The notes: generated by a model not told the origin, from the sequence alone. A DNA stretch of 64,000 nucleotides from Sphingomonadaceae bacterium (GCA_046348605.1 JAXMDW010000001.1:712739-776738), one strand, 5' to 3'; positions 1 through 64,000 are shown, counted from the stretch's first letter. Numbers and translations: made by a program.

Positions 1-287
1 ATGCGGGTCTGCGCCGACTGGCGGCTGTCCATCCGCGTCGCATAGCCGATGGTCTGGCCGACATTCTCCCCCGCAAGCTCTGCCATGCGCTCCGCCGCTG
101 CTCTGGCAGCAAGGCGGCGCGGCGAAAGCAGGAGAACTTGCCCCGTACACCAAGGCTCGGCGAGCAAAGCGGGCGCAACAGCCGTCGTCTTGCCCGCACC
201 CGGTGGCGCAACCAACACTGCGCTGCTCTTTGCACGCAACGCAGCCAGCAGATCGGGCAAAACGGCATTTATCGGCAGCGCATCCAT
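1..287 (-). CDS. hrpB: ATP-dependent RNA helicase HrpB, N-terminal part (runs off the left edge)
   Basis: Not in the ORF track. Manual translation from ATG at 287 gives MDALPINAVLPDLLAAL...LVAPPGAGKTT...LSPRRLAARAAAERMA...TIGYATR, i.e. Walker A and motif Ia of HrpB DEAH helicases. Confidence 0.9.
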   Translation of the reverse strand, partial: MDALPINAVLPDLLAALRAKSSAVLVAPPGAGKTTAVAPALLAEPWCTGQVLLLSPRRLAARAAAERMAELAGENVGQTIGYATRMDSRQSAQTR

Positions 288-318
288 CGCCGCAGCTATG
301 CGTGCCTGTCAGGGTCCG

Positions 319-1332
319 TCAATAGGCCCGCGCTATTGCGAACTCGACCGCCTCGACCAGCGCATCCTTCGCCTTGCCGGCCGGGAAGATACCTAGCGCA
401 TCGATGGCGCGCTGGCCGTAATGGCGGGCACGGGCAAGCGTATCGTCGATGGCGCCACAATTCTGAAGCAGCTGGGTCGCGTGGGCAAGGTCTTCATCCG
501 ACACCTTGTGGCCCGCAATCGCCGCGCGCCAGAATGCCCGGTCTTCCTCGCTGCCGCGCGCATAAGCGAGGATCACCGGCAACGTTACCTTGCCGTCGCG
601 GAAATCATCGCCGACATCCTTGCCCATTGTCGCTCCGTCTGACGCATAATCGATCGCGTCATCGGTGATCTGGAAGGCGATACCGAGGAAACGTCCATAA
701 TTGTCGAGCGCCTGCTCCTGCGCTTCATCCTTCTCGGCGACCACGGCGGCGATACGGCAAGCTGCGGCGAACAAAGCCGCCGTCTTGGCGTTGACGATGT
801 CGAGATATTGCTCCTCATCCGTATCGATGCGACGCTGAGCGGAAAGTTGATTGACCTCGCCTTCCGCGATTACTGCAGATGCGCCGGAGAGGATTTTCAA
901 CACTTTCAGCGATCCGTCCTCGACCATCAGCTCGAACGAACGGCTGAACAGGAAATCGCCTACCAATACGCTGGCGCTGTTGCCCCAGATGATGTTCGCG
1001 GTCTTGCGGCCCCGGCGCATACCCGATCCATCGACCACATCGTCATGCAGCAGAGTCGCGGTATGGATAAACTCGACAGCGGCGGAGAGCTTGTGGTGCC
1101 GCGTGCCCATATAATGCACCAGCTCCGCGCATGCCAAGGTGAGCATGGGCCGCATCCGCTTGCCGCCGCCCGCAATCAGATGCCCGGCCAGCTCCGGGAT
1201 CAGCGGGATACGCGACTGCATCCGGTCCAGAATCACAGCGTTCACGCTGTTCATCCCCTCGGCGACGAGATTCATCAGCGGATCGAGGGAAGGCGGGTTT
1301 TCGCGACCGATACGGTGTAGTGTTGCTGTCAT
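319..1332 (-). CDS. ispB: Polyprenyl (octa/decaprenyl) diphosphate synthase
   Basis: GGKRMRP, LLHDDVVD...RRG and FQITDDAID aspartate-rich motifs. Confidence 0.9.
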   Translation of the reverse strand: MTATLHRIGRENPPSLDPLMNLVAEGMNSVNAVILDRMQSRIPLIPELAGHLIAGGGKRMRPMLTLACAELVHYMGTRHHKLSAAVEFIHTATLLHDDVVDGSGMRRGRKTANIIWGNSASVLVGDFLFSRSFELMVEDGSLKVLKILSGASAVIAEGEVNQLSAQRRIDTDEEQYLDIVNAKTAALFAAACRIAAVVAEKDEAQEQALDNYGRFLGIAFQITDDAIDYASDGATMGKDVGDDFRDGKVTLPVILAYARGSEEDRAFWRAAIAGHKVSDEDLAHATQLLQNCGAIDDTLARARHYGQRAIDALGIFPAGKAKDALVEAVEFAIARAY

Positions 1333-1430
1333 GGCGGCGATTTACGCCCTCATGCGCCAAAGGCAAGTCTTAACACTTGCGTCGAGCCGATGCTGCGGCA
1401 AAAAGGCGCGTGCATAAGGGAGGCTAGGCG

Positions 1431-1712
1431 TTGAGCGAATCACTGGACCATTTTCGGCAGAGCATCGACAATATCGACGCGGCCCTGATCTATATGCTGG
1501 CCGAGCGGTTCAAGGTCACGCAGGCGGTAGGCCGTTTCAAGGCAGAGAATGCCTTGCCACCAGCCGATCCAGGCCGAGAGGAGCGCCAGATCGCTCGGCT
1601 GCGTCAGCTCGCCGAGGATGCGCAACTCGATCCTGTCTTCGCCGAAAAATTCCTGCGCTTCATCATCGATGAGGTGATCCGCCATCATCAGCAGATTGCG
1701 GACAAGGCCTAA
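1431..1712 (+). CDS. Chorismate mutase (AroQ type)
   Basis: RQSIDNIDAALIYMLAERF...DPGRE motif; TTG start after a GGAGG RBS. Confidence 0.9.
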   Translation: MSESLDHFRQSIDNIDAALIYMLAERFKVTQAVGRFKAENALPPADPGREERQIARLRQLAEDAQLDPVFAEKFLRFIIDEVIRHHQQIADKA

Positions 1713-1713
1713 C

Positions 1714-2271
1714 TTAAACGGCGTTTTCCTCGTCATCGAGCGAGCGGTTTTCCGTTTCCTCGTCCGCGTCCTGCTTCGTGCTGGTGCGATCATGGATCAC
1801 CTGCGCCATCGCCTCGCCGCTGGCATTGAGCAGCGGAAAGCTGCGGGATTTCTCGATCCATTGCGGCAGCCCGCCCTGTCCCCCGAAGAAGAAATGATAG
1901 CCGAGCGAGAAAGCGAGGAAAGCGAGCGTCGCCACGACCAGCCCCTTCAGCGCGCCAAAGCCCGCGCCGAGCACCCGGTCGACCGGGCCGATTAGCGAGG
2001 AGCGCACGCCATCACCCACTCGCCCGGCGACAAACTTGCCCGCGACAAAGGTGAGCGCGAACAGCCCAACGAAGGACAATAAGGACGCCGCTGCGCCCGC
2101 GCCGATCCAAAGCCCAGCAAGATCAGTCACCGGCGCCAAGAACAACCGCACCGCGATCACCGCCACGCCCCAGGCGACCAGCGACAGGACTTCCTGCACA
2201 AATCCGCGCATGAAGCCGGTTACGGCCATTCCCCCCATCAGCAGCAGCAAGGCCATATCGAGCGCGGTCAT
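1714..2271 (-). CDS. cvpA: CvpA family membrane protein
   Basis: GFMRGFVQEVLSL and DRVLGAGFGALKG motifs; four hydrophobic segments; follows radA. Confidence 0.85.
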   Translation of the reverse strand: MTALDMALLLLMGGMAVTGFMRGFVQEVLSLVAWGVAVIAVRLFLAPVTDLAGLWIGAGAAASLLSFVGLFALTFVAGKFVAGRVGDGVRSSLIGPVDRVLGAGFGALKGLVVATLAFLAFSLGYHFFFGGQGGLPQWIEKSRSFPLLNASGEAMAQVIHDRTSTKQDADEETENRSLDDEENAV

Positions 2272-2280
2272 GCGCGTGCG

Positions 2281-3651
2281 TTATCCCCGGCCCAGCACCC
2301 GGTCAACATATTGTGCAAGGGTGCCATAGCGCGACAGGCGCAACCCCGCCTCTTCACTGGGAAGATTAGCCGGTACGCCTGCCTCCTCGAAACCCAGCTT
2401 CTTGGCTTCGCGCAAACGCAGCGAGGCATGGGAAACGGTCCGTATCTCGCCCGACAACGCCACCTCACCAAAATAGACCGCGCCGCTCGGCACCGGACGC
2501 TCAGCGAGCGCCGACACCAGAGCCGCCGCGACGGCGAGGTCAGCAGCCGGGTCTGCAATCCGGTAGCCACCCGCGACGTTGAGATAGACCTCGCAATTCG
2601 AAAAACTGAGGCCACAGCGCGCCTCCAGCACCGCAAGCAACATCGCGAGACGCCCGCTGTCCCAACCGACGACCGCACGCCGCGGCGTCGCCCCGCTCGC
2701 GAGGCGCACGGTCAATGCCTGTATCTCGACCAGAACCGGGCGCGTCCCCTCCAGCGCCGGGAACACGGTAGCGCCTGTCACGCTCTCGGCACGGTCAGTG
2801 AGGAACAGGGCGGATGGGTTCGGCACCTGCTCCAAGCCCTGCTCCGCCATCGCGAAAACGCCGATCTCATCCGTGCCGCCAAAGCGGTTCTTCAAGGCGC
2901 GCAGAATGCGATATTGATGGCTGCGCTCGCCCTCGAAGCTCAATACCGTATCGACCATATGCTCGAGCACGCGCGGCCCCGCAATGCTGCCGTCCTTGGT
3001 CACATGGCCCACCAACACCAGCGCCGTGTTGTTTTCCTTGGCGAAACGGATCAACTCCTGCGCCGAGGCGCGCACCTGACTCACCGTGCCCGGTGCGCTT
3101 TCGATAAGGTCACTGTGCATGGTCTGGATCGAGTCGATCACCAGCAGATCAGGCACATCGCCGCCCTGCCCCACCGTGGTCAAAATATCCCGCACTGAGG
3201 TCGCACTGGCGAGCGAGACTGGCGCATCGCCCAACCCCAGCCGCCGCGCGCGCAGCCGCACCTGGTCCGCAGCCTCTTCGCCGCTGATATAGGCGACATC
3301 ATGTCCCGCCCGCGCCATCATCGCCGCGGTCTGGAGCAGGAGCGTCGATTTGCCGATACCGGGATCGCCGCCGATCAACGTCACGCTACCCGCCACCAAG
3401 CCACCGCCCAATGCTCGATCGAACTCCGCGATACCGGTAGCGGTACGCTCCGGTAGCGCCACCTCGCTATCGAGCCGGGTCAACACCAGCGCGCGACCTC
3501 CCTTTTGCAGATCGTGCCGGGCGGCAAATACCGTGGGCGCAGCCTCCTCGACCAGCGTATTCCACCCGCCGCAATCATCGCACTGCCCCTGCCAGCGCGG
3601 AGAAGAGCCCCCGCACTGCTGGCACACAAATGTCTTCTTCGCCTTTGCCAT
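2281..3651 (-). CDS. radA: DNA repair protein RadA/Sms
   Basis: C4 zinc finger (CQQCG...CDDC), GDPGIGKST, KNRFG motif. Confidence 0.97.
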   Translation of the reverse strand: MAKAKKTFVCQQCGGSSPRWQGQCDDCGGWNTLVEEAAPTVFAARHDLQKGGRALVLTRLDSEVALPERTATGIAEFDRALGGGLVAGSVTLIGGDPGIGKSTLLLQTAAMMARAGHDVAYISGEEAADQVRLRARRLGLGDAPVSLASATSVRDILTTVGQGGDVPDLLVIDSIQTMHSDLIESAPGTVSQVRASAQELIRFAKENNTALVLVGHVTKDGSIAGPRVLEHMVDTVLSFEGERSHQYRILRALKNRFGGTDEIGVFAMAEQGLEQVPNPSALFLTDRAESVTGATVFPALEGTRPVLVEIQALTVRLASGATPRRAVVGWDSGRLAMLLAVLEARCGLSFSNCEVYLNVAGGYRIADPAADLAVAAALVSALAERPVPSGAVYFGEVALSGEIRTVSHASLRLREAKKLGFEEAGVPANLPSEEAGLRLSRYGTLAQYVDRVLGRG

Positions 3652-3665
3652 GTTGCCTTTATGCA

Positions 3666-3680
3666 GAACATTTGCAGAAC
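3666..3680. promoter_or_regulatory. LexA (SOS) box upstream of radA
   Basis: GAAC-ATTTGCA-GAAC matches the alphaproteobacterial GAAC-N7-GAAC box; 14 bp upstream of the radA start. Confidence 0.8.
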
Positions 3681-3740
3681 ATCAAGAGGGTATGGCAATG
3701 ATGCTGGAAACGACAGGGTGCTTCAGGCATTGAAAGGCTA

Positions 3741-4460
3741 ATGTCTCATACTTCACGACACCCCGACACTATCCGGATAGCCAGCTACAACATCCACAAG
3801 GCGGTGGGGACGGACCGGCGACGCAGCCCTGAGCGCATTATATCCGTACTGGCGGAAATCGACGCCGACATCGTGGTGCTTCAGGAGGCGGACATGCGCT
3901 TCGGCGCGCGCTCGGCAGCACTGCCGTCAGCGATGCTGGAGCTGCATAGCGACTACCGTCCAGCCCCGCTCAATATCCATTCCGACAGCATCGGCTGGCA
4001 TGGCAATGCCGTCCTGATCCGCAAATCGGCTGAGATTCTGCGTAGTGATATCATCCACCTGCCTTGTCTGGAGCCGCGCGGTGCGGTGCTGGCAGAGATA
4101 AGGTTCAGAGGCCTCGATCTCCGCATTTTCGGCATGCATCTCGATCTCTCTGGCCTGTGGCGGCGACGTCAGGCATCCGCTATCATTCATGCGCATGGAC
4201 TGATGCACAGCCTGCCTACCATCATGGCCGGCGATCTCAACGAATGGAGCGCGACGCGCGGCTGCCTCGCCGATTTCGCGCGGCATTTTCATTTTGCCGA
4301 TACGGGGAAGAGCTTCCATGCCCGCCAACCAGTAGCGCGGCTGGACCGCATCATGCACTGTGCACAACTGAACGCTGTCGGCGCAGGGGTACATGACAGC
4401 CTTTTGGCCCGCCGCGCATCGGATCATTTGCCGATCTGGACCGATTTCGCCGTCAAATAG
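3741..4460 (+). CDS. Endonuclease/exonuclease/phosphatase family protein
   Basis: SYNIH, LQEAD, GDLNE, LDRI and ASDHLP motifs. Confidence 0.88.
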   Translation: MSHTSRHPDTIRIASYNIHKAVGTDRRRSPERIISVLAEIDADIVVLQEADMRFGARSAALPSAMLELHSDYRPAPLNIHSDSIGWHGNAVLIRKSAEILRSDIIHLPCLEPRGAVLAEIRFRGLDLRIFGMHLDLSGLWRRRQASAIIHAHGLMHSLPTIMAGDLNEWSATRGCLADFARHFHFADTGKSFHARQPVARLDRIMHCAQLNAVGAGVHDSLLARRASDHLPIWTDFAVK

Positions 4461-4466
4461 GCGGGA

Positions 4467-5873
4467 TCAGTCCCCGGTCAGGATGCGATCGACAAGCTGC
4501 TTCACTGTCGGCACGAAGCCATTGGAGTAGAACGGGTCCTGCCCGAACTTGTACGCGCCATGACCCGCGAACATCAAGTTTTGATCAATGTCGCCGCCAT
4601 GCGCGATGTCCTGCAAGGTTTTCTGGATACAAAAGCTGCGCGGATCGGCGAGCCGTCCGGTGGAATTGGTTTCGCTATCCATCCAGCTCGAGAAGGCGCA
4701 TTGCGACAGGCAGCCCATGCAATCCGCCTGGTCTTTACGGATGATGGCCTTTTCCTCTCCATCCACGAAAATCAATGTGTTATCGGGTGTTTTTAATGCA
4801 CTATCGAAACCCGAAAGCGCCCACTCCCGTGCACGAAGCAAGTCGCCGCGCGTTACCCAGAAGTTCTTGCCCTTCACGCCCACGTCTAACTGGTGCGTAT
4901 GGTCCCCCGCCTGCTCTAACGAGAACGCGATCTGGCGCTCCGAGCGCGCTTCCAGATTCTTGAGGAACGGATTGCGCACGGCGGATGAATAAAATCCGGT
5001 CGGCGAGAACCGGTGGAGCAGGATATCGCCTTCTTCGAGCTTGGTGAGCTTTTCCTTCCACCCGAGCGGGATCGGGCTTTCCTGCGTCAATAGCGGACGG
5101 GTACCAAACTGAAATGCGATTGCGCCCAGCTCAGGGTTGTCGATCCAGTCGTTCCAGTCCCGCAAATACCAAACGCCGCCCGCCATCACGATCGGCACCT
5201 CGTCCGAAATGCCGCCCTCGCGCATGGTGTCGCGCAATGCTTTTACGCGCGGATACGGGTCTTCCGGCTTCAGCGGGTCTTCGGCGTTGGAGAGACCGTT
5301 ATGACCGCCCGCCAACCACGGGTCTTCATAGACCACAGCCGCCAGCCACTCCGCCGCTTTCGAATAGGCGCGCTTCCAAAGTGCGCGGAATGCACGGCCG
5401 GAGCTGACGATCGGGAGATAATAGACGCCATATTGCGCGGCGATCTCGGAGAGCTTGTAAGGCATGCCCGCGCCGCAGGTGACGCCAGCGACCATACCCT
5501 TGGTGCGCTCCAGCACGCCATGCAGCACGCGTTGCGCGCCGCCCATTTCCCACAGCACGTTGATATTGATCGCACCCTTGCCGCCCGCGATCTCGAACGC
5601 GCGCTTCACCTGCTCAACTGCACCGGCAATCGCATATTCGATCAGTTCTTCATGGCGGTCGCGCCGGGTTTTGGCGTGGTATATCTGCGGGATCGGATTG
5701 CCGAAGCTGTCATAGCTATCCGCATTCACCGCGGATACCGTTCCGATGCCGCCTGCCGCCGCCCATGCGCCGGAGCTCATATGGTTGGAAACCGCAACGC
5801 CCTTGCCACCCTCGACAAGTGGCCAGACCTCGCGTCCGCCATAGTTGATGGGCTTCAACCCCTTGAACACCAT
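4467..5873 (-). CDS. Nitronate monooxygenase-like FMN protein with Fe-S motif (FabX-like)
   Basis: EGGKG, CGAGMP, AGGH, MAGG, FQFGTR, and the cysteine cluster CMGCLSQC...FCI. Confidence 0.75.
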   Translation of the reverse strand: MVFKGLKPINYGGREVWPLVEGGKGVAVSNHMSSGAWAAAGGIGTVSAVNADSYDSFGNPIPQIYHAKTRRDRHEELIEYAIAGAVEQVKRAFEIAGGKGAININVLWEMGGAQRVLHGVLERTKGMVAGVTCGAGMPYKLSEIAAQYGVYYLPIVSSGRAFRALWKRAYSKAAEWLAAVVYEDPWLAGGHNGLSNAEDPLKPEDPYPRVKALRDTMREGGISDEVPIVMAGGVWYLRDWNDWIDNPELGAIAFQFGTRPLLTQESPIPLGWKEKLTKLEEGDILLHRFSPTGFYSSAVRNPFLKNLEARSERQIAFSLEQAGDHTHQLDVGVKGKNFWVTRGDLLRAREWALSGFDSALKTPDNTLIFVDGEEKAIIRKDQADCMGCLSQCAFSSWMDSETNSTGRLADPRSFCIQKTLQDIAHGGDIDQNLMFAGHGAYKFGQDPFYSNGFVPTVKQLVDRILTGD

Positions 5874-5960
5874 TATTGCTCCTGCAACGACCCGGTTGGC
5901 ACCGATGAAAGGCGGCCTATAGCAAGTTTTAGCAGATGCGCATGGAAAAAGTGAGCGCGT

Positions 5961-7133
5961 TTACCGTTGGCGCTTTTCCAAGCCGGAAAGCGCTCCCGGG
6001 CGGCCCATAGCCTGCTCGTACAGCGCAGAATAGCGAGCAAGCATATCCGCCTCCCCATATTCGGCTACGGCTTTGGCCCTATTTGCCTGACCGAGTGTCT
6101 GGCGCAGGGATTCGTCTCCGGTCATTCGCGACAACATCGCACCGAAACGGCCCTCGTCTTCGTCGGATATAATAAACCCTCGATTCTCCGCCGACACCAT
6201 ATTGCGGACATCGCCGACATCTGTCGAAACCACCGGCAGGCCTGCCGCCATCGCCTCGATGAGCGAGATCGGAAACTGCTCGCTGACAGAGGACAGGGCG
6301 AAAATATCGAACAGGCCTACATAGCTGGAAGGATTAGGCAGAAAGCCGGGCATAAACACGCGATCTTCGATGCCCAGCGCTCGGGCTTGGGCATGGATCG
6401 CTTCCCGCTCCGGTCCCTCGCCGACGATCACCATCCGTACAGATTCTCCAAGTGGGGCAACAGCCCGCACCTGCCGCGGCAGGTTCTTGACCGCGCGTAG
6501 GCCCGCGAGCGTGCCGATGACGACCTCATCCTCCCGCTTTACAAAGCCGGGAATGGCGTCAGCGCTTGGCGGCACCGCGTAGGCTGCAACATCGATGCCA
6601 TTCGCTATGCGTCGGATACGATGCGACGGTTGCGCCCAAGCGCCCAGCGCCACCTCTTCCAATGTCCGCGACGGCACCACCAGCGCACTGGCCCGCGCTA
6701 ACGCGACCTGCCGGAACAGATTACGTTTGGATTTCAGCCGCTCCGCCTCGTCCTCGTTGAAACCGTCTTCATGATGGATCAGCGGCGGCAGCTTCATGAA
6801 TGGCGCGAACAGGCGGTGCGCCATCACCCCATCCATCGCACCCCAGTTGTACGACAGGATCAGGTCGAAACCCTGCATATAGCGCGCCCATTGCCGGTAG
6901 CGCCGCAGCCCCGGCATTCCGTTCAATGAAGGCGCCGCCTCCATAGGAAAATCGCACGGAACATCATTCGCAATCGCCGCCCGGGCACCCATGGCGTCAT
7001 GATCTGCACTGATGACCGTATGATGCGCCCGCCCGCCCCAGTGGTTCATCAGCCTTACCGCGCGTGCCTCCTTGCCGCCGAGGTTAAACCCGCTGTGCAG
7101 ATGAAGAATGCGCGGCAGGGCGCTGTCAGCCAC
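5961..7133 (-). CDS. Glycosyltransferase family 4
   Basis: GGKE N-terminal motif; SEQFPISLIEAMAAGLPVVSTDVG. Confidence 0.9.
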   Translation of the reverse strand: MADSALPRILHLHSGFNLGGKEARAVRLMNHWGGRAHHTVISADHDAMGARAAIANDVPCDFPMEAAPSLNGMPGLRRYRQWARYMQGFDLILSYNWGAMDGVMAHRLFAPFMKLPPLIHHEDGFNEDEAERLKSKRNLFRQVALARASALVVPSRTLEEVALGAWAQPSHRIRRIANGIDVAAYAVPPSADAIPGFVKREDEVVIGTLAGLRAVKNLPRQVRAVAPLGESVRMVIVGEGPEREAIHAQARALGIEDRVFMPGFLPNPSSYVGLFDIFALSSVSEQFPISLIEAMAAGLPVVSTDVGDVRNMVSAENRGFIISDEDEGRFGAMLSRMTGDESLRQTLGQANRAKAVAEYGEADMLARYSALYEQAMGRPGALSGLEKRQR

Positions 7134-8004
7134 CCGCGAGAACCCGCTCCAGCAGGCGATCTACCGCCGCGATCGACTGAGGCTCGTCCAATGTCGGCGT
7201 ATGGCCTACGCGCGATATGGTCACGAACTCGGCGCTGTCCCCAATGTCGCGCACCATGCGCTGGCCGGTAGCATCGCTCATCAGGTCGGATAGCGCACCG
7301 CGCAGGATGAGGGTTGGTATATCCTTGAATGCCGCCATCACCGGCCACATGTCCACACCCGCCTCATTGCCCGGCACCTTGAACGGCTCGGCGATCCGCA
7401 TGTCGTAATCAAGCACGATGCGCCCGCTGCTGTTCAAGCGATAGAGCCGCTTTGCCATCGCCAGCCAGTCATCGAGCTTGTAATCCGGGTAATTGGCCGC
7501 CTGCCCCTCCGCCAGCGCGCGGGCGGCGTGTACCCAGGTCTGGTGACTGCCGCCGGTGCCCACATAGCCTTTGATGCGGTCCAGACCTTCCTTTTCGATT
7601 GTCGGACCAATATCGTTCAGCAGCGCGCCCGCCAGCCTGTCACGGTGCGTTGGCGCCATGATCATCGTCATGATGCCCCCCATCGAGGTGCCTACCGCGA
7701 CAAATTTCTTGAGCGCGAGGTCAGTGAGCAGCCGTTCCACATCCTGAACATAGGTCAAAGGCACGTATGTCATCGGGTCTTTGGCATAGGCGCTTTCCGC
7801 CCGGCCACGCATTTCCGGGCAGATCACCCGCCATTTTCCGGCGTAACGATCCGCGAAGCTCGCATAATCGCGCGCGTTGCGGGTCAATCCATGCAGGCAC
7901 AGCAGAGGTGGGCGATCCGCATATTCCGCATCCGCCGCGTAATCACGATAATGCAGGCGCAGACCATCCGCCGCCCACCAATATTTGTCTTCATACTGCG
8001 CCAT
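7126..8004 (-). CDS. Alpha/beta fold hydrolase
   Basis: HGLTRN, GTSMGG nucleophile elbow, LNDIGP, GH near the C-terminus. Probable start is ATG 8004 (MAQYEDK), not the longer ORF. Confidence 0.85.
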   Translation of the reverse strand: MAQYEDKYWWAADGLRLHYRDYAADAEYADRPPLLCLHGLTRNARDYASFADRYAGKWRVICPEMRGRAESAYAKDPMTYVPLTYVQDVERLLTDLALKKFVAVGTSMGGIMTMIMAPTHRDRLAGALLNDIGPTIEKEGLDRIKGYVGTGGSHQTWVHAARALAEGQAANYPDYKLDDWLAMAKRLYRLNSSGRIVLDYDMRIAEPFKVPGNEAGVDMWPVMAAFKDIPTLILRGALSDLMSDATGQRMVRDIGDSAEFVTISRVGHTPTLDEPQSIAAVDRLLERVLAGG

Positions 8005-8041
8005 ACTTGATCCCCGGACATGCCATGCCCCATATTGCGCT

Positions 8042-9448
8042 ATGATTATCTCCCCGCAAGCCGCCAAATACACCCCTGCCCGCGATATTTTGGAGGTCGC
8101 CAATATTGGCGACGCTGTGAAGCCAGCGAACTTTCCCAAACACATAGTGCGTTTCCGCAATGATCGTTGGGCGCCGAGCGTGGGGCTAAACGATCTCAGC
8201 GATGCACAATGGATCAATCATTTCGGCCGGTTCGCGCCAATGGAAGGTTCTCTCAGCGAGCCGCTGGCGCTGCGCTATCACGGCCATCAATTCCGCGTCT
8301 ACAACCCGGAGATAGGCGACGGGCGCGGCTTCCTCTTCGCCCAGATGCGCGATCATCTCGGCCGGCTGATGGACCTCGGCACCAAGGGGTCGGGCCAGAC
8401 GCCCTATAGCCGTTTCGGTGATGGGCGCTTGACGCTGAAGGGCGGCGTGCGCGAGATATTGGCGACTGAGATGCTGGAGGCGATGGGCGTCCAAACATCC
8501 AAAACCTTCTCGCTCATCGAAACCGGCGAGGCGTTGGAGCGCAACGACGAGCCATCGCCCACGCGCGCGGCGGTACTGGTGCGTCTGTCTCACTCGCATA
8601 TCCGCATCGGCAGTTTTCAGCGCGCCGCGACATTGGAGGACGAGGCGCTATTGCGGGCGCTCACCAATTATGCGCTGACGAAGCTCTATGGTGCAACGCC
8701 CGGCGAGAACCCAGCCGCGCAGCTTCTCTCGCTCGTTGTGGAGCGCACTGCCGATCTCGCGGCGAGCTATATGATCGCAGGCTTCGTCCACGGGGTATTG
8801 AACAGCGACAATATCAACATCACCGGCGAGAGCTTCGATTATGGCCCATGGCGCTTTACGCCCTTTTGGGAGCCGGGTTTCACCGCCGCCTATTTCGACC
8901 ATCAGGGGCTTTATGCGTTCGCGAGACAGGCGGAGGCGATCCACTGGGATGTAGCGCAACTGGCCTTGTCACTTCGCCCCTTGAGCGAGACGGAACCGCT
9001 GGTGGATGCCTTGAACCGCTTCCCCGATCTCTATGCCGATGCGATGCGGCGACGCTTCTGCTGGCGGCTCGGAATTGCAGAAGGTACGGCAGAACAGACC
9101 GCCACACTAATGGAAAGCGCGGTACGCGGCATGATCGAGACGCGCGTTCCGATCGACCGCTTCTATTTTGACTGGCGCGGCGGCGCATTACGAAATGCCG
9201 AGGCAGAGCAGCTTTACGCAGGGCCGGAGTGGGCCGCATTTCTCGAGCAGATCGCGTCTTTCGCCAATCCCGCAGCGACCGAGCATCCCTATTGGAGCAG
9301 CGCATCCACTTGCTCGATGCATATCGACGAGGTCGAGGCGATCTGGTCCGCCATCGACAAGGAGGACGACTGGTCCGTGCTGGAACGCAAGGTCGAGGCC
9401 ATCCGCTTCATGGGCGAGGCGCACAGACTTGTTCCATTAGTCGCATAG
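8042..9448 (+). CDS. selO: SelO/YdiU protein adenylyltransferase
   Basis: YHGHQF, GDGRG, KGSGQTPYSRFGDGR, HGVLNSDN and DYGP motifs; start taken at ATG 8042. Confidence 0.92.
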   Translation: MIISPQAAKYTPARDILEVANIGDAVKPANFPKHIVRFRNDRWAPSVGLNDLSDAQWINHFGRFAPMEGSLSEPLALRYHGHQFRVYNPEIGDGRGFLFAQMRDHLGRLMDLGTKGSGQTPYSRFGDGRLTLKGGVREILATEMLEAMGVQTSKTFSLIETGEALERNDEPSPTRAAVLVRLSHSHIRIGSFQRAATLEDEALLRALTNYALTKLYGATPGENPAAQLLSLVVERTADLAASYMIAGFVHGVLNSDNINITGESFDYGPWRFTPFWEPGFTAAYFDHQGLYAFARQAEAIHWDVAQLALSLRPLSETEPLVDALNRFPDLYADAMRRRFCWRLGIAEGTAEQTATLMESAVRGMIETRVPIDRFYFDWRGGALRNAEAEQLYAGPEWAAFLEQIASFANPAATEHPYWSSASTCSMHIDEVEAIWSAIDKEDDWSVLERKVEAIRFMGEAHRLVPLVA

Positions 9449-9498
9449 GCCGCACGTTTGCTTTCCAAACGGCAGAAATTTGTGCATATCGGCTGCAA

Positions 9499-10932
9499 AT
9501 GACAGAAAAGCTCCAGTCCTATGAGCCCGCTACGGGCGCATTGCTGTGGGAAGGGTTGCCGGGCGATGTTGATGCGGAGGTGGAACGCGCCGCCTCGGCA
9601 TGGCCGCTATGGGCTGCCCAGCCCGTCACCAATCGCATGGAAACCCTGCGCCGCTTCGCCAACGCCGTCCGCGCGAAGGAGGAGGCGCTTTCTGATCTGA
9701 TCGCGCGCGAGACTGGCAAACCGTTATGGGAAGCTCGTATGGAAGTCTCATCCGTCATCGGGCGGGTAGACATGCACATCTCGACCTATTCCGAGCGGAC
9801 AGGACAGAAGCGCATGGATGGCGCAATGAACAGTCGCCAGAGCGTCCGCCACAAGCCGCACGGCGTGATTGCGGTGATCGGCCCGTATAATTTCCCGGCG
9901 GATGTGCCAGCGGGCCAGATCATACCCGCACTCATCGCCGGCAACAGTGTGGTGTTCAAGCCATCCGAGAAGACCCCAGCAACCGGCGCCCTTCTGATGG
10001 CGCTGTTTCAGGACGCCGGTGTGCCGCGCGACGTTATCCGCTTCCTGCCCGGCGGCCCTGAAACCGGCAAGCAACTGGTTAAGCATGAGGGCATCAACGG
10101 TGTGCTCTTCACCGGTTCGGCACGCACCGGGATCACGATCAACCGTATGCTCGGCGCTTACCCGGAGAAGATCGTCGCGCTGGAAATGGGCGGCAATAAC
10201 CCGCTTGTCGTGTGGGACACGCCCGATCTCGCCACCGCCGCGTTTATCATCGTGCAATCCGCTTATGGCACCTCCGGCCAACGCTGCACCGCCGCGCGCC
10301 GCCTGATTGTGAAGGACAGCCTCGCCAATGGCATCGTTGCAGAGCTGCGCAAGCTGATTGCGCGTCTGATCGTCGATCATCCCCATGCCGATCCCGCCCC
10401 GTTCATGGGGCCGGTGATCGATAACGAGACGGCAGATGGCTTGAGCGAGAGTTTCATGGCGCTGATGGGCATGGGCGGCAGGCCGCTCGTCCACCTGAAG
10501 CGCCCGCAGGAAGACCGCCCTTTCCTCTCCCCCGCGCTGATCGATATGACAAGCGTGGATGAACGACCGGACATCGAGTTGTTCGGCCCCATTCTTCAGC
10601 TCATCCGCGTCGACAGCTTCGATAGCGCCATCCGCGAGGCAAACGCCACACGCTACGGCCTCTCCGCCGCGCTCATAGGCGGATCGCCAGAGCAATATGA
10701 CCAATTCTGGCGACAGGTGCGTGCCGGGATCATCAACTGGAACGGCCCGACTTTCGGTATCGGAGGCGCGGCCCCGTTTGGCGGCGTCGGTGTCTCTGGC
10801 AATCACCACCCCGCGGGCGGTTATGCGGCTGATTTCTGTGCTTATCCCGTCACTTCCTCGGAAGCGGAGCAGCCACGCGCGACTATCGGCATCGGCCTCA
10901 CACCAGTCGATACAAGCAGTATGGGTGATTAG
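9499..10932 (+). CDS. astD: Aldehyde dehydrogenase, succinylglutamate-semialdehyde dehydrogenase (AstD)-like
   Basis: PYNFP, KPSE, FTGS, LEMGGNNP, GQRCT, ELFGP and SGNH...AADFCAYPV motifs; start at ATG 9499. Confidence 0.75.
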   Translation: MTEKLQSYEPATGALLWEGLPGDVDAEVERAASAWPLWAAQPVTNRMETLRRFANAVRAKEEALSDLIARETGKPLWEARMEVSSVIGRVDMHISTYSERTGQKRMDGAMNSRQSVRHKPHGVIAVIGPYNFPADVPAGQIIPALIAGNSVVFKPSEKTPATGALLMALFQDAGVPRDVIRFLPGGPETGKQLVKHEGINGVLFTGSARTGITINRMLGAYPEKIVALEMGGNNPLVVWDTPDLATAAFIIVQSAYGTSGQRCTAARRLIVKDSLANGIVAELRKLIARLIVDHPHADPAPFMGPVIDNETADGLSESFMALMGMGGRPLVHLKRPQEDRPFLSPALIDMTSVDERPDIELFGPILQLIRVDSFDSAIREANATRYGLSAALIGGSPEQYDQFWRQVRAGIINWNGPTFGIGGAAPFGGVGVSGNHHPAGGYAADFCAYPVTSSEAEQPRATIGIGLTPVDTSSMGD

Positions 10933-11017
10933 CCGCCAAACACCCGAAAAGATTTCCTTGGCGCTGCCAAAATCATTTTGCGTTGCGAAATGAAGCGCGC
11001 CACGCCATCTGCCGAAC

Positions 11018-11806
11018 ATGGCAGAAGCTTCACCCTCTTCACGGCGCGGGACCGTCTATCTCGTCGGCGCTGGCCCGGGCGATCCGGACCTGCTGACCCT
11101 GCGCGCCGCGAAGCTGATCGGGGCGGCGGATATGATCGTGCATGATGGGCTGGTGGACGACGCCATTCTGGCGCTAGCACCTGCCGGAGCCGAGCTGATC
11201 TCTGTCGCCAAGAGCCGCGCGCGCCACACTTTGCCGCAGGACGAGATCAACGCGTTGCTCGTGCGCGAGGCGCTGTCTGGGCGTGATGTCGTGCGCCTGA
11301 AGGGCGGCGACCCGTTCATTTTCGGGCGCGGTGGTGAGGAAATGGACGCTTGCTTCGTGGCAGGCGTGCCGGTGGAAGTGGTGCCAGGTATCAGTGCGGC
11401 GGTTGGATGCGCGGCAGAAGCCCACCTTCCCCTCACACATCGCGGCCTCTCCAGCGCCGTCACCTTTGTCGCCGGGCAATGCCAAGGGCTAGCCGAGCAG
11501 AACTGGGCGGGCCTCGCAGGCAAGGACCGCACCCTCGTCATCTATATGGGCATCGCCTCAGCGCCGCTGATCTCGGAGAAGCTGATCGCGGATGGCGTAT
11601 CGCCCTCCATGCCGGTCGCAGTGCTGGAAAAGGGCACACGCACCGACAGCCGGGTGGTCAAAACCGATCTCGTCGGTCTGGCGGGCGCTATCGAGCGCGA
11701 AGGCATAGTCAGCCCCGCCCTCATCATCATCGGTGATGTCGCCAGCAGGGCTGACAAACATACACTCCGGTCTTTTGCTGACCGGACAAGGGAGGACGTG
11801 AAGTGA
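11018..11806 (+). CDS. cobA: Uroporphyrinogen-III C-methyltransferase (SUMT)
   Basis: LVGAGPGDPDLLT, RLKGGDPFIFGRGGEE, VVPGIS. Confidence 0.95.
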   Translation: MAEASPSSRRGTVYLVGAGPGDPDLLTLRAAKLIGAADMIVHDGLVDDAILALAPAGAELISVAKSRARHTLPQDEINALLVREALSGRDVVRLKGGDPFIFGRGGEEMDACFVAGVPVEVVPGISAAVGCAAEAHLPLTHRGLSSAVTFVAGQCQGLAEQNWAGLAGKDRTLVIYMGIASAPLISEKLIADGVSPSMPVAVLEKGTRTDSRVVKTDLVGLAGAIEREGIVSPALIIIGDVASRADKHTLRSFADRTREDVK

Positions 11807-12099
11807 AGATTTTGACGGCAAACGATCTCGCGACCGGCGATGTCGTCTGGTGGGCGGGAGACGGCTGGAGCCGCCTGCTGGTGGAAGCGATCGATGTCGA
11901 TGGCAAGGGCGAAGAGATCGGCAAGCGCGAGGAAGCCGCGCGCCATGTCGTCGCCGCCTATGTGATCGACGGCGAAATGACCGCCGACGGCCCCCGCCCC
12001 GCGCACATCAAGGAACGTATTCGCGGCCTTGGCCCGACCGTCCGCCCGGACCTGACCCTGAAGCCAGAGGCAAACGACCTCACACAGTGGGTGATTTAA
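11803..12099 (+). CDS. DUF2849 family protein
   Basis: ILTANDLATGDVVWW...RERIR-like...GPTV pattern; typical position before cysI. Confidence 0.8.
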   Translation: MKILTANDLATGDVVWWAGDGWSRLLVEAIDVDGKGEEIGKREEAARHVVAAYVIDGEMTADGPRPAHIKERIRGLGPTVRPDLTLKPEANDLTQWVI

Positions 12100-12100
12100 C

Positions 12101-13732
12101 ATGTACCAGTATGACAATTACGATCAGGCGATGGTCGATGCCCGTGTCGAGGAATTCCGCGATCAGGTGAAGCGCCGCCTTGAGGGCAAGATCACTGAGG
12201 ACCAGTTCCGACCGCTGCGCTTGATGAACGGCCTCTACCTCCAGCTGCACGCCTATATGCTGCGCGTCGCTGTGCCCTATGGCACGCTCTCGGCGAAGCA
12301 GATGCGGATGCTGGGCCATATCGCCCGCAAATATGACAAGGGCTACGGCCACTTCACGACGCGGCAGAACATCCAGTATAACTGGATCAAGCTCTCTGAC
12401 GCGCCTGACATCCTCGCCGATCTCGCGAGCGTCGAGATGCACGCGATCCAGACTAGCGGAAACTGCATCCGCAACATCAGCGCCGATCAATATGCCGGCG
12501 TTGCGGCGGACGAAGTGGCGGACCCGCGCCCCTGGGCCGAGCTGCTGCGGCAATGGTCGAGCTTCCACCCAGAATTCAGCTATCTCCCGCGCAAGTTCAA
12601 GATTTGCGTCATCGCCTCGCCAGAGGATCGCGCCGCGATGCACCTGCATGACATCGGGCTGGAGCTGGTAGAGAAGGACGGCGCCATAGGTGCGCGCGTG
12701 TTCGTGGGCGGCGGTATGGGGCGTACTCCCATTGTGGCGCCAGAGATCAATCCGTTCGTCACCGAGGACGAGATCATCGGCTATGTCGAAGCGTGCTTGC
12801 GCGTTTACAACCGCTATGGCCGCCGCGACAACAAGTACAAGGCGCGCATCAAGATCCTCGTCCATGAGCTGGGCGTTGAGGAATATCGCCGTCAGGTCGC
12901 GGAAGAGTTTGAGCAGATGAAATCTCTCGGCCTCAACCCGCCACGCGAGGAGTTGGCGCGCATTGCCACCTATTTCGCCGACCCGGCCTATGAAACCGGC
13001 CTGTCGGACGATCTCGACCGTTCGGACCCGGACTTCGCTCTGTGGCTGGACCGCAATGTCGCTGCCCACAAGCAGGCTGGCTATGCTATCGCCAATATCA
13101 GCTTGAAGCCCATCGGCGGTATCCCCGGCGATGCGTCCGCTGAGCAGATCGAGCTGATGGCCGACCTTGCCGAACGCTATTCGATGGACGAGCTGCGCGT
13201 CACCCACGCGCAGAACATTGTGCTGCCCTATGTGAAGAAGGCGGACCTTTACGCTCTGTGGAAGGAGCTTGAAGCGAACGGCCTTGGCGAACCGAACCTC
13301 GATCTGGTGACGGACATCATCGCCTGCCCCGGCCTCGATTATTGCTCGCTGGCCAATGCGCGCTCGATCCCGGTCGCACAGAAGATCGCGCAGCGTTTCG
13401 CATCCAACGGCAAGGACGCGCAGATCGGCGAGCTGAAGCTGAAGATTTCGGGCTGCATCAACGCCTGTGGGCATCACCACGCCGGCCATATCGGCATCTT
13501 GGGTGTCGACCGCAAGGGCACGGAAAATTATCAGCTCCTGCTCGGCGGATCTGGCGCGGAGGATTGCTCGCTGGGCACGATCACCGGCCCCGGTTTCGAT
13601 GAAAACGGCATCGTCGATGCGGTCGAAAAGGCGACCGATGTCTATTTGCGCGAGCGCGCCGAGGGCGAGCGTTTCCTCGATACTTACCGCCGTCTTGGCA
13701 TGGCCCCGTTCAAGGAGGCGATTTATGGCTGA
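12101..13732 (+). CDS. cysI: Sulfite reductase hemoprotein (nitrite/sulfite reductase family)
   Basis: FTTRQN, LPRKFK, CPGLDYC and SGCINACG siroheme/4Fe-4S ligands. Confidence 0.92.
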   Translation: MYQYDNYDQAMVDARVEEFRDQVKRRLEGKITEDQFRPLRLMNGLYLQLHAYMLRVAVPYGTLSAKQMRMLGHIARKYDKGYGHFTTRQNIQYNWIKLSDAPDILADLASVEMHAIQTSGNCIRNISADQYAGVAADEVADPRPWAELLRQWSSFHPEFSYLPRKFKICVIASPEDRAAMHLHDIGLELVEKDGAIGARVFVGGGMGRTPIVAPEINPFVTEDEIIGYVEACLRVYNRYGRRDNKYKARIKILVHELGVEEYRRQVAEEFEQMKSLGLNPPREELARIATYFADPAYETGLSDDLDRSDPDFALWLDRNVAAHKQAGYAIANISLKPIGGIPGDASAEQIELMADLAERYSMDELRVTHAQNIVLPYVKKADLYALWKELEANGLGEPNLDLVTDIIACPGLDYCSLANARSIPVAQKIAQRFASNGKDAQIGELKLKISGCINACGHHHAGHIGILGVDRKGTENYQLLLGGSGAEDCSLGTITGPGFDENGIVDAVEKATDVYLRERAEGERFLDTYRRLGMAPFKEAIYG

Positions 13733-14156
13733 TTTCATCACTCTCCGTTCGGACGAACCGGCACAAGAGCCGGTCGTGACGCTCGAATCCTTCGCGGGGC
13801 AATCGAACGCCACCGCCGTCCGCATCGAGCCGGGCGAGGACGCACGAGAGTTGCTGCCCAATCTCGGACAGCTCTCGCTCGTCGAGGTCAACTTCCCCGC
13901 CTATACGGACGGGCGCGGCTACAGCGCGGCACGAATCCTGCGCGAGGCGGGCTATGCGGGCGAACTGCGCGCTGTCGGCGACGTCCTTGTCGACCAGATC
14001 GCCTATATGCGCCGCTGCGGGTTTGACAGCTTCAAGCCCAATGCCCCGCTCGATGATGCCGATGTCGATGCCGCCTTCGCTCGGTTTGACGATGTGTATC
14101 AGAAGACAGTCGATGGCCGTCAGCCCATTTGGGCAAAGCGCCACGAGAAAGTGTAA
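13725..14156 (+). CDS. DUF934 family protein
   Basis: FPAYTDGRGYSAARILR...ELRAVGDVLVDQ...RCGFD; ATG 13725 overlaps the cysI end. Confidence 0.88.
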   Translation: MADFITLRSDEPAQEPVVTLESFAGQSNATAVRIEPGEDARELLPNLGQLSLVEVNFPAYTDGRGYSAARILREAGYAGELRAVGDVLVDQIAYMRRCGFDSFKPNAPLDDADVDAAFARFDDVYQKTVDGRQPIWAKRHEKV

Positions 14157-14160
14157 AATA

Positions 14161-14940
14161 ATGAACGCCATCGCCCGCCAGCTCGATGTGATCGACGCCC
14201 GCCCTGCCTTCACGCAGCAAGATGCCGACGCCCTCAACGCGCGCTTCGAGGGAGTGGATACGCTCGACATGCTGCGGGCGGTGTTTTCGGAAAAGCTGCT
14301 CGGCAATGTTGCAGTCGTGTCCTCGTTCGGCACCGAGAGCGCGGTGCTGCTGCATCTGGTGGCGCAGGCCGACAAGAGCGTGCCGGTCATCTTCGTCGAT
14401 ACGCTGAAGATGTTCCCCGAGACGCTCGACTATCGCGAGACGCTGATGCGCGAATTCGGCTTCACCGACAGCCGCGTCGTTACCCCGCTGGAGGATGTAC
14501 TCGCCGCGAAGGATGCCAACGGCCTGCGCTGGTCCTTCGATCCCGATGGCTGCTGCGACATCCGCAAGGTGGAGCCGCTCGCCCGCGCCAAGCAGGGGCT
14601 GGACACATGGATTTCCGGCCGCAAGGCGTTCCAGTCCGTAACCCGCCAGAACCTGCCCCGTTTCGAAGTGGAGGACGGGCGCCTGAAGCTCAATCCGCTG
14701 GGAGACTGGACCAAGGACGACCTCGAAGCCTATTTCGCCGAGCATGACCTGCCGCGCCACCCTTTGGAGGCGCAGGGCTATCTCTCGATAGGCTGCGAGC
14801 CATGCACATCAAAGGTGCTGCCGGGTGAAGACCCACGCGCAGGGCGCTGGCGAGGCTGGGACAAGGTGGAATGCGGCATCCACACCGCCTCGACCCCGCT
14901 CGCGGATCCTGACGACCCCGCCAACATGCCGGTGTTCTGA
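14161..14940 (+). CDS. cysH: APS/PAPS reductase CysH (Fe-S, APS-reductase type)
   Basis: SSFG, CCDIRKVEPL, SIGCEPCT, RAGRW, ECGIH. Confidence 0.93.
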   Translation: MNAIARQLDVIDARPAFTQQDADALNARFEGVDTLDMLRAVFSEKLLGNVAVVSSFGTESAVLLHLVAQADKSVPVIFVDTLKMFPETLDYRETLMREFGFTDSRVVTPLEDVLAAKDANGLRWSFDPDGCCDIRKVEPLARAKQGLDTWISGRKAFQSVTRQNLPRFEVEDGRLKLNPLGDWTKDDLEAYFAEHDLPRHPLEAQGYLSIGCEPCTSKVLPGEDPRAGRWRGWDKVECGIHTASTPLADPDDPANMPVF

Positions 14941-15019
14941 ACCGCTTGCCTATTTTGGCAATGACGATAGCTTCCCTCTTGCGGCTCGCTCCCCTGAGCC
15001 GCTGGGGGAAGGATCAATC

Positions 15020-15403
15020 ATGACTTCACTACCGATAACATCACTCACAGCTGCGATCTGCGGGCTTGTTCTCGTCATACTTGCCATCATTACAGGTATG
15101 CAACGCACCAAGACCAAGACCTTACTGGGCTTTGGCACGGACGATGTCTTGCTCAAGCGCATTCGTACACATGGCAATTTTACGGAAACGGTGCCGATGG
15201 CGCTGATCCTGATGGCGCTGGCAGAATTTCAGGGCGCGGGGCAAACACTGGTCTGCATCACTGCTGCATTGTTGCTTGTCGGTCGCGGCCTGCACATCAT
15301 CGGTATTTTATGGACCGCAATGTGGGCGCGCGGTCTGGGCATGTTGCTGACGATAGCCTCAATCCTCGCTCCGGCGGGCTATCTCGCGACGATCTCGCTT
15401 TAA
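15020..15403 (+). CDS. MAPEG family membrane protein
   Basis: RTHGNFTETVP and GRGLH motifs; hydrophobic; GAAGG RBS before ATG 15020. Confidence 0.85.
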   Translation: MTSLPITSLTAAICGLVLVILAIITGMQRTKTKTLLGFGTDDVLLKRIRTHGNFTETVPMALILMALAEFQGAGQTLVCITAALLLVGRGLHIIGILWTAMWARGLGMLLTIASILAPAGYLATISL

Positions 15404-15406
15404 CGC

Positions 15407-16894
15407 TCACTCATAGCCGTAATCGGCATAATCTCCGTCGGCGAGGTCGCTGAATTTGGTGGTTTTCGCATCGAATTTGAGGCGCACCTTGCCGGTGGCG
15501 CCGTGGCGCTGCTTGGCGACGATCAGCTCCGCTAGGCCGTGGATGCGCTCCATATTCTCGCGCCAAATGGCATAGGCGCCCTCGTCCTCCATCTTCGGCT
15601 CTTTCGCCATCTCGTAATAATCTTCGCGGAACACGAACCACACCATGTCCGCGTCCTGCTCGATCGAGCCGGATTCGCGCAAATCCGAGAGCTGCGGGCG
15701 CTTATCCTCACGGCTTTCGACGGCACGGCTGAGCTGGGAGAGCGCCAGCACCGGGCAGTTCAGCTCCTTCGCCAGTGTTTTCAACCCCCGGCTGATCTCG
15801 GAGATTTCCTGCACGCGGTTGTCGCCGGATTTGGACGAGCCTTGAAGAAGCTGGAGATAGTCGACCACGATGAAACCGACATCATGACGGCGCTTGAGTC
15901 GACGCGCGCGCGTACGCAGCGCCGCAATCGTTAGCCCCGGCGTATCGTCGATATAAAGCGGCAATTCCTGCAACTCCCGCGCGGCGCGGCTGAGGTTCTG
16001 GAACTCCTGACGGCTAATCTTGCCCATGCGCAGCGCCTCGCCAGAGATGCCGGATTGCTCCGCCAAGATACGCGTCGCGAGCTGATCCGCAGACATTTCG
16101 AGACTGAAGAACGCCGTGCGTGCGCCCATGTTTTTCGAAGGATCGATCCCGTCAGCATCATCGCGCAACCAGCGTGACGCCGCGTTATAGGCGATGTTGG
16201 TCGCAAGCGAGGTCTTGCCCATGCCCGGACGACCAGCGAGGATCATAAGGTCCGAATTGTGGAGGCCACCGATCTTGTGATTGAGACTATCAAGCCCGGT
16301 CGTAATACCTGACACATGCCCGCCACTGTTCAGCGCGCGCTCCGCCACCTGCACCGCCATCGTCGATGCCTGCAGGAAGTTCTTGACCGATCCGACCTCG
16401 CCCTCACCTTCCGAAACGCGATAAAGCGCGACTTCCGCCGCCTCGATCTGGCCCTTGGGGTCGACATCCTCGCTGGTGTCGAGCGCATTCTCGACCAGTT
16501 CGCGCCCCACGCCGACCAGTTCGCGCAGCAAGGCGAGGTCGTAGATCTGCTGGGCAAAATCGCGCGCGCCAATGAGCGACGCGCCGCTCGCCGTCAGCTG
16601 CACCAGATAGGCCGAACCGCCCAGATCCTTTAACGCTGCGTCCTGATCCAGCATCGGTTTCAATGTCACCGGGCTCGCCACCATGTTACGGTCGAGCAGC
16701 TTCAGGATCGCTTCATAGATGCGCCCGTGCACCGGTTCGAAAAAATGCGCGGGCTTCAATTTCATCTGCACATCTTCAGCGACTCGGTTGTCGATGAGCA
16801 GCGCGCCTAAAAGCGCCGCTTCCGCCTCAATATTGCGCGGTAGTTCTTTTGCGACGCCCTCCGGCGCCTCCACAAGTTTCAATGCTTCGGCCAT
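15407..16894 (-). CDS. dnaB: Replicative DNA helicase
   Basis: AGRPGMGKT, FSLEMS, VDYLQL, LSQLSR, SDLRESGSIEQDAD, KQRHG. Confidence 0.98.
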   Translation of the reverse strand: MAEALKLVEAPEGVAKELPRNIEAEAALLGALLIDNRVAEDVQMKLKPAHFFEPVHGRIYEAILKLLDRNMVASPVTLKPMLDQDAALKDLGGSAYLVQLTASGASLIGARDFAQQIYDLALLRELVGVGRELVENALDTSEDVDPKGQIEAAEVALYRVSEGEGEVGSVKNFLQASTMAVQVAERALNSGGHVSGITTGLDSLNHKIGGLHNSDLMILAGRPGMGKTSLATNIAYNAASRWLRDDADGIDPSKNMGARTAFFSLEMSADQLATRILAEQSGISGEALRMGKISRQEFQNLSRAARELQELPLYIDDTPGLTIAALRTRARRLKRRHDVGFIVVDYLQLLQGSSKSGDNRVQEISEISRGLKTLAKELNCPVLALSQLSRAVESREDKRPQLSDLRESGSIEQDADMVWFVFREDYYEMAKEPKMEDEGAYAIWRENMERIHGLAELIVAKQRHGATGKVRLKFDAKTTKFSDLADGDYADYGYE

Positions 16895-16978
16895 GTGCAC
16901 ATTCTCCACTCCTTGGCGTCGATATGCAAGGCCGCTATCCTGGATTTGACGTTCGCCTGTGGGCAGTTCTCAGGATGG

Positions 16979-16987
16979 TGTGGAAAA
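16979..16987. promoter_or_regulatory. Putative DnaA box upstream of dnaB
   Basis: TGTGGAAAA (reverse complement TTTTCCACA) fits TTWTNCACA. Confidence 0.5.
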
Positions 16988-17030
16988 CTATCCGCTTGAT
17001 CTTTCCGTTGCATCGCAGCACTGCTGACAC

Positions 17031-17513
17031 ATGGCCGATCCGCGCATCATCGACATCACACTCGATCAGGAGAGCATCATATGGCGCAGCGCCGATGTCG
17101 AGCAGGAGCGCCGCATCGCGATTTTCGACCTGCTGGAGGAGAATTTCTTCCGCCCCCTGCGCGAGCATGATGATGGTTATGCCGGGCCTTACAAGGTTCG
17201 CCTGTCTGTGCAGGAAGGCCGCCTCGTCATCGAGATCGACCGCGCCGATGGCACTCCGCTGGAGGCCGTGATCCTCGGCCTCGGTCGCTTCCGCCGTCCG
17301 ATCAAGGACTATTTCGCAATCTGCGATTCCTATTTTCAGGCGATCCGGCAATCGACCGCGCAACAGATCGAAACCGTCGATATGGCGCGCCGCGCGATCC
17401 ACAATCAGGCGGCGGAACTGCTGATCGAGCGGCTCGACGGCAAGATCGAGGTCGATTTCGATACCGCGCGCAGGCTCTTCACGCTCATCTGCGTGCTCCA
17501 TATCAAGCAATGA
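17031..17513 (+). CDS. UPF0262 family protein
   Basis: EQERRIAIFDL, DYFAICDSY, IETVDMARRAIHN, TARRLFTLICVL. Confidence 0.9.
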   Translation: MADPRIIDITLDQESIIWRSADVEQERRIAIFDLLEENFFRPLREHDDGYAGPYKVRLSVQEGRLVIEIDRADGTPLEAVILGLGRFRRPIKDYFAICDSYFQAIRQSTAQQIETVDMARRAIHNQAAELLIERLDGKIEVDFDTARRLFTLICVLHIKQ

Positions 17514-18196
17514 GCAAAGCCAGAAGGTTCTGGCTGCGCGCCGCGCTGGCGCTGTGCGTCCTGCTGGCAGCGCTTGGCACTGTTGGCTGGCATCAGTGGC
17601 AGTGCTGGGCGCCATCCCGCACTACTTATCCGATGCAGGGATTGGCGCTCTCCGCCGCGCAGGGCGAGGTGGACTGGGGCAGCCTGCGTGCGGCCAACCC
17701 GGATTTCGTTTACATGCGTGCGGTGTCCAACGGCGCGCGTGACCCGGCCTTCTCGCGCAACTGGGCGAGCGCGCGATCCTCCGGCATCCGCTATGGCGCG
17801 GAAATTCTGTTCGACCCCTGCTTTCCAGCCAGCAATCAGGCGACCGCCTTTATGGCAACTGTGCCACGTGACAACACCGCCCTGCCCGCCGCAATCCGCA
17901 TCGATGCTGCATCCACCTGCAAAACAGAGCCGGGTAGAGACAAGGTCGTGAGCGAATTGAACACACTTATCAACCTCATCGAGGCACATATGGGCAAGCC
18001 CGCGCTGATCCATCTCTCCCCGAAGGCAGAGAGACTTTACGGGATCAGCGCCAGCATCAACCGCACCCTGTGGCTCGGCCGGGCTTACTTCAAACCCACC
18101 TACGCCGCCCATGACTGGGTGATGTGGACCGCAAACCCCACGCGGCAGGTGAAGGGTGTCCGCACGCCGGTTGAATGGATTGTAGTAGCGAAATAG
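17510..18196 (+). CDS. GH25 (lysozyme-like) family protein with N-terminal membrane anchor; catalytic residues degenerate
   Basis: QGEVDW, FVYMRA, DPAFSRNW, QA..F, LP.AI, LW and WVMW motifs; N-terminal hydrophobic helix. Confidence 0.75.
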   Translation: MSKARRFWLRAALALCVLLAALGTVGWHQWQCWAPSRTTYPMQGLALSAAQGEVDWGSLRAANPDFVYMRAVSNGARDPAFSRNWASARSSGIRYGAEILFDPCFPASNQATAFMATVPRDNTALPAAIRIDAASTCKTEPGRDKVVSELNTLINLIEAHMGKPALIHLSPKAERLYGISASINRTLWLGRAYFKPTYAAHDWVMWTANPTRQVKGVRTPVEWIVVAK

Positions 18197-18267
18197 GGTG
18201 ACGCTTGCGGGAGCGACATTACCCGTTTAGGCACTATCGAAACATCAAAACAAGAGAACAGCACCGC

Positions 18268-18822
18268 ATGTCGATCCTTTCAGACCGTTGGATACGCGAA
18301 CAATCCCTCGAACATGGCATGATCGAGCCGTTCGTAGACCGGCAGCAGCGCGACGGCTGCATCAGCTACGGCCTATCCTCCTACGGCTATGACGCGCGCG
18401 TGGCGGACGAGTTCAAGATCTTCACCAATGTCGACAGCGCGGTGGTGGACCCCAAGAATTTCGATGGCAAATCGCTGGTTGATCGCAAGACCGACGTGTG
18501 CATCATCCCGCCCAACAGCTTCGCGCTAGCCCGCACGGTCGAATATTTCCGCGTACCCAAGGATGTGCTAGTGATCTGCCTCGGCAAATCGACCTATGCC
18601 CGCTGCGGCATCATCGTCAACGTCACCCCGCTGGAGCCGGGCTGGGAGGGGCATGTGACGCTGGAATTCTCCAACACCACGCCACTGCCTGCGAAAATCT
18701 ACGCCAATGAGGGCGCGTGCCAGTTCCTCTTCCTGCAAGGCAACGAGCCGTGCGAAGTCAGCTACGCCGACCGCGCGGGGAAATATATGGGGCAAAGGGG
18801 AGTAACACTGCCGAGGTTGTGA
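18268..18822 (+). CDS. dcd: dCTP deaminase
   Basis: [32 protein letters not shown]. Confidence 0.97.
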
Positions 18823-18850
18823 GGTGGTAAAGGCCGGTAGCTCGCGGCAT

Positions 18851-19393
18851 TTACACCCGCTCAAGCGGCCGGAAAGGCGGATCTGGCAACTGGACGTCGA
18901 TGCGATCACCCGGACGAACTCTGCCGCTTTGGAGCACAATGGTCATGATCCCAGACTTGCGTATTAGTTCACCATTAGGTCCTTTATCCAGCACAGCGGA
19001 CAGCAGACCTTTTTGAAAACTGTCGATCTGAGCGCAAGGATTGCGAAGTCCTGTCACTTCCAAACGCGCATTTTCGCCAACCTCCAGAACCGTTCCTAAC
19101 GGCAACCTTAGAAGGTCAACCCCCTCAGTGGTGATGTTCTCACCAAGATCGCCGGGCTTTACTGTAAAGCCCCTGTTTCCAACCTCATCGAATAATTCTG
19201 AATGGATCAGATGCACTTGGCGAAGGTTCGGCTGCGCAGGATCGGCTTTAACACGCGAGCGATGCTTCACCTTTTTCCCTTTGTGCGCGTCACCCTCAAC
19301 ACCGAGACCCGTGATGATCTGGATTTCGTCCACAATTTCCTTTGAGAAGTTGTGGCCCGCATCCCTGGCTACAGCGATTACCTTCCCCACCAC
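18851..19393 (-). CDS. MOSC domain protein
   Basis: GVEGDAH, RQVHLI, PGDLGENITT, TGLRNPC, GRVRPGD. Confidence 0.9.
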   Translation of the reverse strand: MVGKVIAVARDAGHNFSKEIVDEIQIITGLGVEGDAHKGKKVKHRSRVKADPAQPNLRQVHLIHSELFDEVGNRGFTVKPGDLGENITTEGVDLLRLPLGTVLEVGENARLEVTGLRNPCAQIDSFQKGLLSAVLDKGPNGELIRKSGIMTIVLQSGRVRPGDRIDVQLPDPPFRPLERV

Positions 19394-19481
19394 TTTTCGA
19401 GTCCTCCAGTGTATCGGTAGCAGTCCTTACTTCATCCAAGTCTGAAACGCGACGGTTGGCGTCCGACCCAATTTCCCACAC

Positions 19482-19508
19482 AAAAAAGGGCGCCGCATCG
19501 GGCGCCCT
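19482..19508 (-). terminator. Rho-independent terminator of rpmE
   Basis: AGGGCGCC/GGCGCCCT stem followed by T6 on the minus strand. Confidence 0.85.
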
Positions 19509-19534
19509 CCTCGTATCTGCTCTCGCTAAAACGC

Positions 19535-19759
19535 TTACTTCTTGAGCGTAAGCCCGCCGAAGCGCTTGTTGAAGCGGGCAACCTGACCACCCTGGTCGAT
19601 GTTGCGCTGGCCGCCGGTCCATGCCGGGTGCGACTTGGGATCGATGTCGAGCGCCAGCGTGTCGCCTTCCTTGCCCCAGGTCGAGCGGGTCTTGAAGGTG
19701 GTGCCGTCGGTCATCTGCACCGTGATGAAATGGTAATCGGGGTGGGTATCTTGCTTCAT
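19535..19759 (-). CDS. rpmE: 50S ribosomal protein L31 (zinc-free type)
   Basis: MKQDTHPDY...RSTWG...[12 protein letters not shown]...RFNKRF; no cysteines. Confidence 0.95.
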
Positions 19760-19867
19760 ATTCTGCTCCATAAGTGGCCGGTTCCGACCGGCCTCAAGCG
19801 TCGTAAATTAAAAACGAAGCGCCGCCATTAGCGGGCGACGCCCTGAAAGGCAAGGAAATAGAAAGCC

Positions 19868-20350
19868 TCAGTCTTTTGGCGGATCCGAAATCATTGCGAC
19901 ACAATGCGCCTCGGCACAGAGCTTGCCATCGACCATCGCCTTGCCGGAGAATTTGCAGATCGCGCCGCGCACCTGCGTGAACTCGACATGGAAATCGACA
20001 AGGCAGCCCGGCTCGATCGGCGCGCGGAATTTCGCGCCCTCTATGCCCATGAAATAGACGAGCTTGCCGGTGCCGGAGAGGCCCAGCGATTCCACCGCCA
20101 AAATTCCCGCTGCCTGCGCGATCGCCTCGACGATCAGCACGCCGGGCATGATTGGGCGGCTTGGAAAATGGCCTTGGAAAAACGGCTCGTTCACCGAAAC
20201 CGCCTTCACCGCATGGATCGACGTGCTAGGCACCATCGAAACCACGCGGTCGATCAGCAGCATCGGATAGCGATGCGGCAGTGCGGCCATCACGGCGCGG
20301 ATATCCATCGGACCCCGCGCCGTGTTTTCAGTATTACCCCCTTCGCTCAT
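19868..20350 (-). CDS. fabZ: 3-hydroxyacyl-ACP dehydratase
   Basis: [34 protein letters not shown]; start at ATG 20350. Confidence 0.95.
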
Positions 20351-20357
20351 CGTCGGC

Positions 20358-21005
20358 TTAGCGTCCGGTCGGCTGAGCGGAAGCGGCGGGCGCGGCAGCA
20401 GCCGGTGCGGCCTGCTGCTGACCCGGCTGCCAACCAGCAGGCGGAACGATGCCAACAGCCGGAACGAGGGCATTCAGTTCGGTCACGACCATCGTGGTGA
20501 TATCCACGGTAGGCGCGTAAGAGACGGTCGCATCCGGCGTCAGCACCAGATCGACATTGGCCTTCTTCATCGCGTTCTTGAGTGCATCACCAAGCTTCGC
20601 GCTGATCTGCTCCTCGACATAGGCATTGGCGAGCGCCAGCGGCTGGCCGAGGCGCTGCATCTCGGTCTGTGCCTCCTGCTGACGCTTTTGCAGCGCTTCA
20701 TACTGCGCCTGCAACGCCGGTGTGGGCTTGCCAGCTGCTGCCTTGGCTGCCGTCTGGAGCGCTTCGCCCTTGGTCTTCAGCTCCGCCTCCAGAGCGGTTT
20801 TGCGCGTATTGAGGCTATCGATGGTGGCCTTGTACGTCACCTGCATCTGGCTGCGCGCGGTCGTCGCGGCGGAGCTGGTGCCGACGGCCTGCTCGAGATT
20901 GACGACAGCGATGCCGAGCTTTGACTGTGCCGATGCGGGAGCCGCAACGGAAAGCGCAGCAGTGGAAAGGCTCGCAAGCGCGAGCGCCTTGAAAATGGTC
21001 TTCAT
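20358..21005 (-). CDS. skp: OmpH/Skp periplasmic chaperone
   Basis: Signal peptide, IAVVN, long coiled coil, DIT..V; located between bamA and fabZ. Confidence 0.85.
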
Positions 21006-23740
21006 CAGAATTGGGTTCCTATGTTGAAAGTGATGAGTTTGGTATCGTCCCCTGATTGCTTCAGTAGCGCCTTGGCGATGTCGATGCGGAACGGCCCGAA
21101 AGGCGAGTTCCAGTTCACACCGAAGCCGATAGAGAGGCGCGGAGAGAGGCTGTTGCCGACATATCTTTCTTCGAAAGCCGTACCGATACCATAGGTCGAT
21201 GTAGTTTCAGTCGTGCCGCCACTTCCGTTACTTACAGGCGCTACAGCATATGTCGAACACAAGGTCGAGGCTTGAGCTTTCTGAGTAGGCAGTGGGCTAG
21301 ATGAAGTCGTTTTTCCTGTCGAATCTTTCACGACAGTTGCAATCGAGCAATAGCCCTGAAAATTGCTAGTCCTTGGACTCTTGATCTTTCCTACTGCACC
21401 AAAATCCATGAAAATCGAAGGACGCAGACCCATTTCACGCGCACCGGCACCCAACGGAATCTCGATCTCGGCATGGCCGAGATAATAGAGACGCCCACCA
21501 AGAGCATCGTCAGTCTTTTGGCCGCTTCCGGTGAATACGCCATTCGTGTCATAGCTTCCGAATTCACGGATGACACGAGGACCAACGCCACGAATGTCAA
21601 ATCCACGCAGCTGAGGCTCACCGAGGAAGAAACGGTCGGTCAGGCGCACCTTGTCGATGGCATAGAGCTGGTTGTTGACAGTATCGAGACCATAACGCTG
21701 CTTGCCCAGGCCCATGATGTAGCCCGCTTCGCCAGTCAGGCTGAGGACGAAACTGCCGCCAAGGCTGATCCACTGTCCGCCATTCACCCGCGAGCGCAGA
21801 TATTTGACGCTGCCGCCCAGCCCGGCGAAATCCTGGCTGAAGGAGAAATTGCGGCCGCGCGTCGGGCGGATGCGGTTGTCGCGATTGTCATAGATAAACG
21901 AATAACCGACAGACGAGGTCGTCCGCTTGCCGATCGCATCGCAGAGATAGCGGCCTGCGAGCAGCTGATCGCACTGGTCGTTCGCGCTGTTGCCCGGAAT
22001 CCCGTCATTATTAAGGTCGGTATAGTAAGTGCTCTTGTCCAACGAGACATCGTCAAAGTTGAGGCTGTAACGCAGCGCCAGCGAGGTATATTCCGTCAGC
22101 GGAACACCCGCGCGAACCTGCGTACCGGTCGTCACCTGCTGATAGGTGCGGTTGCGGTCATTATTGTTCAAGTAGCGGAAGCTGTTCTGGTCGCGGCGAT
22201 AGATGTCGCCACCCAGCGCGATATTCTTGTCGAACAGATAAGGCTCTGTGAAGCCGACGCTGACCGATTTGGAATATTTGGAATAATCGACGCTGGTCGA
22301 GAGCTCCTGCCCCTTGCCGCGGAAGTTGCGTTGGGTGACGGAAGCCGAGAAGATGATCCGCTCAAGGCTGGAATAACCTGCGGACAGAGACAGTTCACCG
22401 GTCGATTTTTCCTCGACATTGGTTTCGAGCACGATGCGATCCGGCGCGGAGCCGGGCTTCTGCTCGACATCGAGCTTGTCCTGGAAGAAGCCGAGCGAGC
22501 GGATGCGGTCCTTCGAGCGCTTGACCTGGAAGCTGTTGAATGCGTCCCCTTCGGCAAGGCGGAACTCGCGGCGAACAACCTTGTCCTGCGTCAGCGTATT
22601 GCCGTTGATGTCGACCCGCTCGACATAAACGCGCGGCGCGTTGTTGATGCGGAAGGTGATCCCCATAGTGCGCGCATCCTTGTTGCGCTGGAAATCGGGA
22701 TCGACATTGGCGAACGCATAGCCGAACAGACCGGCCGTCTCGCTCAGCTGATCGACGGTATCCTCGACGCGCTTGGCGTTATACCACTCGTCCTTGTGCA
22801 TCGGCAGCATCGCGGTCAACCGCTCACCGGAAAGGTCACGGATGTCGCTCTCTACCTTCACGTCGCCGAATTTATAGCGTTCCCCTTCCTCGACCACATA
22901 GGTGATGATGAAGTCCTGCTTGTCCGGCGTCAGCTCGGCCACTGCGGATACGACGCGGAAATCGGCATAACCCTGTGTCAGGTAGAACTGGCGCAGCTTC
23001 TGCTGGTCATAGGCCATGCGATCCGGGTCATAGCTGGTACCGGAGGAAAACAGCCGGGTGAAGCGCGCCTGCTTGGTCGCCATCTCGCCGCGCAGCTTGC
23101 CGTCGGAGAATTTGTCGTTGCCGATGATATTGATCTGGCGGACCTTCGATTTCGGCCCTTCAACAATCTCGAACACGATATCGACGCGGTTCTGGTCCAG
23201 CTTCACCATCTTCGGATCGACGGTGGCGGCAAAGCGGCCCTGACGGCGATACAGCTCGATGATGCGGGCGACGTCCGCGCGCACCTTGGAGCGCGTATAA
23301 ATCTCGCGCGGTGCCATCTTGATCTCGGGACGGATCTTGTCTTCCTTGACCCGCTTGTTGCCCTCCAGCACGATACGGTTGATGACAGGATTTTCCGTGA
23401 CAATAACCGTCAACGCTCCCGCATTGTCGCGGATCTGCACGTCGGCGAAGAGTTCCGTCTCGTAAAGATCACGCAGGGCGCTGTCGAGCGATTCGCGCGT
23501 ATAGGCCGCGCCGACGCGCAGCTTGGTGTAGGAGAGGATCGTCTCCGCTTCCAGGCGCTGGCTACCTTCAACAGTGATGGAACCGATCGTCGTTACAGCA
23601 GGTGCGGGCGTCGCTACAGGAGTAACGGCGGGCGCCGTCGTGGCAACCTGCGCGACCGCATTTACGGGGGCGGCCAGCACGATACCGCCGAGGATGGTTC
23701 CCGCCAGCAGAGCCTTGGCTGTGTCTCTCTTTAGTGTCAC
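21005..23740 (-). CDS. bamA: Outer membrane protein assembly factor BamA
   Basis: POTRA repeats, LRGF loop-6 motif, WNSPFGP, C-terminal Phe. Probable GTG start at 23740 or 23746. Confidence 0.97.
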   Translation of the reverse strand: MTLKRDTAKALLAGTILGGIVLAAPVNAVAQVATTAPAVTPVATPAPAVTTIGSITVEGSQRLEAETILSYTKLRVGAAYTRESLDSALRDLYETELFADVQIRDNAGALTVIVTENPVINRIVLEGNKRVKEDKIRPEIKMAPREIYTRSKVRADVARIIELYRRQGRFAATVDPKMVKLDQNRVDIVFEIVEGPKSKVRQINIIGNDKFSDGKLRGEMATKQARFTRLFSSGTSYDPDRMAYDQQKLRQFYLTQGYADFRVVSAVAELTPDKQDFIITYVVEEGERYKFGDVKVESDIRDLSGERLTAMLPMHKDEWYNAKRVEDTVDQLSETAGLFGYAFANVDPDFQRNKDARTMGITFRINNAPRVYVERVDINGNTLTQDKVVRREFRLAEGDAFNSFQVKRSKDRIRSLGFFQDKLDVEQKPGSAPDRIVLETNVEEKSTGELSLSAGYSSLERIIFSASVTQRNFRGKGQELSTSVDYSKYSKSVSVGFTEPYLFDKNIALGGDIYRRDQNSFRYLNNNDRNRTYQQVTTGTQVRAGVPLTEYTSLALRYSLNFDDVSLDKSTYYTDLNNDGIPGNSANDQCDQLLAGRYLCDAIGKRTTSSVGYSFIYDNRDNRIRPTRGRNFSFSQDFAGLGGSVKYLRSRVNGGQWISLGGSFVLSLTGEAGYIMGLGKQRYGLDTVNNQLYAIDKVRLTDRFFLGEPQLRGFDIRGVGPRVIREFGSYDTNGVFTGSGQKTDDALGGRLYYLGHAEIEIPLGAGAREMGLRPSIFMDFGAVGKIKSPRTSNFQGYCSIATVVKDSTGKTTSSSPLPTQKAQASTLCSTYAVAPVSNGSGGTTETTSTYGIGTAFEERYVGNSLSPRLSIGFGVNWNSPFGPFRIDIAKALLKQSGDDTKLITFNIGTQF

Positions 23741-23798
23741 GCTCACCCCTAATCCTGTCCTGATCCGTATTTCGCCCGCATGCACTGCCCGATAACAG

Positions 23799-24929
23799 TC
23801 AGCCAATCAAGCGCGAGAGGCTTTTCCACAGCCCGAAAGAGCCTAAATCGTTAATCGTCACCAGCAGCATGAGGCACAGCAGCAGGGCGAGGCCCGACCG
23901 ATAGGCCCAATCCAGCACCTGCGGGCTGACCGGCCGCCGCTGCACCGCCTCGACGGCGTAAAAAAGCAAATGTCCACCATCCAGCATGGGGATTGGCAAC
24001 AGGTTGATGAACCCCAAGTTAATCGAGATCAAAGCCATGAAAAACAGGAAGCTCGGCACGCCCATCATCGCCGCCTGTCCTGAGATGTCGGCGATCTTCA
24101 GCGGTCCACCCATTTCCGTGACCGGGCGGCGGCCCATGATGATCTGGCCCATGCCATCGAGGCCGGTGCGAGTCACCTCAATCGCCTGCTTGACGCCAAC
24201 AGCGGGCGCTTCGAGCAGGCCTACCGGCTTCAGTTTGACCGCATTTGTGCCAACGCCGAGCAGTCCGATGCGATAGACATTGCCAAAGCGATCCTTTTCG
24301 ATCCGCTCACCGGTGGTAATATCCTGCTCGAACCGCTCGCCATTGCGCTCGATCTCATAGGAGAGAAGCTCGCCGGGGCGCAGGCTGACGATCGCAGAAA
24401 TATCGCGGAAATCCTCAATATCCCGGTCCATGATGCGGATAACACGATCGCCCACCTTGAGGCCAGCCTTCTCTGCCGCGCTGCCTGCCGCAATGCGCCC
24501 GATCACCGGTTCGCTCACCGGCGTGCCATAGGTCATCGCAAGGCCGGAGAGGATCACTACCGCAAATGCCAGATTGATGAACGGCCCAGCGGCGACAATC
24601 GCCATGCGCTGCCACACCGATTTCGCCGGAAAGCTCTGCGCGCGCTCAGCGGCGGACAATGTCAGCCACGCCGGGTCCGTCTGGCTCGCAACGCCCATGT
24701 CGCCCGCGAATTTCACGTAGCCGCCCAGAGGCAGCGCCGCGATGCGCCAGCGTGTGCCGCGCTTGTCAACCCATCCAGCGATCTCTGGCCCGAAGCCGAT
24801 CGAGAATATATCCGCGCGCACACCGCACCAGCGCGCGACCAGATAATGCCCCATCTCGTGCACGAACACGAGCGGGCCGATCACAGCGACGAAGGCCAGC
24901 ACGGTCATCAGGAAACCGGGGGAAGACAT
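23799..24929 (-). CDS. rseP: RIP metalloprotease RseP
   Basis: HEMGH, PDZ domain, NLLPIPMLDGG. Confidence 0.95.
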   Translation of the reverse strand: MSSPGFLMTVLAFVAVIGPLVFVHEMGHYLVARWCGVRADIFSIGFGPEIAGWVDKRGTRWRIAALPLGGYVKFAGDMGVASQTDPAWLTLSAAERAQSFPAKSVWQRMAIVAAGPFINLAFAVVILSGLAMTYGTPVSEPVIGRIAAGSAAEKAGLKVGDRVIRIMDRDIEDFRDISAIVSLRPGELLSYEIERNGERFEQDITTGERIEKDRFGNVYRIGLLGVGTNAVKLKPVGLLEAPAVGVKQAIEVTRTGLDGMGQIIMGRRPVTEMGGPLKIADISGQAAMMGVPSFLFFMALISINLGFINLLPIPMLDGGHLLFYAVEAVQRRPVSPQVLDWAYRSGLALLLCLMLLVTINDLGSFGLWKSLSRLIG

Positions 24930-26098
24930 CAGGCTTTCACACTCTCCATCATGCGGACCGCGAGGTCTCGCGCAGCCCGGTCTATCTCCAGCACATCGCC
25001 AATCGAGCGCGGGCCGCCGCCGCTATAGCCGGAGAGCGCGCGCTCAACAATGCTTGCAATGTCGAGAAACCCGATCTTCCGGGCGAGAAACGCGGCAACA
25101 GCGACTTCATTGGCAGCGTTCAGCACGGCGGGCATCGCTCCCCCCGCCTCCCCCGCCTCGCGCGCGAGGCGCAAAGCCGGGAAACGCGCCTCATCCGGCT
25201 TGTCAAAATCGAGCCTGCCGATGCTGGCGAGATCGAGCGGCGCGCTCGGCCCCTCCATGCGCTGCGGCCAGGCGAGCGCATGCGCGATCGGGATGCGCAT
25301 ATCCGGCGAACCGAGCTGCGCCAGTGTCGAGCGGTCCTGATATTCGACCATGCTGTGGATCACCGATTGCGGGTGCACGAGGATCTCGATCCTGTCCAAC
25401 CCGACCGGAAACAGATGCCCGGCCTCGATCAGCTCCAGCCCCTTGTTCATCATCGTCGCGCTGTCGACGCTGATCTTTGCGCCCATCGACCAGTTGGGAT
25501 GCTTCACCGCCTGCTCCGGCGTGACCAGAGACATCTGCTCCTTCAGCATCATGCGAAACGGGCCGCCGCTCGCCGTCAGGATGATGCGGCGCACCTGCCC
25601 AAAGTCGGCGCCCGCAAGGCACTGGAAAATCGCATTGTGCTCGCTGTCCACCGGCAGCAATGTCGCACCAGACGATCGCGCCGCGTCCATCATCAGCGAA
25701 CCGGCGGATACCAGCGACTCCTTGTTGGCGAGCGCAACCGTCTTACCGCACTCCAGCGCGGCGAGGGTAGGCTCCAGCCCAGCACAGCCGACGATAGCGG
25801 CCATCGTCCAGTCCGCGCCTAGCCTCGCAGCCTCCACCAGAGCCTTTGCACCGGCAGCCGCCTCCACTCCCGAACCGGCGAGGGCCAGCTTCAGCGCGTC
25901 ATAATGGCTTTCGTCAGCAATAACCGCGACCTGCGCGCCGTGCTCTATCGCGAGCTGCGCCAGCCCTTGCGGGTCACTGTTGGCGGTGAGCGCCAGAACC
26001 CGATACGCATCCGGATCGCGACCGATGAGATCAAGCGTCGACGCACCAATAGAGCCAGTCGCGCCCAATACAGAGATGCTACGGCATGCGTCGCTCAC
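24929..26098 (-). CDS. dxr: 1-deoxy-D-xylulose-5-phosphate reductoisomerase
   Basis: LGATGSIG, LANKES, PVDSEH, HPNWSMG, NKGLE. Confidence 0.97.
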   Translation of the reverse strand: MSDACRSISVLGATGSIGASTLDLIGRDPDAYRVLALTANSDPQGLAQLAIEHGAQVAVIADESHYDALKLALAGSGVEAAAGAKALVEAARLGADWTMAAIVGCAGLEPTLAALECGKTVALANKESLVSAGSLMMDAARSSGATLLPVDSEHNAIFQCLAGADFGQVRRIILTASGGPFRMMLKEQMSLVTPEQAVKHPNWSMGAKISVDSATMMNKGLELIEAGHLFPVGLDRIEILVHPQSVIHSMVEYQDRSTLAQLGSPDMRIPIAHALAWPQRMEGPSAPLDLASIGRLDFDKPDEARFPALRLAREAGEAGGAMPAVLNAANEVAVAAFLARKIGFLDIASIVERALSGYSGGGPRSIGDVLEIDRAARDLAVRMMESVKA

Positions 26099-26814
26099 AA
26101 TAAGACCAGTTCCGTAAATATACCCGCAGCGATCGCGACCGGCAGCAGGCCATCCAGCCTGTCGAACAGTCCTCCATGCCCTGGAATGAGTGCGCCGCTA
26201 TCCTTCACGCCCGCACGGCGCTTCATCCAGCTTTCGAAGAAATCCCCGCACTGCGCCAAAATCGCAAGCGTCAGGCCCGCCAATATCATCATGAACAATG
26301 TATGCGGATATTGCACGATGACGTTCAGAATCGGGTCCGGCCCCTCTATCAGCGAGGACTTCGATTTGACAAACGCCACCAGCATCACCAGCGCCGCATA
26401 GATCATGCCGCCATAAAGTCCCGCCCAGGTCTTGGACGGGCTGATCTCCGGCGCGATCTTCGCACCGCCAAACTTCCGGCCTGCAAAATAGGCGCCAGTA
26501 TCGGTCGCGATCACCACCAGAACCACGAGCCAGCGCAGCTCAGGCGGCGAGATTAGCAGGCCAAAACACGCAGCGCCGATATAGAGTAGGCCACTCGCCA
26601 TCCAAAGCAGCCTCTCTCCGATGGGGAGGTTCATTTTGCGGACTAGACCCCAAAATTCCCACAGCAGACCTGCCGCAATCGTCCATATAAAAAGGGCGAG
26701 CCACGGCCCGCCAACCCATAACGCCGTACCCGCCACCGCAACCATCACGACGGCGGATATGACCCGTGTCACAAGGTCCGATTTCTGTGCGGAAGCAGCC
26801 TGATCCGTCATCAA
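26095..26814 (-). CDS. cdsA: Phosphatidate cytidylyltransferase
   Basis: [38 protein letters not shown]. Confidence 0.95.
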
Positions 26815-27530
26815 AGGCCGCCGTAACGCCGCTCGCGCGCCGAGAAATTTTCCAGCGCGGCTTCCAGCGCCTTCCTGTCAAAATCCGGCCAGAGCGTGTT
26901 CGTGAAATACAGCTCCGCATAGGCCGCCTGCCACAGCAGAAAATTGGAGAGGCGCACCTCACCCGATGTGCGGATCAGCAAATCGAGCGGCGGCAGGCCC
27001 GCCGTATCGAGCTCCGCCTCAATGGATTGTGGCGTTATCGGACCTTTTTCAGCCGCCTTGGCAGCAGCCCGTGCAAGCTCGTCCTGCGCACCGTAATTGA
27101 GCGCGATAACCAGCGTGCATGCGGTGTTGTTTTTGGTCTTCTCCAGCGCGCTTTCGATCAACTCGACCGCCTCGCTGTCAAAAGCGCGGTAATCGCCGAT
27201 GATCTTGAGGCGCACGCCATTGCTATGAAACTCATCGAGGTCGGCGCGGATGAAATGCTTCATTAGGCCGGTAAGATCGGAAACCTCTTGCTCGGGCCGC
27301 TTCCAGTTCTCCGAGGAAAAGGCATAGAGCGTCAGGCACTCCAGCCCCAGATCCTGCGCCGCGCGGACGATCTTGCGCACCGTGTCGACGCCCGCCTTGT
27401 GTCCGGCTGCGCGCGGTAGAAAACGCTTTTTCGCCCAGCGACCATTGCCATCCATGATGATGGCGACGTGACGGGGGCCGGAAGACTCCGGGCCAGAAGA
27501 GGCAGAAGCTGGTGCGGCTTTACTGGCCAA
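26811..27530 (-). CDS. uppS: Undecaprenyl diphosphate synthase
   Basis: [34 protein letters not shown]. Probable TTG start at 27530 overlapping the frr end. Confidence 0.95.
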
Positions 27531-28077
27531 GGATTTCTTTTTCCTTGTGGGCCAGCGCCGCATCAATGTCGGCAATCGTCGCGTCGGTCAGCTTTTGTAC
27601 CTCGGTTTCGGAGCGCTTGCGATCGTCCTCGCTGATCTCGCCCTTCTTTTCGTCGGTCTTGAGATTGTCCATGCCATCGCGGCGAACGTTGCGGACGGCG
27701 ACACGCGCCTTCTCCGCATATTGCCCGGCGAGCTTCGCCAGCTCCTTGCGGCGCTCCTCGGTCAGGTCCGGGATCGGCAGGCGCAGCGTCTGGCCGTCGG
27801 AGATCGGGTTGAGGCCGAGGCCAGCCGAACGGATCGCCTTTTCCACCGGGGTGACGTTGCTCTTGTCCCATACCTGCACGGAGAGCATCCGCGGCTCCGG
27901 CGTGGAGACAGTCGCCACTTGGTTCAAGGGCATATGCGAGCCATAAACCTCGACCGTGACCGGATCGAGCAGCGCGACATTGGCGCGGCCAGTGCGCAGG
28001 CCGGAAAGATCGCCTTTGAGCGACTCTACCGCGCCCTTCATCCGCCGCTCGAGGTCTGCCTTGTCAAACTGGGCCAT
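27520..28077 (-). CDS. frr: Ribosome recycling factor
   Basis: [22 protein letters not shown]. Confidence 0.97.
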
Positions 28078-28100
28078 TTCGCTCTCCTTATAATCTCAAA

Positions 28101-28835
28101 TCAGGCTGCTTGCGTTTCCGCCGCGCCGACGATGGTGGCAACACCCTCCCCGCTCAGCACGCGCGCAAGATTGCCGGTTTCGCGGATGTTGAACACCACG
28201 ATTGGGATATTGTTCTCGCGGCATAATGCGACGGCAGAGGCATCCATAACCTTGAGATTGTCATTCAAAACCCGGTCAAAAGATACTGATTCATAACGCT
28301 TTGCTGACATTACCTTCTTCGGATCGGCATCGTAGACGCCATCCACCGAAGTACCCTTGTAGAGCGCGTCGCAGCCCATTTCGGCGGCGCGTAACGCGGC
28401 GGCGGTGTCGGTGGTGAAGAAAGGGTTGCCGGTTCCTGCTGCAAAAATGACGATCCGCCCCTTTTCCATATGCCGCACAGCTCGGCGGCGAATATAGGGC
28501 TCGCACACAGTTTCCATCGGGATGGCGGATTGCACGCGGGTCTGGTGCCCCATACGCTCCAGCGCATTCTGCACCGCCAAAGCGTTCATCACGGTGGCGA
28601 GCATACCCATATAATCGGCGCTGGTGCGGTCAAAGCCCTTGGCGGCCGCGGCAAGGCCACGGAAGATATTGCCTCCGCCCACGACCATGCAAATCTCGAA
28701 ACCGGCCTCCTTGGCGGCGGCGACCTCGCCCGCGATGCGATCAACCGTCGCCGGATCTATCCCGAAAGCCCCCTCGCCCATCAGCACTTCGCCGGAAAGT
28801 TTCAGCAATATACGCTTGGGTGTGGGGCGTGACAT
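28101..28835 (-). CDS. pyrH: UMP kinase
   Basis: [31 protein letters not shown]; start at ATG 28835. Confidence 0.97.
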
Positions 28836-28933
28836 AAAAGCTCGTGAATCCGCTTCAGATACAGGAATGGCGCGCACCTTAATCAGCACGCGCCATTGTG
28901 CCAAGCGCCGAGGCGCTCGAATTGCAAAATAGA

Positions 28934-29866
28934 TTAAACGCCAGCTGCGGCAGCAACCTCAGCAGCAAAATCGCTCTCTTCCTTCTCGATGCCTTCACCG
29001 AGCTGGAAGCGAACATAATCCTTGAGCGTGATCGAAGCACCCGCTTCCTTCGCCGCCTTGGCGACGACGTCAGCAATCGGGGTCTTGTTGTCGATCACGA
29101 ACAGCTGGCTGAGCAGCGCGTTCTCCTTGGCGAACTTCGCAACTGCGCCATCGACCATCTTGGCAACGATCTCGGCAGGCTTGCCGCTTTCGGCAGCCTT
29201 CTCAGCGGCAATGGCGCGCTCACGCTCCAGCATGGCAGGGTCGATCTGGTCGGCCGACAGCGCGAGCGGGAACGCAGCCGCGATGTGCATCGCAAGCTGC
29301 TTGCCGAGCGGCTGAAGCACGTCTGCCGAGGCATCACCCTCAAGCGCGACGAGAACGCCGATCTTGCCGAGGCCCGGCACGACCGCGTTGTGAACATAAT
29401 CGACGACGAGGCCATTGCTGACAGAAACCGAGCCGACGCGGCGCAGCGTCTGGTTCTCGCCGATGGTGGCGATGTTGGCGACGAGCTTCTCCGAAACCGT
29501 GCCACCGCCCGGATAATCGGCGGAAGCGAGCGCGTCGGCATCGGCAGCGCCATTCGACAGCGCCACATTGGTCACGCTGCGGACGAAATCCTGGAACTGC
29601 TCGTTCTTGGCAACGAAGTCGGTCTCACTGTTGACTTCAACCGCGACGCCCTTGGTGCCGGAGACGGCCACGCCGACCAGACCTTCAGCGGCGGTGCGGC
29701 TGGATTTCTTCTGCGCGGCGGCGAGGCCCTTGGCGCGCAGCCAATCGACAGCAGCTTCCATGTCGCCATTGGCTTCGGAGAGTGCCTTTTTGCAATCCAT
29801 CATGCCCGCGCCGGAGCGGTCACGCAGTTCCTTGACAGCGGCAGCAGTAATCTCGGCCATCATCAT
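28934..29866 (-). CDS. tsf: Elongation factor Ts
   Basis: [30 protein letters not shown]. Confidence 0.98.
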
Positions 29867-29897
29867 TTCCTTCAGATAGGGTTTCTAACACAAGGAC

Positions 29898-29927
29898 GGG
29901 CGCTTATCGGTTTCCCACCAAGCGCCC
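29898..29927 (-). terminator. Hairpin between rpsB and tsf (possible attenuator or stability element)
   Basis: GGGCGCTT...AAGCGCCC inverted repeat with a weak U tail. Confidence 0.45.
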
Positions 29928-29957
29928 TGCCCCGAAAATATTACAGTAAGGCGAAAC

Positions 29958-30719
29958 TTACGCTTCGGCGGCGACGGCTTCCTCAGCCGGCGGCTCGGCG
30001 AGCGCGCCGATGTCAACGCCAGAGGCTTCCTGCGCACCGCGGTTGCCCTTGGTGGCGGCGGCTGCAATCGCGTCGCAATAGAGGCGGATCGCGCGGCTGG
30101 CGTCGTCATTCGCCGGAACCGGGAACGCAATGCCATCGGGCGAGACGTTCGAATCGAGGATCGCAACGACCGGGATACCCAGCGTGTTGGCTTCCTTGAT
30201 CGCCAGCTCTTCCTTGTTCGCGTCAATCACGAACATCACGTCCGGGATGCCGCCCATCTCGCGGATGCCGCCAAGGCTCAGTTCCAGCTTGTCGCGCTCG
30301 CGCGTCATCTGGAGCACTTCCTTCTTGGTGAGGCCGTGCGTGTCGCCAGAGAGGCGCTCTTCGATGGTCTTCAGGCGCTTGATCGAGCCAGAAATGGTCT
30401 TCCAGTTGGTGAGCATGCCGCCCAGCCAGCGGTGGTTGACGAAATGCTGGCCGGACTTGCGCGCGCCTTCCGCGATCGCTTCCGCTGCCTGACGCTTGGT
30501 GCCAACGAACAGCACCTTGCCGCCTGCCGCCACAGTGGCGGAGACGAAATCCAGCGCGCGCGCAAACAGCGGCACAGTCTGGGAAAGGTCGAGGATGTGA
30601 ACGCCGTTCCGCTCGCCGAAGATATAGGGCTTCATGCGGGGGTTCCAGCGGTGGGTCTGGTGGCCGAAATGCGCGCCGGCCTCGATCAATTGCTGTATGG
30701 TGACGACAGGTGCCGCCAT
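29958..30719 (-). CDS. rpsB: 30S ribosomal protein S2
   Basis: [28 protein letters not shown]. Confidence 0.98.
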
Positions 30720-30721
30720 GG

Positions 30722-30805
30722 TCTTTCTCCTTCCGGTTTTACCTCTGGGATTCAGTAACCGCGTCTTTCAGACCCGGCACCGGTATGTGCGAATCCCATG
30801 TGGAA
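30722..30805 (-). promoter_or_regulatory. rpsB 5' leader, probable S2 autoregulatory RNA structure
   Basis: GGGATTC/GAATCCC long-range stem (30747-30753 with 30791-30797) upstream of the GGAG RBS. Structured rpsB leaders are established in proteobacteria. Confidence 0.55.
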
Positions 30806-30855
30806 TGCGGCGCCATTAGTCGGACAATGGCAGGATTGCAAGGCAAAATAGGCTG

Positions 30856-30890
30856 TTGACAGTCGCTCAATATGAGAACATATAGTGAAC
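30856..30890 (+). promoter_or_regulatory. Sigma70-type promoter overlapped by a LexA box
   Basis: TTGACA at 30856-30861; GAAC-ATATAGT-GAAC at 30876-30890 covers the -10 region. Confidence 0.8.
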
Positions 30891-30949
30891 ATGGAACCAA
30901 TCGACACAGATATGCGTTGAGCGGACACTGTTATTCCAAGGTGGTGGCA

Positions 30950-31189
30950 ATGATGACGGTATTGGCGATACTCTTCCCTCTGGCTCTGGTGATGGCGCTT
31001 GGCACGATCGCCCTGATGCTGAAAACGCATGGCGGCAAAATGATGGCCGCGCTGCGGATGGAGCCCTATTCTCCACGCACTGCCTCGCCCCATCCGCCAG
31101 TTGGTGAGCGCGCGAGCGAGATTCGGCTTGGTTCAGTCCGTTCCGGTTCGCATCCGGCGGTTAGGCAAAAAGCTCTCCTTGCGGCCTGA
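30950..31189 (+). CDS. Small single-pass membrane protein, probably SOS-regulated
   Basis: 79 aa; N-terminal hydrophobic helix VLAILFPLALVMALGTIALML then a basic tail; AAGGTGG RBS; promoter and LexA box upstream. Confidence 0.7.
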   Translation: MMTVLAILFPLALVMALGTIALMLKTHGGKMMAALRMEPYSPRTASPHPPVGERASEIRLGSVRSGSHPAVRQKALLAA

Positions 31190-31198
31190 CGCAGAATT

Positions 31199-31990
31199 TC
31201 AGCTAACCGCACTGCCCGATGATGCGCTCTTCCGGGCCTTGCGCACCTTGCGATAGCTCATCACGCTAAACGGAATCATCACAAGGTAGAGCGCGGAAAT
31301 CGCCAGCAGCGTCAACCAAGGGTCGATCAAAAGCAGCGCCGCCATCAGCCCCGCAAGGCCGATCACTTCAAGCCTGACATGCCGACGCAGCCTCAGCGCC
31401 GACCAGCTGAAAGTCGCGAGGCTGGAAATCATCAGGAACGCGACGAACGCCGTCCACGGCGCGACCACAACCCAGCTCTGGAAAATCGGGTCGCCCGTGA
31501 TGAACCAGCAGTACAGCGGCACGAACACCAGCCCCGCCCCTGTAGGCGCAGGAACGCCGGTCATGAACCCGGCGGATTTATGCGGCTGATGTTCCATGTC
31601 GATCCGCGCATTGAACCGCGCCAGACGAAGCGCGCACATCAGCGCATGCGCCAGTGCGAATATCCAGCCGAACTTCGGCATATGTTGCAATGACCAGAGA
31701 TAGACAATCAGCGCAGGCGAAACGCCAAAGGCTATGCTGTCCGAGAGCGAATCCAGCTCCGCACCGAAGCGGCTCTGCCCATTGAGCAACCGCGCGATAC
31801 GACCATCCAGCCCATCGAGCACTCCGGCGAGGATCACGCTTCCCACCGCCAGCTCCCATTTCCCGAGCATCGCGAAGCGCACGCCGGTCAGCCCGAAGCA
31901 CAGCGCCATTGCCGTCACCGCATTGGGCGCGACCTGCCGCAGCGATATGCCGCGCCGCAATCCTTTCGGTATGGCGCGGGGTGGCTTCAC
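31199..31990 (-). CDS. pssA: CDP-diacylglycerol--serine O-phosphatidyltransferase
   Basis: DGLDGRIAR...[19 protein letters not shown]; adjacent to psd. Confidence 0.93.
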
Positions 31991-32742
31991 TGAAATACCC
32001 CGCTCAAGGTTTCGCTTTCGCCCAGTTTCGCGATCACAGTCTCGCCCGCTACAGTGCGCTGGCCCAAAATCACGCGCGGCGCGGTGCCTTCTGGCAGATA
32101 AATATCCACCCGGCTGCCGAAACGGATAAGCCCGATGCGCTGCCCCGCCGCCACAATATCACCTGGCTTCACAAACGGCACGATCCGCCGCGCCACCAGC
32201 CCCGCAATCTGTGTAAAACCGATCCGCAAACCATCCGCTCGCTCTACCACGATATGCTGGCGCTCATTGTCCTCGCTCGCCTTATCGAGATCGGCGTTGA
32301 TGAACTTGCCGGAAATATAGACCACCTGCCGGATCGTGCCGGCAATCGGCGTGCGGTTGATATGAACATCAAACACACTCATGAAGATCGACACACGCGT
32401 CATCAGCCCCGTGCCAATGCCTTCATCACCCGCTATCTCGCGCGGTGGAGGCACGCGCTGAATGAGCGTGATAAGGCCGTCCGCGGGCGCGATCAGCAAA
32501 TCTTGCCCCTGCGGCGTCGCGCGCACCGGATCACGGAAAAACGCGAACACCCAGATCGACACGCCCGCCATCAGCCATGCCAGCGGCTTCCAGCCCAGCA
32601 CCCAGAAAAACAGCGTGATGCCGATCGCGATAGCGCCAAATTTGCGCCCCTCAGGATGGATTGCGGGAAAGCGCCATTTGACGCCGGATTGCGAGTCGCC
32701 CGCCTGCGGGCCACCACTTGATGCACTGTTTTCAGGTTCCAT
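31987..32742 (-). CDS. psd: Phosphatidylserine decarboxylase
   Basis: [24 protein letters not shown] self-cleavage motif. Confidence 0.95.
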
Positions 32743-32914
32743 CGCCCCTGTTTAGGCATGGAATGGCGCCAACACAACGGCACATGATGAGAAGCGAATG
32801 ACATTTCCCTGCGATTGACGCGTATATAATGTGATGGGATGTTGAAACTTTGGCCCGCTTTCCCTAGAGCGCAGCCATCCTCCCCATCCCGAGACAGGAA
32901 AGCGGAACAGCGTC

Positions 32915-34135
32915 ATGGCAAAGATAAAAGTCAAAAACCCGGTCGTCGAAATCGACGGCGACGAAATGACCCGGATCATCTGGGAATGGATCCGCGAGCG
33001 CCTCATCAAGCCCTATCTCGATATCGACCTGCATTATTATGACCTCGGCGTCGAGGAGCGTGACCGCACCGAGGACAAGGTGACGGTCGACTCGGCCAAC
33101 GCGATCAAGAAATATGGCGTCGGCGTCAAATGCGCGACCATCACGCCGGACGAAGCCCGCGTCGAGGAATTCAACCTCAAGAAGATGTGGAAGTCGCCCA
33201 ACGGCACCATCCGCAACATCCTCGGCGGCGTCGTCTTCCGCGAGCCGATCGTGATCCGCAACGTGCCGCGCCTCATCCCCGGCTGGACCGACCCGATCGT
33301 CGTCGGCCGTCACGCTTTCGGCGACCAGTATAAGGCGACGGATTTCCGCGTCCCCGGCCCCGGCAAGCTGCGCCTCGTGTTCGAAGGCGAGGACGGCACC
33401 GTGATAGACGAGGAAGTGTTCCAGTTCCCCGGCTCCGGCGTCGCGATGGGCATGTACAACCTCGATGAATCGATAAAGGATTTCGCGCGCGCATCGATGA
33501 ACTATGGCCTCGGCCGCGGATGGCCGGTGTATCTTTCGACCAAGAACACTATCCTCAAGGCCTATGATGGCCGCTTCAAGGATCTGTTCGCGGAAGTGTA
33601 TGACGCCGAGTTCGCCGACAAGTTCAAGGCCGCCGGCATCGTCTACGAGCACCGCCTGATCGACGATATGGTCGCATCGGCATTGAAATGGAGCGGCAAG
33701 TTCGTATGGGCGTGCAAGAATTATGACGGCGACGTGCAGTCCGATCAGGTCGCTCAGGGCTTCGGCTCACTGGGCCTCATGACCTCGGTGTTAATGACGC
33801 CCGATGGCAAGACCGTCGAGGCCGAAGCAGCCCACGGCACCGTCACTCGCCACTATCGCCAGCATCAGCAGGGCAAGGCGACCTCAACCAACCCGATCGC
33901 CTCGATTTTCGCGTGGACGCAGGGTCTCGTCTATCGTGGCAAGTTTGACGACACCCCGGACGTCACCCGCTTTGCCGAGACGCTGGAGAAGGTCTGCATC
34001 AAGACGGTCGAGAACGGCGCGATGACCAAGGACCTCGCGCTCCTCATCGGCCCGGAGCAGAGCTGGATGACGACGGAGCAGTTCTTCGAGGCGATCCGCG
34101 CCAATCTCGAGACGGCGATGGGCGATTGGAAATAA
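32915..34135 (+). CDS. icd: NADP-dependent isocitrate dehydrogenase
   Basis: [41 protein letters not shown]. Confidence 0.98.
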
Positions 34136-34169
34136 CGCAGAGCGGGTTTCTCCCCCTCTAAATGCCATT

Positions 34170-34208
34170 GACGCCCGCGCCCCTCCCGGCGCGGGCGTTG
34201 TCATTTTC
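34170..34208 (+). terminator. Rho-independent terminator of icd
   Basis: 11-bp stem ACGCCCGCGCC/GGCGCGGGCGT followed by TGTCATTTT. Confidence 0.75.
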
Positions 34209-34266
34209 AGATGTTTTTCCATTTGTCCGATGACAGCCACGCCCGCGCCTGCTTTATAGTGAGGAC

Positions 34267-36054
34267 ATGTCCCCCGAGATTCACAGCAGCAGCGGCCTGA
34301 GCGATACGCTCGTCATTCTGGGCGCTGCGGGCATCGTCATCCCGACGTTCGCGCGCTTCCGCATCAGCCCGGTCATCGGCTTCATCCTCGCGGGCATTAT
34401 CGTCGGCCCATCGGGACTTGGCGCGATGACGAAGGATTTCCCCTGGCTCGAATATGCCACCATCTCCCGCCCTGAGGCCATCGCGCCCTTCGCGGAGTTG
34501 GGCATCATTCTGCTGCTCTTTTCCATCGGGCTGGAGCTGAGCTTCAAGCGATTATGGTCGATGCGCAGGCTGGTGTTCGGCGTCGGCGCGATGGAACTGG
34601 GCGGCTCTGCCATCCTGATCGCTATCATACTCTACCTGATGGGCAACCATAGCGCGGCGGCCATTGGTCTTGGGCTAGCGCTGGCGCTTTCCTCTACAGC
34701 ACTGGTGCTGCCGATGGTCGGCACCAAAGGCCCGGTGGGCAGCGCGGCATTCTCGATGTTGCTGTTCGAGGATCTGGCGCTAGTGCCGATCATCTTCCTG
34801 TTGGGCGCGATCGGGCCTAGCGACGGCGGCGACAATCTTTCGCACCTAATGAGTACGCTCGTCACCGGCGGCATCACGGTCGCGGCGATATTGCTCGCGG
34901 GGCCGTTCATCCTGCCGCGCATCTTCGCGCAGGCTGCCCGCACCAAAAGCCCGGAAGTGTTCCTCGCTGCAAGCCTACTCGTCGTTATCATGGCGAGCCT
35001 GACGACCGCGTTGACTGGTTTGTCGCCCATAGTCGGCGCGCTGCTCGCCGGGCTGCTGATCGCCGAAACCGATTATCATGGCGAGGTCGAATCGATCACC
35101 GCCCCGTTCCGCGGCCTCGCGCTGGGCGTGTTCCTGCTCACCGTGGGCATGAGCCTCGACCTCAAGTTCATCGCCGAGCAATGGACATCCTTGCTGCTCG
35201 CCATCTGCGGCGTCGTCATAATCAAGACGCTGGTGACGGCCTTCCTGCTGCGCCTCTATGGCGCGCGGCGTAGCGTCGCGGCTGAAGTCGGCATATTGAT
35301 GTCCAGCCCGTCGGAAACGACGCTCATCGTTCTCGCCACCGCGTCCGCTGCCCAGATCATCAATGAATATGCGGCGATGTTCTGGCAAATCGCGACCGCT
35401 ATCGGCCTGACGCTGACGCCTCTGCTCGCGCGCCTTGGGCATGACCTCGCCCGCCGGATAGATCAGCGCACGCATTTTCAGGAACCGGACACCCCGAAGC
35501 ATGAGGAGCCGGACGCGCAACTACGCACGGTCGTTCTCGGCTTTGGGCGCGTGGGCCGCATGGTCTGTGATCTGTTGCGCAATCACAATCAGCCCTATGT
35601 CGCTATCGACTCCGATCCCGACATAGTGATTGAGGGGCGCAAGGACGGCTATGCGATCCGCTTCGGTAATGTCACCCGCCCGCAGACGCTCGAGCATCTG
35701 GCGCTCGAAAAAGCGAAGGTGCTGGTGTTGACGATGGATGACCCAGTGCTGTGCATCAAGATCACGCGGTCGGTGCGCACAACCTACCCCGATCTGCCGA
35801 TCATTGCCCGCGCCCGCGATGCCGATCACGCGACGCAGCTCTACAAGGCTGGCGCCAGCGAGGCCGTCCCCGAGACACTGGAAAGCTCGCTTCAACTCGC
35901 AGAGACCGCGCTCATAGAGCTGGGTGTCGCAATGGGGCCGGTGATCGCCTCAATCCATCAACAGCGCGAAGACCTGCGCCAGGGTATCAAGCATACAGCA
36001 AGGCTCGATCATGTACCCCGCCTTCGCCGGTTGCGTGCCGAAGATACCCAATAA
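34267..36054 (+). CDS. KefB/KefC-like CPA2 cation:proton antiporter with TrkA-N domain
   Basis: Many TM segments, LFSIGLELS, LSSTA, LLFEDL, GFGRVG, IARARD. Confidence 0.88.
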   Translation: MSPEIHSSSGLSDTLVILGAAGIVIPTFARFRISPVIGFILAGIIVGPSGLGAMTKDFPWLEYATISRPEAIAPFAELGIILLLFSIGLELSFKRLWSMRRLVFGVGAMELGGSAILIAIILYLMGNHSAAAIGLGLALALSSTALVLPMVGTKGPVGSAAFSMLLFEDLALVPIIFLLGAIGPSDGGDNLSHLMSTLVTGGITVAAILLAGPFILPRIFAQAARTKSPEVFLAASLLVVIMASLTTALTGLSPIVGALLAGLLIAETDYHGEVESITAPFRGLALGVFLLTVGMSLDLKFIAEQWTSLLLAICGVVIIKTLVTAFLLRLYGARRSVAAEVGILMSSPSETTLIVLATASAAQIINEYAAMFWQIATAIGLTLTPLLARLGHDLARRIDQRTHFQEPDTPKHEEPDAQLRTVVLGFGRVGRMVCDLLRNHNQPYVAIDSDPDIVIEGRKDGYAIRFGNVTRPQTLEHLALEKAKVLVLTMDDPVLCIKITRSVRTTYPDLPIIARARDADHATQLYKAGASEAVPETLESSLQLAETALIELGVAMGPVIASIHQQREDLRQGIKHTARLDHVPRLRRLRAEDTQ

Positions 36055-36060
36055 TCGACC

Positions 36061-37083
36061 ATGAGCGCCACAGAATCTTCCGCATTATTCTTTTCGGATA
36101 ACGCCGCACGCGTCTGCCCCGAAGTCATGGCCGCGCTGATCCGTGCCGATCAGGTCGATATCGGTTATGACGGTGACTCGCTCAGCAAGGCATTGGATGC
36201 AGCCTTCAGCACTGTGTTCGAGCGCGATGTCGCGGTGCTCTGGCTATCGACAGGGACAGCGGCGAACGCCATCGCACTCGCCACATTATGCCCACCTTAC
36301 GGCGCCATAATATGCCATGAGAACGCACATATCCAGAATGACGAGTGCGGCGCGCCCGAATTCTACACACATGGCGCGAAGTTGCTTCTCGCTTCCGGCG
36401 AAGGCGGCAAGGTCACGCCCGAGGCTGTGCGGTCCATCATCTTGGGCATACGACCTGACGTGCACCGGGCACAGCCGCATACACTCTCTATCACTAACAC
36501 GACCGAACTTGGGCTGGTCTATCGCCCGAACGAGGTGGCCGCGCTGGGCGCGATCGCGCGTGAAGCCAGCCTCAGTTTTCATATGGATGGTGCGCGCTTT
36601 GCGAATGCCGTCGCCCATCTTGGCTGCGCGCCCGCAGACCTTACATGGCGAGCCGGCGTCGATGTCCTGAGTTTCGGTTTCGTCAAAAATGGCGGAATGT
36701 CGGCCGAGGCACTGGTATTCTTCGATTCCAAACGGGCGGAGGAAGCTCGCATTCGACGCAAACGTGGCGGGCATCTTCTCTCCAAAGGCCGCTACTGCGC
36801 TGCGCAGCTTCTTGCGATGATCGAGGACGATATCTGGCTTCGCAACGCGCGCGCCGCCAATGCGGGAGCGAGTAAGATAGCGCAGGCAGCTGGCGAGCGA
36901 GTAATCTACCCTGTCGAGGCCAACGAAATATTCGTCCGCCTTCGACCAGAGGAAGCAGCCATACTGCGCTCGCAAGGCTTCGGTTTTTACGATTGGGGCG
37001 AAGGCGCAGCCCGCTTCGTGGTTTCATGGGATCAGAGCGAGGATACACTGACCCGTCTCACGGAGGCTCTGGAAGCGCTTTAG
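36061..37083 (+). CDS. ltaE: Low-specificity L-threonine aldolase
   Basis: FFSDN, TGTAAN, DECGAPEF, HMDGARFANA, SFGFVKNG, SKGR. Confidence 0.88.
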   Translation: MSATESSALFFSDNAARVCPEVMAALIRADQVDIGYDGDSLSKALDAAFSTVFERDVAVLWLSTGTAANAIALATLCPPYGAIICHENAHIQNDECGAPEFYTHGAKLLLASGEGGKVTPEAVRSIILGIRPDVHRAQPHTLSITNTTELGLVYRPNEVAALGAIAREASLSFHMDGARFANAVAHLGCAPADLTWRAGVDVLSFGFVKNGGMSAEALVFFDSKRAEEARIRRKRGGHLLSKGRYCAAQLLAMIEDDIWLRNARAANAGASKIAQAAGERVIYPVEANEIFVRLRPEEAAILRSQGFGFYDWGEGAARFVVSWDQSEDTLTRLTEALEAL

Positions 37084-37472
37084 CGCCTTGCACGCGCCAT
37101 CGTAATGCCGATGGATTCCCCACGCTCGGACAAAGCGAGCTTCACGATCTTCACACTCACGTGCCTTACCTTGTCGTCCTGCAGGAAAACGGTGTCGATG
37201 ATATGATCGGCTACCGCCTCGATGAGCTTGAAATGCCGGTCCTTTGGCAGCGCGTCAGTAGCAGCATGCTTCAGATCCATATAGTTTTTGGAGTGAGATA
37301 ACGGCGTATCCGGCTCATAATGATCTTCCTGCGCGATGAGCGCGCGCACGGAAATCTTGAGCGGTTGGGGCAGGTGCGTTTCCTCGGAATAGATGCCGGT
37401 CAGGATGTCGACATGCAAATCCTCGACCTCAAGCGCCAGAAAATCACCATTTTGACTGCCAAAATCCGTCAT
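37080..37472 (-). CDS. folB: Dihydroneopterin aldolase
   Basis: GIYSEE...QPL, NYM, LIEAVA, VKIVK; start near ATG 37472. Confidence 0.8.
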   Translation of the reverse strand: MTDFGSQNGDFLALEVEDLHVDILTGIYSEETHLPQPLKISVRALIAQEDHYEPDTPLSHSKNYMDLKHAATDALPKDRHFKLIEAVADHIIDTVFLQDDKVRHVSVKIVKLALSERGESIGITMARARR

Positions 37473-37585
37473 TCGCTTCATATCCCTGTGCGTCGAGACG
37501 CAAATTTTTCTTCCAATTTGACCGGCGCACGCTAAAGGCGCGGCTCTCGGGGCGCTCATGCCCGTTTACATTCAGAACAGCAAGT

Positions 37586-38104
37586 GTGACGACCCTTTCC
37601 CCCCTCGAAACCCAGAGCGATGCTGCAATCGAAGCCCTGCTCGACGCTGCCTTTGGCACGGACCGGCATGGCCGCACAGCCTACGCCATCCGCACGGGCA
37701 TGCGCTGGTTGCCGGACTTAAGCTATGCGCTGACCAACGAGGCGGGCGATTTTGTCGGCCTGCTCCAGAGCTGGCCGGTCGCGCTGGCAGGTGATGATGG
37801 TAGGGAAACACCGCTCGTCATGGTCGGGCCGGTTGCCGTGTTGCCGGCTCGGCAGGGCGAAGGCTATGGGCGGATGCTGATGGATCGCCTGATCGTGGAT
37901 GCCGACGCCCACGCAGACGCACCGCTGATGATGATCGGTGACCCGGAATATTATGGCCGGTTCTGGGGGTTCAGCGCGGACGCCACCGCAGAATGGCGCG
38001 CGCCGGGGCCGGTCGAACAGCGCCGCCTGCTTGCGCGCAATGTGCCTTGTGCGCCGCCCCTGCCCGCACTCAGCGGAATGCTGGGGCCAAGACAAACTTT
38101 CTAG
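37586..38104 (+). CDS. GNAT family N-acetyltransferase (YhbS-like)
   Basis: GPVAV.P.RQGEGYG, IGDPEYYGRF.GF. Confidence 0.88.
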   Translation: MTTLSPLETQSDAAIEALLDAAFGTDRHGRTAYAIRTGMRWLPDLSYALTNEAGDFVGLLQSWPVALAGDDGRETPLVMVGPVAVLPARQGEGYGRMLMDRLIVDADAHADAPLMMIGDPEYYGRFWGFSADATAEWRAPGPVEQRRLLARNVPCAPPLPALSGMLGPRQTF

Positions 38105-38242
38105 GAAGTTCGATATTTCGTTCAGGCTGGAGCGAAAAGGCCGATTTTCGAGCATCGGAGCACAGCGTACTTAAATGTACGTGAGCACCGAAGCACAGAA
38201 AATAGGGCTTTGCAGCCCTGCATGGGCGGGATATCGAACTTC

Positions 38243-40966
38243 CTAGCTTAACGCGCCGTGACAGTGCTTGTAGCGCTTGCCGGATCCGCACGGGCATTCG
38301 GCATTGCGGCTGAGGCCCATGTCGGCATAGGGATCGCCTGATCCCACTGCCGCGCCAGCGCCCGCAGCAATGCCCGGTATGCGCGTCGTGACGAAGCCGT
38401 TTTCATCAACGCCACCGCTCTCACCCGCACCATAATTGGTGATGAAGTCCGGCAATGTCGGCAATTCCGGCATTTGCGGCGCCTGCTCGAACTGGAACTG
38501 AACGCGGCCAATCGTCTGCGTCACATCGTCACGAATGTTGCCCAGCATCCGCTCGAACAGCGAGAATGCCTCGTGCTTATATTCATTGATTGGCGTTTTC
38601 TGGGCATAGGCGCGCAGGTGCACCACCTGACGTAATGCGTCGAGCGTCGCGAGATGTTCTTTCCAGTGGTGGTCGAGGTTCTGCAAGAGGATACTCTTCT
38701 CGATGCCGTGCCAGCTGTCCGCATCAATCGCCGCAGCCTTCTCCTCCACTGCCTTGTCGGCAAGCGCGATGAGCCGCTCCTCGATGATTTCCGGCGCGAC
38801 CGTGTCTTCCTGCAACCACGCATCGATGTCCGGCTCGAGGCTCAGCACCTCGCGCACGCGCTCCTTCAGCCCGTCGATATGCCATTGCTCAGGGTAAGTT
38901 CCCGGCGGGCAGTGCGCGCCGACGATGTCGTTCACCGTCTCATGACGCATGTCAGTCACGACATCATTCACGGTTTCCGCATCCATGATGTCGCCGCGCT
39001 GCTCGTAAATCACCTTGCGCTGGTCGTTCATCACGTCGTCATACTCAACGACCTGTTTGCGGATGTCGTAATTGCGCGCCTCGACCTTCTTCTGCGCGGT
39101 CTCGATCGCCTTCGACATCCATTTGGACGGCGGCAGCGCCTCGCCATCTTCGAGGCTGGAGCGCATCATGCGCGCGAACAACGTATCCGGCCCGAAGATA
39201 CGCAGCAGATCGTCATCGAGGCTTAGGTAAAAACGCGACAGGCCGGGGTCGCCCTGACGGCCCGAACGACCACGCAGCTGGTTGTCGATGCGGCGGCTCT
39301 CGTGCCGCTCCGTGCCGATGACGCAGAGGCCGCCAGCGTCTAGCACCTGGCGCTTCTCGGCGGCGATCTCGTCCTTGATCCGGGCGATGGCGGCATCACG
39401 CTCCGGCCCTTCTGCAACATCCTTCAGCTCATCTTCAACGCGGAACTCAAGGTTGCCGCCGAGCTGAATGTCCGTGCCGCGGCCCGCCATATTGGTTGCA
39501 ATGGTGACGGCGCCCAAGCGGCCCGCCTGCGCCACGATATGCGCCTCGCTCTCATGGAAGCGTGCATTCAACACGCTGTGCTTCACGCCTTCTTTCTCAA
39601 GGAACTCGGACAGCATTTCCGATTTCTCGATGCTCACCGTGCCGACGAGCACCGGCTGGCCCTTGGCCTGATGCTCGCGGATCGTGCGCGCGATGCCGGC
39701 GAACTTGTCCTCGATGCTCTTGTAGAACAGATCCTCATCGTCGATCCGCTGCACCGGCACGTTGGTGGGGATCGTCACCACGTTCATCTTGTAGATTTCG
39801 TGGAACTCGGTCGCTTCCGTCGCGGCGGTGCCGGTCATGCCCGAAAGCTTCGGATACATGCGGAAATAGTTCTGGAAGGTGATCGAGGCGAGCGTCTGGT
39901 TCTCCGGCTCGATGTTGACGCCTTCCTTGGCCTCGACCGCCTGATGCAGCCCGTCCGACCAGCGGCGCCCGTCCATCATGCGGCCGGTGAACTCGTCGAT
40001 GATGATGACCTTGCCGTCCTTCACGATGTAATCGATGTCGCGCTTGAACATCTTGTTGGCGCGCAGCGACTGGTTGACGTGGTGGACGACCTGCGTGTTC
40101 TCGAAATCATAGAGATTGCTGCCCTGAAGCAGCCCTGCCCCCTCTAGCAGTCGCTCGATATTTTCCGTGCCATCCTCGGTCAGCACGATGTTGCGCTGCT
40201 TCTCGTCCTTTTCGTAATCGTCGTCGGAGAGCTGCTTCACCAGCGCATCGACGGCAATGTACATCTCGGACTTGTCGTCGGTCGGGCCTGAAATGATGAG
40301 CGGCGTGCGCGCCTCATCGATCAGGATCGAATCCACCTCGTCAACAATCGCATAGTTGAACGGCCGCTGCACCATCTGCGCGCGCTCATATTTCATGTTG
40401 TCGCGTAAGTAATCGAAGCCCAGCTCGTTGTTGGTGGCGTAAGTAATGTCCGCCTCATAAGCCGCGCGGCGCTCATCTTCGCGCAGATTGGGGACGATCA
40501 CGCCAGTGGTGAGGCCGAGGAAGCGATAGATCTGCCCCATCCATTCGCAGTCGCGCTTGGCGAGATAGTCGTTCACGGTGACGACATGCACGCCCTTGCC
40601 TTCGAGCGCGTTGAGATACGTCGCGAGCGTCGCCACAAGCGTCTTACCCTCGCCGGTACGCATCTCCGCGATTTCGCCGCGATGGAGCACAATGCCGCCG
40701 ATCATCTGCACATCGAAATGCCGCATACCGAGCACGCGCTTACCCGCCTCGCGTACGGTCGCGAAGGCCTCGGGCAGCAGCGCATCGAGGCTCTCGCCTG
40801 CGCTCAAACGCTCCCGGAATTTGCGCGTCTGGTCGGTCAGTTCGTCGTCTGTAAGCGCCGAAATAGTAGGCTCGAAGGCCGCGATCTGGGCGACCGTCTT
40901 GCCAAGCGACTTCACATAACGATCATTGGACGAACCGAAGAGGGTTTTGGCGAGCGCGCCGAGCAT
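38243..40966 (-). CDS. secA: Preprotein translocase ATPase SecA
   Basis: [35 protein letters not shown] motif [13 protein letters not shown]; start at ATG 40966. Confidence 0.98.
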
Positions 40967-41046
40967 GCAATGTTCCTGACTGATCCGGTGCGGAAGCCCC
41001 GGACGAGCCATGCGCACAAATACCGCCGCGATGTAGGGTTGAGGGG

Positions 41047-41056
41047 CCGCGAAGTC
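41047..41056 (+). repeat. 10-bp direct repeat, left copy (CCGCGAAGTC); right copy at 41728-41737
   Basis: Identical decamer on both sides of the AT-rich orphan gene. Confidence 0.5.
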
Positions 41057-41104
41057 AATTGAAGGCGGGTCTTATGGCGTGAGTTTGCGGAGAACGCGCT
41101 CAAG

Positions 41105-41707
41105 TCATCTTATACGGTCGAGATAAGTCAGAGCTTCCTGCGAGTTAACATACAACTCGTCTTCTTCGATCGGTCGTTTAGGATACCACATAATCCGAAT
41201 TTCGTGCTCAACGCTGAACCTCGTATCCTTAACAAAACAATCTGCTTCAAAATGCTCAGAATCGAGATCGACTGGCTCTTTGTATTGTACATAACCAACT
41301 TTTGCAGTGCCAAGCCTATCTGACGAACGTGCTATAGCATTTGCAAAACCCTGCACAGCCTTTACCCGAAAGGTTGCACCATAATCTGGATTTGCTTCAA
41401 AATTCGATTGGCTGGAGAAGCACATAATCCATGAATTTTCGCTGTGCTTTTCAAAACCACAATTTGAAAATAAAACTATACTGTTCGGGCTAAGGTTTAT
41501 TGCTTCTGATATATTTCCAAGCAACTTAGGCTTTGTGAAGCCGGGTTGAACCAAATAATCTTTCATTGCCGAGCGTCGAATACCTTCATCTTTATCTTGT
41601 AGCGGACCAATCTCAGCATCCCGCATAGCATAAAGGCTGCGTATTCTGAATGATCCAGCTTCAAGGAAATGCGCGTCCTCAGAACGCAAATGCTTATAGG
41701 CTATCAT
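41105..41707 (-). CDS. AT-rich hypothetical protein (DUF2971-like)
   Basis: About 200-codon ORF in a markedly AT-rich stretch; motifs YKH, CFS, V.Y and F.K...F..E.E.R. Probable start ATG 41707 (ORF extends to 41782). Confidence 0.7.
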   Translation of the reverse strand: MIAYKHLRSEDAHFLEAGSFRIRSLYAMRDAEIGPLQDKDEGIRRSAMKDYLVQPGFTKPKLLGNISEAINLSPNSIVLFSNCGFEKHSENSWIMCFSSQSNFEANPDYGATFRVKAVQGFANAIARSSDRLGTAKVGYVQYKEPVDLDSEHFEADCFVKDTRFSVEHEIRIMWYPKRPIEEDELYVNSQEALTYLDRIR

Positions 41708-41784
41708 AGAATTGCCGAAAATTTGTCCCGCGAAGTCCTCAACGGGATATTGTTGTTGATATACATTTTGCAATGCCAACATAA

Positions 41785-41811
41785 TTGACGCGCAGTACGA
41801 ATCCGCTAATC
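41785..41811 (+). promoter_or_regulatory. Putative sigma70 promoter of argJ
   Basis: TTGACG...GCTAATC resembles the Caulobacter-type housekeeping consensus and ends 10 bp before the ATG. Confidence 0.5.
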
Positions 41812-41820
41812 GCGATCCTC

Positions 41821-43044
41821 ATGGAACGTTCCCCCTTAGCCCCCACCGCCTTTCCTGAACTCCCCACCATTGAGGGCGTGACGCTACGCGTGGCGCGGGC
41901 GCAGTATAAGGCGTGGGACCGCTGCGACCTCACTTATGCCGAATTGAGCGAAGGAACGAGCGTAGCAGGCGTCACGACGAAGAATCTCTGCTGCTCCAGT
42001 GAGGTCGAACTGTGCCGCGAGGGTATCAAGGGCGGCACGGCGCGGGCGTTGGTCGTCAATGCAGGCAACAGCAACGCCTTCACCGGCTATCGTGGCCGCG
42101 AGGCGGTGGAGCAAATCATGGGTCAGGTCGCGGGTCATCTTGGCTGCGCGGCGAGCGAAGTGTTCGTCTCTTCCACCGGCGTCATCGGCGTACCGCTGCC
42201 CAAGGATAAGGCGCGTGCGGGCGTGGACGCCGCGCTCAGTGCTGTCTCCTGTTCATGGGAAGATGCGGCTGAAGCGATCAGCACCACGGACACCTTCCCC
42301 AAGGGCGCTACTGCATCCGTGATGATCGGCGGCAATAAGGTCACGCTCTCCGGCATCATCAAGGGCAGCGGCATGATCGCGCCCGATATGGCGACAATGC
42401 TCGGCTATATCTTCACCGACGCGGCCATCGAACCCGCATTGCTACAGGAGATGATGAACGAGGCGAACGCGCGCAGCTTCTCCTGCATCACCGTCGATGG
42501 CGACACCTCTACCAGCGACACTGTGCTTGTCTTCGCTACCGGCAAGGCAGGCAATGCGCCGCTCGTCACGCGCGACAGCCCCGGCGCGGATGCCTTTCAG
42601 GCCGCCTTGACCGACATCTGCACCCAGCTCGCGCATCTCGTCGTGAAAGATGGCGAAGGCGCGCAGAAATTCATCGAGATCCGCGTTACCGGAGCGGCAT
42701 CGGACGATAGCGCTCGCCGCATCGGCCTCTCCATCGCCAACTCGCCGCTGGTGAAGACCGCGATTGCGGGCGAGGACGCCAACTGGGGTCGCGTCGTCAT
42801 GGCGGTCGGCAAGGCAGGCGAGCCCGCGAACCGCGACACGCTCTCGATCAGCTTCGGCGGGGTCGCGGTCGCCGCCAATGGCTATCCGGTCGAGGGCTAT
42901 GATGAAGCTCCCGTCGCCGCGCATTTGAAAGGCCAAACTATCGAGATCGGCGTCGACATCGGGCTGGGCAGCGGCAGCGCGACCGTGTGGACCTGCGACC
43001 TCACCCACGGCTATATCTCGATCAACGCCGATTACAGGAGTTAA
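41821..43044 (+). CDS. argJ: Ornithine acetyltransferase / N-acetylglutamate synthase
   Basis: NAGNSNA, STGVIG, TTDTFPK, KGSGMIAPDMATML, DGDTSTSD, DGEG, CDLTHGYISINADY. Confidence 0.97.
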   Translation: MERSPLAPTAFPELPTIEGVTLRVARAQYKAWDRCDLTYAELSEGTSVAGVTTKNLCCSSEVELCREGIKGGTARALVVNAGNSNAFTGYRGREAVEQIMGQVAGHLGCAASEVFVSSTGVIGVPLPKDKARAGVDAALSAVSCSWEDAAEAISTTDTFPKGATASVMIGGNKVTLSGIIKGSGMIAPDMATMLGYIFTDAAIEPALLQEMMNEANARSFSCITVDGDTSTSDTVLVFATGKAGNAPLVTRDSPGADAFQAALTDICTQLAHLVVKDGEGAQKFIEIRVTGAASDDSARRIGLSIANSPLVKTAIAGEDANWGRVVMAVGKAGEPANRDTLSISFGGVAVAANGYPVEGYDEAPVAAHLKGQTIEIGVDIGLGSGSATVWTCDLTHGYISINADYRS

Positions 43045-43050
43045 TTCTAG

Positions 43051-43683
43051 GTGAGCGACACCGGCCATCTGCTGCTGGCGTATTTCCTCATCGAGATCAT
43101 CGCCTGCCTGACACCCGGCCCAGCAGTAGCAGCCGTCACAGGCATCGCGCTCACAGGCTCTCTGCGCAGCATGATCGGCGCGGTCATCGGCATCAATACC
43201 AGCAGCGCGATCTGGTATGTCATGGCGGGCATCGGCCTCAGCGCGCTCGTTAAAAGCGCACCGCTGGCGTTTGCGATCCTCGGCTGGGCGGGCATCGGAT
43301 ATCTGATCTGGATGGGTATCGAGACATGGCGCGCCCATGCACATCTGGCGGCAAAAAAGGAACGGACGCAGATCAGCATGTGGAAGGGATTTTCCACCGC
43401 CGTCGCCGTCCAGCTGTCCAACCCCAAGGCGCTGGTGTTCTTCACCGTCTTCCTCCCGCCCTTCGTCAATGTGAACCAGCCGGTCGCGCCGCAATTGCTG
43501 ATTCTCGCGATCATCGGCATCGCAACTGAGGTGATGGTTCTCACCAGCTATGGCCTGCTCGCGTACAGGCTGGGCGGGCTTTCCCTTTCACCGCGCGCGG
43601 AAAAGCGGATGGGCCATATTCAGGGCGCATTGTTGATTGCCATTGGCCTCAGCATGGCGATGCTGCGATTGGGATATGTATGA
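43051..43683 (+). CDS. LysE/RhtB family amino-acid exporter
   Basis: TPGP, YLIWMG, NPKALVFF. Confidence 0.9.
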   Translation: MSDTGHLLLAYFLIEIIACLTPGPAVAAVTGIALTGSLRSMIGAVIGINTSSAIWYVMAGIGLSALVKSAPLAFAILGWAGIGYLIWMGIETWRAHAHLAAKKERTQISMWKGFSTAVAVQLSNPKALVFFTVFLPPFVNVNQPVAPQLLILAIIGIATEVMVLTSYGLLAYRLGGLSLSPRAEKRMGHIQGALLIAIGLSMAMLRLGYV

Positions 43684-44477
43684 CCGCTGCGTTAAAAGAA
43701 CCGGTGGCGGACCTGATCCGCACAGTAGCCGCCGAAGTCATCCTGCCACGCTTCCAGAACCTCGCTGCACATGAGGTGATCGAAAAAGCCGCGAATGACC
43801 TTGTTACGATTGCAGACCGAGAGAGTGAAGCGCGCCTGTCTGAGGGGCTTGCGCGCCTATTGCCAGAGGCGAGTATCGTCGGCGAGGAAGCCTGCGCTGC
43901 CGACCCATCCCTGCTCGCTGCGTTGTCGAATGATCTGTGCTGGATCATCGACCCTATCGACGGCACCGGCAATTTCGCCGCCGAGCGTGCGCCATTCGGG
44001 GTGATGGTCGCACTCACCGAACGCGGTGAGACGATCGCCGGATGGATTTACGATCCCCTGACCGGCCGCCTCTGTCATTCCGAGCGCGGCAAGGGCGCGA
44101 CGATTAACGGCGAGCGGATCGAGGCACGGACAAGCGGTGCGGCTGTTCCGGTCGCGGGCATATCGACGCTATTCCTCGACGCGCAGGAGCGCGCGGAAAT
44201 GGAGGCGCGCGCCACGGGCAAGCTCGACCTCGTCGGCATACCCCGCTGCGCTGCGGAGCAATATCCCCGCATCGCGCTGGGCCAGAATGACCTCGCGCTG
44301 TTCAAACGGACTCTCGCCTGGGATCATGCGGCGGGCGTATTGTTTCTGAACGAAGCGGGTGGCATGGCCTGCCGATATGATGGAAGCCCCTATCTCGCGT
44401 CATCCGATGAAGAGGGCATGCTCGCGGCGGCTTCTCCTGCGATGTGGGACAAGGCGGCGCGCATTTTGTTCGATTGA
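43680..44477 (+). CDS. Inositol monophosphatase family protein
   Basis: VTIAD, GEE, WIIDPIDGT.NF, WDHAAG. Confidence 0.92.
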   Translation: MTAALKEPVADLIRTVAAEVILPRFQNLAAHEVIEKAANDLVTIADRESEARLSEGLARLLPEASIVGEEACAADPSLLAALSNDLCWIIDPIDGTGNFAAERAPFGVMVALTERGETIAGWIYDPLTGRLCHSERGKGATINGERIEARTSGAAVPVAGISTLFLDAQERAEMEARATGKLDLVGIPRCAAEQYPRIALGQNDLALFKRTLAWDHAAGVLFLNEAGGMACRYDGSPYLASSDEEGMLAAASPAMWDKAARILFD

Positions 44478-44487
44478 GAGGTGATAA

Positions 44488-45099
44488 ATGATAACGATCT
44501 GGGGCCGTCCCAATTCGCATAATGTGAAAAAAGTCCTCTGGCTCGCCGAGGAACTGGGGTTGGACTTCGTACGCCATGATGTCGGCGGCTCGTTCGGCTA
44601 TCCTGAGGATTATACCGCCAAGAACCCCAATCGCCTTGTCCCGACGCTGGAGGATGGCGAGCTGGTTCTGTGGGAATCCAACGCCATCCTGCGCTATCTC
44701 GCCGCCCAATATGGCGGAGAGGCATTCTGGCCGAGTGCGCCAACTCAACGCGCATTGGGTGACAAATGGATGGACTGGCAATTTACGCTTGCAGACGCGC
44801 AGCGCGATGCTTTTCTCGGTATGGTGCGGACCACGCCCGATGATCGGGACAACGCAGCGATCAAAAAGAGCCTATCTGACTCTGCCCGCCTGTTTGGGTT
44901 TGTTGAACACGCACTGACTCAGACACCTTGGTTATCTGGAGACACATTCGGCATCGGCGATATACCTGTAGGTGTTTACGTCCGCACCTTCGCAGGTATC
45001 GGCGGAGACACCACAACCATGCCGCATCTCCAGAACTGGTATAAACGCCTGCAACAACGGCCCGGCTATGCGTGCCATGTGATGATCCCGCTGACCTGA
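44488..45099 (+). CDS. Glutathione S-transferase
   Basis: WGRPNSHNV, NPNRLVP, WESNAILRYL. Confidence 0.92.
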   Translation: MITIWGRPNSHNVKKVLWLAEELGLDFVRHDVGGSFGYPEDYTAKNPNRLVPTLEDGELVLWESNAILRYLAAQYGGEAFWPSAPTQRALGDKWMDWQFTLADAQRDAFLGMVRTTPDDRDNAAIKKSLSDSARLFGFVEHALTQTPWLSGDTFGIGDIPVGVYVRTFAGIGGDTTTMPHLQNWYKRLQQRPGYACHVMIPLT

Positions 45100-45105
45100 G
45101 AGCGC

Positions 45106-46998
45106 TCAGCCAAACAAGCGGTTGAGCGATTTATCCAGCACCAGAAGCTGCCACAGCAAGCGGCCATGATCGGCCCGGCCTGACTTGTGATCCTTCGCCA
45201 GTTTCGCCATCATAGTCCGATCGAACCAGCCGGTGCGCGCCAGCAGCGATCCCTCCGCCACCGCTGCGGCCTCGCCCGCCAAAGCGTGACGAAACCAGTG
45301 TGCGATGGGCGTCACGAAGCCCATTTTGCCGCGATAGAGGATGTTGTGCGGCAGATACGGCTCCATCGCGCGCTTCATGAGGTACTTGCCCGTATTGCCA
45401 TGGATGCGCTGGCCGACAGGCAGCCGCGCGGCGAACTCCACGAGGCGATAGTCCAGCAGCGGCTCCCGCGCTTCGAGACTCACCGCCATGCTCATCCGGT
45501 CCGTCTTGGTGAGGATGTCTCCGGGCAGCCATATCTTGAGATCGGCATATTGGGCGCGGTCGATCGGATCGCGCGCGGGCGCGCTTTCCATCGTCTTCAC
45601 AATCCGGTCTTCGGCCCGATGGCCGGAAAGCGCACGCGTAAACTCCGGCGCGTAAAGCCGTGTCCGCAACTCCGGCGGCGTGAACCCGACCGAGCGCGCA
45701 TAGGCCTCCGCCCCGCTCATCGCCAATTCTTGAAAGGTCGATTTGGCCCGCAGGAACCGTGGCGCCCAATCCGCCTTGGGCCAGATGCTCCCTAGAGCGC
45801 CGAATACCGGCCCGCGTAGTCCTTGGGGGAGCAGACGCCGCATCCCCTCGCCGCGATGCTGGAACAAATGGCGCCGATAGCCCGCAAACGCCTCGTCCGC
45901 GCCGTCTCCCGACAGCGCCACCGTCACCTCTTCCCGCGCCAGCTCGCACACCCGGAACGTCGGCAGCGCCGAGGCATCGGCGAAAGGCTCATCGAAATGC
46001 CCGACGATGCGGTCGAGCAACCCATAATCGTCTGGCGAAACGATCTTCGTGCGATGATCGGTCGCAAACCTGCGCGCGACATGGTCGGCATAGTGGCGCT
46101 CATCGAGGCTATCGACATCGAAGCCGATGGTGCTGGTCTTGACCGCCTGACGCGATTGCTCGGCCATCAGCGCTACGACTGAGCTGCTATCCACCCCGCC
46201 GGAAAGAAACGCGCCCAGCGGCACATCCGCCACCATGCGTGAGCGTACAGCGTCGCGCATCAGCGCCACCAGTTCCTCGGCCAGCGCGGCGGGCTTCGCG
46301 TCCGAACGGTCTGCAAAGCTAACATCCCACCAGCGGCGCGGCGGCGGCAGCTCCCGGCCTCTCACCAGCCGCAGATGCTCGCCCGCACCCAGCTTCTTCA
46401 CGCCCGCGATAATGCACGCGTCATCTGGCACATAGCCCAGTGCGATATAGTCCTCGACCGCGCGCAGATCGGGCTCCCGCCGCAACAGTGGATGCGCGAG
46501 CAGCGCCTTCATTTCCGATCCGAAGATCAAGCTGCCGTCAGACACCTGCGCGTAATAGAGCGGCTTGACGCCAAGCCTGTCCCGCACCAGCCAGAGAGAC
46601 TGCGTCGCCGGTTCATAGAGCGCGAAGGCGAACATGCCGTTGAACCGCTCGACGCAGGACTCACCCCACTGGCGATAGGCGTGAAGGATCACCTCGGTAT
46701 CGCTATGGGTACGGAAGCGATGCCCGCGCGCTTCCAGCTCAGTGCGGATCTCCGCGAAATTATAGATCTCACCATTGTAGGTAATAATGAGGCTACCGTC
46801 GGCATTCACCATCGGCTGCGCGCCGCCTGCGAGGTCAATTATCGAGAGGCGGCAATGCCCCAGCCCAACACCCGGCGCGGTCCACACACCGGTCCCATCC
46901 GGCCCGCGATGCGGCATGGCGTCGATCATCGCCTGCACACGCGCGGGATCGACCGGCTTTGCTGTCTCCAGATGAAAGATACCCGCGATTCCACACAT
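45106..46998 (-). CDS. XrtA/PEP-CTERM system amidotransferase (asparagine synthase-like)
   Basis: MCGIAG Ntn start, HRGPD, RLSIID, NGEIYN, SGGVDSS, SGDGADE; adjacent to the exosortase. Confidence 0.9.
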   Translation of the reverse strand: MCGIAGIFHLETAKPVDPARVQAMIDAMPHRGPDGTGVWTAPGVGLGHCRLSIIDLAGGAQPMVNADGSLIITYNGEIYNFAEIRTELEARGHRFRTHSDTEVILHAYRQWGESCVERFNGMFAFALYEPATQSLWLVRDRLGVKPLYYAQVSDGSLIFGSEMKALLAHPLLRREPDLRAVEDYIALGYVPDDACIIAGVKKLGAGEHLRLVRGRELPPPRRWWDVSFADRSDAKPAALAEELVALMRDAVRSRMVADVPLGAFLSGGVDSSSVVALMAEQSRQAVKTSTIGFDVDSLDERHYADHVARRFATDHRTKIVSPDDYGLLDRIVGHFDEPFADASALPTFRVCELAREEVTVALSGDGADEAFAGYRRHLFQHRGEGMRRLLPQGLRGPVFGALGSIWPKADWAPRFLRAKSTFQELAMSGAEAYARSVGFTPPELRTRLYAPEFTRALSGHRAEDRIVKTMESAPARDPIDRAQYADLKIWLPGDILTKTDRMSMAVSLEAREPLLDYRLVEFAARLPVGQRIHGNTGKYLMKRAMEPYLPHNILYRGKMGFVTPIAHWFRHALAGEAAAVAEGSLLARTGWFDRTMMAKLAKDHKSGRADHGRLLWQLLVLDKSLNRLFG

Positions 46999-47010
46999 GC
47001 TGTTTACGCC

Positions 47011-48513
47011 CTAGCGATTTGGCGCGATGGCGTCTGCCAGAGAGTTGGGATCGCCCAGAGATTTAACGAATGCGCGGATGGCGGCCTCGGCAGGCGCGCC
47101 CTCCCTGTCCTCCGCGGAGATGAGAATTGCGATTGCGCGCTGGTCGCGCATCAGGAGTTTGGCTGTCATGGTGTCGAACTTGATTGCTGCGGCGCTCCCC
47201 GTCATCCCCGATCCGCCGACGCGATAGAAAGTCACGACATGCCGCCGCACCGGCCCCGGCGCAGTGATGATTTCGCCGCGCGCGTTCGAAGGCGCCCATG
47301 CGGGGGACGTCCATGCCCATTCGCCAGCCGGATCGACCGCGCCCTGCCCGAAACCAATCAGCTCGCGCCCTTCGGCCTGCCGATCATAAGCGATGATCGC
47401 TAGATCGACGATATGGCCGTTCCCATCAGCATAACGCGCCTGAAAATGCCGGTCGGCAGCCTCGAAATGCGGTGACCACGGATACGCCATCGGCGCATGA
47501 GCAGTTTGCCAGCCCTGAATTTCTGGTGCTTCGATCCGCGCCAGCCCTTTTGCACCGACTAGCGCGGACAGGTGACTATAGGCGGGGGCTGCCGCCATTA
47601 GGCCAAGCGCCAATGCTGCCGTCATCGAGCGCATAAATCTGTCAGCAGTTAGCTTGCGCATGCGCTCCACATCAATCCCATGCTCGCCCGGCATGCGATC
47701 GAAAAACGGCCATGCAGCGAGTATCACGCCTGCCATCACGATGGCGAAGAACAGCCAGCCCCACACGACATGATCGAAGCCCTGCGCGGTTTCTATCCCT
47801 CGCTTGTGCGCGACATAAATGGTCGCGAACGCACGCACGCCGTTGGCAAGCACGCAGGTGGCGAGCGCGAAAGCGAGGAAGAACCCCCGCCGCACCCAAG
47901 ACCGAAAACATACATTGCAGACAAGCACGGCATAGGCCGCCATCGCCACCACGAACTTCGCGCCAGAGCAGGCCTCGGCCACCTTGAAATAGCCATTGGG
48001 AATCGTGATGAACACGCCCTCGATATGCGCCGGTATCCCTACCAGACCGAGCAGCCCCATTGCCATCTTCGCAGTCAGAAGTTGCAGCGCGGGTTCCATC
48101 TCGCTGCCAATCGGGATCAGGAAGAACGCATAGAAGAGCGGGAACAGCAGCGCCCGCGTCAGTTGCGGCCCAAGACTTGCCGCCACGACGCCCTGAAGCA
48201 TCAGAATGAGTCCCGCATGGCGCAACACGCCAAGGCTCGCGGCATCGCCGAGCAGCCACACGAACGCGCCACCGCCGAGCCAGACGAGTCCCCATCCCCA
48301 AGTGCTCGGCTCCAGGGCGCGCAATATAGGCGCTCGCATATGCACCAGCCAGCCGATCAGCAGTGGGATGAACAGGCAATGCCCGTAAGTGGAGCTAGTC
48401 CACCAGATGCGCGCCATATCAAAGGCGTCATGATGGAACAGGGCGAGCACTGCGCCCGCGAGTATACCAAGCAAGAGCAGATACTCACGCCAGCGTTCAC
48501 CGGCGGATGTCAT
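47011..48513 (-). CDS. xrtA: Exosortase A with C-terminal EpsI-like domain
   Basis: Multi-TM protein with VAEACSG (catalytic Cys), NGVR (Arg) and DH..WGW (His); periplasmic C-terminal domain. Confidence 0.92.
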   Translation of the reverse strand: MTSAGERWREYLLLLGILAGAVLALFHHDAFDMARIWWTSSTYGHCLFIPLLIGWLVHMRAPILRALEPSTWGWGLVWLGGGAFVWLLGDAASLGVLRHAGLILMLQGVVAASLGPQLTRALLFPLFYAFFLIPIGSEMEPALQLLTAKMAMGLLGLVGIPAHIEGVFITIPNGYFKVAEACSGAKFVVAMAAYAVLVCNVCFRSWVRRGFFLAFALATCVLANGVRAFATIYVAHKRGIETAQGFDHVVWGWLFFAIVMAGVILAAWPFFDRMPGEHGIDVERMRKLTADRFMRSMTAALALGLMAAAPAYSHLSALVGAKGLARIEAPEIQGWQTAHAPMAYPWSPHFEAADRHFQARYADGNGHIVDLAIIAYDRQAEGRELIGFGQGAVDPAGEWAWTSPAWAPSNARGEIITAPGPVRRHVVTFYRVGGSGMTGSAAAIKFDTMTAKLLMRDQRAIAILISAEDREGAPAEAAIRAFVKSLGDPNSLADAIAPNR

Positions 48514-49742
48514 GACGCCTCGCCCAGCACTATGTCGCGCAGGGGGCTAAGCGTCGCCGCCCAAGCATAGCGCTGCTCCATACGCTTCCGCGCGGCCATA
48601 CCAAGAGTGGCGGCGCGAACAGGTTCAGCAATCAGCCGGAGAACCGCTTCCGCTTCCTCGCCGGGATCGGAGGCGATTACCAGATGTACGCTATCCGCCG
48701 CGTCTATCCCCTCGGCGGCTTGCGGACTGGCTACGACCGGGCGTCCCATCGCCATCGCTTCCAACACCTTGTTCTGGATGCCGCGCGCGATCCGCAAAGG
48801 CGCCACAACGACATCCGCCGCCGCCAGCCACCCCCGCACATCCGGCACGCCACCCGTCACGATCATGCCGGGCAGGTCCGCCAGCGCTGTAACCTCCGGC
48901 GTCGGATTGCGGCCCACTATAGCAAAAATCGCGCCGTCATGCGCCGCCCGGATCGCCGGAAACGCATCGCGCGCAAAGCTTGCCACCGCCTCGATATTCG
49001 GGCGGTAATCCATCTGCCCGGTGAAGACGATCAGCGGCGCGCCCGGCTTTTCTATCGCCTCGAACGCCGCCACTGGATTGAAGAAATCGAGATCGACACC
49101 ATTGTCGAGCGCGCGAATATCGGCTCCTTCAACACGGGCCGACTGCTGAAACATATCCGCCTCTGCCGCGCTCACAAACAGCGAGACATCAGCCCGTAGC
49201 GTCGTCTCGCGCTCGAACTCCATCAACACGCGGCCCTCGCGCCGGTTGACCCAGCCCATGACGCCGCCCTGCTCCGCACCATAAGCCGCATATTTGGCGC
49301 TGTCGAAATCGACGAAATCCATGATGAAGCGCACGCCCGTCGGCAGATCGCGCGGCACGAAATGCGCCATCTGAGCCGAGTAGGCGACAATCGCGCGGAT
49401 GGGCCGCTGGCGCAGAACCTGCCGCACCCATGCGTGCATCCGCGCGCTATCATACATCGCGACCAGCATCGGCTGGTGCCGGAGCAATCCGTTCAGCCCC
49501 GCCACCGCACGGGAACGCTCCCGCATCAGCACGCACTGGCTCGCGGTGAGCGCGGCCATATCCTCCGCAAAACTTATGTCCCGCGCATCGTCCGCAAAGT
49601 AGCCGACATGCACCGGGCCTATCTCCCTCAGCGCGTGCAGCATGTGATAGGAACGGATCTTGTCCCCCCGGTCCGGAGGGAACGGGATGCGGTGCACCAG
49701 AAACAGGATTTCGCCCCGCTCCTTCATGTCATGCTCCGTCAT
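48510..49742 (-). CDS. PEP-CTERM/XrtA system glycosyltransferase (GT4)
   Basis: HRIPFPPDRGDKIRS, GQMDYRPN, ARGIQNKVLEAMAM; start about 49742. Confidence 0.9.
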   Translation of the reverse strand: MTEHDMKERGEILFLVHRIPFPPDRGDKIRSYHMLHALREIGPVHVGYFADDARDISFAEDMAALTASQCVLMRERSRAVAGLNGLLRHQPMLVAMYDSARMHAWVRQVLRQRPIRAIVAYSAQMAHFVPRDLPTGVRFIMDFVDFDSAKYAAYGAEQGGVMGWVNRREGRVLMEFERETTLRADVSLFVSAAEADMFQQSARVEGADIRALDNGVDLDFFNPVAAFEAIEKPGAPLIVFTGQMDYRPNIEAVASFARDAFPAIRAAHDGAIFAIVGRNPTPEVTALADLPGMIVTGGVPDVRGWLAAADVVVAPLRIARGIQNKVLEAMAMGRPVVASPQAAEGIDAADSVHLVIASDPGEEAEAVLRLIAEPVRAATLGMAARKRMEQRYAWAATLSPLRDIVLGEAS

Positions 49743-49747
49743 GACGC

Positions 49748-50791
49748 CTAACCTAGTCCGCGCGAGATATAAGGACCAACAAAGCTCGCCACCGACAACG
49801 GCAGCTTCTTCCATAGCTCGACTTTGCGCTGATATTGCGGCGAGAGCGGATTGATGTCCCGCGCCTCGCATCCCGGCGCAGCGCGCGTCGCGTAGGTCAG
49901 CGGCTCCCCTTCCCAGCCCCAGGTCTTTTTCCACGCCGCGGGGCCGGTACCCACCTTGGAGCGACCGAAATCGAAAATTGTGCAACCCCGCTCGCGCGCA
50001 TAGCCCATCAAGCGGAAATAGCCGACCTCGTTCGAGCGCATCGCCCGCGCCGCATAAGCCGCGCCCTGATAATAGGGCATGCACACGCCACGGTGATAGA
50101 GCGAAAAGATGGTAGTGAGCGGCGCACCGTCCTTGCTGACCAGAAGGATATCGGCATCCTCTCCGAACGCAACCAGCACCTCGGAAAACAGCGCCTTGGG
50201 GAAAACCGGTGTGCCGAGGCGGTGCACATTCTCGGCGTAGAGGCGGTAATGGATTTCGCTCAGTCGCGCGCTGCGGCCGACCTCGACCGTGAGGCCATTG
50301 TCCAGTCCCTTGCGCACCTCCGCGCGATGTTTTCGCGGAATAGAAAGAAGCTGCGCTTCATCATTGATTTCTAATGGTTTAGAGAATCCTAGGTAGCTGT
50401 CGGCCTTCAGTCTCCACAATGATTGCGGCAGCGCTCCCCCGCGCAATTCTGCCGTCGGACAACTCTGCGCTTCCGCCAGTTTCCAGCACGCTTCTGCCAA
50501 TTCGTCGGCCACTAGAGCATCGTCTGTCAATATGCCGCCGTCGACAGCAAAACCGCTCGATACCAATACCCGGCCAAACAACGGCGAATGAATCAGGTTG
50601 AGCGGTAGAACGCCTGCAATCCTGCCGCCCTGACGGCACACAAGCATCAGCGCCTGCTGCCCGGTGCCTCGCGCCACCGCGCCGATCCATGCCGGGCGAT
50701 GAAAGGGCGTGGATGCGGGATGCGCAGCTATCCACGCCTCCAGCTCCGCCGCTTCCCGCGGGTCGTCCAGATTGGCGAGGGATATCGTCAT
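49748..50791 (-). CDS. FemAB-like XrtA/PEP-CTERM system GNAT-fold protein
   Basis: TPFHRPAW, RKHRAEVRKG, LGTPVF, FDFGRSK.GTG...K..WG. Confidence 0.88.
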   Translation of the reverse strand: MTISLANLDDPREAAELEAWIAAHPASTPFHRPAWIGAVARGTGQQALMLVCRQGGRIAGVLPLNLIHSPLFGRVLVSSGFAVDGGILTDDALVADELAEACWKLAEAQSCPTAELRGGALPQSLWRLKADSYLGFSKPLEINDEAQLLSIPRKHRAEVRKGLDNGLTVEVGRSARLSEIHYRLYAENVHRLGTPVFPKALFSEVLVAFGEDADILLVSKDGAPLTTIFSLYHRGVCMPYYQGAAYAARAMRSNEVGYFRLMGYARERGCTIFDFGRSKVGTGPAAWKKTWGWEGEPLTYATRAAPGCEARDINPLSPQYQRKVELWKKLPLSVASFVGPYISRGLG

Positions 50792-51657
50792 GACGCCGGC
50801 CAGCATGACGCGTCTTTCGTCTGATCCGCAAGAATGTCCTTAACCCGCCCCCAGCGAAACTCCCGGATCAGCCGCTCCAGCTTCGCGGCCGTGGTCGAAA
50901 GGTTGGTATAATGGCGCAAACGCGACTTTAATGGCGCATGCGCAACGCGCGGCTGATCGGGGTCGATCTCCCACGGGTGGAAATAGAAGATCGCCGGGCG
51001 TTCATCCTGCCGGTTCACCTGCCCCACCGCCCAGCGCGTGAACGCATAGGGCATCAGCCGGAAAAAGCCGCCGCCACCCGCTGCAACCGTCCGCCCCATT
51101 GCCCGCGCCGTCGTTACCGGCAATTCGACAAGTGGCGAGTCCGCGAGCGGTCGATAGGCAAAGCGCGGTGCCTCCGGCCAGCCATAATGATCGTGCCGAA
51201 CCGGCGCGACGCTACTGGAATATGTGTAACCTTCCTCAGCGAGGATCGCATGCGCCCAAGGCGTACGCGCATCAATCGAAAAGCTAGGCGCGCGATAGCC
51301 CTGCACCGGCACTGCGCCCGCCTGCTCCAGTAGCGCACGCGATTTGCGCAGGTCGGCGCGAAATTGCTCCGGTGTAAAAGTGAAAACCCGCTTATGGTCA
51401 TAGCCGTGGCTGGCAAGCTCATGCCCGCCTTTGACTATGCGACGTATGAGGTCCGGGTGCCGCTCCGCTACCCACCCCAGCGTGAAAAACGTCGCGCGGA
51501 CATTGGCGCGATCAAACAGCTCCAGCAGAAAGTCGGTGTTATCGGCAACCCGCGACTCGCAGCTTTCCCAATCGACGCGTTTTATTGTGGTCTCAAAGGC
51601 ACCAACCTGAAACCAGTCCTCAATATCAACAGACAAGGCATTGATAATATATGACAT
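50788..51657 (-). CDS. XrtA system polysaccharide deacetylase
   Basis: SVDIEDW, ATFFTLG, HELASHGY.H, YRAPSFS, YFHPWE. Confidence 0.92.
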   Translation of the reverse strand: MSYIINALSVDIEDWFQVGAFETTIKRVDWESCESRVADNTDFLLELFDRANVRATFFTLGWVAERHPDLIRRIVKGGHELASHGYDHKRVFTFTPEQFRADLRKSRALLEQAGAVPVQGYRAPSFSIDARTPWAHAILAEEGYTYSSSVAPVRHDHYGWPEAPRFAYRPLADSPLVELPVTTARAMGRTVAAGGGGFFRLMPYAFTRWAVGQVNRQDERPAIFYFHPWEIDPDQPRVAHAPLKSRLRHYTNLSTTAAKLERLIREFRWGRVKDILADQTKDASCWPAS

Positions 51658-51695
51658 CAATGCTCACTCTCGGTTCACAAGCAGCTTCGCAGCGC

Positions 51696-52856
51696 TCAAG
51701 CCGCGCGGACGCCCGCATTCTCATTTTCGACCCAGTCGACCAGCAGGTTGAGCACCTTGCGCAGGGCCACCTCCTGCTCGTCGCTGCGTGCTTCGAGACT
51801 GTTGACGCGCGCCTCGATGCCGTCAAGCCGTTCGCCTATCAGGCGCTGTAGGTTGGCGCGGTCGCCATTGAGGCTGAGTGTGCTGCGCAAAGTGTCCAGC
51901 TCCTCGCGGATACGATGCAGTTCAAGCTCCTCGGTCGCCAGATTGGCCTCGATCGCTTCCACGACCGGCAGAGGATCATCCGAAGGTTCCATGGCAGAAA
52001 TTATGTGCTGCGGCTCAGTAGCAGGAGCGACTTCCTCAACCCCATGCTCTCCCAGCCCCATATCGGCGGCCACTGCCTCGACCGCGCTTGCATCGATTTC
52101 GGCAAGGTGATCGACCGCGCCGAGCAGCATCACGCGGCTCATCAGCGCGTTGATCCGCCGTGGCACGCCATCGGTCGCGGCATAGATCGCCGCAAAGGCA
52201 TCGCCGGTAAAATGCGGATTATCCTGCCAGCCGACCAACGACAGGCGATGGCGGATATAAGGCTCCACCTCGCTCGCCAGCATCGGTTCGAGATGGTGCG
52301 TCGCGATCACGCGCTGGCGGAGCTGCTCCAGCTCCGGCGCCGCAAGCAGATCGCGGAATTCCGGCTGGCCGAGCAGAAATATCTGGAGCAACGCCTGCCC
52401 GCCGAGCTGGAAATTGCTCAACATCCGTAGCTCCTCGATCGCGGAGACGGCAAGCCCCTGCGCCTCATCGACGATCAGCAGCGTCCGCAGGCCTTTCCGC
52501 GCCTGTGCATGGAGAAACGCCTCGATCCGCTGCAACAGTTGCGCTTTAGGCAATGCCTCCTCGGTGATGCCGAATTGCTGAGCCACGAGACGGAGCAGAT
52601 CGTCTCCCTCCACCTGCGTCGATACGATCTTCACCGCCGTCAGCCGTTGTGGGTCGATGGTCGACATCACATGGCCGACGAGCGTCGTCTTGCCCGCGCC
52701 GATGTCTCCCGTAATGACGATGAAGCCCTCGCCCTGCGCGAGGCCATAGCCGAGATAGGAGAGCGCCTTCCTGTGCGTCGCGCTTTCATAATAGAAATGC
52801 GGGTCCGGCGTCAGCTGAAACGGGCGACCCTGCAGCGCATAATATTGATCATACAT
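51696..52856 (-). CDS. XrtA/PEP-CTERM system ExeA-like ATPase
   Basis: PFQLTPDP, GDIGAGKTT, VDEAQ, LGQPE, QLRQR, GVPRRIN; coiled-coil C-terminus. Confidence 0.9.
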   Translation of the reverse strand: MYDQYYALQGRPFQLTPDPHFYYESATHRKALSYLGYGLAQGEGFIVITGDIGAGKTTLVGHVMSTIDPQRLTAVKIVSTQVEGDDLLRLVAQQFGITEEALPKAQLLQRIEAFLHAQARKGLRTLLIVDEAQGLAVSAIEELRMLSNFQLGGQALLQIFLLGQPEFRDLLAAPELEQLRQRVIATHHLEPMLASEVEPYIRHRLSLVGWQDNPHFTGDAFAAIYAATDGVPRRINALMSRVMLLGAVDHLAEIDASAVEAVAADMGLGEHGVEEVAPATEPQHIISAMEPSDDPLPVVEAIEANLATEELELHRIREELDTLRSTLSLNGDRANLQRLIGERLDGIEARVNSLEARSDEQEVALRKVLNLLVDWVENENAGVRAA

Positions 52857-52894
52857 GGTTTTCAGTCTCCACGAGGCTCCGCGCCTCGGCTGGT

Positions 52895-54487
52895 TCAGAA
52901 TTCATAGCGCACCCCCACCTGCCCCAGCAGGTTGACGATGGTTTCAATGGTTTCGGTATCGAGCGCATCGAGGCCAAGCGAAGCTTGCGCGCTCAAACGG
53001 CGACCGAAGATGCGGTTATAGGTTGCGTAGGCACCATAATTGGTGACGTCGATCCCTGCACCGCCGGCATCGAGATAGTTCGCATAGAGCGCGCCACCGA
53101 GGCTCGATTGCATGTCGAGCTTGTAACCGCCGAAGAGCTGCCCGAAATAATAGTCGTTATGCGTGCCGTCTGCGGCCGCGAAGATCGAGGCGCGCGGTGC
53201 GATGAACTTGCGCTGTGACCAGCCCGCCGCCGCGCCCCAGTTCCAGCGCCGCCCGCCATTCCAGCCATATTGCGCGATGACGCCGCGATGGCGGAAGTTG
53301 GAGCCGTTGATCGCCGCCAGCGTATCGTTGAGGCAGGTGCCACCGCTCTGGCCGTTGACGCAGCCGGTCAGATCGCCACTGAACGGGTTGCGCGCGGCGG
53401 TGAAATCGGTCGGGATCGCGATCAGATTGCCGTGCAGCGCGCGGCCAAAGCTGTCGATCCGGTCGAAATAGACGAGCTGGAACAGGCTGTGCGGCGTCGC
53501 GTGCCAGCTGAAACTGGCGGAATAGTGCATGCTGTCGTAGCGCTCACCGATCCGCGCCTCGAAGCTCGTGCGGCGGCTGGGCCGCCACAGCACGCCCGCA
53601 TCCCAGATGAAACCATCGACATCATAGGCGACAAGGCGGGGCACCGACGTATCCGAAATCAACCTGCCCGTACGATCCAGCACCGGGTTGCCCGACGTAT
53701 CGAGCAGGGCCGCGCGCTGGTCGATCTTGATATCTTCATATCCAACACCACCCACCAGCGCGAGCGTGTAGGTGATGGGCACAGTAATGTCCGCCCGCAC
53801 CCATTTGTCCTGATAGCGCTGGTCAAGCTCGCTCGCGTCCTCGCGTTCCCATCCCGCACCCAAAGCCCAACCGATCGGCAATGGGCCGGGCTGCATGCCT
53901 ACGGACGCCGTCGCGGTCTGGTAGACGCTCTCATCGAACACGCCGAAAGCGGGAACCCCGCCGACGTTGAAATTCACATCGTCTTCCAGCTTTGTGTAGC
54001 CGATGCGATAGGCTGCATTGACCGAAAGATCGTCGATATGGGTAGTAAGCGTCGGCCCCGCATAGGCCGAAAAGACGTGCGATACCGAGTCTCCTGCCGA
54101 AATCAGCGAACCATTGGCGCTCGACAACCCATCGGTGCGCACCCGTGTCGCAAGCGCACCGCCTTCGATGCTGAGCTTTTTGGGGATGACGGCATAGCGC
54201 CCCATGACGAGGCCAGAGAGAATGTCGCTATCCGGTGCCTTCTTGCCCCAGCCGAACTGATGCTCATAGCGTGCATCCGCGCGCACCTCGGTGCGGCTGG
54301 TGGTAAGTGTCGCATCGACGCCGATAGCGACTGAGGTGTAGGTCAGCACATCTCCGCCCGCGCCCTTCAAATTCGCAAGAACAGTCTGGTCCGCCTCGAT
54401 ATAGGGATGCACCTCTGTGCGCGCCTCAGCAACGCCTGCCACAAGGGCGAGAGCAAGCGCACCAGAGGAGCAGAGGAGGAGGCGCAT
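52895..54487 (-). CDS. PEP-CTERM system-associated outer-membrane beta-barrel protein
   Basis: Signal peptide, amphipathic beta strands, C-terminal VGVRYEF; position in the XrtA locus. Confidence 0.75.
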   Translation of the reverse strand: MRLLLCSSGALALALVAGVAEARTEVHPYIEADQTVLANLKGAGGDVLTYTSVAIGVDATLTTSRTEVRADARYEHQFGWGKKAPDSDILSGLVMGRYAVIPKKLSIEGGALATRVRTDGLSSANGSLISAGDSVSHVFSAYAGPTLTTHIDDLSVNAAYRIGYTKLEDDVNFNVGGVPAFGVFDESVYQTATASVGMQPGPLPIGWALGAGWEREDASELDQRYQDKWVRADITVPITYTLALVGGVGYEDIKIDQRAALLDTSGNPVLDRTGRLISDTSVPRLVAYDVDGFIWDAGVLWRPSRRTSFEARIGERYDSMHYSASFSWHATPHSLFQLVYFDRIDSFGRALHGNLIAIPTDFTAARNPFSGDLTGCVNGQSGGTCLNDTLAAINGSNFRHRGVIAQYGWNGGRRWNWGAAAGWSQRKFIAPRASIFAAADGTHNDYYFGQLFGGYKLDMQSSLGGALYANYLDAGGAGIDVTNYGAYATYNRIFGRRLSAQASLGLDALDTETIETIVNLLGQVGVRYEF

Positions 54488-54492
54488 GCGCC

Positions 54493-55449
54493 TTATCCCT
54501 CCCGCCCGTAATAACTGCCGAAGCGGCGGCCGCTGGCGGAGAATTTGACGCCATTCAGCAATAATTGCACCTGTGGGCAGGCTTTCAGCAGCTCCGCCGC
54601 ATCGCGCAGCGCCGTCTCGGTCGTGCGGTCTGCGCGGACGATGAGCAGTGTCAGATCGACATTGGCGGCAAGGATCGACGCCGCAGACGCCGCCAGCAAC
54701 GGCGCAGAGTCCATGATGACGATCCGCTCGGGTCTTGCCGAGACGAGCGCTTTCATGACGTCTTTCATCCGGCCCGACGATAGATATTCGGCGTCCTGTA
54801 TATTGCCTGTTCCTGCGGGCAGCACGGCGAGGCCTGAGAGATCGGTGCGGATCACATGATCCTCGACACGGAGCGCCGGGTTGGCGAGCACATCGAGCAG
54901 GCCCGCCTCAGCTTTCAGGCCGAGCAATTCTGCCACCTCCCGCTTTGCCACATCGGCATCGACGAGCAGCACCTCAAGCCCGCTTTCCGTCGCCAGCGAC
55001 AGCGCGAGGTTGACCGCGCAAAACGTCTTGCCTTCGCCTGGATGCGCCGAGGCGACCAGCACGACCTTGCCGTCATCATTCTCAGCCGCGCCACGTATTT
55101 CTGCCAACAGCTCACGCTTGATGATGCGGAATTCCTCGGCAAGGCCTGAAATCGGCGCACCGGGAACGAGGAAGCCATGCTCAGCCAACCCCTCGCGGCC
55201 CACAGGCACAGCGCGGGTCGACCAATCTGCCGCGCGCGACTTCGCAGGCGCGGAGACCAGGGATGAAGGCGTAACCACCGGCGGCGGCGGGATCATCTCC
55301 GCCGGAACTTCCAGCGGCGGCAGATTATTGCCCTTCAGCGCGCTGCGAAAATCGAACATGTCGGAGGCGCGCTCCAGCAAGCCCTTGGCAGGCTGGCGAG
55401 GGTCACGATGCGGAAAATCCTGTTTACCCATGTCCGTTTTTCCGTTCAT
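54493..55449 (-). CDS. Polysaccharide biosynthesis tyrosine autokinase (split Wzc, kinase part)
   Basis: EEFRIIK, GEGKT, LLVDAD, DSAP, C-terminal SYYG. Confidence 0.85.
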   Translation of the reverse strand: MNGKTDMGKQDFPHRDPRQPAKGLLERASDMFDFRSALKGNNLPPLEVPAEMIPPPPVVTPSSLVSAPAKSRAADWSTRAVPVGREGLAEHGFLVPGAPISGLAEEFRIIKRELLAEIRGAAENDDGKVVLVASAHPGEGKTFCAVNLALSLATESGLEVLLVDADVAKREVAELLGLKAEAGLLDVLANPALRVEDHVIRTDLSGLAVLPAGTGNIQDAEYLSSGRMKDVMKALVSARPERIVIMDSAPLLAASAASILAANVDLTLLIVRADRTTETALRDAAELLKACPQVQLLLNGVKFSASGRRFGSYYGREG

Positions 55450-56957
55450 GCCAAGCCGCGCTGAATGAACTCAACGACTATAAGCAGCAGACATGCAGCG
55501 CCCAACGCGCCGCTTGCGCCTGCGAAAATCTTCAGCCGATGCTTGCGCGCCTCGATTTGCGCCGCATTCAATGTCTCCGTCACCGTGCCAAGGACCGGCA
55601 GGCCCGAAGCCACCGCCAGCCGCGCAGCCGTCGGGAAGGTCGGGCGAACCTGCCCAAACAGGAATGCCGCGCCTACACCTGCGCCAATGCCGACGATCAA
55701 CACGCCAACCAGCAACAGCGGCCGGTTGGGCGAGGCAGGCGCACTCGGCATGCTCGGCGGATCGATGATGCGGAAACTCGCACCCTTGGTCTCGCTCTGT
55801 ACGTCGCCGCGCATACGCACATCGCCCCGATCGCTAAGCAGCTTGTCATATTGCGCCTTCAAGACGTCATAATCCCGGTCCAGCCGCTCGCCTTCCGAGG
55901 CAAGGCCGGGGTCGGCGATCTGCCGCGCCGTAACAGCCGCGAGATCCGATTCGATCTGCGCCTTGCGACCGACCAGCGCCTGCACCGCCGCCGCGCGCTC
56001 CGCCTGCATGGATTTGATCGAGAGATAGGCCGGATTGGGCGTACCGCCACCGCTAGCCGCGCTGCCACCCGCCGCCTTCAACGCCGCGATCTGGCGCTTC
56101 AACGCTACTACATCGGGGTGATTATCCGTCCAGCCGCGCGCTTTCGCCGTGGCAAGCTCGCCCTGCGCCTGCGCCAGCGCCGAAGGGCTACCGCCACCGC
56201 CGCCCGCTATCGTCGAGGGTGTTCCGGCGAGCTGACCGTTCATCGCCGCGAGTGCGCTCTGCGCGCCCATGAGCTGAGACTCGATCTGATTGAGTTCCGT
56301 CTGCGCTGCCACCATGCGATCAGAGATTGAACCCGCACCGGGTAAAATGCCTGCAAACTGCTGGTTGAACTCGACCCGCTTCTTCTCCGCTTCGGCCAGC
56401 GCCTTCCCTGTATCCGCAATCTGCTGATCGAGGAACGCCAGCCCCTGTTTCGTCTCGTCACGGTTGCCGGTGATGTTTTCCTGCTGGAAAATATCGAGCA
56501 GCTTCTGCGTGATCTGGTTGGCGAGCTTGGCGTTGGTGCGGTCGGAATTGCCGCTGTCCGCCATCGTCGTCGTGATCTCGAACAGGTTGTCCTCGGTCGA
56601 GACGATCGCGATCCTGTCCTTCAGCGAAGCAGCCCGCGCCGCGATGTCAGCATCGTTCGCCACCGTCCCGGCAAGGTCGGTGCCGCGCACGATTTTTATG
56701 AGATTATCTGCGCTGCCCAAAGTCTGGCGGATCGCGTCGAGGTTTTTCTGCTGTTCGACACTCGAAATGCCAATCTTGTCCTGAATGACGGACTGCGTGG
56801 CGACGTAGACCTTCGCCTTCGACTCATAGGCATTGGGAATCAGCGACACTGCCAGCCAGCCCAGCGCACACACGGCCCAGGCCACGCACAGCGCCAGCCA
56901 GCGCCGGTTCCATACGCCGTGCAGCGCGATCAGCAGTTCATCATAAAGGCTTGGCAT
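55446..56957 (-). CDS. XrtA system polysaccharide chain-length determinant (co-polymerase)
   Basis: Two TM segments flanking a coiled coil; TDNHPDV, FRIIDPP..P..P..PNR. Confidence 0.9.
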   Translation of the reverse strand: MPSLYDELLIALHGVWNRRWLALCVAWAVCALGWLAVSLIPNAYESKAKVYVATQSVIQDKIGISSVEQQKNLDAIRQTLGSADNLIKIVRGTDLAGTVANDADIAARAASLKDRIAIVSTEDNLFEITTTMADSGNSDRTNAKLANQITQKLLDIFQQENITGNRDETKQGLAFLDQQIADTGKALAEAEKKRVEFNQQFAGILPGAGSISDRMVAAQTELNQIESQLMGAQSALAAMNGQLAGTPSTIAGGGGGSPSALAQAQGELATAKARGWTDNHPDVVALKRQIAALKAAGGSAASGGGTPNPAYLSIKSMQAERAAAVQALVGRKAQIESDLAAVTARQIADPGLASEGERLDRDYDVLKAQYDKLLSDRGDVRMRGDVQSETKGASFRIIDPPSMPSAPASPNRPLLLVGVLIVGIGAGVGAAFLFGQVRPTFPTAARLAVASGLPVLGTVTETLNAAQIEARKHRLKIFAGASGALGAACLLLIVVEFIQRGLA

Positions 56958-56975
56958 CAGGCTTCGTCCAGTCCG

Positions 56976-57623
56976 TCAGAACATGCTTTCGGGGATGATG
57001 ATAACATCGCCCGGCGCGAGCAGCACGTTGGCCTTGGTGTCGCCATGCTTCACCAGATCGTTGATGCGGACCTTATATTCCTTCTGCTTGCCGGTCTGCT
57101 TGTCGAACCGCACGAGGCGCGCGCGGTTGCCGGCCGCATATTCGGAGAGGCCGCCGACAGAGATCATTGCATCAAGCAAGGTCATATTGGCGCGATAGGG
57201 AATGGCGGCGGGCTTTTCTGTCGCGCCGACGATGCGCACCTGCTGGCTGTAGGTGCCAGAGAAATTGTTGACGATCACCGAGACGAGCGGGTTCTGGATA
57301 TATTGCGACAGCGCAACCTTGATGTCCTCCGCCAGCACCTTGGGCGTCTTGCCGACGGCGGGTAGATCGCTGATCAGCGGCGTGGTGATGCGGCCATCGG
57401 GGCGCACCTGCACCTTCGCTCCCAGCTCCGGGTTGCGCCATACGAAGATGGTGAGCTCATCCAGCGGCCCGATCACATATTCCTCGCCCGGCCCTTCCTG
57501 GCTCGCGACGAAGGAGGCGGGGGGAAGCTGCGCACTGGGAGCCGTACCACCGCCGGAGCAACCGGCAAGTAGTAAGGCAGGCATAGCCAAGCCCATGATA
57601 TAGTTCATCAAATTCGCACGCAT
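56976..57623 (-). CDS. XrtA/PEP-CTERM polysaccharide export lipoprotein (Wza/OPX)
   Basis: Lipobox LAGC, YVIGPLD.L, VRPDGRI, L.PGDVIIIPES. Confidence 0.92.
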   Translation of the reverse strand: MRANLMNYIMGLAMPALLLAGCSGGGTAPSAQLPPASFVASQEGPGEEYVIGPLDELTIFVWRNPELGAKVQVRPDGRITTPLISDLPAVGKTPKVLAEDIKVALSQYIQNPLVSVIVNNFSGTYSQQVRIVGATEKPAAIPYRANMTLLDAMISVGGLSEYAAGNRARLVRFDKQTGKQKEYKVRINDLVKHGDTKANVLLAPGDVIIIPESMF

Positions 57624-57778
57624 AGCTCATCCATCCCAAAACGTAGCATTGCCGCAGACGAGCCTCCCCTCAGGGGTACCCGGCACGCAAGGCCGCTCAT
57701 AGTAACAGCTATTGCACGGAAACGGTGAACATAGCGTTAGGATTAGACGTGAAATCCAAGCTCTCTGGCCGGTTTCCC

Positions 57779-59014
57779 TTATTCGCCGACCAACAATTCC
57801 AGCGCGGACTTGTGACCCAGGAACGCTGCAGGCGATGCGCTGGCGCCATAAGCACCCGCGAGGAAGATCGCGACAAGATCGCCCGGCTCCGCTGGCGGGA
57901 GCGACACCTTGTCCGCCAGCCGGTCCAGCGGTGTGCAGAGACACCCCTCGATCGTCACCGGCTCTTCTGCCCCTTCCAGACCGAACTTGTTGGCAATCGC
58001 GACTGGATAATTGCGCCGCACCACCGTACCGAAATTGCCCGATGCGGCGAGTTGATGATGTAGGCCGCCGTCGACAATCGCGAATGTCTCGCCGTGACTC
58101 TGCTTCACATCGACGACCCGCGTCAAATACACCCCCGCCTCCGCCACCAGATATCGCCCCAGTTCCAGCGCGAACGCAGAGCCGCGCAGGCTATCTGGCG
58201 GAAGGCTCAACACTTCCTCCAGCGCAAGGCCGATGGCCTTCACGTCGAGCGGCAGATCGCCGGGGAAATAAGGCACACCAAAGCCCCCGCCGATATTGAC
58301 CAGCGGCGGAACCGCGCCCACCTCGTCCGAAAGCCGCGCCGCCAGCGCAACCGTCGCCGCCTGAGTCTCGATCAGCGCCGCAGGATCGAGCGCCTGACTG
58401 CCCGCGAAAATATGCCAGCCGCGCCAGTCCGCCCCTGCGCCGATCATCTGCTTCGCGAGTGCCGCCGCCCGATCCGCATCAATGCCGAACGGCTTTGCCC
58501 CGCCGCCCATCTTCATGCCCGATCCCTTGAGATCGAAGTCCGGGTTCACGCGCACCGCAAGCCGGGGCGTGACACCTACCGTCTCCGCGATCTTCAGTGC
58601 CCGCGCAGCCTCGCCTTCCGACTCGAGGTTGATCGTCACGCCCGCCTGTATCGCCGCACGCAGCTCATCATCGCGCTTGCCCGGCCCGGCAAAGCTGATC
58701 TGCTCTGCTGCCATGCCAGCGCCGAGCGCCATCTCCAGCTCGCCGCCAGACGCGATGTCGAACCCATCGACCAGCTCGGTCATCGCCGCGAGCAAGGGCG
58801 CATAGGGGTTGGCCTTCATCGCATAATGCAGATGCAATCCCTCCGGCATCGCCTCGCGCAACAACGCGACCTTGGCACAGACCACACCCATGTCATAAAC
58901 GAACACAGGCGTATCGCCCGCCTCATCCACCAGCGCAGCCGTACCGCAGCCGCCTATCAACAGCATACCCTCTTCCGCCTCGAACCATGGCGGTATCGGC
59001 CCCATCGGCTTCAT
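57779..59014 (-). CDS. PLP-dependent decarboxylase (fold III), exosortase A system-associated
   Basis: YAMKANP, DIASGGE, FAGPGK, HIFAGSQ, NIGGGFG, ELGRYLV, GCLCTPLD, GAYG. Confidence 0.9.
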   Translation of the reverse strand: MKPMGPIPPWFEAEEGMLLIGGCGTAALVDEAGDTPVFVYDMGVVCAKVALLREAMPEGLHLHYAMKANPYAPLLAAMTELVDGFDIASGGELEMALGAGMAAEQISFAGPGKRDDELRAAIQAGVTINLESEGEAARALKIAETVGVTPRLAVRVNPDFDLKGSGMKMGGGAKPFGIDADRAAALAKQMIGAGADWRGWHIFAGSQALDPAALIETQAATVALAARLSDEVGAVPPLVNIGGGFGVPYFPGDLPLDVKAIGLALEEVLSLPPDSLRGSAFALELGRYLVAEAGVYLTRVVDVKQSHGETFAIVDGGLHHQLAASGNFGTVVRRNYPVAIANKFGLEGAEEPVTIEGCLCTPLDRLADKVSLPPAEPGDLVAIFLAGAYGASASPAAFLGHKSALELLVGE

Positions 59015-60558
59015 GCCGGCTGGCCTTCCGTGAGAGAGCCCCAGTTGTTAGCCAGCTCCACGCGGTCGATCTTGCCATTTGGGTTGCGCGGGAACTGGTC
59101 CACCACAAGGATGTCAACGGGCATCATGAAATTCGGCAATTCCTTTTTGAGATAATCATGCAGCGCGTCCAGCACCCCTGCATGCCCTTCTGCAATGCGC
59201 ACCAACAGCAATACTGCCTGCCCCAGCCGCGCATCCGGCACGCCCAGCGCCACCGCTTCGGCTACGCCTTCAACAGACTGCGCCGCTTCCTCGACCTCGG
59301 TCGGACTGATGCGGTTGCCGGCGGATTTGATCATCGCATCCTCGCGCCCGACAAAATACAACAAGCCCTCGGCATCGCGCCGCACCGTATCGCCAGACCA
59401 CACCGCTCGCCCATCATAGCTCGATGACGGCGGCGCGGGCCGGAACCGCTCGGCGGTGCGGATCGGGTCGTTCCAGTAGCCTTGCGCTACTAGCGGCCCA
59501 CAATGCACCAGTTCACCAGGTTCGTCATCGTCCGTCAGGCTGCCATCAGGGCGACAGACAAGGATTTCCGCATGCGGGATCGCGCGGCCCATACTCTCCG
59601 GGTGTGTAGCGACCAGCTCCGGCGGCAGATAGGTGGAGCGAAACGCCTCGGTGAGGCCATACATCGGATAGATGTCCGCTTCGGGGAACAGTGTGTTCAG
59701 CCTCCCGATCAGTGCTTTCGTCAACGCGCCACCGCTGTTGCTGATGCGCTTTAGCCGCTCCGCCGTCTCTTCCGGCCATTCCGCCTCGGCAAGCTGCACC
59801 CAGAGCGGCGGTACGCCGGCGAGTGTCGTGATCCGCTCACGCTCGACCGCTTTCACAACATCACGCGCGGTCAGATAATCAAGCGGCACCACCGTTCCGC
59901 CCGCCGCCCATGTCGAGAAAAGCTGGTTCTGCCCATAATCGAAACTAAACGGCAACACCGCGAGCACGTTGTCCTGCGGCGTCAACCGCAGATACTCCGC
60001 CACCGACACCGCGCCGAGCCACAGGTTCGCGTGGCTCAGCATCACGCCCTTCGGCCTGCCGGTGGAGCCGGAGGTATAGAGGATCGCGGCAAGATCATCG
60101 GGTTTAGCGCTGGATGGTGCAAGCGCCTCACATTCCATTGACGCGGGCAGCACCGCGTCCTCGGATATAGACCGGCAACCGGCAGGCATATCGCCCGCCT
60201 CCAGCGTCGCGAGCCGGGAAGAGGTCGCCACCAGCAGCGCCGCGCCGCTATCCGTCAATATATGCGCCACTTGCGCGCGTTTCAGCAGCGGGTTGATCGG
60301 CACATGGATTAACCCCGCCCGCGCCGCCGCCAGTGGCATCAGGCAGGCGATCTGCCCCTTCGCCACCCAGCTCGCCACCCGCTCTCCCGGCGCGATGCCA
60401 AGGCCCAGCAGCCATGTTGCCAAACGCCCAACCGCCTGTTCCAACTCGGCATAAGTCAGCGACCCAGCCTTGCCCGCAATCGCAACTGCCACCGCCGCGC
60501 CCAAGGCGGGCAGATGATCGATGGGCCGCATCGGCAATTCACTTAACCCCATTTCCAT
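59011..60558 (-). CDS. AMP-forming (adenylation) ligase, exosortase A system-associated
   Basis: YTSGSTGRPKG, FSFDYG, YGLTEAFRS, SGD, GR.D.MIK, PRNPNGKIDR. Start uncertain (60531-60558). Confidence 0.9.
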   Translation of the reverse strand: MEMGLSELPMRPIDHLPALGAAVAVAIAGKAGSLTYAELEQAVGRLATWLLGLGIAPGERVASWVAKGQIACLMPLAAARAGLIHVPINPLLKRAQVAHILTDSGAALLVATSSRLATLEAGDMPAGCRSISEDAVLPASMECEALAPSSAKPDDLAAILYTSGSTGRPKGVMLSHANLWLGAVSVAEYLRLTPQDNVLAVLPFSFDYGQNQLFSTWAAGGTVVPLDYLTARDVVKAVERERITTLAGVPPLWVQLAEAEWPEETAERLKRISNSGGALTKALIGRLNTLFPEADIYPMYGLTEAFRSTYLPPELVATHPESMGRAIPHAEILVCRPDGSLTDDDEPGELVHCGPLVAQGYWNDPIRTAERFRPAPPSSSYDGRAVWSGDTVRRDAEGLLYFVGREDAMIKSAGNRISPTEVEEAAQSVEGVAEAVALGVPDARLGQAVLLLVRIAEGHAGVLDALHDYLKKELPNFMMPVDILVVDQFPRNPNGKIDRVELANNWGSLTEGQPA

Positions 60559-60580
60559 GACTTCGCGTTATAGCATCGAC

Positions 60581-61582
60581 ATGAACCGGGATAGAGACAT
60601 TTCCCCGCCGCGCAAAGTCGCGGGCGAAGAGGCGGGCTTTCACAGGCGCGCATGGTTCGACATGCTCGCCCGCCACTGCTTCTCCGGTCAGCGTGTCATG
60701 ATACCGGAAGCCCGCATCGGCAGCGCCAGCGCATTTCTGCCGCTGGTGGAGGAGAAAGGCCGGCTCTCATCGCTTTCCAATTACTACAGCTTCTCCTACG
60801 CGCCGATCTTCGAGGGGGTAGAAAAGCCGGAAGAGCGCGAAAAGCTGATAACCCAGATCGCTGCCGATCTGCGCCAGTCACAGGGCCGCATCAGCCTCTA
60901 TCCGCTGATCGACGACGATGACGGCCTACCGGATATGCTCCGCCAAGCCTTCACAAAAGCAGGATGGATCGCCATCCTTTCCTTAGCGGGCAGCAATCAT
61001 ATCATTGACGTAAACGGTAGGAAATTCGCCGCCTATTGGAAGGGTCGCCCCGGCGCACTGCGTTCCTCGGTAAGGCGGAAGGGCAAGAGCGCCCGCTATC
61101 GTTATGAGATTCATGAGCGGATGGATACAGCGCTCTGGGGTGAATATTTCGCCATCTATGCGGCAAGCTGGAAAGAGGCGGAACCCTATCCCGACATAGT
61201 CCGCGCCATCGCCGAAGAAGCAGGTGAGCGCGGTGCTTTACGCCTAGGCATCCTTCGTGACGGAGACCGCGCCGTCGCCGCGCAGCTCTGGACGATCGAA
61301 GGCGACACCGCCTGCATTCACAAGATTGCGCACGACACCAGCGAAGATGCGCGGTCGCCCGGCACCCTGCTCAGCCACCATATGTTCGCGCATATGATCG
61401 ATATCGAGAAGGTGTTTCGGATCGACTATGGCACCGGCAACAATGCCTACAAGCGGGACTGGATGGAACACGCCCGCCCGATGATGCGGCTCGATTGCTT
61501 CAACCCCTCCCACCCGCGCCAGTGGCTCCTCGCATTAAAAACCCGCATTTCCCAGCTTGTCGGGCGAGCCTCTTACAGCTAG
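60581..61582 (+). CDS. GNAT-fold (CelD/BcsL-like) acyltransferase
   Basis: SNYYS, Y..SWK..E, AAQLW, KIAHD...SPGTLL, IDYGTGNNAYKRDW. Confidence 0.8.
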   Translation: MNRDRDISPPRKVAGEEAGFHRRAWFDMLARHCFSGQRVMIPEARIGSASAFLPLVEEKGRLSSLSNYYSFSYAPIFEGVEKPEEREKLITQIAADLRQSQGRISLYPLIDDDDGLPDMLRQAFTKAGWIAILSLAGSNHIIDVNGRKFAAYWKGRPGALRSSVRRKGKSARYRYEIHERMDTALWGEYFAIYAASWKEAEPYPDIVRAIAEEAGERGALRLGILRDGDRAVAAQLWTIEGDTACIHKIAHDTSEDARSPGTLLSHHMFAHMIDIEKVFRIDYGTGNNAYKRDWMEHARPMMRLDCFNPSHPRQWLLALKTRISQLVGRASYS

Positions 61583-61613
61583 AGGCGCCCTAATGGGTGG
61601 CAATTCTCACAAA

Positions 61614-61886
61614 ATGGGTGCGAATCATTCCGATACGGCGCACCGCCTGCGCCAGACGTTGCGCGACGCACTGTCTCTCAAGAACTCTGTAGAACTTGAG
61701 GCGGAAACGCCGCTGTTCGGCGCACTGCCGGAGCTGGACTCCATGGCCGTTGCGACGCTGCTGACCGAGATCGAAGACCGCTTCGGAATTGTGATCGACG
61801 ATGACGATGTCGATGGAGACACCTTCGAGACGTTCGGCGCGCTGACGGCGTTCGTCGAAGATAAGCTCGCCGCGCGCCGCCCCTGA
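61614..61886 (+). CDS. Stand-alone acyl/aminoacyl carrier protein
   Basis: Acidic protein of about 90 aa; LFGALPELDSMAV (phosphopantetheine Ser), IEDRFGI. Alternative start at 61593. Confidence 0.9.
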   Translation: MGANHSDTAHRLRQTLRDALSLKNSVELEAETPLFGALPELDSMAVATLLTEIEDRFGIVIDDDDVDGDTFETFGALTAFVEDKLAARRP

Positions 61887-61889
61887 TCC

Positions 61890-62855
61890 TTACTCCGCGG
61901 CTTGCGCGGCCTCGAATTCTGCCTCAGCCAGAAAACGCTCGGCATCCAGCGCCGCCATGCAGCCCATGCCCGCTGCCGTAACCGCCTGACGATAGACCTG
62001 ATCTGCCACGTCCCCTGCCGCGAACACACCAGGAATAGCGGTCTTGGAGCCGCCCTTCTCCACCACGAGATATCCGTTATCGAGTTCCAGCTTGCCCGCG
62101 AACAGCTCTGTCGATGGCTTGTGGCCGATCGCGACGAAAGCGCCGTCCGCCGCTTCGTGCGATGCCTCACCGGTCACGGTATCGATGAGATCGACGCCAA
62201 CCAGCCCTTCCGGGTCACCACCGCCGACAAAGCGCGCGACCTTCTTGTTCCACAACACCTTGATATTGGGGTGCGCAAACAGCCGCTCCTGCAAAATCTT
62301 CTCCGAACGCAGCGAATCGCGCCGGTGGATCAGGGTCACGTCCTGAGAGTGGTTGGTGAGGTAGAGCGCCTCTTCAACAGCGGTATTGCCGCCGCCGATC
62401 ACCACAACCTTCTTGCCGCGATAGAAAAAGCCGTCGCAGGTCGCGCAGGCGGAGACGCCCTTGCCCGAAAGCGCCTGCTCCCCTTCCACACCAAGCCATT
62501 GCGCCTGCGCACCGGTGCAGATGACAAGCGTATCGGCAGTGTAAACATCGCCGCCATCGCCGGTGAGCCGGAACGGGCGCTTGGAAAAATCGACATCGAC
62601 GATCTGGTCCCAGATCATCTCGGCGCCGACATGCTCGGCCTGCGCCTGCATCTCCTGCATCAGCCACGGCCCCTGAATCACTTCGCGAAAGCCGGGATAA
62701 TTCTCGACATCGGTGGTGATGGTGAGCTGGCCGCCCGGCTGCATGCCCTGCACCACGAGCGGCTTCATCCCCGCGCGCGCGCCATAAATGGCGGCAGACA
62801 GGCCTGCCGGGCCGGAGCCAAGGATCAACATGCGTGTGTGTCTGGTGGTGGTCAT
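61890..62855 (-). CDS. trxB: Thioredoxin reductase
   Basis: GSGPAG, GGQL, CATCDG, GGGNTA.EEA, AAGDV.D..YRQA. Confidence 0.97.
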   Translation of the reverse strand: MTTTRHTRMLILGSGPAGLSAAIYGARAGMKPLVVQGMQPGGQLTITTDVENYPGFREVIQGPWLMQEMQAQAEHVGAEMIWDQIVDVDFSKRPFRLTGDGGDVYTADTLVICTGAQAQWLGVEGEQALSGKGVSACATCDGFFYRGKKVVVIGGGNTAVEEALYLTNHSQDVTLIHRRDSLRSEKILQERLFAHPNIKVLWNKKVARFVGGGDPEGLVGVDLIDTVTGEASHEAADGAFVAIGHKPSTELFAGKLELDNGYLVVEKGGSKTAIPGVFAAGDVADQVYRQAVTAAGMGCMAALDAERFLAEAEFEAAQAAE

Positions 62856-62992
62856 CGCTCGTCCCGTCTTGATCTGATCTACTGGCAGATAAGAATGTCC
62901 TGCGCGAACGCAAGAGAAGAGATTCTATGGCGGCTGATGAAAGCCCTTTTCGGTTCGTCGCACTACCGGGGCAAGTCGACAAATTCTTATTG

Positions 62993-63009
62993 TCTATTAT
63001 TTTAGTAGA
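62993..63009. promoter_or_regulatory. AT-rich near-palindromic operator (possibly Rrf2 family)
   Basis: TCTATTA-TTT-TAGTAGA: 7-3-7 inverted repeat with one mismatch, between the divergent trxB and hydrolase genes. Confidence 0.5.
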
Positions 63010-63050
63010 ATTATGAATACCCCATGTCATCGCCCCAAAGGAACCGCTTT

Positions 63051-63725
63051 ATGGCCTATGCATATGCTAATACACCGCCCCTCGCCGCGCAGGATCCCAT
63101 CATCCTGACCGTCCCCGGCCTCGGTAACAGCGGGCCGCGCCATTGGCAGTCCCTATGGGAGAATGACCGCGACAATATGGAGCGGATCGAGATGGAGGCG
63201 TGGGATGCGCCGGTGCGCACGCTGTGGGTCAACAAGCTCAACCTCGCCATCCGTCGCTATGCGGACCGGCCCGTCATACTGGTGGCTCACAGCCTTGGCT
63301 GCCTCGCAGTGGCGTGGTGGGCTCAGTATGAGCGCCCCGCTTATGGCACGCCTGTCGCGGGTGCTCTGCTGGTCGCGCCGCCGGAGGTCGATGTCGCGCC
63401 ACTGAAGCAGGAATTGCTGCCCTTCGCGCCGACGCCGACCATCCATCTGCCCTTCCCCTCGATCCTCGTCGCCAGCCGAAACGATCCCTTCATGACGTTC
63501 GAGCGCGCCCGCCGCCTCGCCACTTTCTGGGGCAGCGGCTTCGTCGATGCTGGCGCCGCAGGTCATATCAACGCCGACTCGGCGCTTGGTAAATGGAGTT
63601 ATGGCCGCAGCCTGCTCGACCGCTTGGTGAACCACGTGCAGGGCAGTCGCGCGCAGCAACCGCTGTTCGACGATCGCGAAGTTCATTATGCGGCAGACTA
63701 CCCGCTTTGGAGCAGCACCCTATAG
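63051..63725 (+). CDS. RBBP9/YdeN family alpha/beta hydrolase
   Basis: VPGL.NSG..HWQ, AHSLGC, LVAPP, SRNDP, GHIN; AAGGA RBS before ATG 63051. Confidence 0.9.
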   Translation: MAYAYANTPPLAAQDPIILTVPGLGNSGPRHWQSLWENDRDNMERIEMEAWDAPVRTLWVNKLNLAIRRYADRPVILVAHSLGCLAVAWWAQYERPAYGTPVAGALLVAPPEVDVAPLKQELLPFAPTPTIHLPFPSILVASRNDPFMTFERARRLATFWGSGFVDAGAAGHINADSALGKWSYGRSLLDRLVNHVQGSRAQQPLFDDREVHYAADYPLWSSTL

Positions 63726-63731
63726 TCGGAA

Positions 63732-64000
63732 TTATTCCACCGTCACGGATTTGGCGAGGTTGCGCGGCTGATCGACATCCGTGCCCTTCGCCACCGCGAC
63801 ATGATAAGCGAGGAGCTGGACCGGCACGGCGTAGACGAGCGGCGCGATGAGCGGGTGCACCTCGGGCATCGCGATCACGCCCATGCAGTTCTCGCCCGCC
63901 TGCGCGATCCCTTCGGCGTCGGAGATCAGCACCACCTTGCCGCCGCGCGCCTGCACCTCCTGCATGTTGGAGACGGTTTTCTCGAACAGCGGGCCGGACG
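63732..64000 (-). CDS. glmS: Glutamine--fructose-6-phosphate transaminase, C-terminal end (partial)
   Basis: EVQARGG...QLLAYH...[15 protein letters not shown] terminus. Confidence 0.95.

Follow-up and report, generated by a model that had tools for sequence, protein, structure and literature searches.

Four clustered genes at the head of an exosortase A (XrtA) polysaccharide locus in a Sphingomonadaceae bacterium probably encode a carrier-protein-dependent route to a beta-alanyl unit, which is then passed on by way of a GNAT; from sequence comparisons, the probability of this reading is put at roughly 0.55. The pathway would operate in the following manner: The ligase would, like VinN and BolO, handle L-aspartate as a beta-amino acid and adenylate its beta-carboxyl, and the aspartyl group would then be thioesterified onto the phosphopantetheine arm of the small carrier protein. 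The PLP-dependent decarboxylase would strip the free alpha-carboxyl on the carrier, yielding beta-alanyl-S-carrier. In the last and weakest step, the tandem GNAT would work on the carrier-bound unit; most likely, the XrtA-associated polysaccharide or a lipid-linked precursor would receive the beta-alanyl group on an amine or hydroxyl, for example on a sugar amine that the operon's deacetylase has exposed, and the glycan would end up with a free primary amine. Residues and homology suggest the first step, homology to BtrK, VinO and BolN the second, and gene order, predicted fold and the lack of another candidate in the locus the third.

The four genes are real and head an exosortase A slime-polysaccharide locus of the Sphingobium type (Table 1). 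Ligase and decarboxylase overlap by 4 bp, the stop codon of the first and the start codon of the second sharing ATGA. The GNAT open reading frame spans 60521-61582 (+), start 60557 being the choice of the gene callers in a public collection (100% match, P0005). The carrier frame spans 61557-61886 (+); its likely start is the ATG at 61593, with GAGG 7 nt upstream. When the carrier is aligned with its family, the D-S pair of the motif is invariant. An alternative ligase start lies at 60531, and, by start choice, the divergent start codons of ligase and GNAT range from a 2-bp overlap (CATG, 60556-60559) to a spacing of 25-49 bp. An earlier note had described two divergent gene pairs tens of bp apart, a 4-bp overlap on the minus strand, a GNAT and a DSM-motif carrier on the plus strand, a site beside the XrtA polysaccharide genes and membership of ligase and decarboxylase in catalogued families; the spacing is about right, and the other points were all recovered. 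trxB abuts the carrier gene.

Table 1. Features of the cassette and its context (positions count from the first letter of the window, the whole 64,000-nucleotide stretch that was analysed)
Feature	Position	Strand	Details
BtrK-like PLP-dependent fold-III decarboxylase	57779-59014	-	411 aa; TIGR03099, 552 bits (cut-off 478)
VinN-type stand-alone adenylation enzyme (ligase), by sequence	59011-60558	-	515 aa; TIGR03098, 647 bits (cut-off 592)
Tandem-GNAT transferase, FemX/MprF-like predicted fold	60557-61582	+	341 aa; Pfam Acetyltransf_6 (PF13480), residues 181-312
Stand-alone carrier protein	61593-61886	+	97 aa; PP-binding match; phosphopantetheine-site Ser in LPELDSMAV
XrtA polysaccharide operon (context)	45106-57623	-	NCBIfam matches
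XrtA export gene	56976-57623	-	TIGR03027; begins 155 bp past the decarboxylase

The neighbouring operon encodes an export protein, a chain-length determinant, a Tyr kinase, an outer-membrane protein, an ATPase, a deacetylase, a FemAB-family protein, a GT4 glycosyltransferase, XrtA-EpsI and an amidotransferase. Its NCBIfam matches are TIGR03027, 03007, 03018 (below its curated cut-off), 03015, 03006, 03019, 03087, 03109 and 03108, with a weak TIGR03016 match for the outer-membrane protein. XrtA itself lies ~10 kb downstream of the cassette in the same operon run. All open reading frames around the cassette were assigned to XrtA polysaccharide or housekeeping functions, and none to a PKS or NRPS.

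Ligase and decarboxylase form an adjacent pair in a type 1 XrtA polysaccharide locus, and this arrangement is not due to chance, since 19 of the 20 loci fetched from other genomes also show the two side by side; a carrier gene lies beside the pair in 17. In a sample of 401 genomes, XrtA was present in 25 of the 27 that encode the decarboxylase (two had the decarboxylase only, five XrtA only), and the trio of ligase, decarboxylase and carrier persists in relatives below the cut-offs outside XrtA loci. These comparisons support the view that the three genes, the carrier being a dedicated one, are conserved together and track XrtA. The co-occurrence of all four genes that the earlier note had suggested checking holds for the trio but not for the GNAT, which is missing from many xrtA genomes that retain the other three.

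The sequence of the ligase supports its placement among VinN-type amino-acid adenylation enzymes, as opposed to fatty acyl-CoA ligases. Its best single-domain matches of solved structure are 8xjz_C (231 bits) and VinN (191 bits), above the best CoA ligase (malonyl-CoA synthetase, 173 bits). The FD motif and the basic residue after YGxTE that had been noted are there (FSFDYG and YGLTEAFR); SFD and TE-x-x-R (the TEAFRS motif) are invariant in 30 members of the ligase family, whereas at these positions the four paralogous acyl-CoA ligases of the genome show PLFH and lack the Arg. The determinants of VinN, mapped to GrsA, are D230 (=235), F231 (=236), S299 (=301) and also K330/R331, which lie in a beta13-beta14 loop of reduced length (PMC11253843). 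Placed by motif anchors and HMMER alignments, the corresponding residues of the ligase are D235, Y236, S301 and R330, and its beta13-beta14 loop shows a 1-2 residue gap relative to both LgrA adenylation domains; by these anchors, the enzyme has the pattern of VinN-type Asp adenylation: position 236 is bulky, and the short loop contains a basic residue. A second subtype in the family carries A236/T301, which hints at substrate variation. In one relative (G022/L063), a fused B12 glutamate mutase is inserted between ligase and decarboxylase, overlapping the ligase stop by 4 bp; this cassette is flanked by a PIG-L sugar de-N-acetylase and glycosyltransferases, and its carrier gene is divergent. 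The product of glutamate mutase is 3-methylaspartate. Where the earlier note had left Asp and Glu side by side, the VinN determinants and the relative's inserted mutase favour Asp, with beta-alanyl as product, over Glu, with GABA-yl.

The decarboxylase is, as had been proposed, BtrK-like and not DAP-decarboxylase-like, an assignment supported by several sequence features. Its closest solved structure is BtrK ('L-glutamyl-[BtrI acyl-carrier protein] decarboxylase', 239 bits); SbnH-type and DAP decarboxylases come next and do not exceed 134 bits. Both proteins contain DGG(L/M)HH...R(R/K)NYP and LCTPxD; throughout the family, this BtrK-type motif stands in place of the MNDLxRPxxY/CESGD of DAP decarboxylases. 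The genome encodes a separate LysA, with MNDLARPAMY and CESGD at the corresponding positions. In being closer to BtrK and lacking the DAP-binding motif, the enzyme sorts with BtrK, VinO and BolN.

The AlphaFold2 model of the GNAT (mean pLDDT 89) has the FemXAB/MprF tandem-GNAT fold, with MprF, FemX and Sbb17/Sba18 as top Foldseek matches in the PDB (E ~1e-11, TM 0.5-0.6). By sequence, PF13480 is the sole match: none was obtained to PF02388, PF09924, TIGR03019 or any other NCBIfam family, and no significant profile match links it to the operon's own TIGR03019 protein. A carrier gene follows immediately downstream in relatives of 31-67% identity. The GNAT is not universal: five complete genomes from the same family encode ligase, decarboxylase and carrier, and no GNAT turned up in them. 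In most loci, two alpha/beta hydrolases (TIGR03100/TIGR03101) replace or accompany it, both following the carrier gene in 9/9 other loci of the same family. Neither has a match over its cut-off in the present genome (88% complete), and the hydrolase-less four-gene form also occurs in Sphingobium sp. DEHP117 and two metagenome contigs. Since this clade is without both usual hydrolases, no gene of the locus other than the GNAT is a candidate for off-loading.

A close known parallel comes from a proteobacterial host: in bolagladin biosynthesis of Burkholderia gladioli, the BolO/BolC/BolN system, with a stand-alone VinN-like adenylation enzyme, a free carrier protein and a BtrK-like decarboxylase, attaches Asp to the carrier through the beta-carboxyl, and beta-alanine fails to rescue a bolN knockout (PMC7756342). 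The beta-alanyl unit there is N-acylated and becomes the primer of an NRPS that builds a lipodepsipeptide; the present cassette, with neither NRPS nor PKS, stands at the head of an exosortase A polysaccharide operon, and a tandem GNAT comes next. VinN/VinL/VinO of vicenistatin biosynthesis and FlvN/L/O-type starter modules follow the same three-step logic, and VinO decarboxylates only once the thioester is formed (PMC11284099). Unlike the vicenistatin system, the present one has no equivalents of VinM, VinK and VinJ, no glutamate mutase in the genome and no polyketide synthase, and its decarboxylase is nearer to BtrK; around the cassette, the partners of macrolactam and NRPS starter units (amine-protecting ligase, PKS/NRPS acyltransferase, deprotecting peptidase) were not found. 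Butirosin biosynthesis (BtrI/BtrJ/BtrK, with BtrH and BtrG) likewise decarboxylates a carrier-tethered acidic amino acid and delivers an omega-aminoacyl chain to a sugar amine, as is proposed here, but differs in its ATP-grasp loading, Glu substrate and transferase (BtrH, not a GNAT).

Among surface-modifying systems, DltABCD (Gram-positive D-alanylation) and AlmEFG (lipid A glycylation in Vibrio cholerae) also use an adenylation enzyme and a small carrier to add a free amine to a surface polymer. The on-carrier decarboxylation proposed here is not known from either, and the transferase class differs: neither DltB (MBOAT) nor DltD nor an LpxL-type AlmG is among the annotated genes of the locus. 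The GNAT resembles FemX, MprF and Sbb17 in predicted fold but differs from them in belonging to PF13480 and in being genetically coupled to a carrier protein, not tRNA. The adjacent ligase and decarboxylase beside XrtA match the 'exosortase A system-associated' set of NCBIfam/TIGRFAMs, from which the locus departs in having the Acetyltransf_6 tandem GNAT in place of hydrolases 1 and 2. The literature searched described no amino-acylated XrtA polysaccharide, and no paper was found that assigns carrier-dependent beta-alanyl chemistry to XrtA-associated families.

The same pathway may run on glutamate, the ligase activating the gamma-carboxyl and the decarboxylase producing 4-aminobutyryl (GABA-yl)-S-carrier as in butirosin biosynthesis. 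This version keeps some weight because BtrK, the closest solved decarboxylase, itself acts on gamma-glutamyl-S-BtrI and because the A236/T301 subtype suggests that substrates differ within the ligase family. It is nevertheless unlikely: the Glu of butirosin enters through the ATP-grasp enzyme BtrJ and not through an adenylation enzyme, the ligase fits the Asp determinants of VinN down to the bulky residue 236 and the short loop, BolN is BtrK-like too, yet acts on an Asp thioester, and a glutamate mutase in the relative's cassette is sensible only if the substrate is not Glu. The membership of the decarboxylase in the DAP-decarboxylase clade and a pocket Arg in the ligase that could bind a distal carboxylate would also suit meso-diaminopimelate, loaded by one carboxyl and decarboxylated at the distal centre to lysyl-S-carrier; with the DAP-binding motif (RPxxY, CESGD) lost, BtrK scoring ~100 bits above any DAP decarboxylase and the route pointless given available lysine, this is scarcely credible. 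Quite improbable, too, is a lipid route: a fatty acyl-AMP ligase would load the carrier, the acyltransferase would produce either an N-acyl amine or an N-acyl amino acid, and an amino acid, free or N-acylated, would be the substrate of the decarboxylase. N-acyl amino acid synthases were linked to exosortase loci (Craig, Cherry and Brady 2011, as cited in PMC8776678 and PMC11072679), and a TIGR03694 acyltransferase occurs in beta/gamma-proteobacterial cassettes (4/20 other loci). The present genome (88% complete) gave no TIGR03694 match, however, the ligase has an amine-binding Asp and a pocket Arg in place of the PLFH of the genome's fatty acyl-CoA ligases, and the predicted fold of the GNAT is that of an aminoacyl-transferase, not of FeeM. 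The lipid and beta-alanyl ideas would be compatible if N-acylation by the synthase took place on carrier-bound beta-alanine, the case known from bolagladin biosynthesis.

A different objection concerns the last step. The FemX/MprF-fold class uses aminoacyl-tRNA donors, so that all top structural neighbours of the GNAT speak against its use of a carrier thioester. The prevalence of loci with two hydrolases and the existence of genomes without the GNAT weigh against the proposed pathway as well. The GNAT may instead acylate the amine of carrier-bound beta-alanine from aminoacyl-tRNA in FemX-like fashion, the added residue protecting or extending it (the logic of VinM and BtrJ), while another enzyme, e.g., the FemAB-family protein or XrtA, passes the unit on. 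The amine is N-protected in both known omega-aminoacyl-carrier pathways, butirosin being one. The other is vicenistatin (PMC11284099). Two- and three-fold tandem fusions of the GNAT occur and suggest stepwise additions. On the other side, this arrangement would leave the hydrolase-less cassette without an off-loading enzyme, and carrier thioesters are commonly accepted in the GNAT superfamily (AHL synthases, FeeM, HlyC). Such a role is regarded as rather doubtful, and transfer of the beta-alanyl unit by the GNAT is preferred.

A further, speculative reading with little probability attached concerns the purpose of the amine: beyond the Dlt-like charge adjustment that the earlier note had suggested, the cassette would install a beta-alanyl primary-amine nucleophile, on the polysaccharide or a lipid-linked precursor, that resolves the exosortase A acyl-enzyme, so that PEP-CTERM proteins become covalently bound to the exopolysaccharide. 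Sortase A uses the Fem-built pentaglycine branch of lipid II, and, if this reading were true, the system would be its Gram-negative counterpart; the close tracking of XrtA by the trio and the presence of Fem-fold transferases in the locus would then be explained. The beta-alanyl pathway itself would give testable chemistry to the TIGR03098 and TIGR03099 families, so far known by name only.

Homology, residue patterns and genomic context lend good support to two consecutive steps for the cassette: the ligase would load Asp onto the carrier, and decarboxylation would then occur while the amino acid is carrier-bound, leaving a beta-alanyl unit. The earlier note had placed four genes next to the polysaccharide operon of exosortase A (XrtA) and had read the motifs FSFDYG and YGLTEAFR in the ligase; all four were recovered as open reading frames with family matches, and both motifs are found.

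Genes of the cassette and their family matches (window positions)
Gene	Position	Strand	Properties
Decarboxylase	57779-59014	minus	411 aa; TIGR03099 above curated cut-off
Ligase	59011-60558	minus	515 aa; alternative start 60531; TIGR03098 above curated cut-off
GNAT	60557 (start) to 61582 (ORF end)	plus	341 aa; start as called in the public protein collection
Carrier	61593-61886	plus	PP-binding match; Ser in LPELDSMAV

The ligase and decarboxylase genes, whose family models are named 'exosortase A system-associated', overlap in a common ATGA. Depending on the starts chosen, the divergent start codons are spaced from a 2-bp overlap (CATG) to a few tens of bp. The carrier gene most likely starts at the ATG at 61593, judging from a GAGG 7 nt upstream, and converges with trxB, and 3 bp separate their stop codons (window 61884-61892). 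The XrtA operon lies downstream of the decarboxylase gene and codes for an export protein, a chain-length determinant, a tyrosine kinase, an outer-membrane protein, an ATPase and a deacetylase, as well as a FemAB-family protein, a GT4 glycosyltransferase, XrtA-EpsI and an amidotransferase. The small genome (2.38 Mb, 88% complete) is placed in the Sphingobium group by how the nearest homologs of its GNAT are named.

Among solved structures, the decarboxylase matches BtrK best (239 bits, nearly full length), followed by an SbnH-type enzyme (134 bits) and DAP decarboxylases (at most 129 bits). In an alignment of 36 family members and the window genome's own LysA, the latter shows the DAP-decarboxylase motifs MNDLARPAMY and CESGD, whereas the entire XrtA family, like BtrK, has DGG(L/M)HH...R(R/K)NYP and LCTPxD in their place. 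This shared pattern identifies the decarboxylase, at the level of sequence, as a BtrK-type enzyme and not one of the lysine pathway, in agreement with the earlier note. A DAP-to-lysyl reading of the cassette, which could draw on the DAP decarboxylase matches, accordingly has a low probability; a separate LysA is encoded in the same genome. In the phylum sample, ~100 small genomes belonging to a single family (loci L073-L075) carry a decarboxylase that scores ~280 bits to TIGR03099, differs in its motif (GG(T/I)NHFRRPAA) and has neither ligase nor carrier nearby; it is a separate, uncharacterised branch of the decarboxylase clade.

The best single-domain matches of the ligase are 8xjz_C, an uncharacterised 'peptide synthetase' (231 bits), and VinN (191 bits). 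LgrA was discarded as the closest relative, as two separate adenylation domains (131 and 172 bits) jointly make up its 305 bits. In VinN, the determinants D230, F231 and S299 are equivalent to GrsA D235, A236 and A301, K330/R331, in the beta13-beta14 loop, to I330/C331, and that loop has one residue fewer than it does in alpha-amino-acid domains (PMC11253843). Mapped by these published equivalences and motif anchors, the ligase residues are D235, Y236, S301 and R330; HMMER places a 1-2 residue gap in the beta13-beta14 loop relative to both LgrA domains. SFD and TE-x-x-R are invariant among 30 ligase family members, whereas the corresponding sites of the four acyl-CoA ligase paralogs of the window genome read PLFH and lack the Arg. 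The earlier note's assignment to the amino-acid adenylation type is supported by the contrast with the paralogs and by VinN being among the best matches. A fatty-acyl reading of the cassette has a low probability; malonyl-CoA synthetase (173 bits) and all fatty acyl-CoA ligases rank below 8xjz_C and VinN. The ligase pattern is the one by which BolO of the bolagladin pathway was assigned as adenylating the Asp beta-carboxyl. The partners of BolO are a free carrier, BolC, and a BtrK-like decarboxylase, BolN, and beta-alanine fails to rescue a bolN knockout (PMC7756342); decarboxylation by VinO requires prior thioester formation (PMC11284099).

Between the two substrates that the earlier note had considered, Asp (giving beta-alanyl) is favoured by the VinN-like pocket and by a glutamate mutase in a relative. 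Glutamate mutase yields 3-methylaspartate. Its E chain, searched for in the sample of 401 phylum genomes, matched in three; in one of them (G022, locus L063:6598-14472, G022:C15), a gene for a fused B12-binding/MutE protein is inserted between the family ligase, whose stop it overlaps by 4 bp, and the family decarboxylase. This non-XrtA glycan locus continues with a PIG-L sugar de-N-acetylase/methyltransferase and has glycosyltransferases alongside; divergent from these genes are a carrier gene and, after it, a glycosyltransferase. The arrangement looks like a pathway from 3-methylaspartate to 3-aminoisobutyryl-carrier for a sugar polymer; because of the mutase product, this relative would have to load an Asp-type substrate, and would do so in a glycan locus. 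Glu, the amino acid in the deposited name of the BtrK structure (L-glutamyl-[BtrI acyl-carrier protein] decarboxylase), would give GABA-yl and is the less probable substrate for the window cassette. The ligase alignment contains two pocket subtypes. The window ligase is of the first, SFDYG plus NSGGA; the second, SFDAG plus NTGGR (A236/T301, then an extra Arg), is seen in some XrtA loci of beta/gamma-proteobacteria (L041, L042, L045, L047, L048). The two may differ in substrate.

Co-occurrence, which the earlier note had proposed to check for all four genes, holds for ligase, decarboxylase and carrier, with each other and with XrtA, but not for the GNAT: the window protein as query gave no match in any of five complete family genomes in which the other three genes and the hydrolases are kept. 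In the 401 phylum genomes, the decarboxylase exceeds its cut-off in 27 and XrtA in 30, with both in 25, the decarboxylase without XrtA in two and XrtA without the decarboxylase in five, counts in which related genomes are non-independent and several families are covered. The two with a TIGR03099 decarboxylase over cut-off but lacking an XrtA match at the applied thresholds are G168 and G245, the latter being complete and from the window's family. In the 20 fetched loci, the ligase and decarboxylase genes neighbour each other 19 times, and 17 of the 20 have a carrier gene alongside; the trio is also kept in sub-cut-off relatives outside XrtA loci.

Behind the carrier gene there are usually two genes for alpha/beta hydrolases related to TIGR03101 and TIGR03100; each of the nine other loci from the window's bacterial family has this pair, as do most beta/gamma loci. 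Some of the latter also have a TIGR03694 acyltransferase of the N-acyl amino acid synthase family, which Craig et al. 2011, as cited in later papers (PMC8776678, PMC11072679), tied to exosortase. None of the three models matches in the window genome (88% complete), and the hydrolase genes appear to have been cleanly lost between carrier gene and trxB in the window's clade. Sphingobium sp. DEHP117 and two metagenome contigs (~67% GNAT identity) share the hydrolase-less four-gene form abutting trxB, a recurrence that argues for a stable variant and not decay. A serine hydrolase just past trxB (63024-63725, plus strand; 233 aa, PF06821) was rejected as a stand-in, having no BLAST similarity to either hydrolase. 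In two metagenome relatives, the region past trxB is fragmented, with a PIN/RHH toxin-antitoxin pair.

The GNAT, present in five of nine loci of the same family and two distant loci, matches Pfam Acetyltransf_6 as its sole model, with no NCBIfam match. Its AlphaFold2 model (pLDDT 89) is a tandem GNAT whose structural neighbours (E ~1e-11, TM 0.5-0.6) are MprF aminoacyl-phosphatidylglycerol synthase domains, FemX, Sbb17 and Sba18, the last two being aminoacyl-tRNA-dependent peptide synthases; the best neighbours are hence aminoacyl transferases, not acetyltransferases. Profile comparison with the operon's TIGR03019 FemAB-family protein gave no significant sequence relation. The carrier gene lies directly 3' of GNAT relatives down to 31% identity, and in L085 (L085:8001-11053) and L086 an operon of GNAT, carrier, Peptidase_S15-like hydrolase and Abhydrolase_6 has neither ligase nor decarboxylase within 8 kb, which suggests that GNAT/carrier/hydrolase and ligase/decarboxylase are separable units. 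A search for informative fusions among long homologs (P0128, P0167, P0170, P0175, P0235 etc., 700-1100 aa) turned up nothing but the whole unit repeated in tandem, twice or three times over. In the third step, as the earlier note had it, the GNAT would move the unit off the carrier, possibly for charge modification. This is a transferase role modestly favoured since it is the sole cassette enzyme able to unload the carrier in the hydrolase-less form. The main alternative is that, like its structural neighbours, it extends or protects the carrier-bound amine using aminoacyl-tRNA.

The proposed chemistry is already known from vicenistatin, bolagladin and butirosin; what would be new is its link to catalogued exosortase A families that lack an assigned function. 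Full-text searches of the available literature returned no paper that proposes a reaction for the ligase or the decarboxylase of XrtA loci or makes this link, and Haft 2006 does not mention the cassette genes. The exosortase A accessory genes, present in numerous proteobacteria from the environment and in floc formers, have long had names but no assigned chemistry, and the Asp-to-beta-alanyl reading opens them to simple assays. The hydrolase-less Sphingobium form, as the smallest version of the pathway, should be the easiest to reconstitute. If the Asp-to-beta-alanyl reading is true, the exopolysaccharide or anchor would be amino-acylated and amine-bearing, which bears on what exosortase attaches PEP-CTERM substrates to; the installed amine may be the nucleophile for exosortase transpeptidation.
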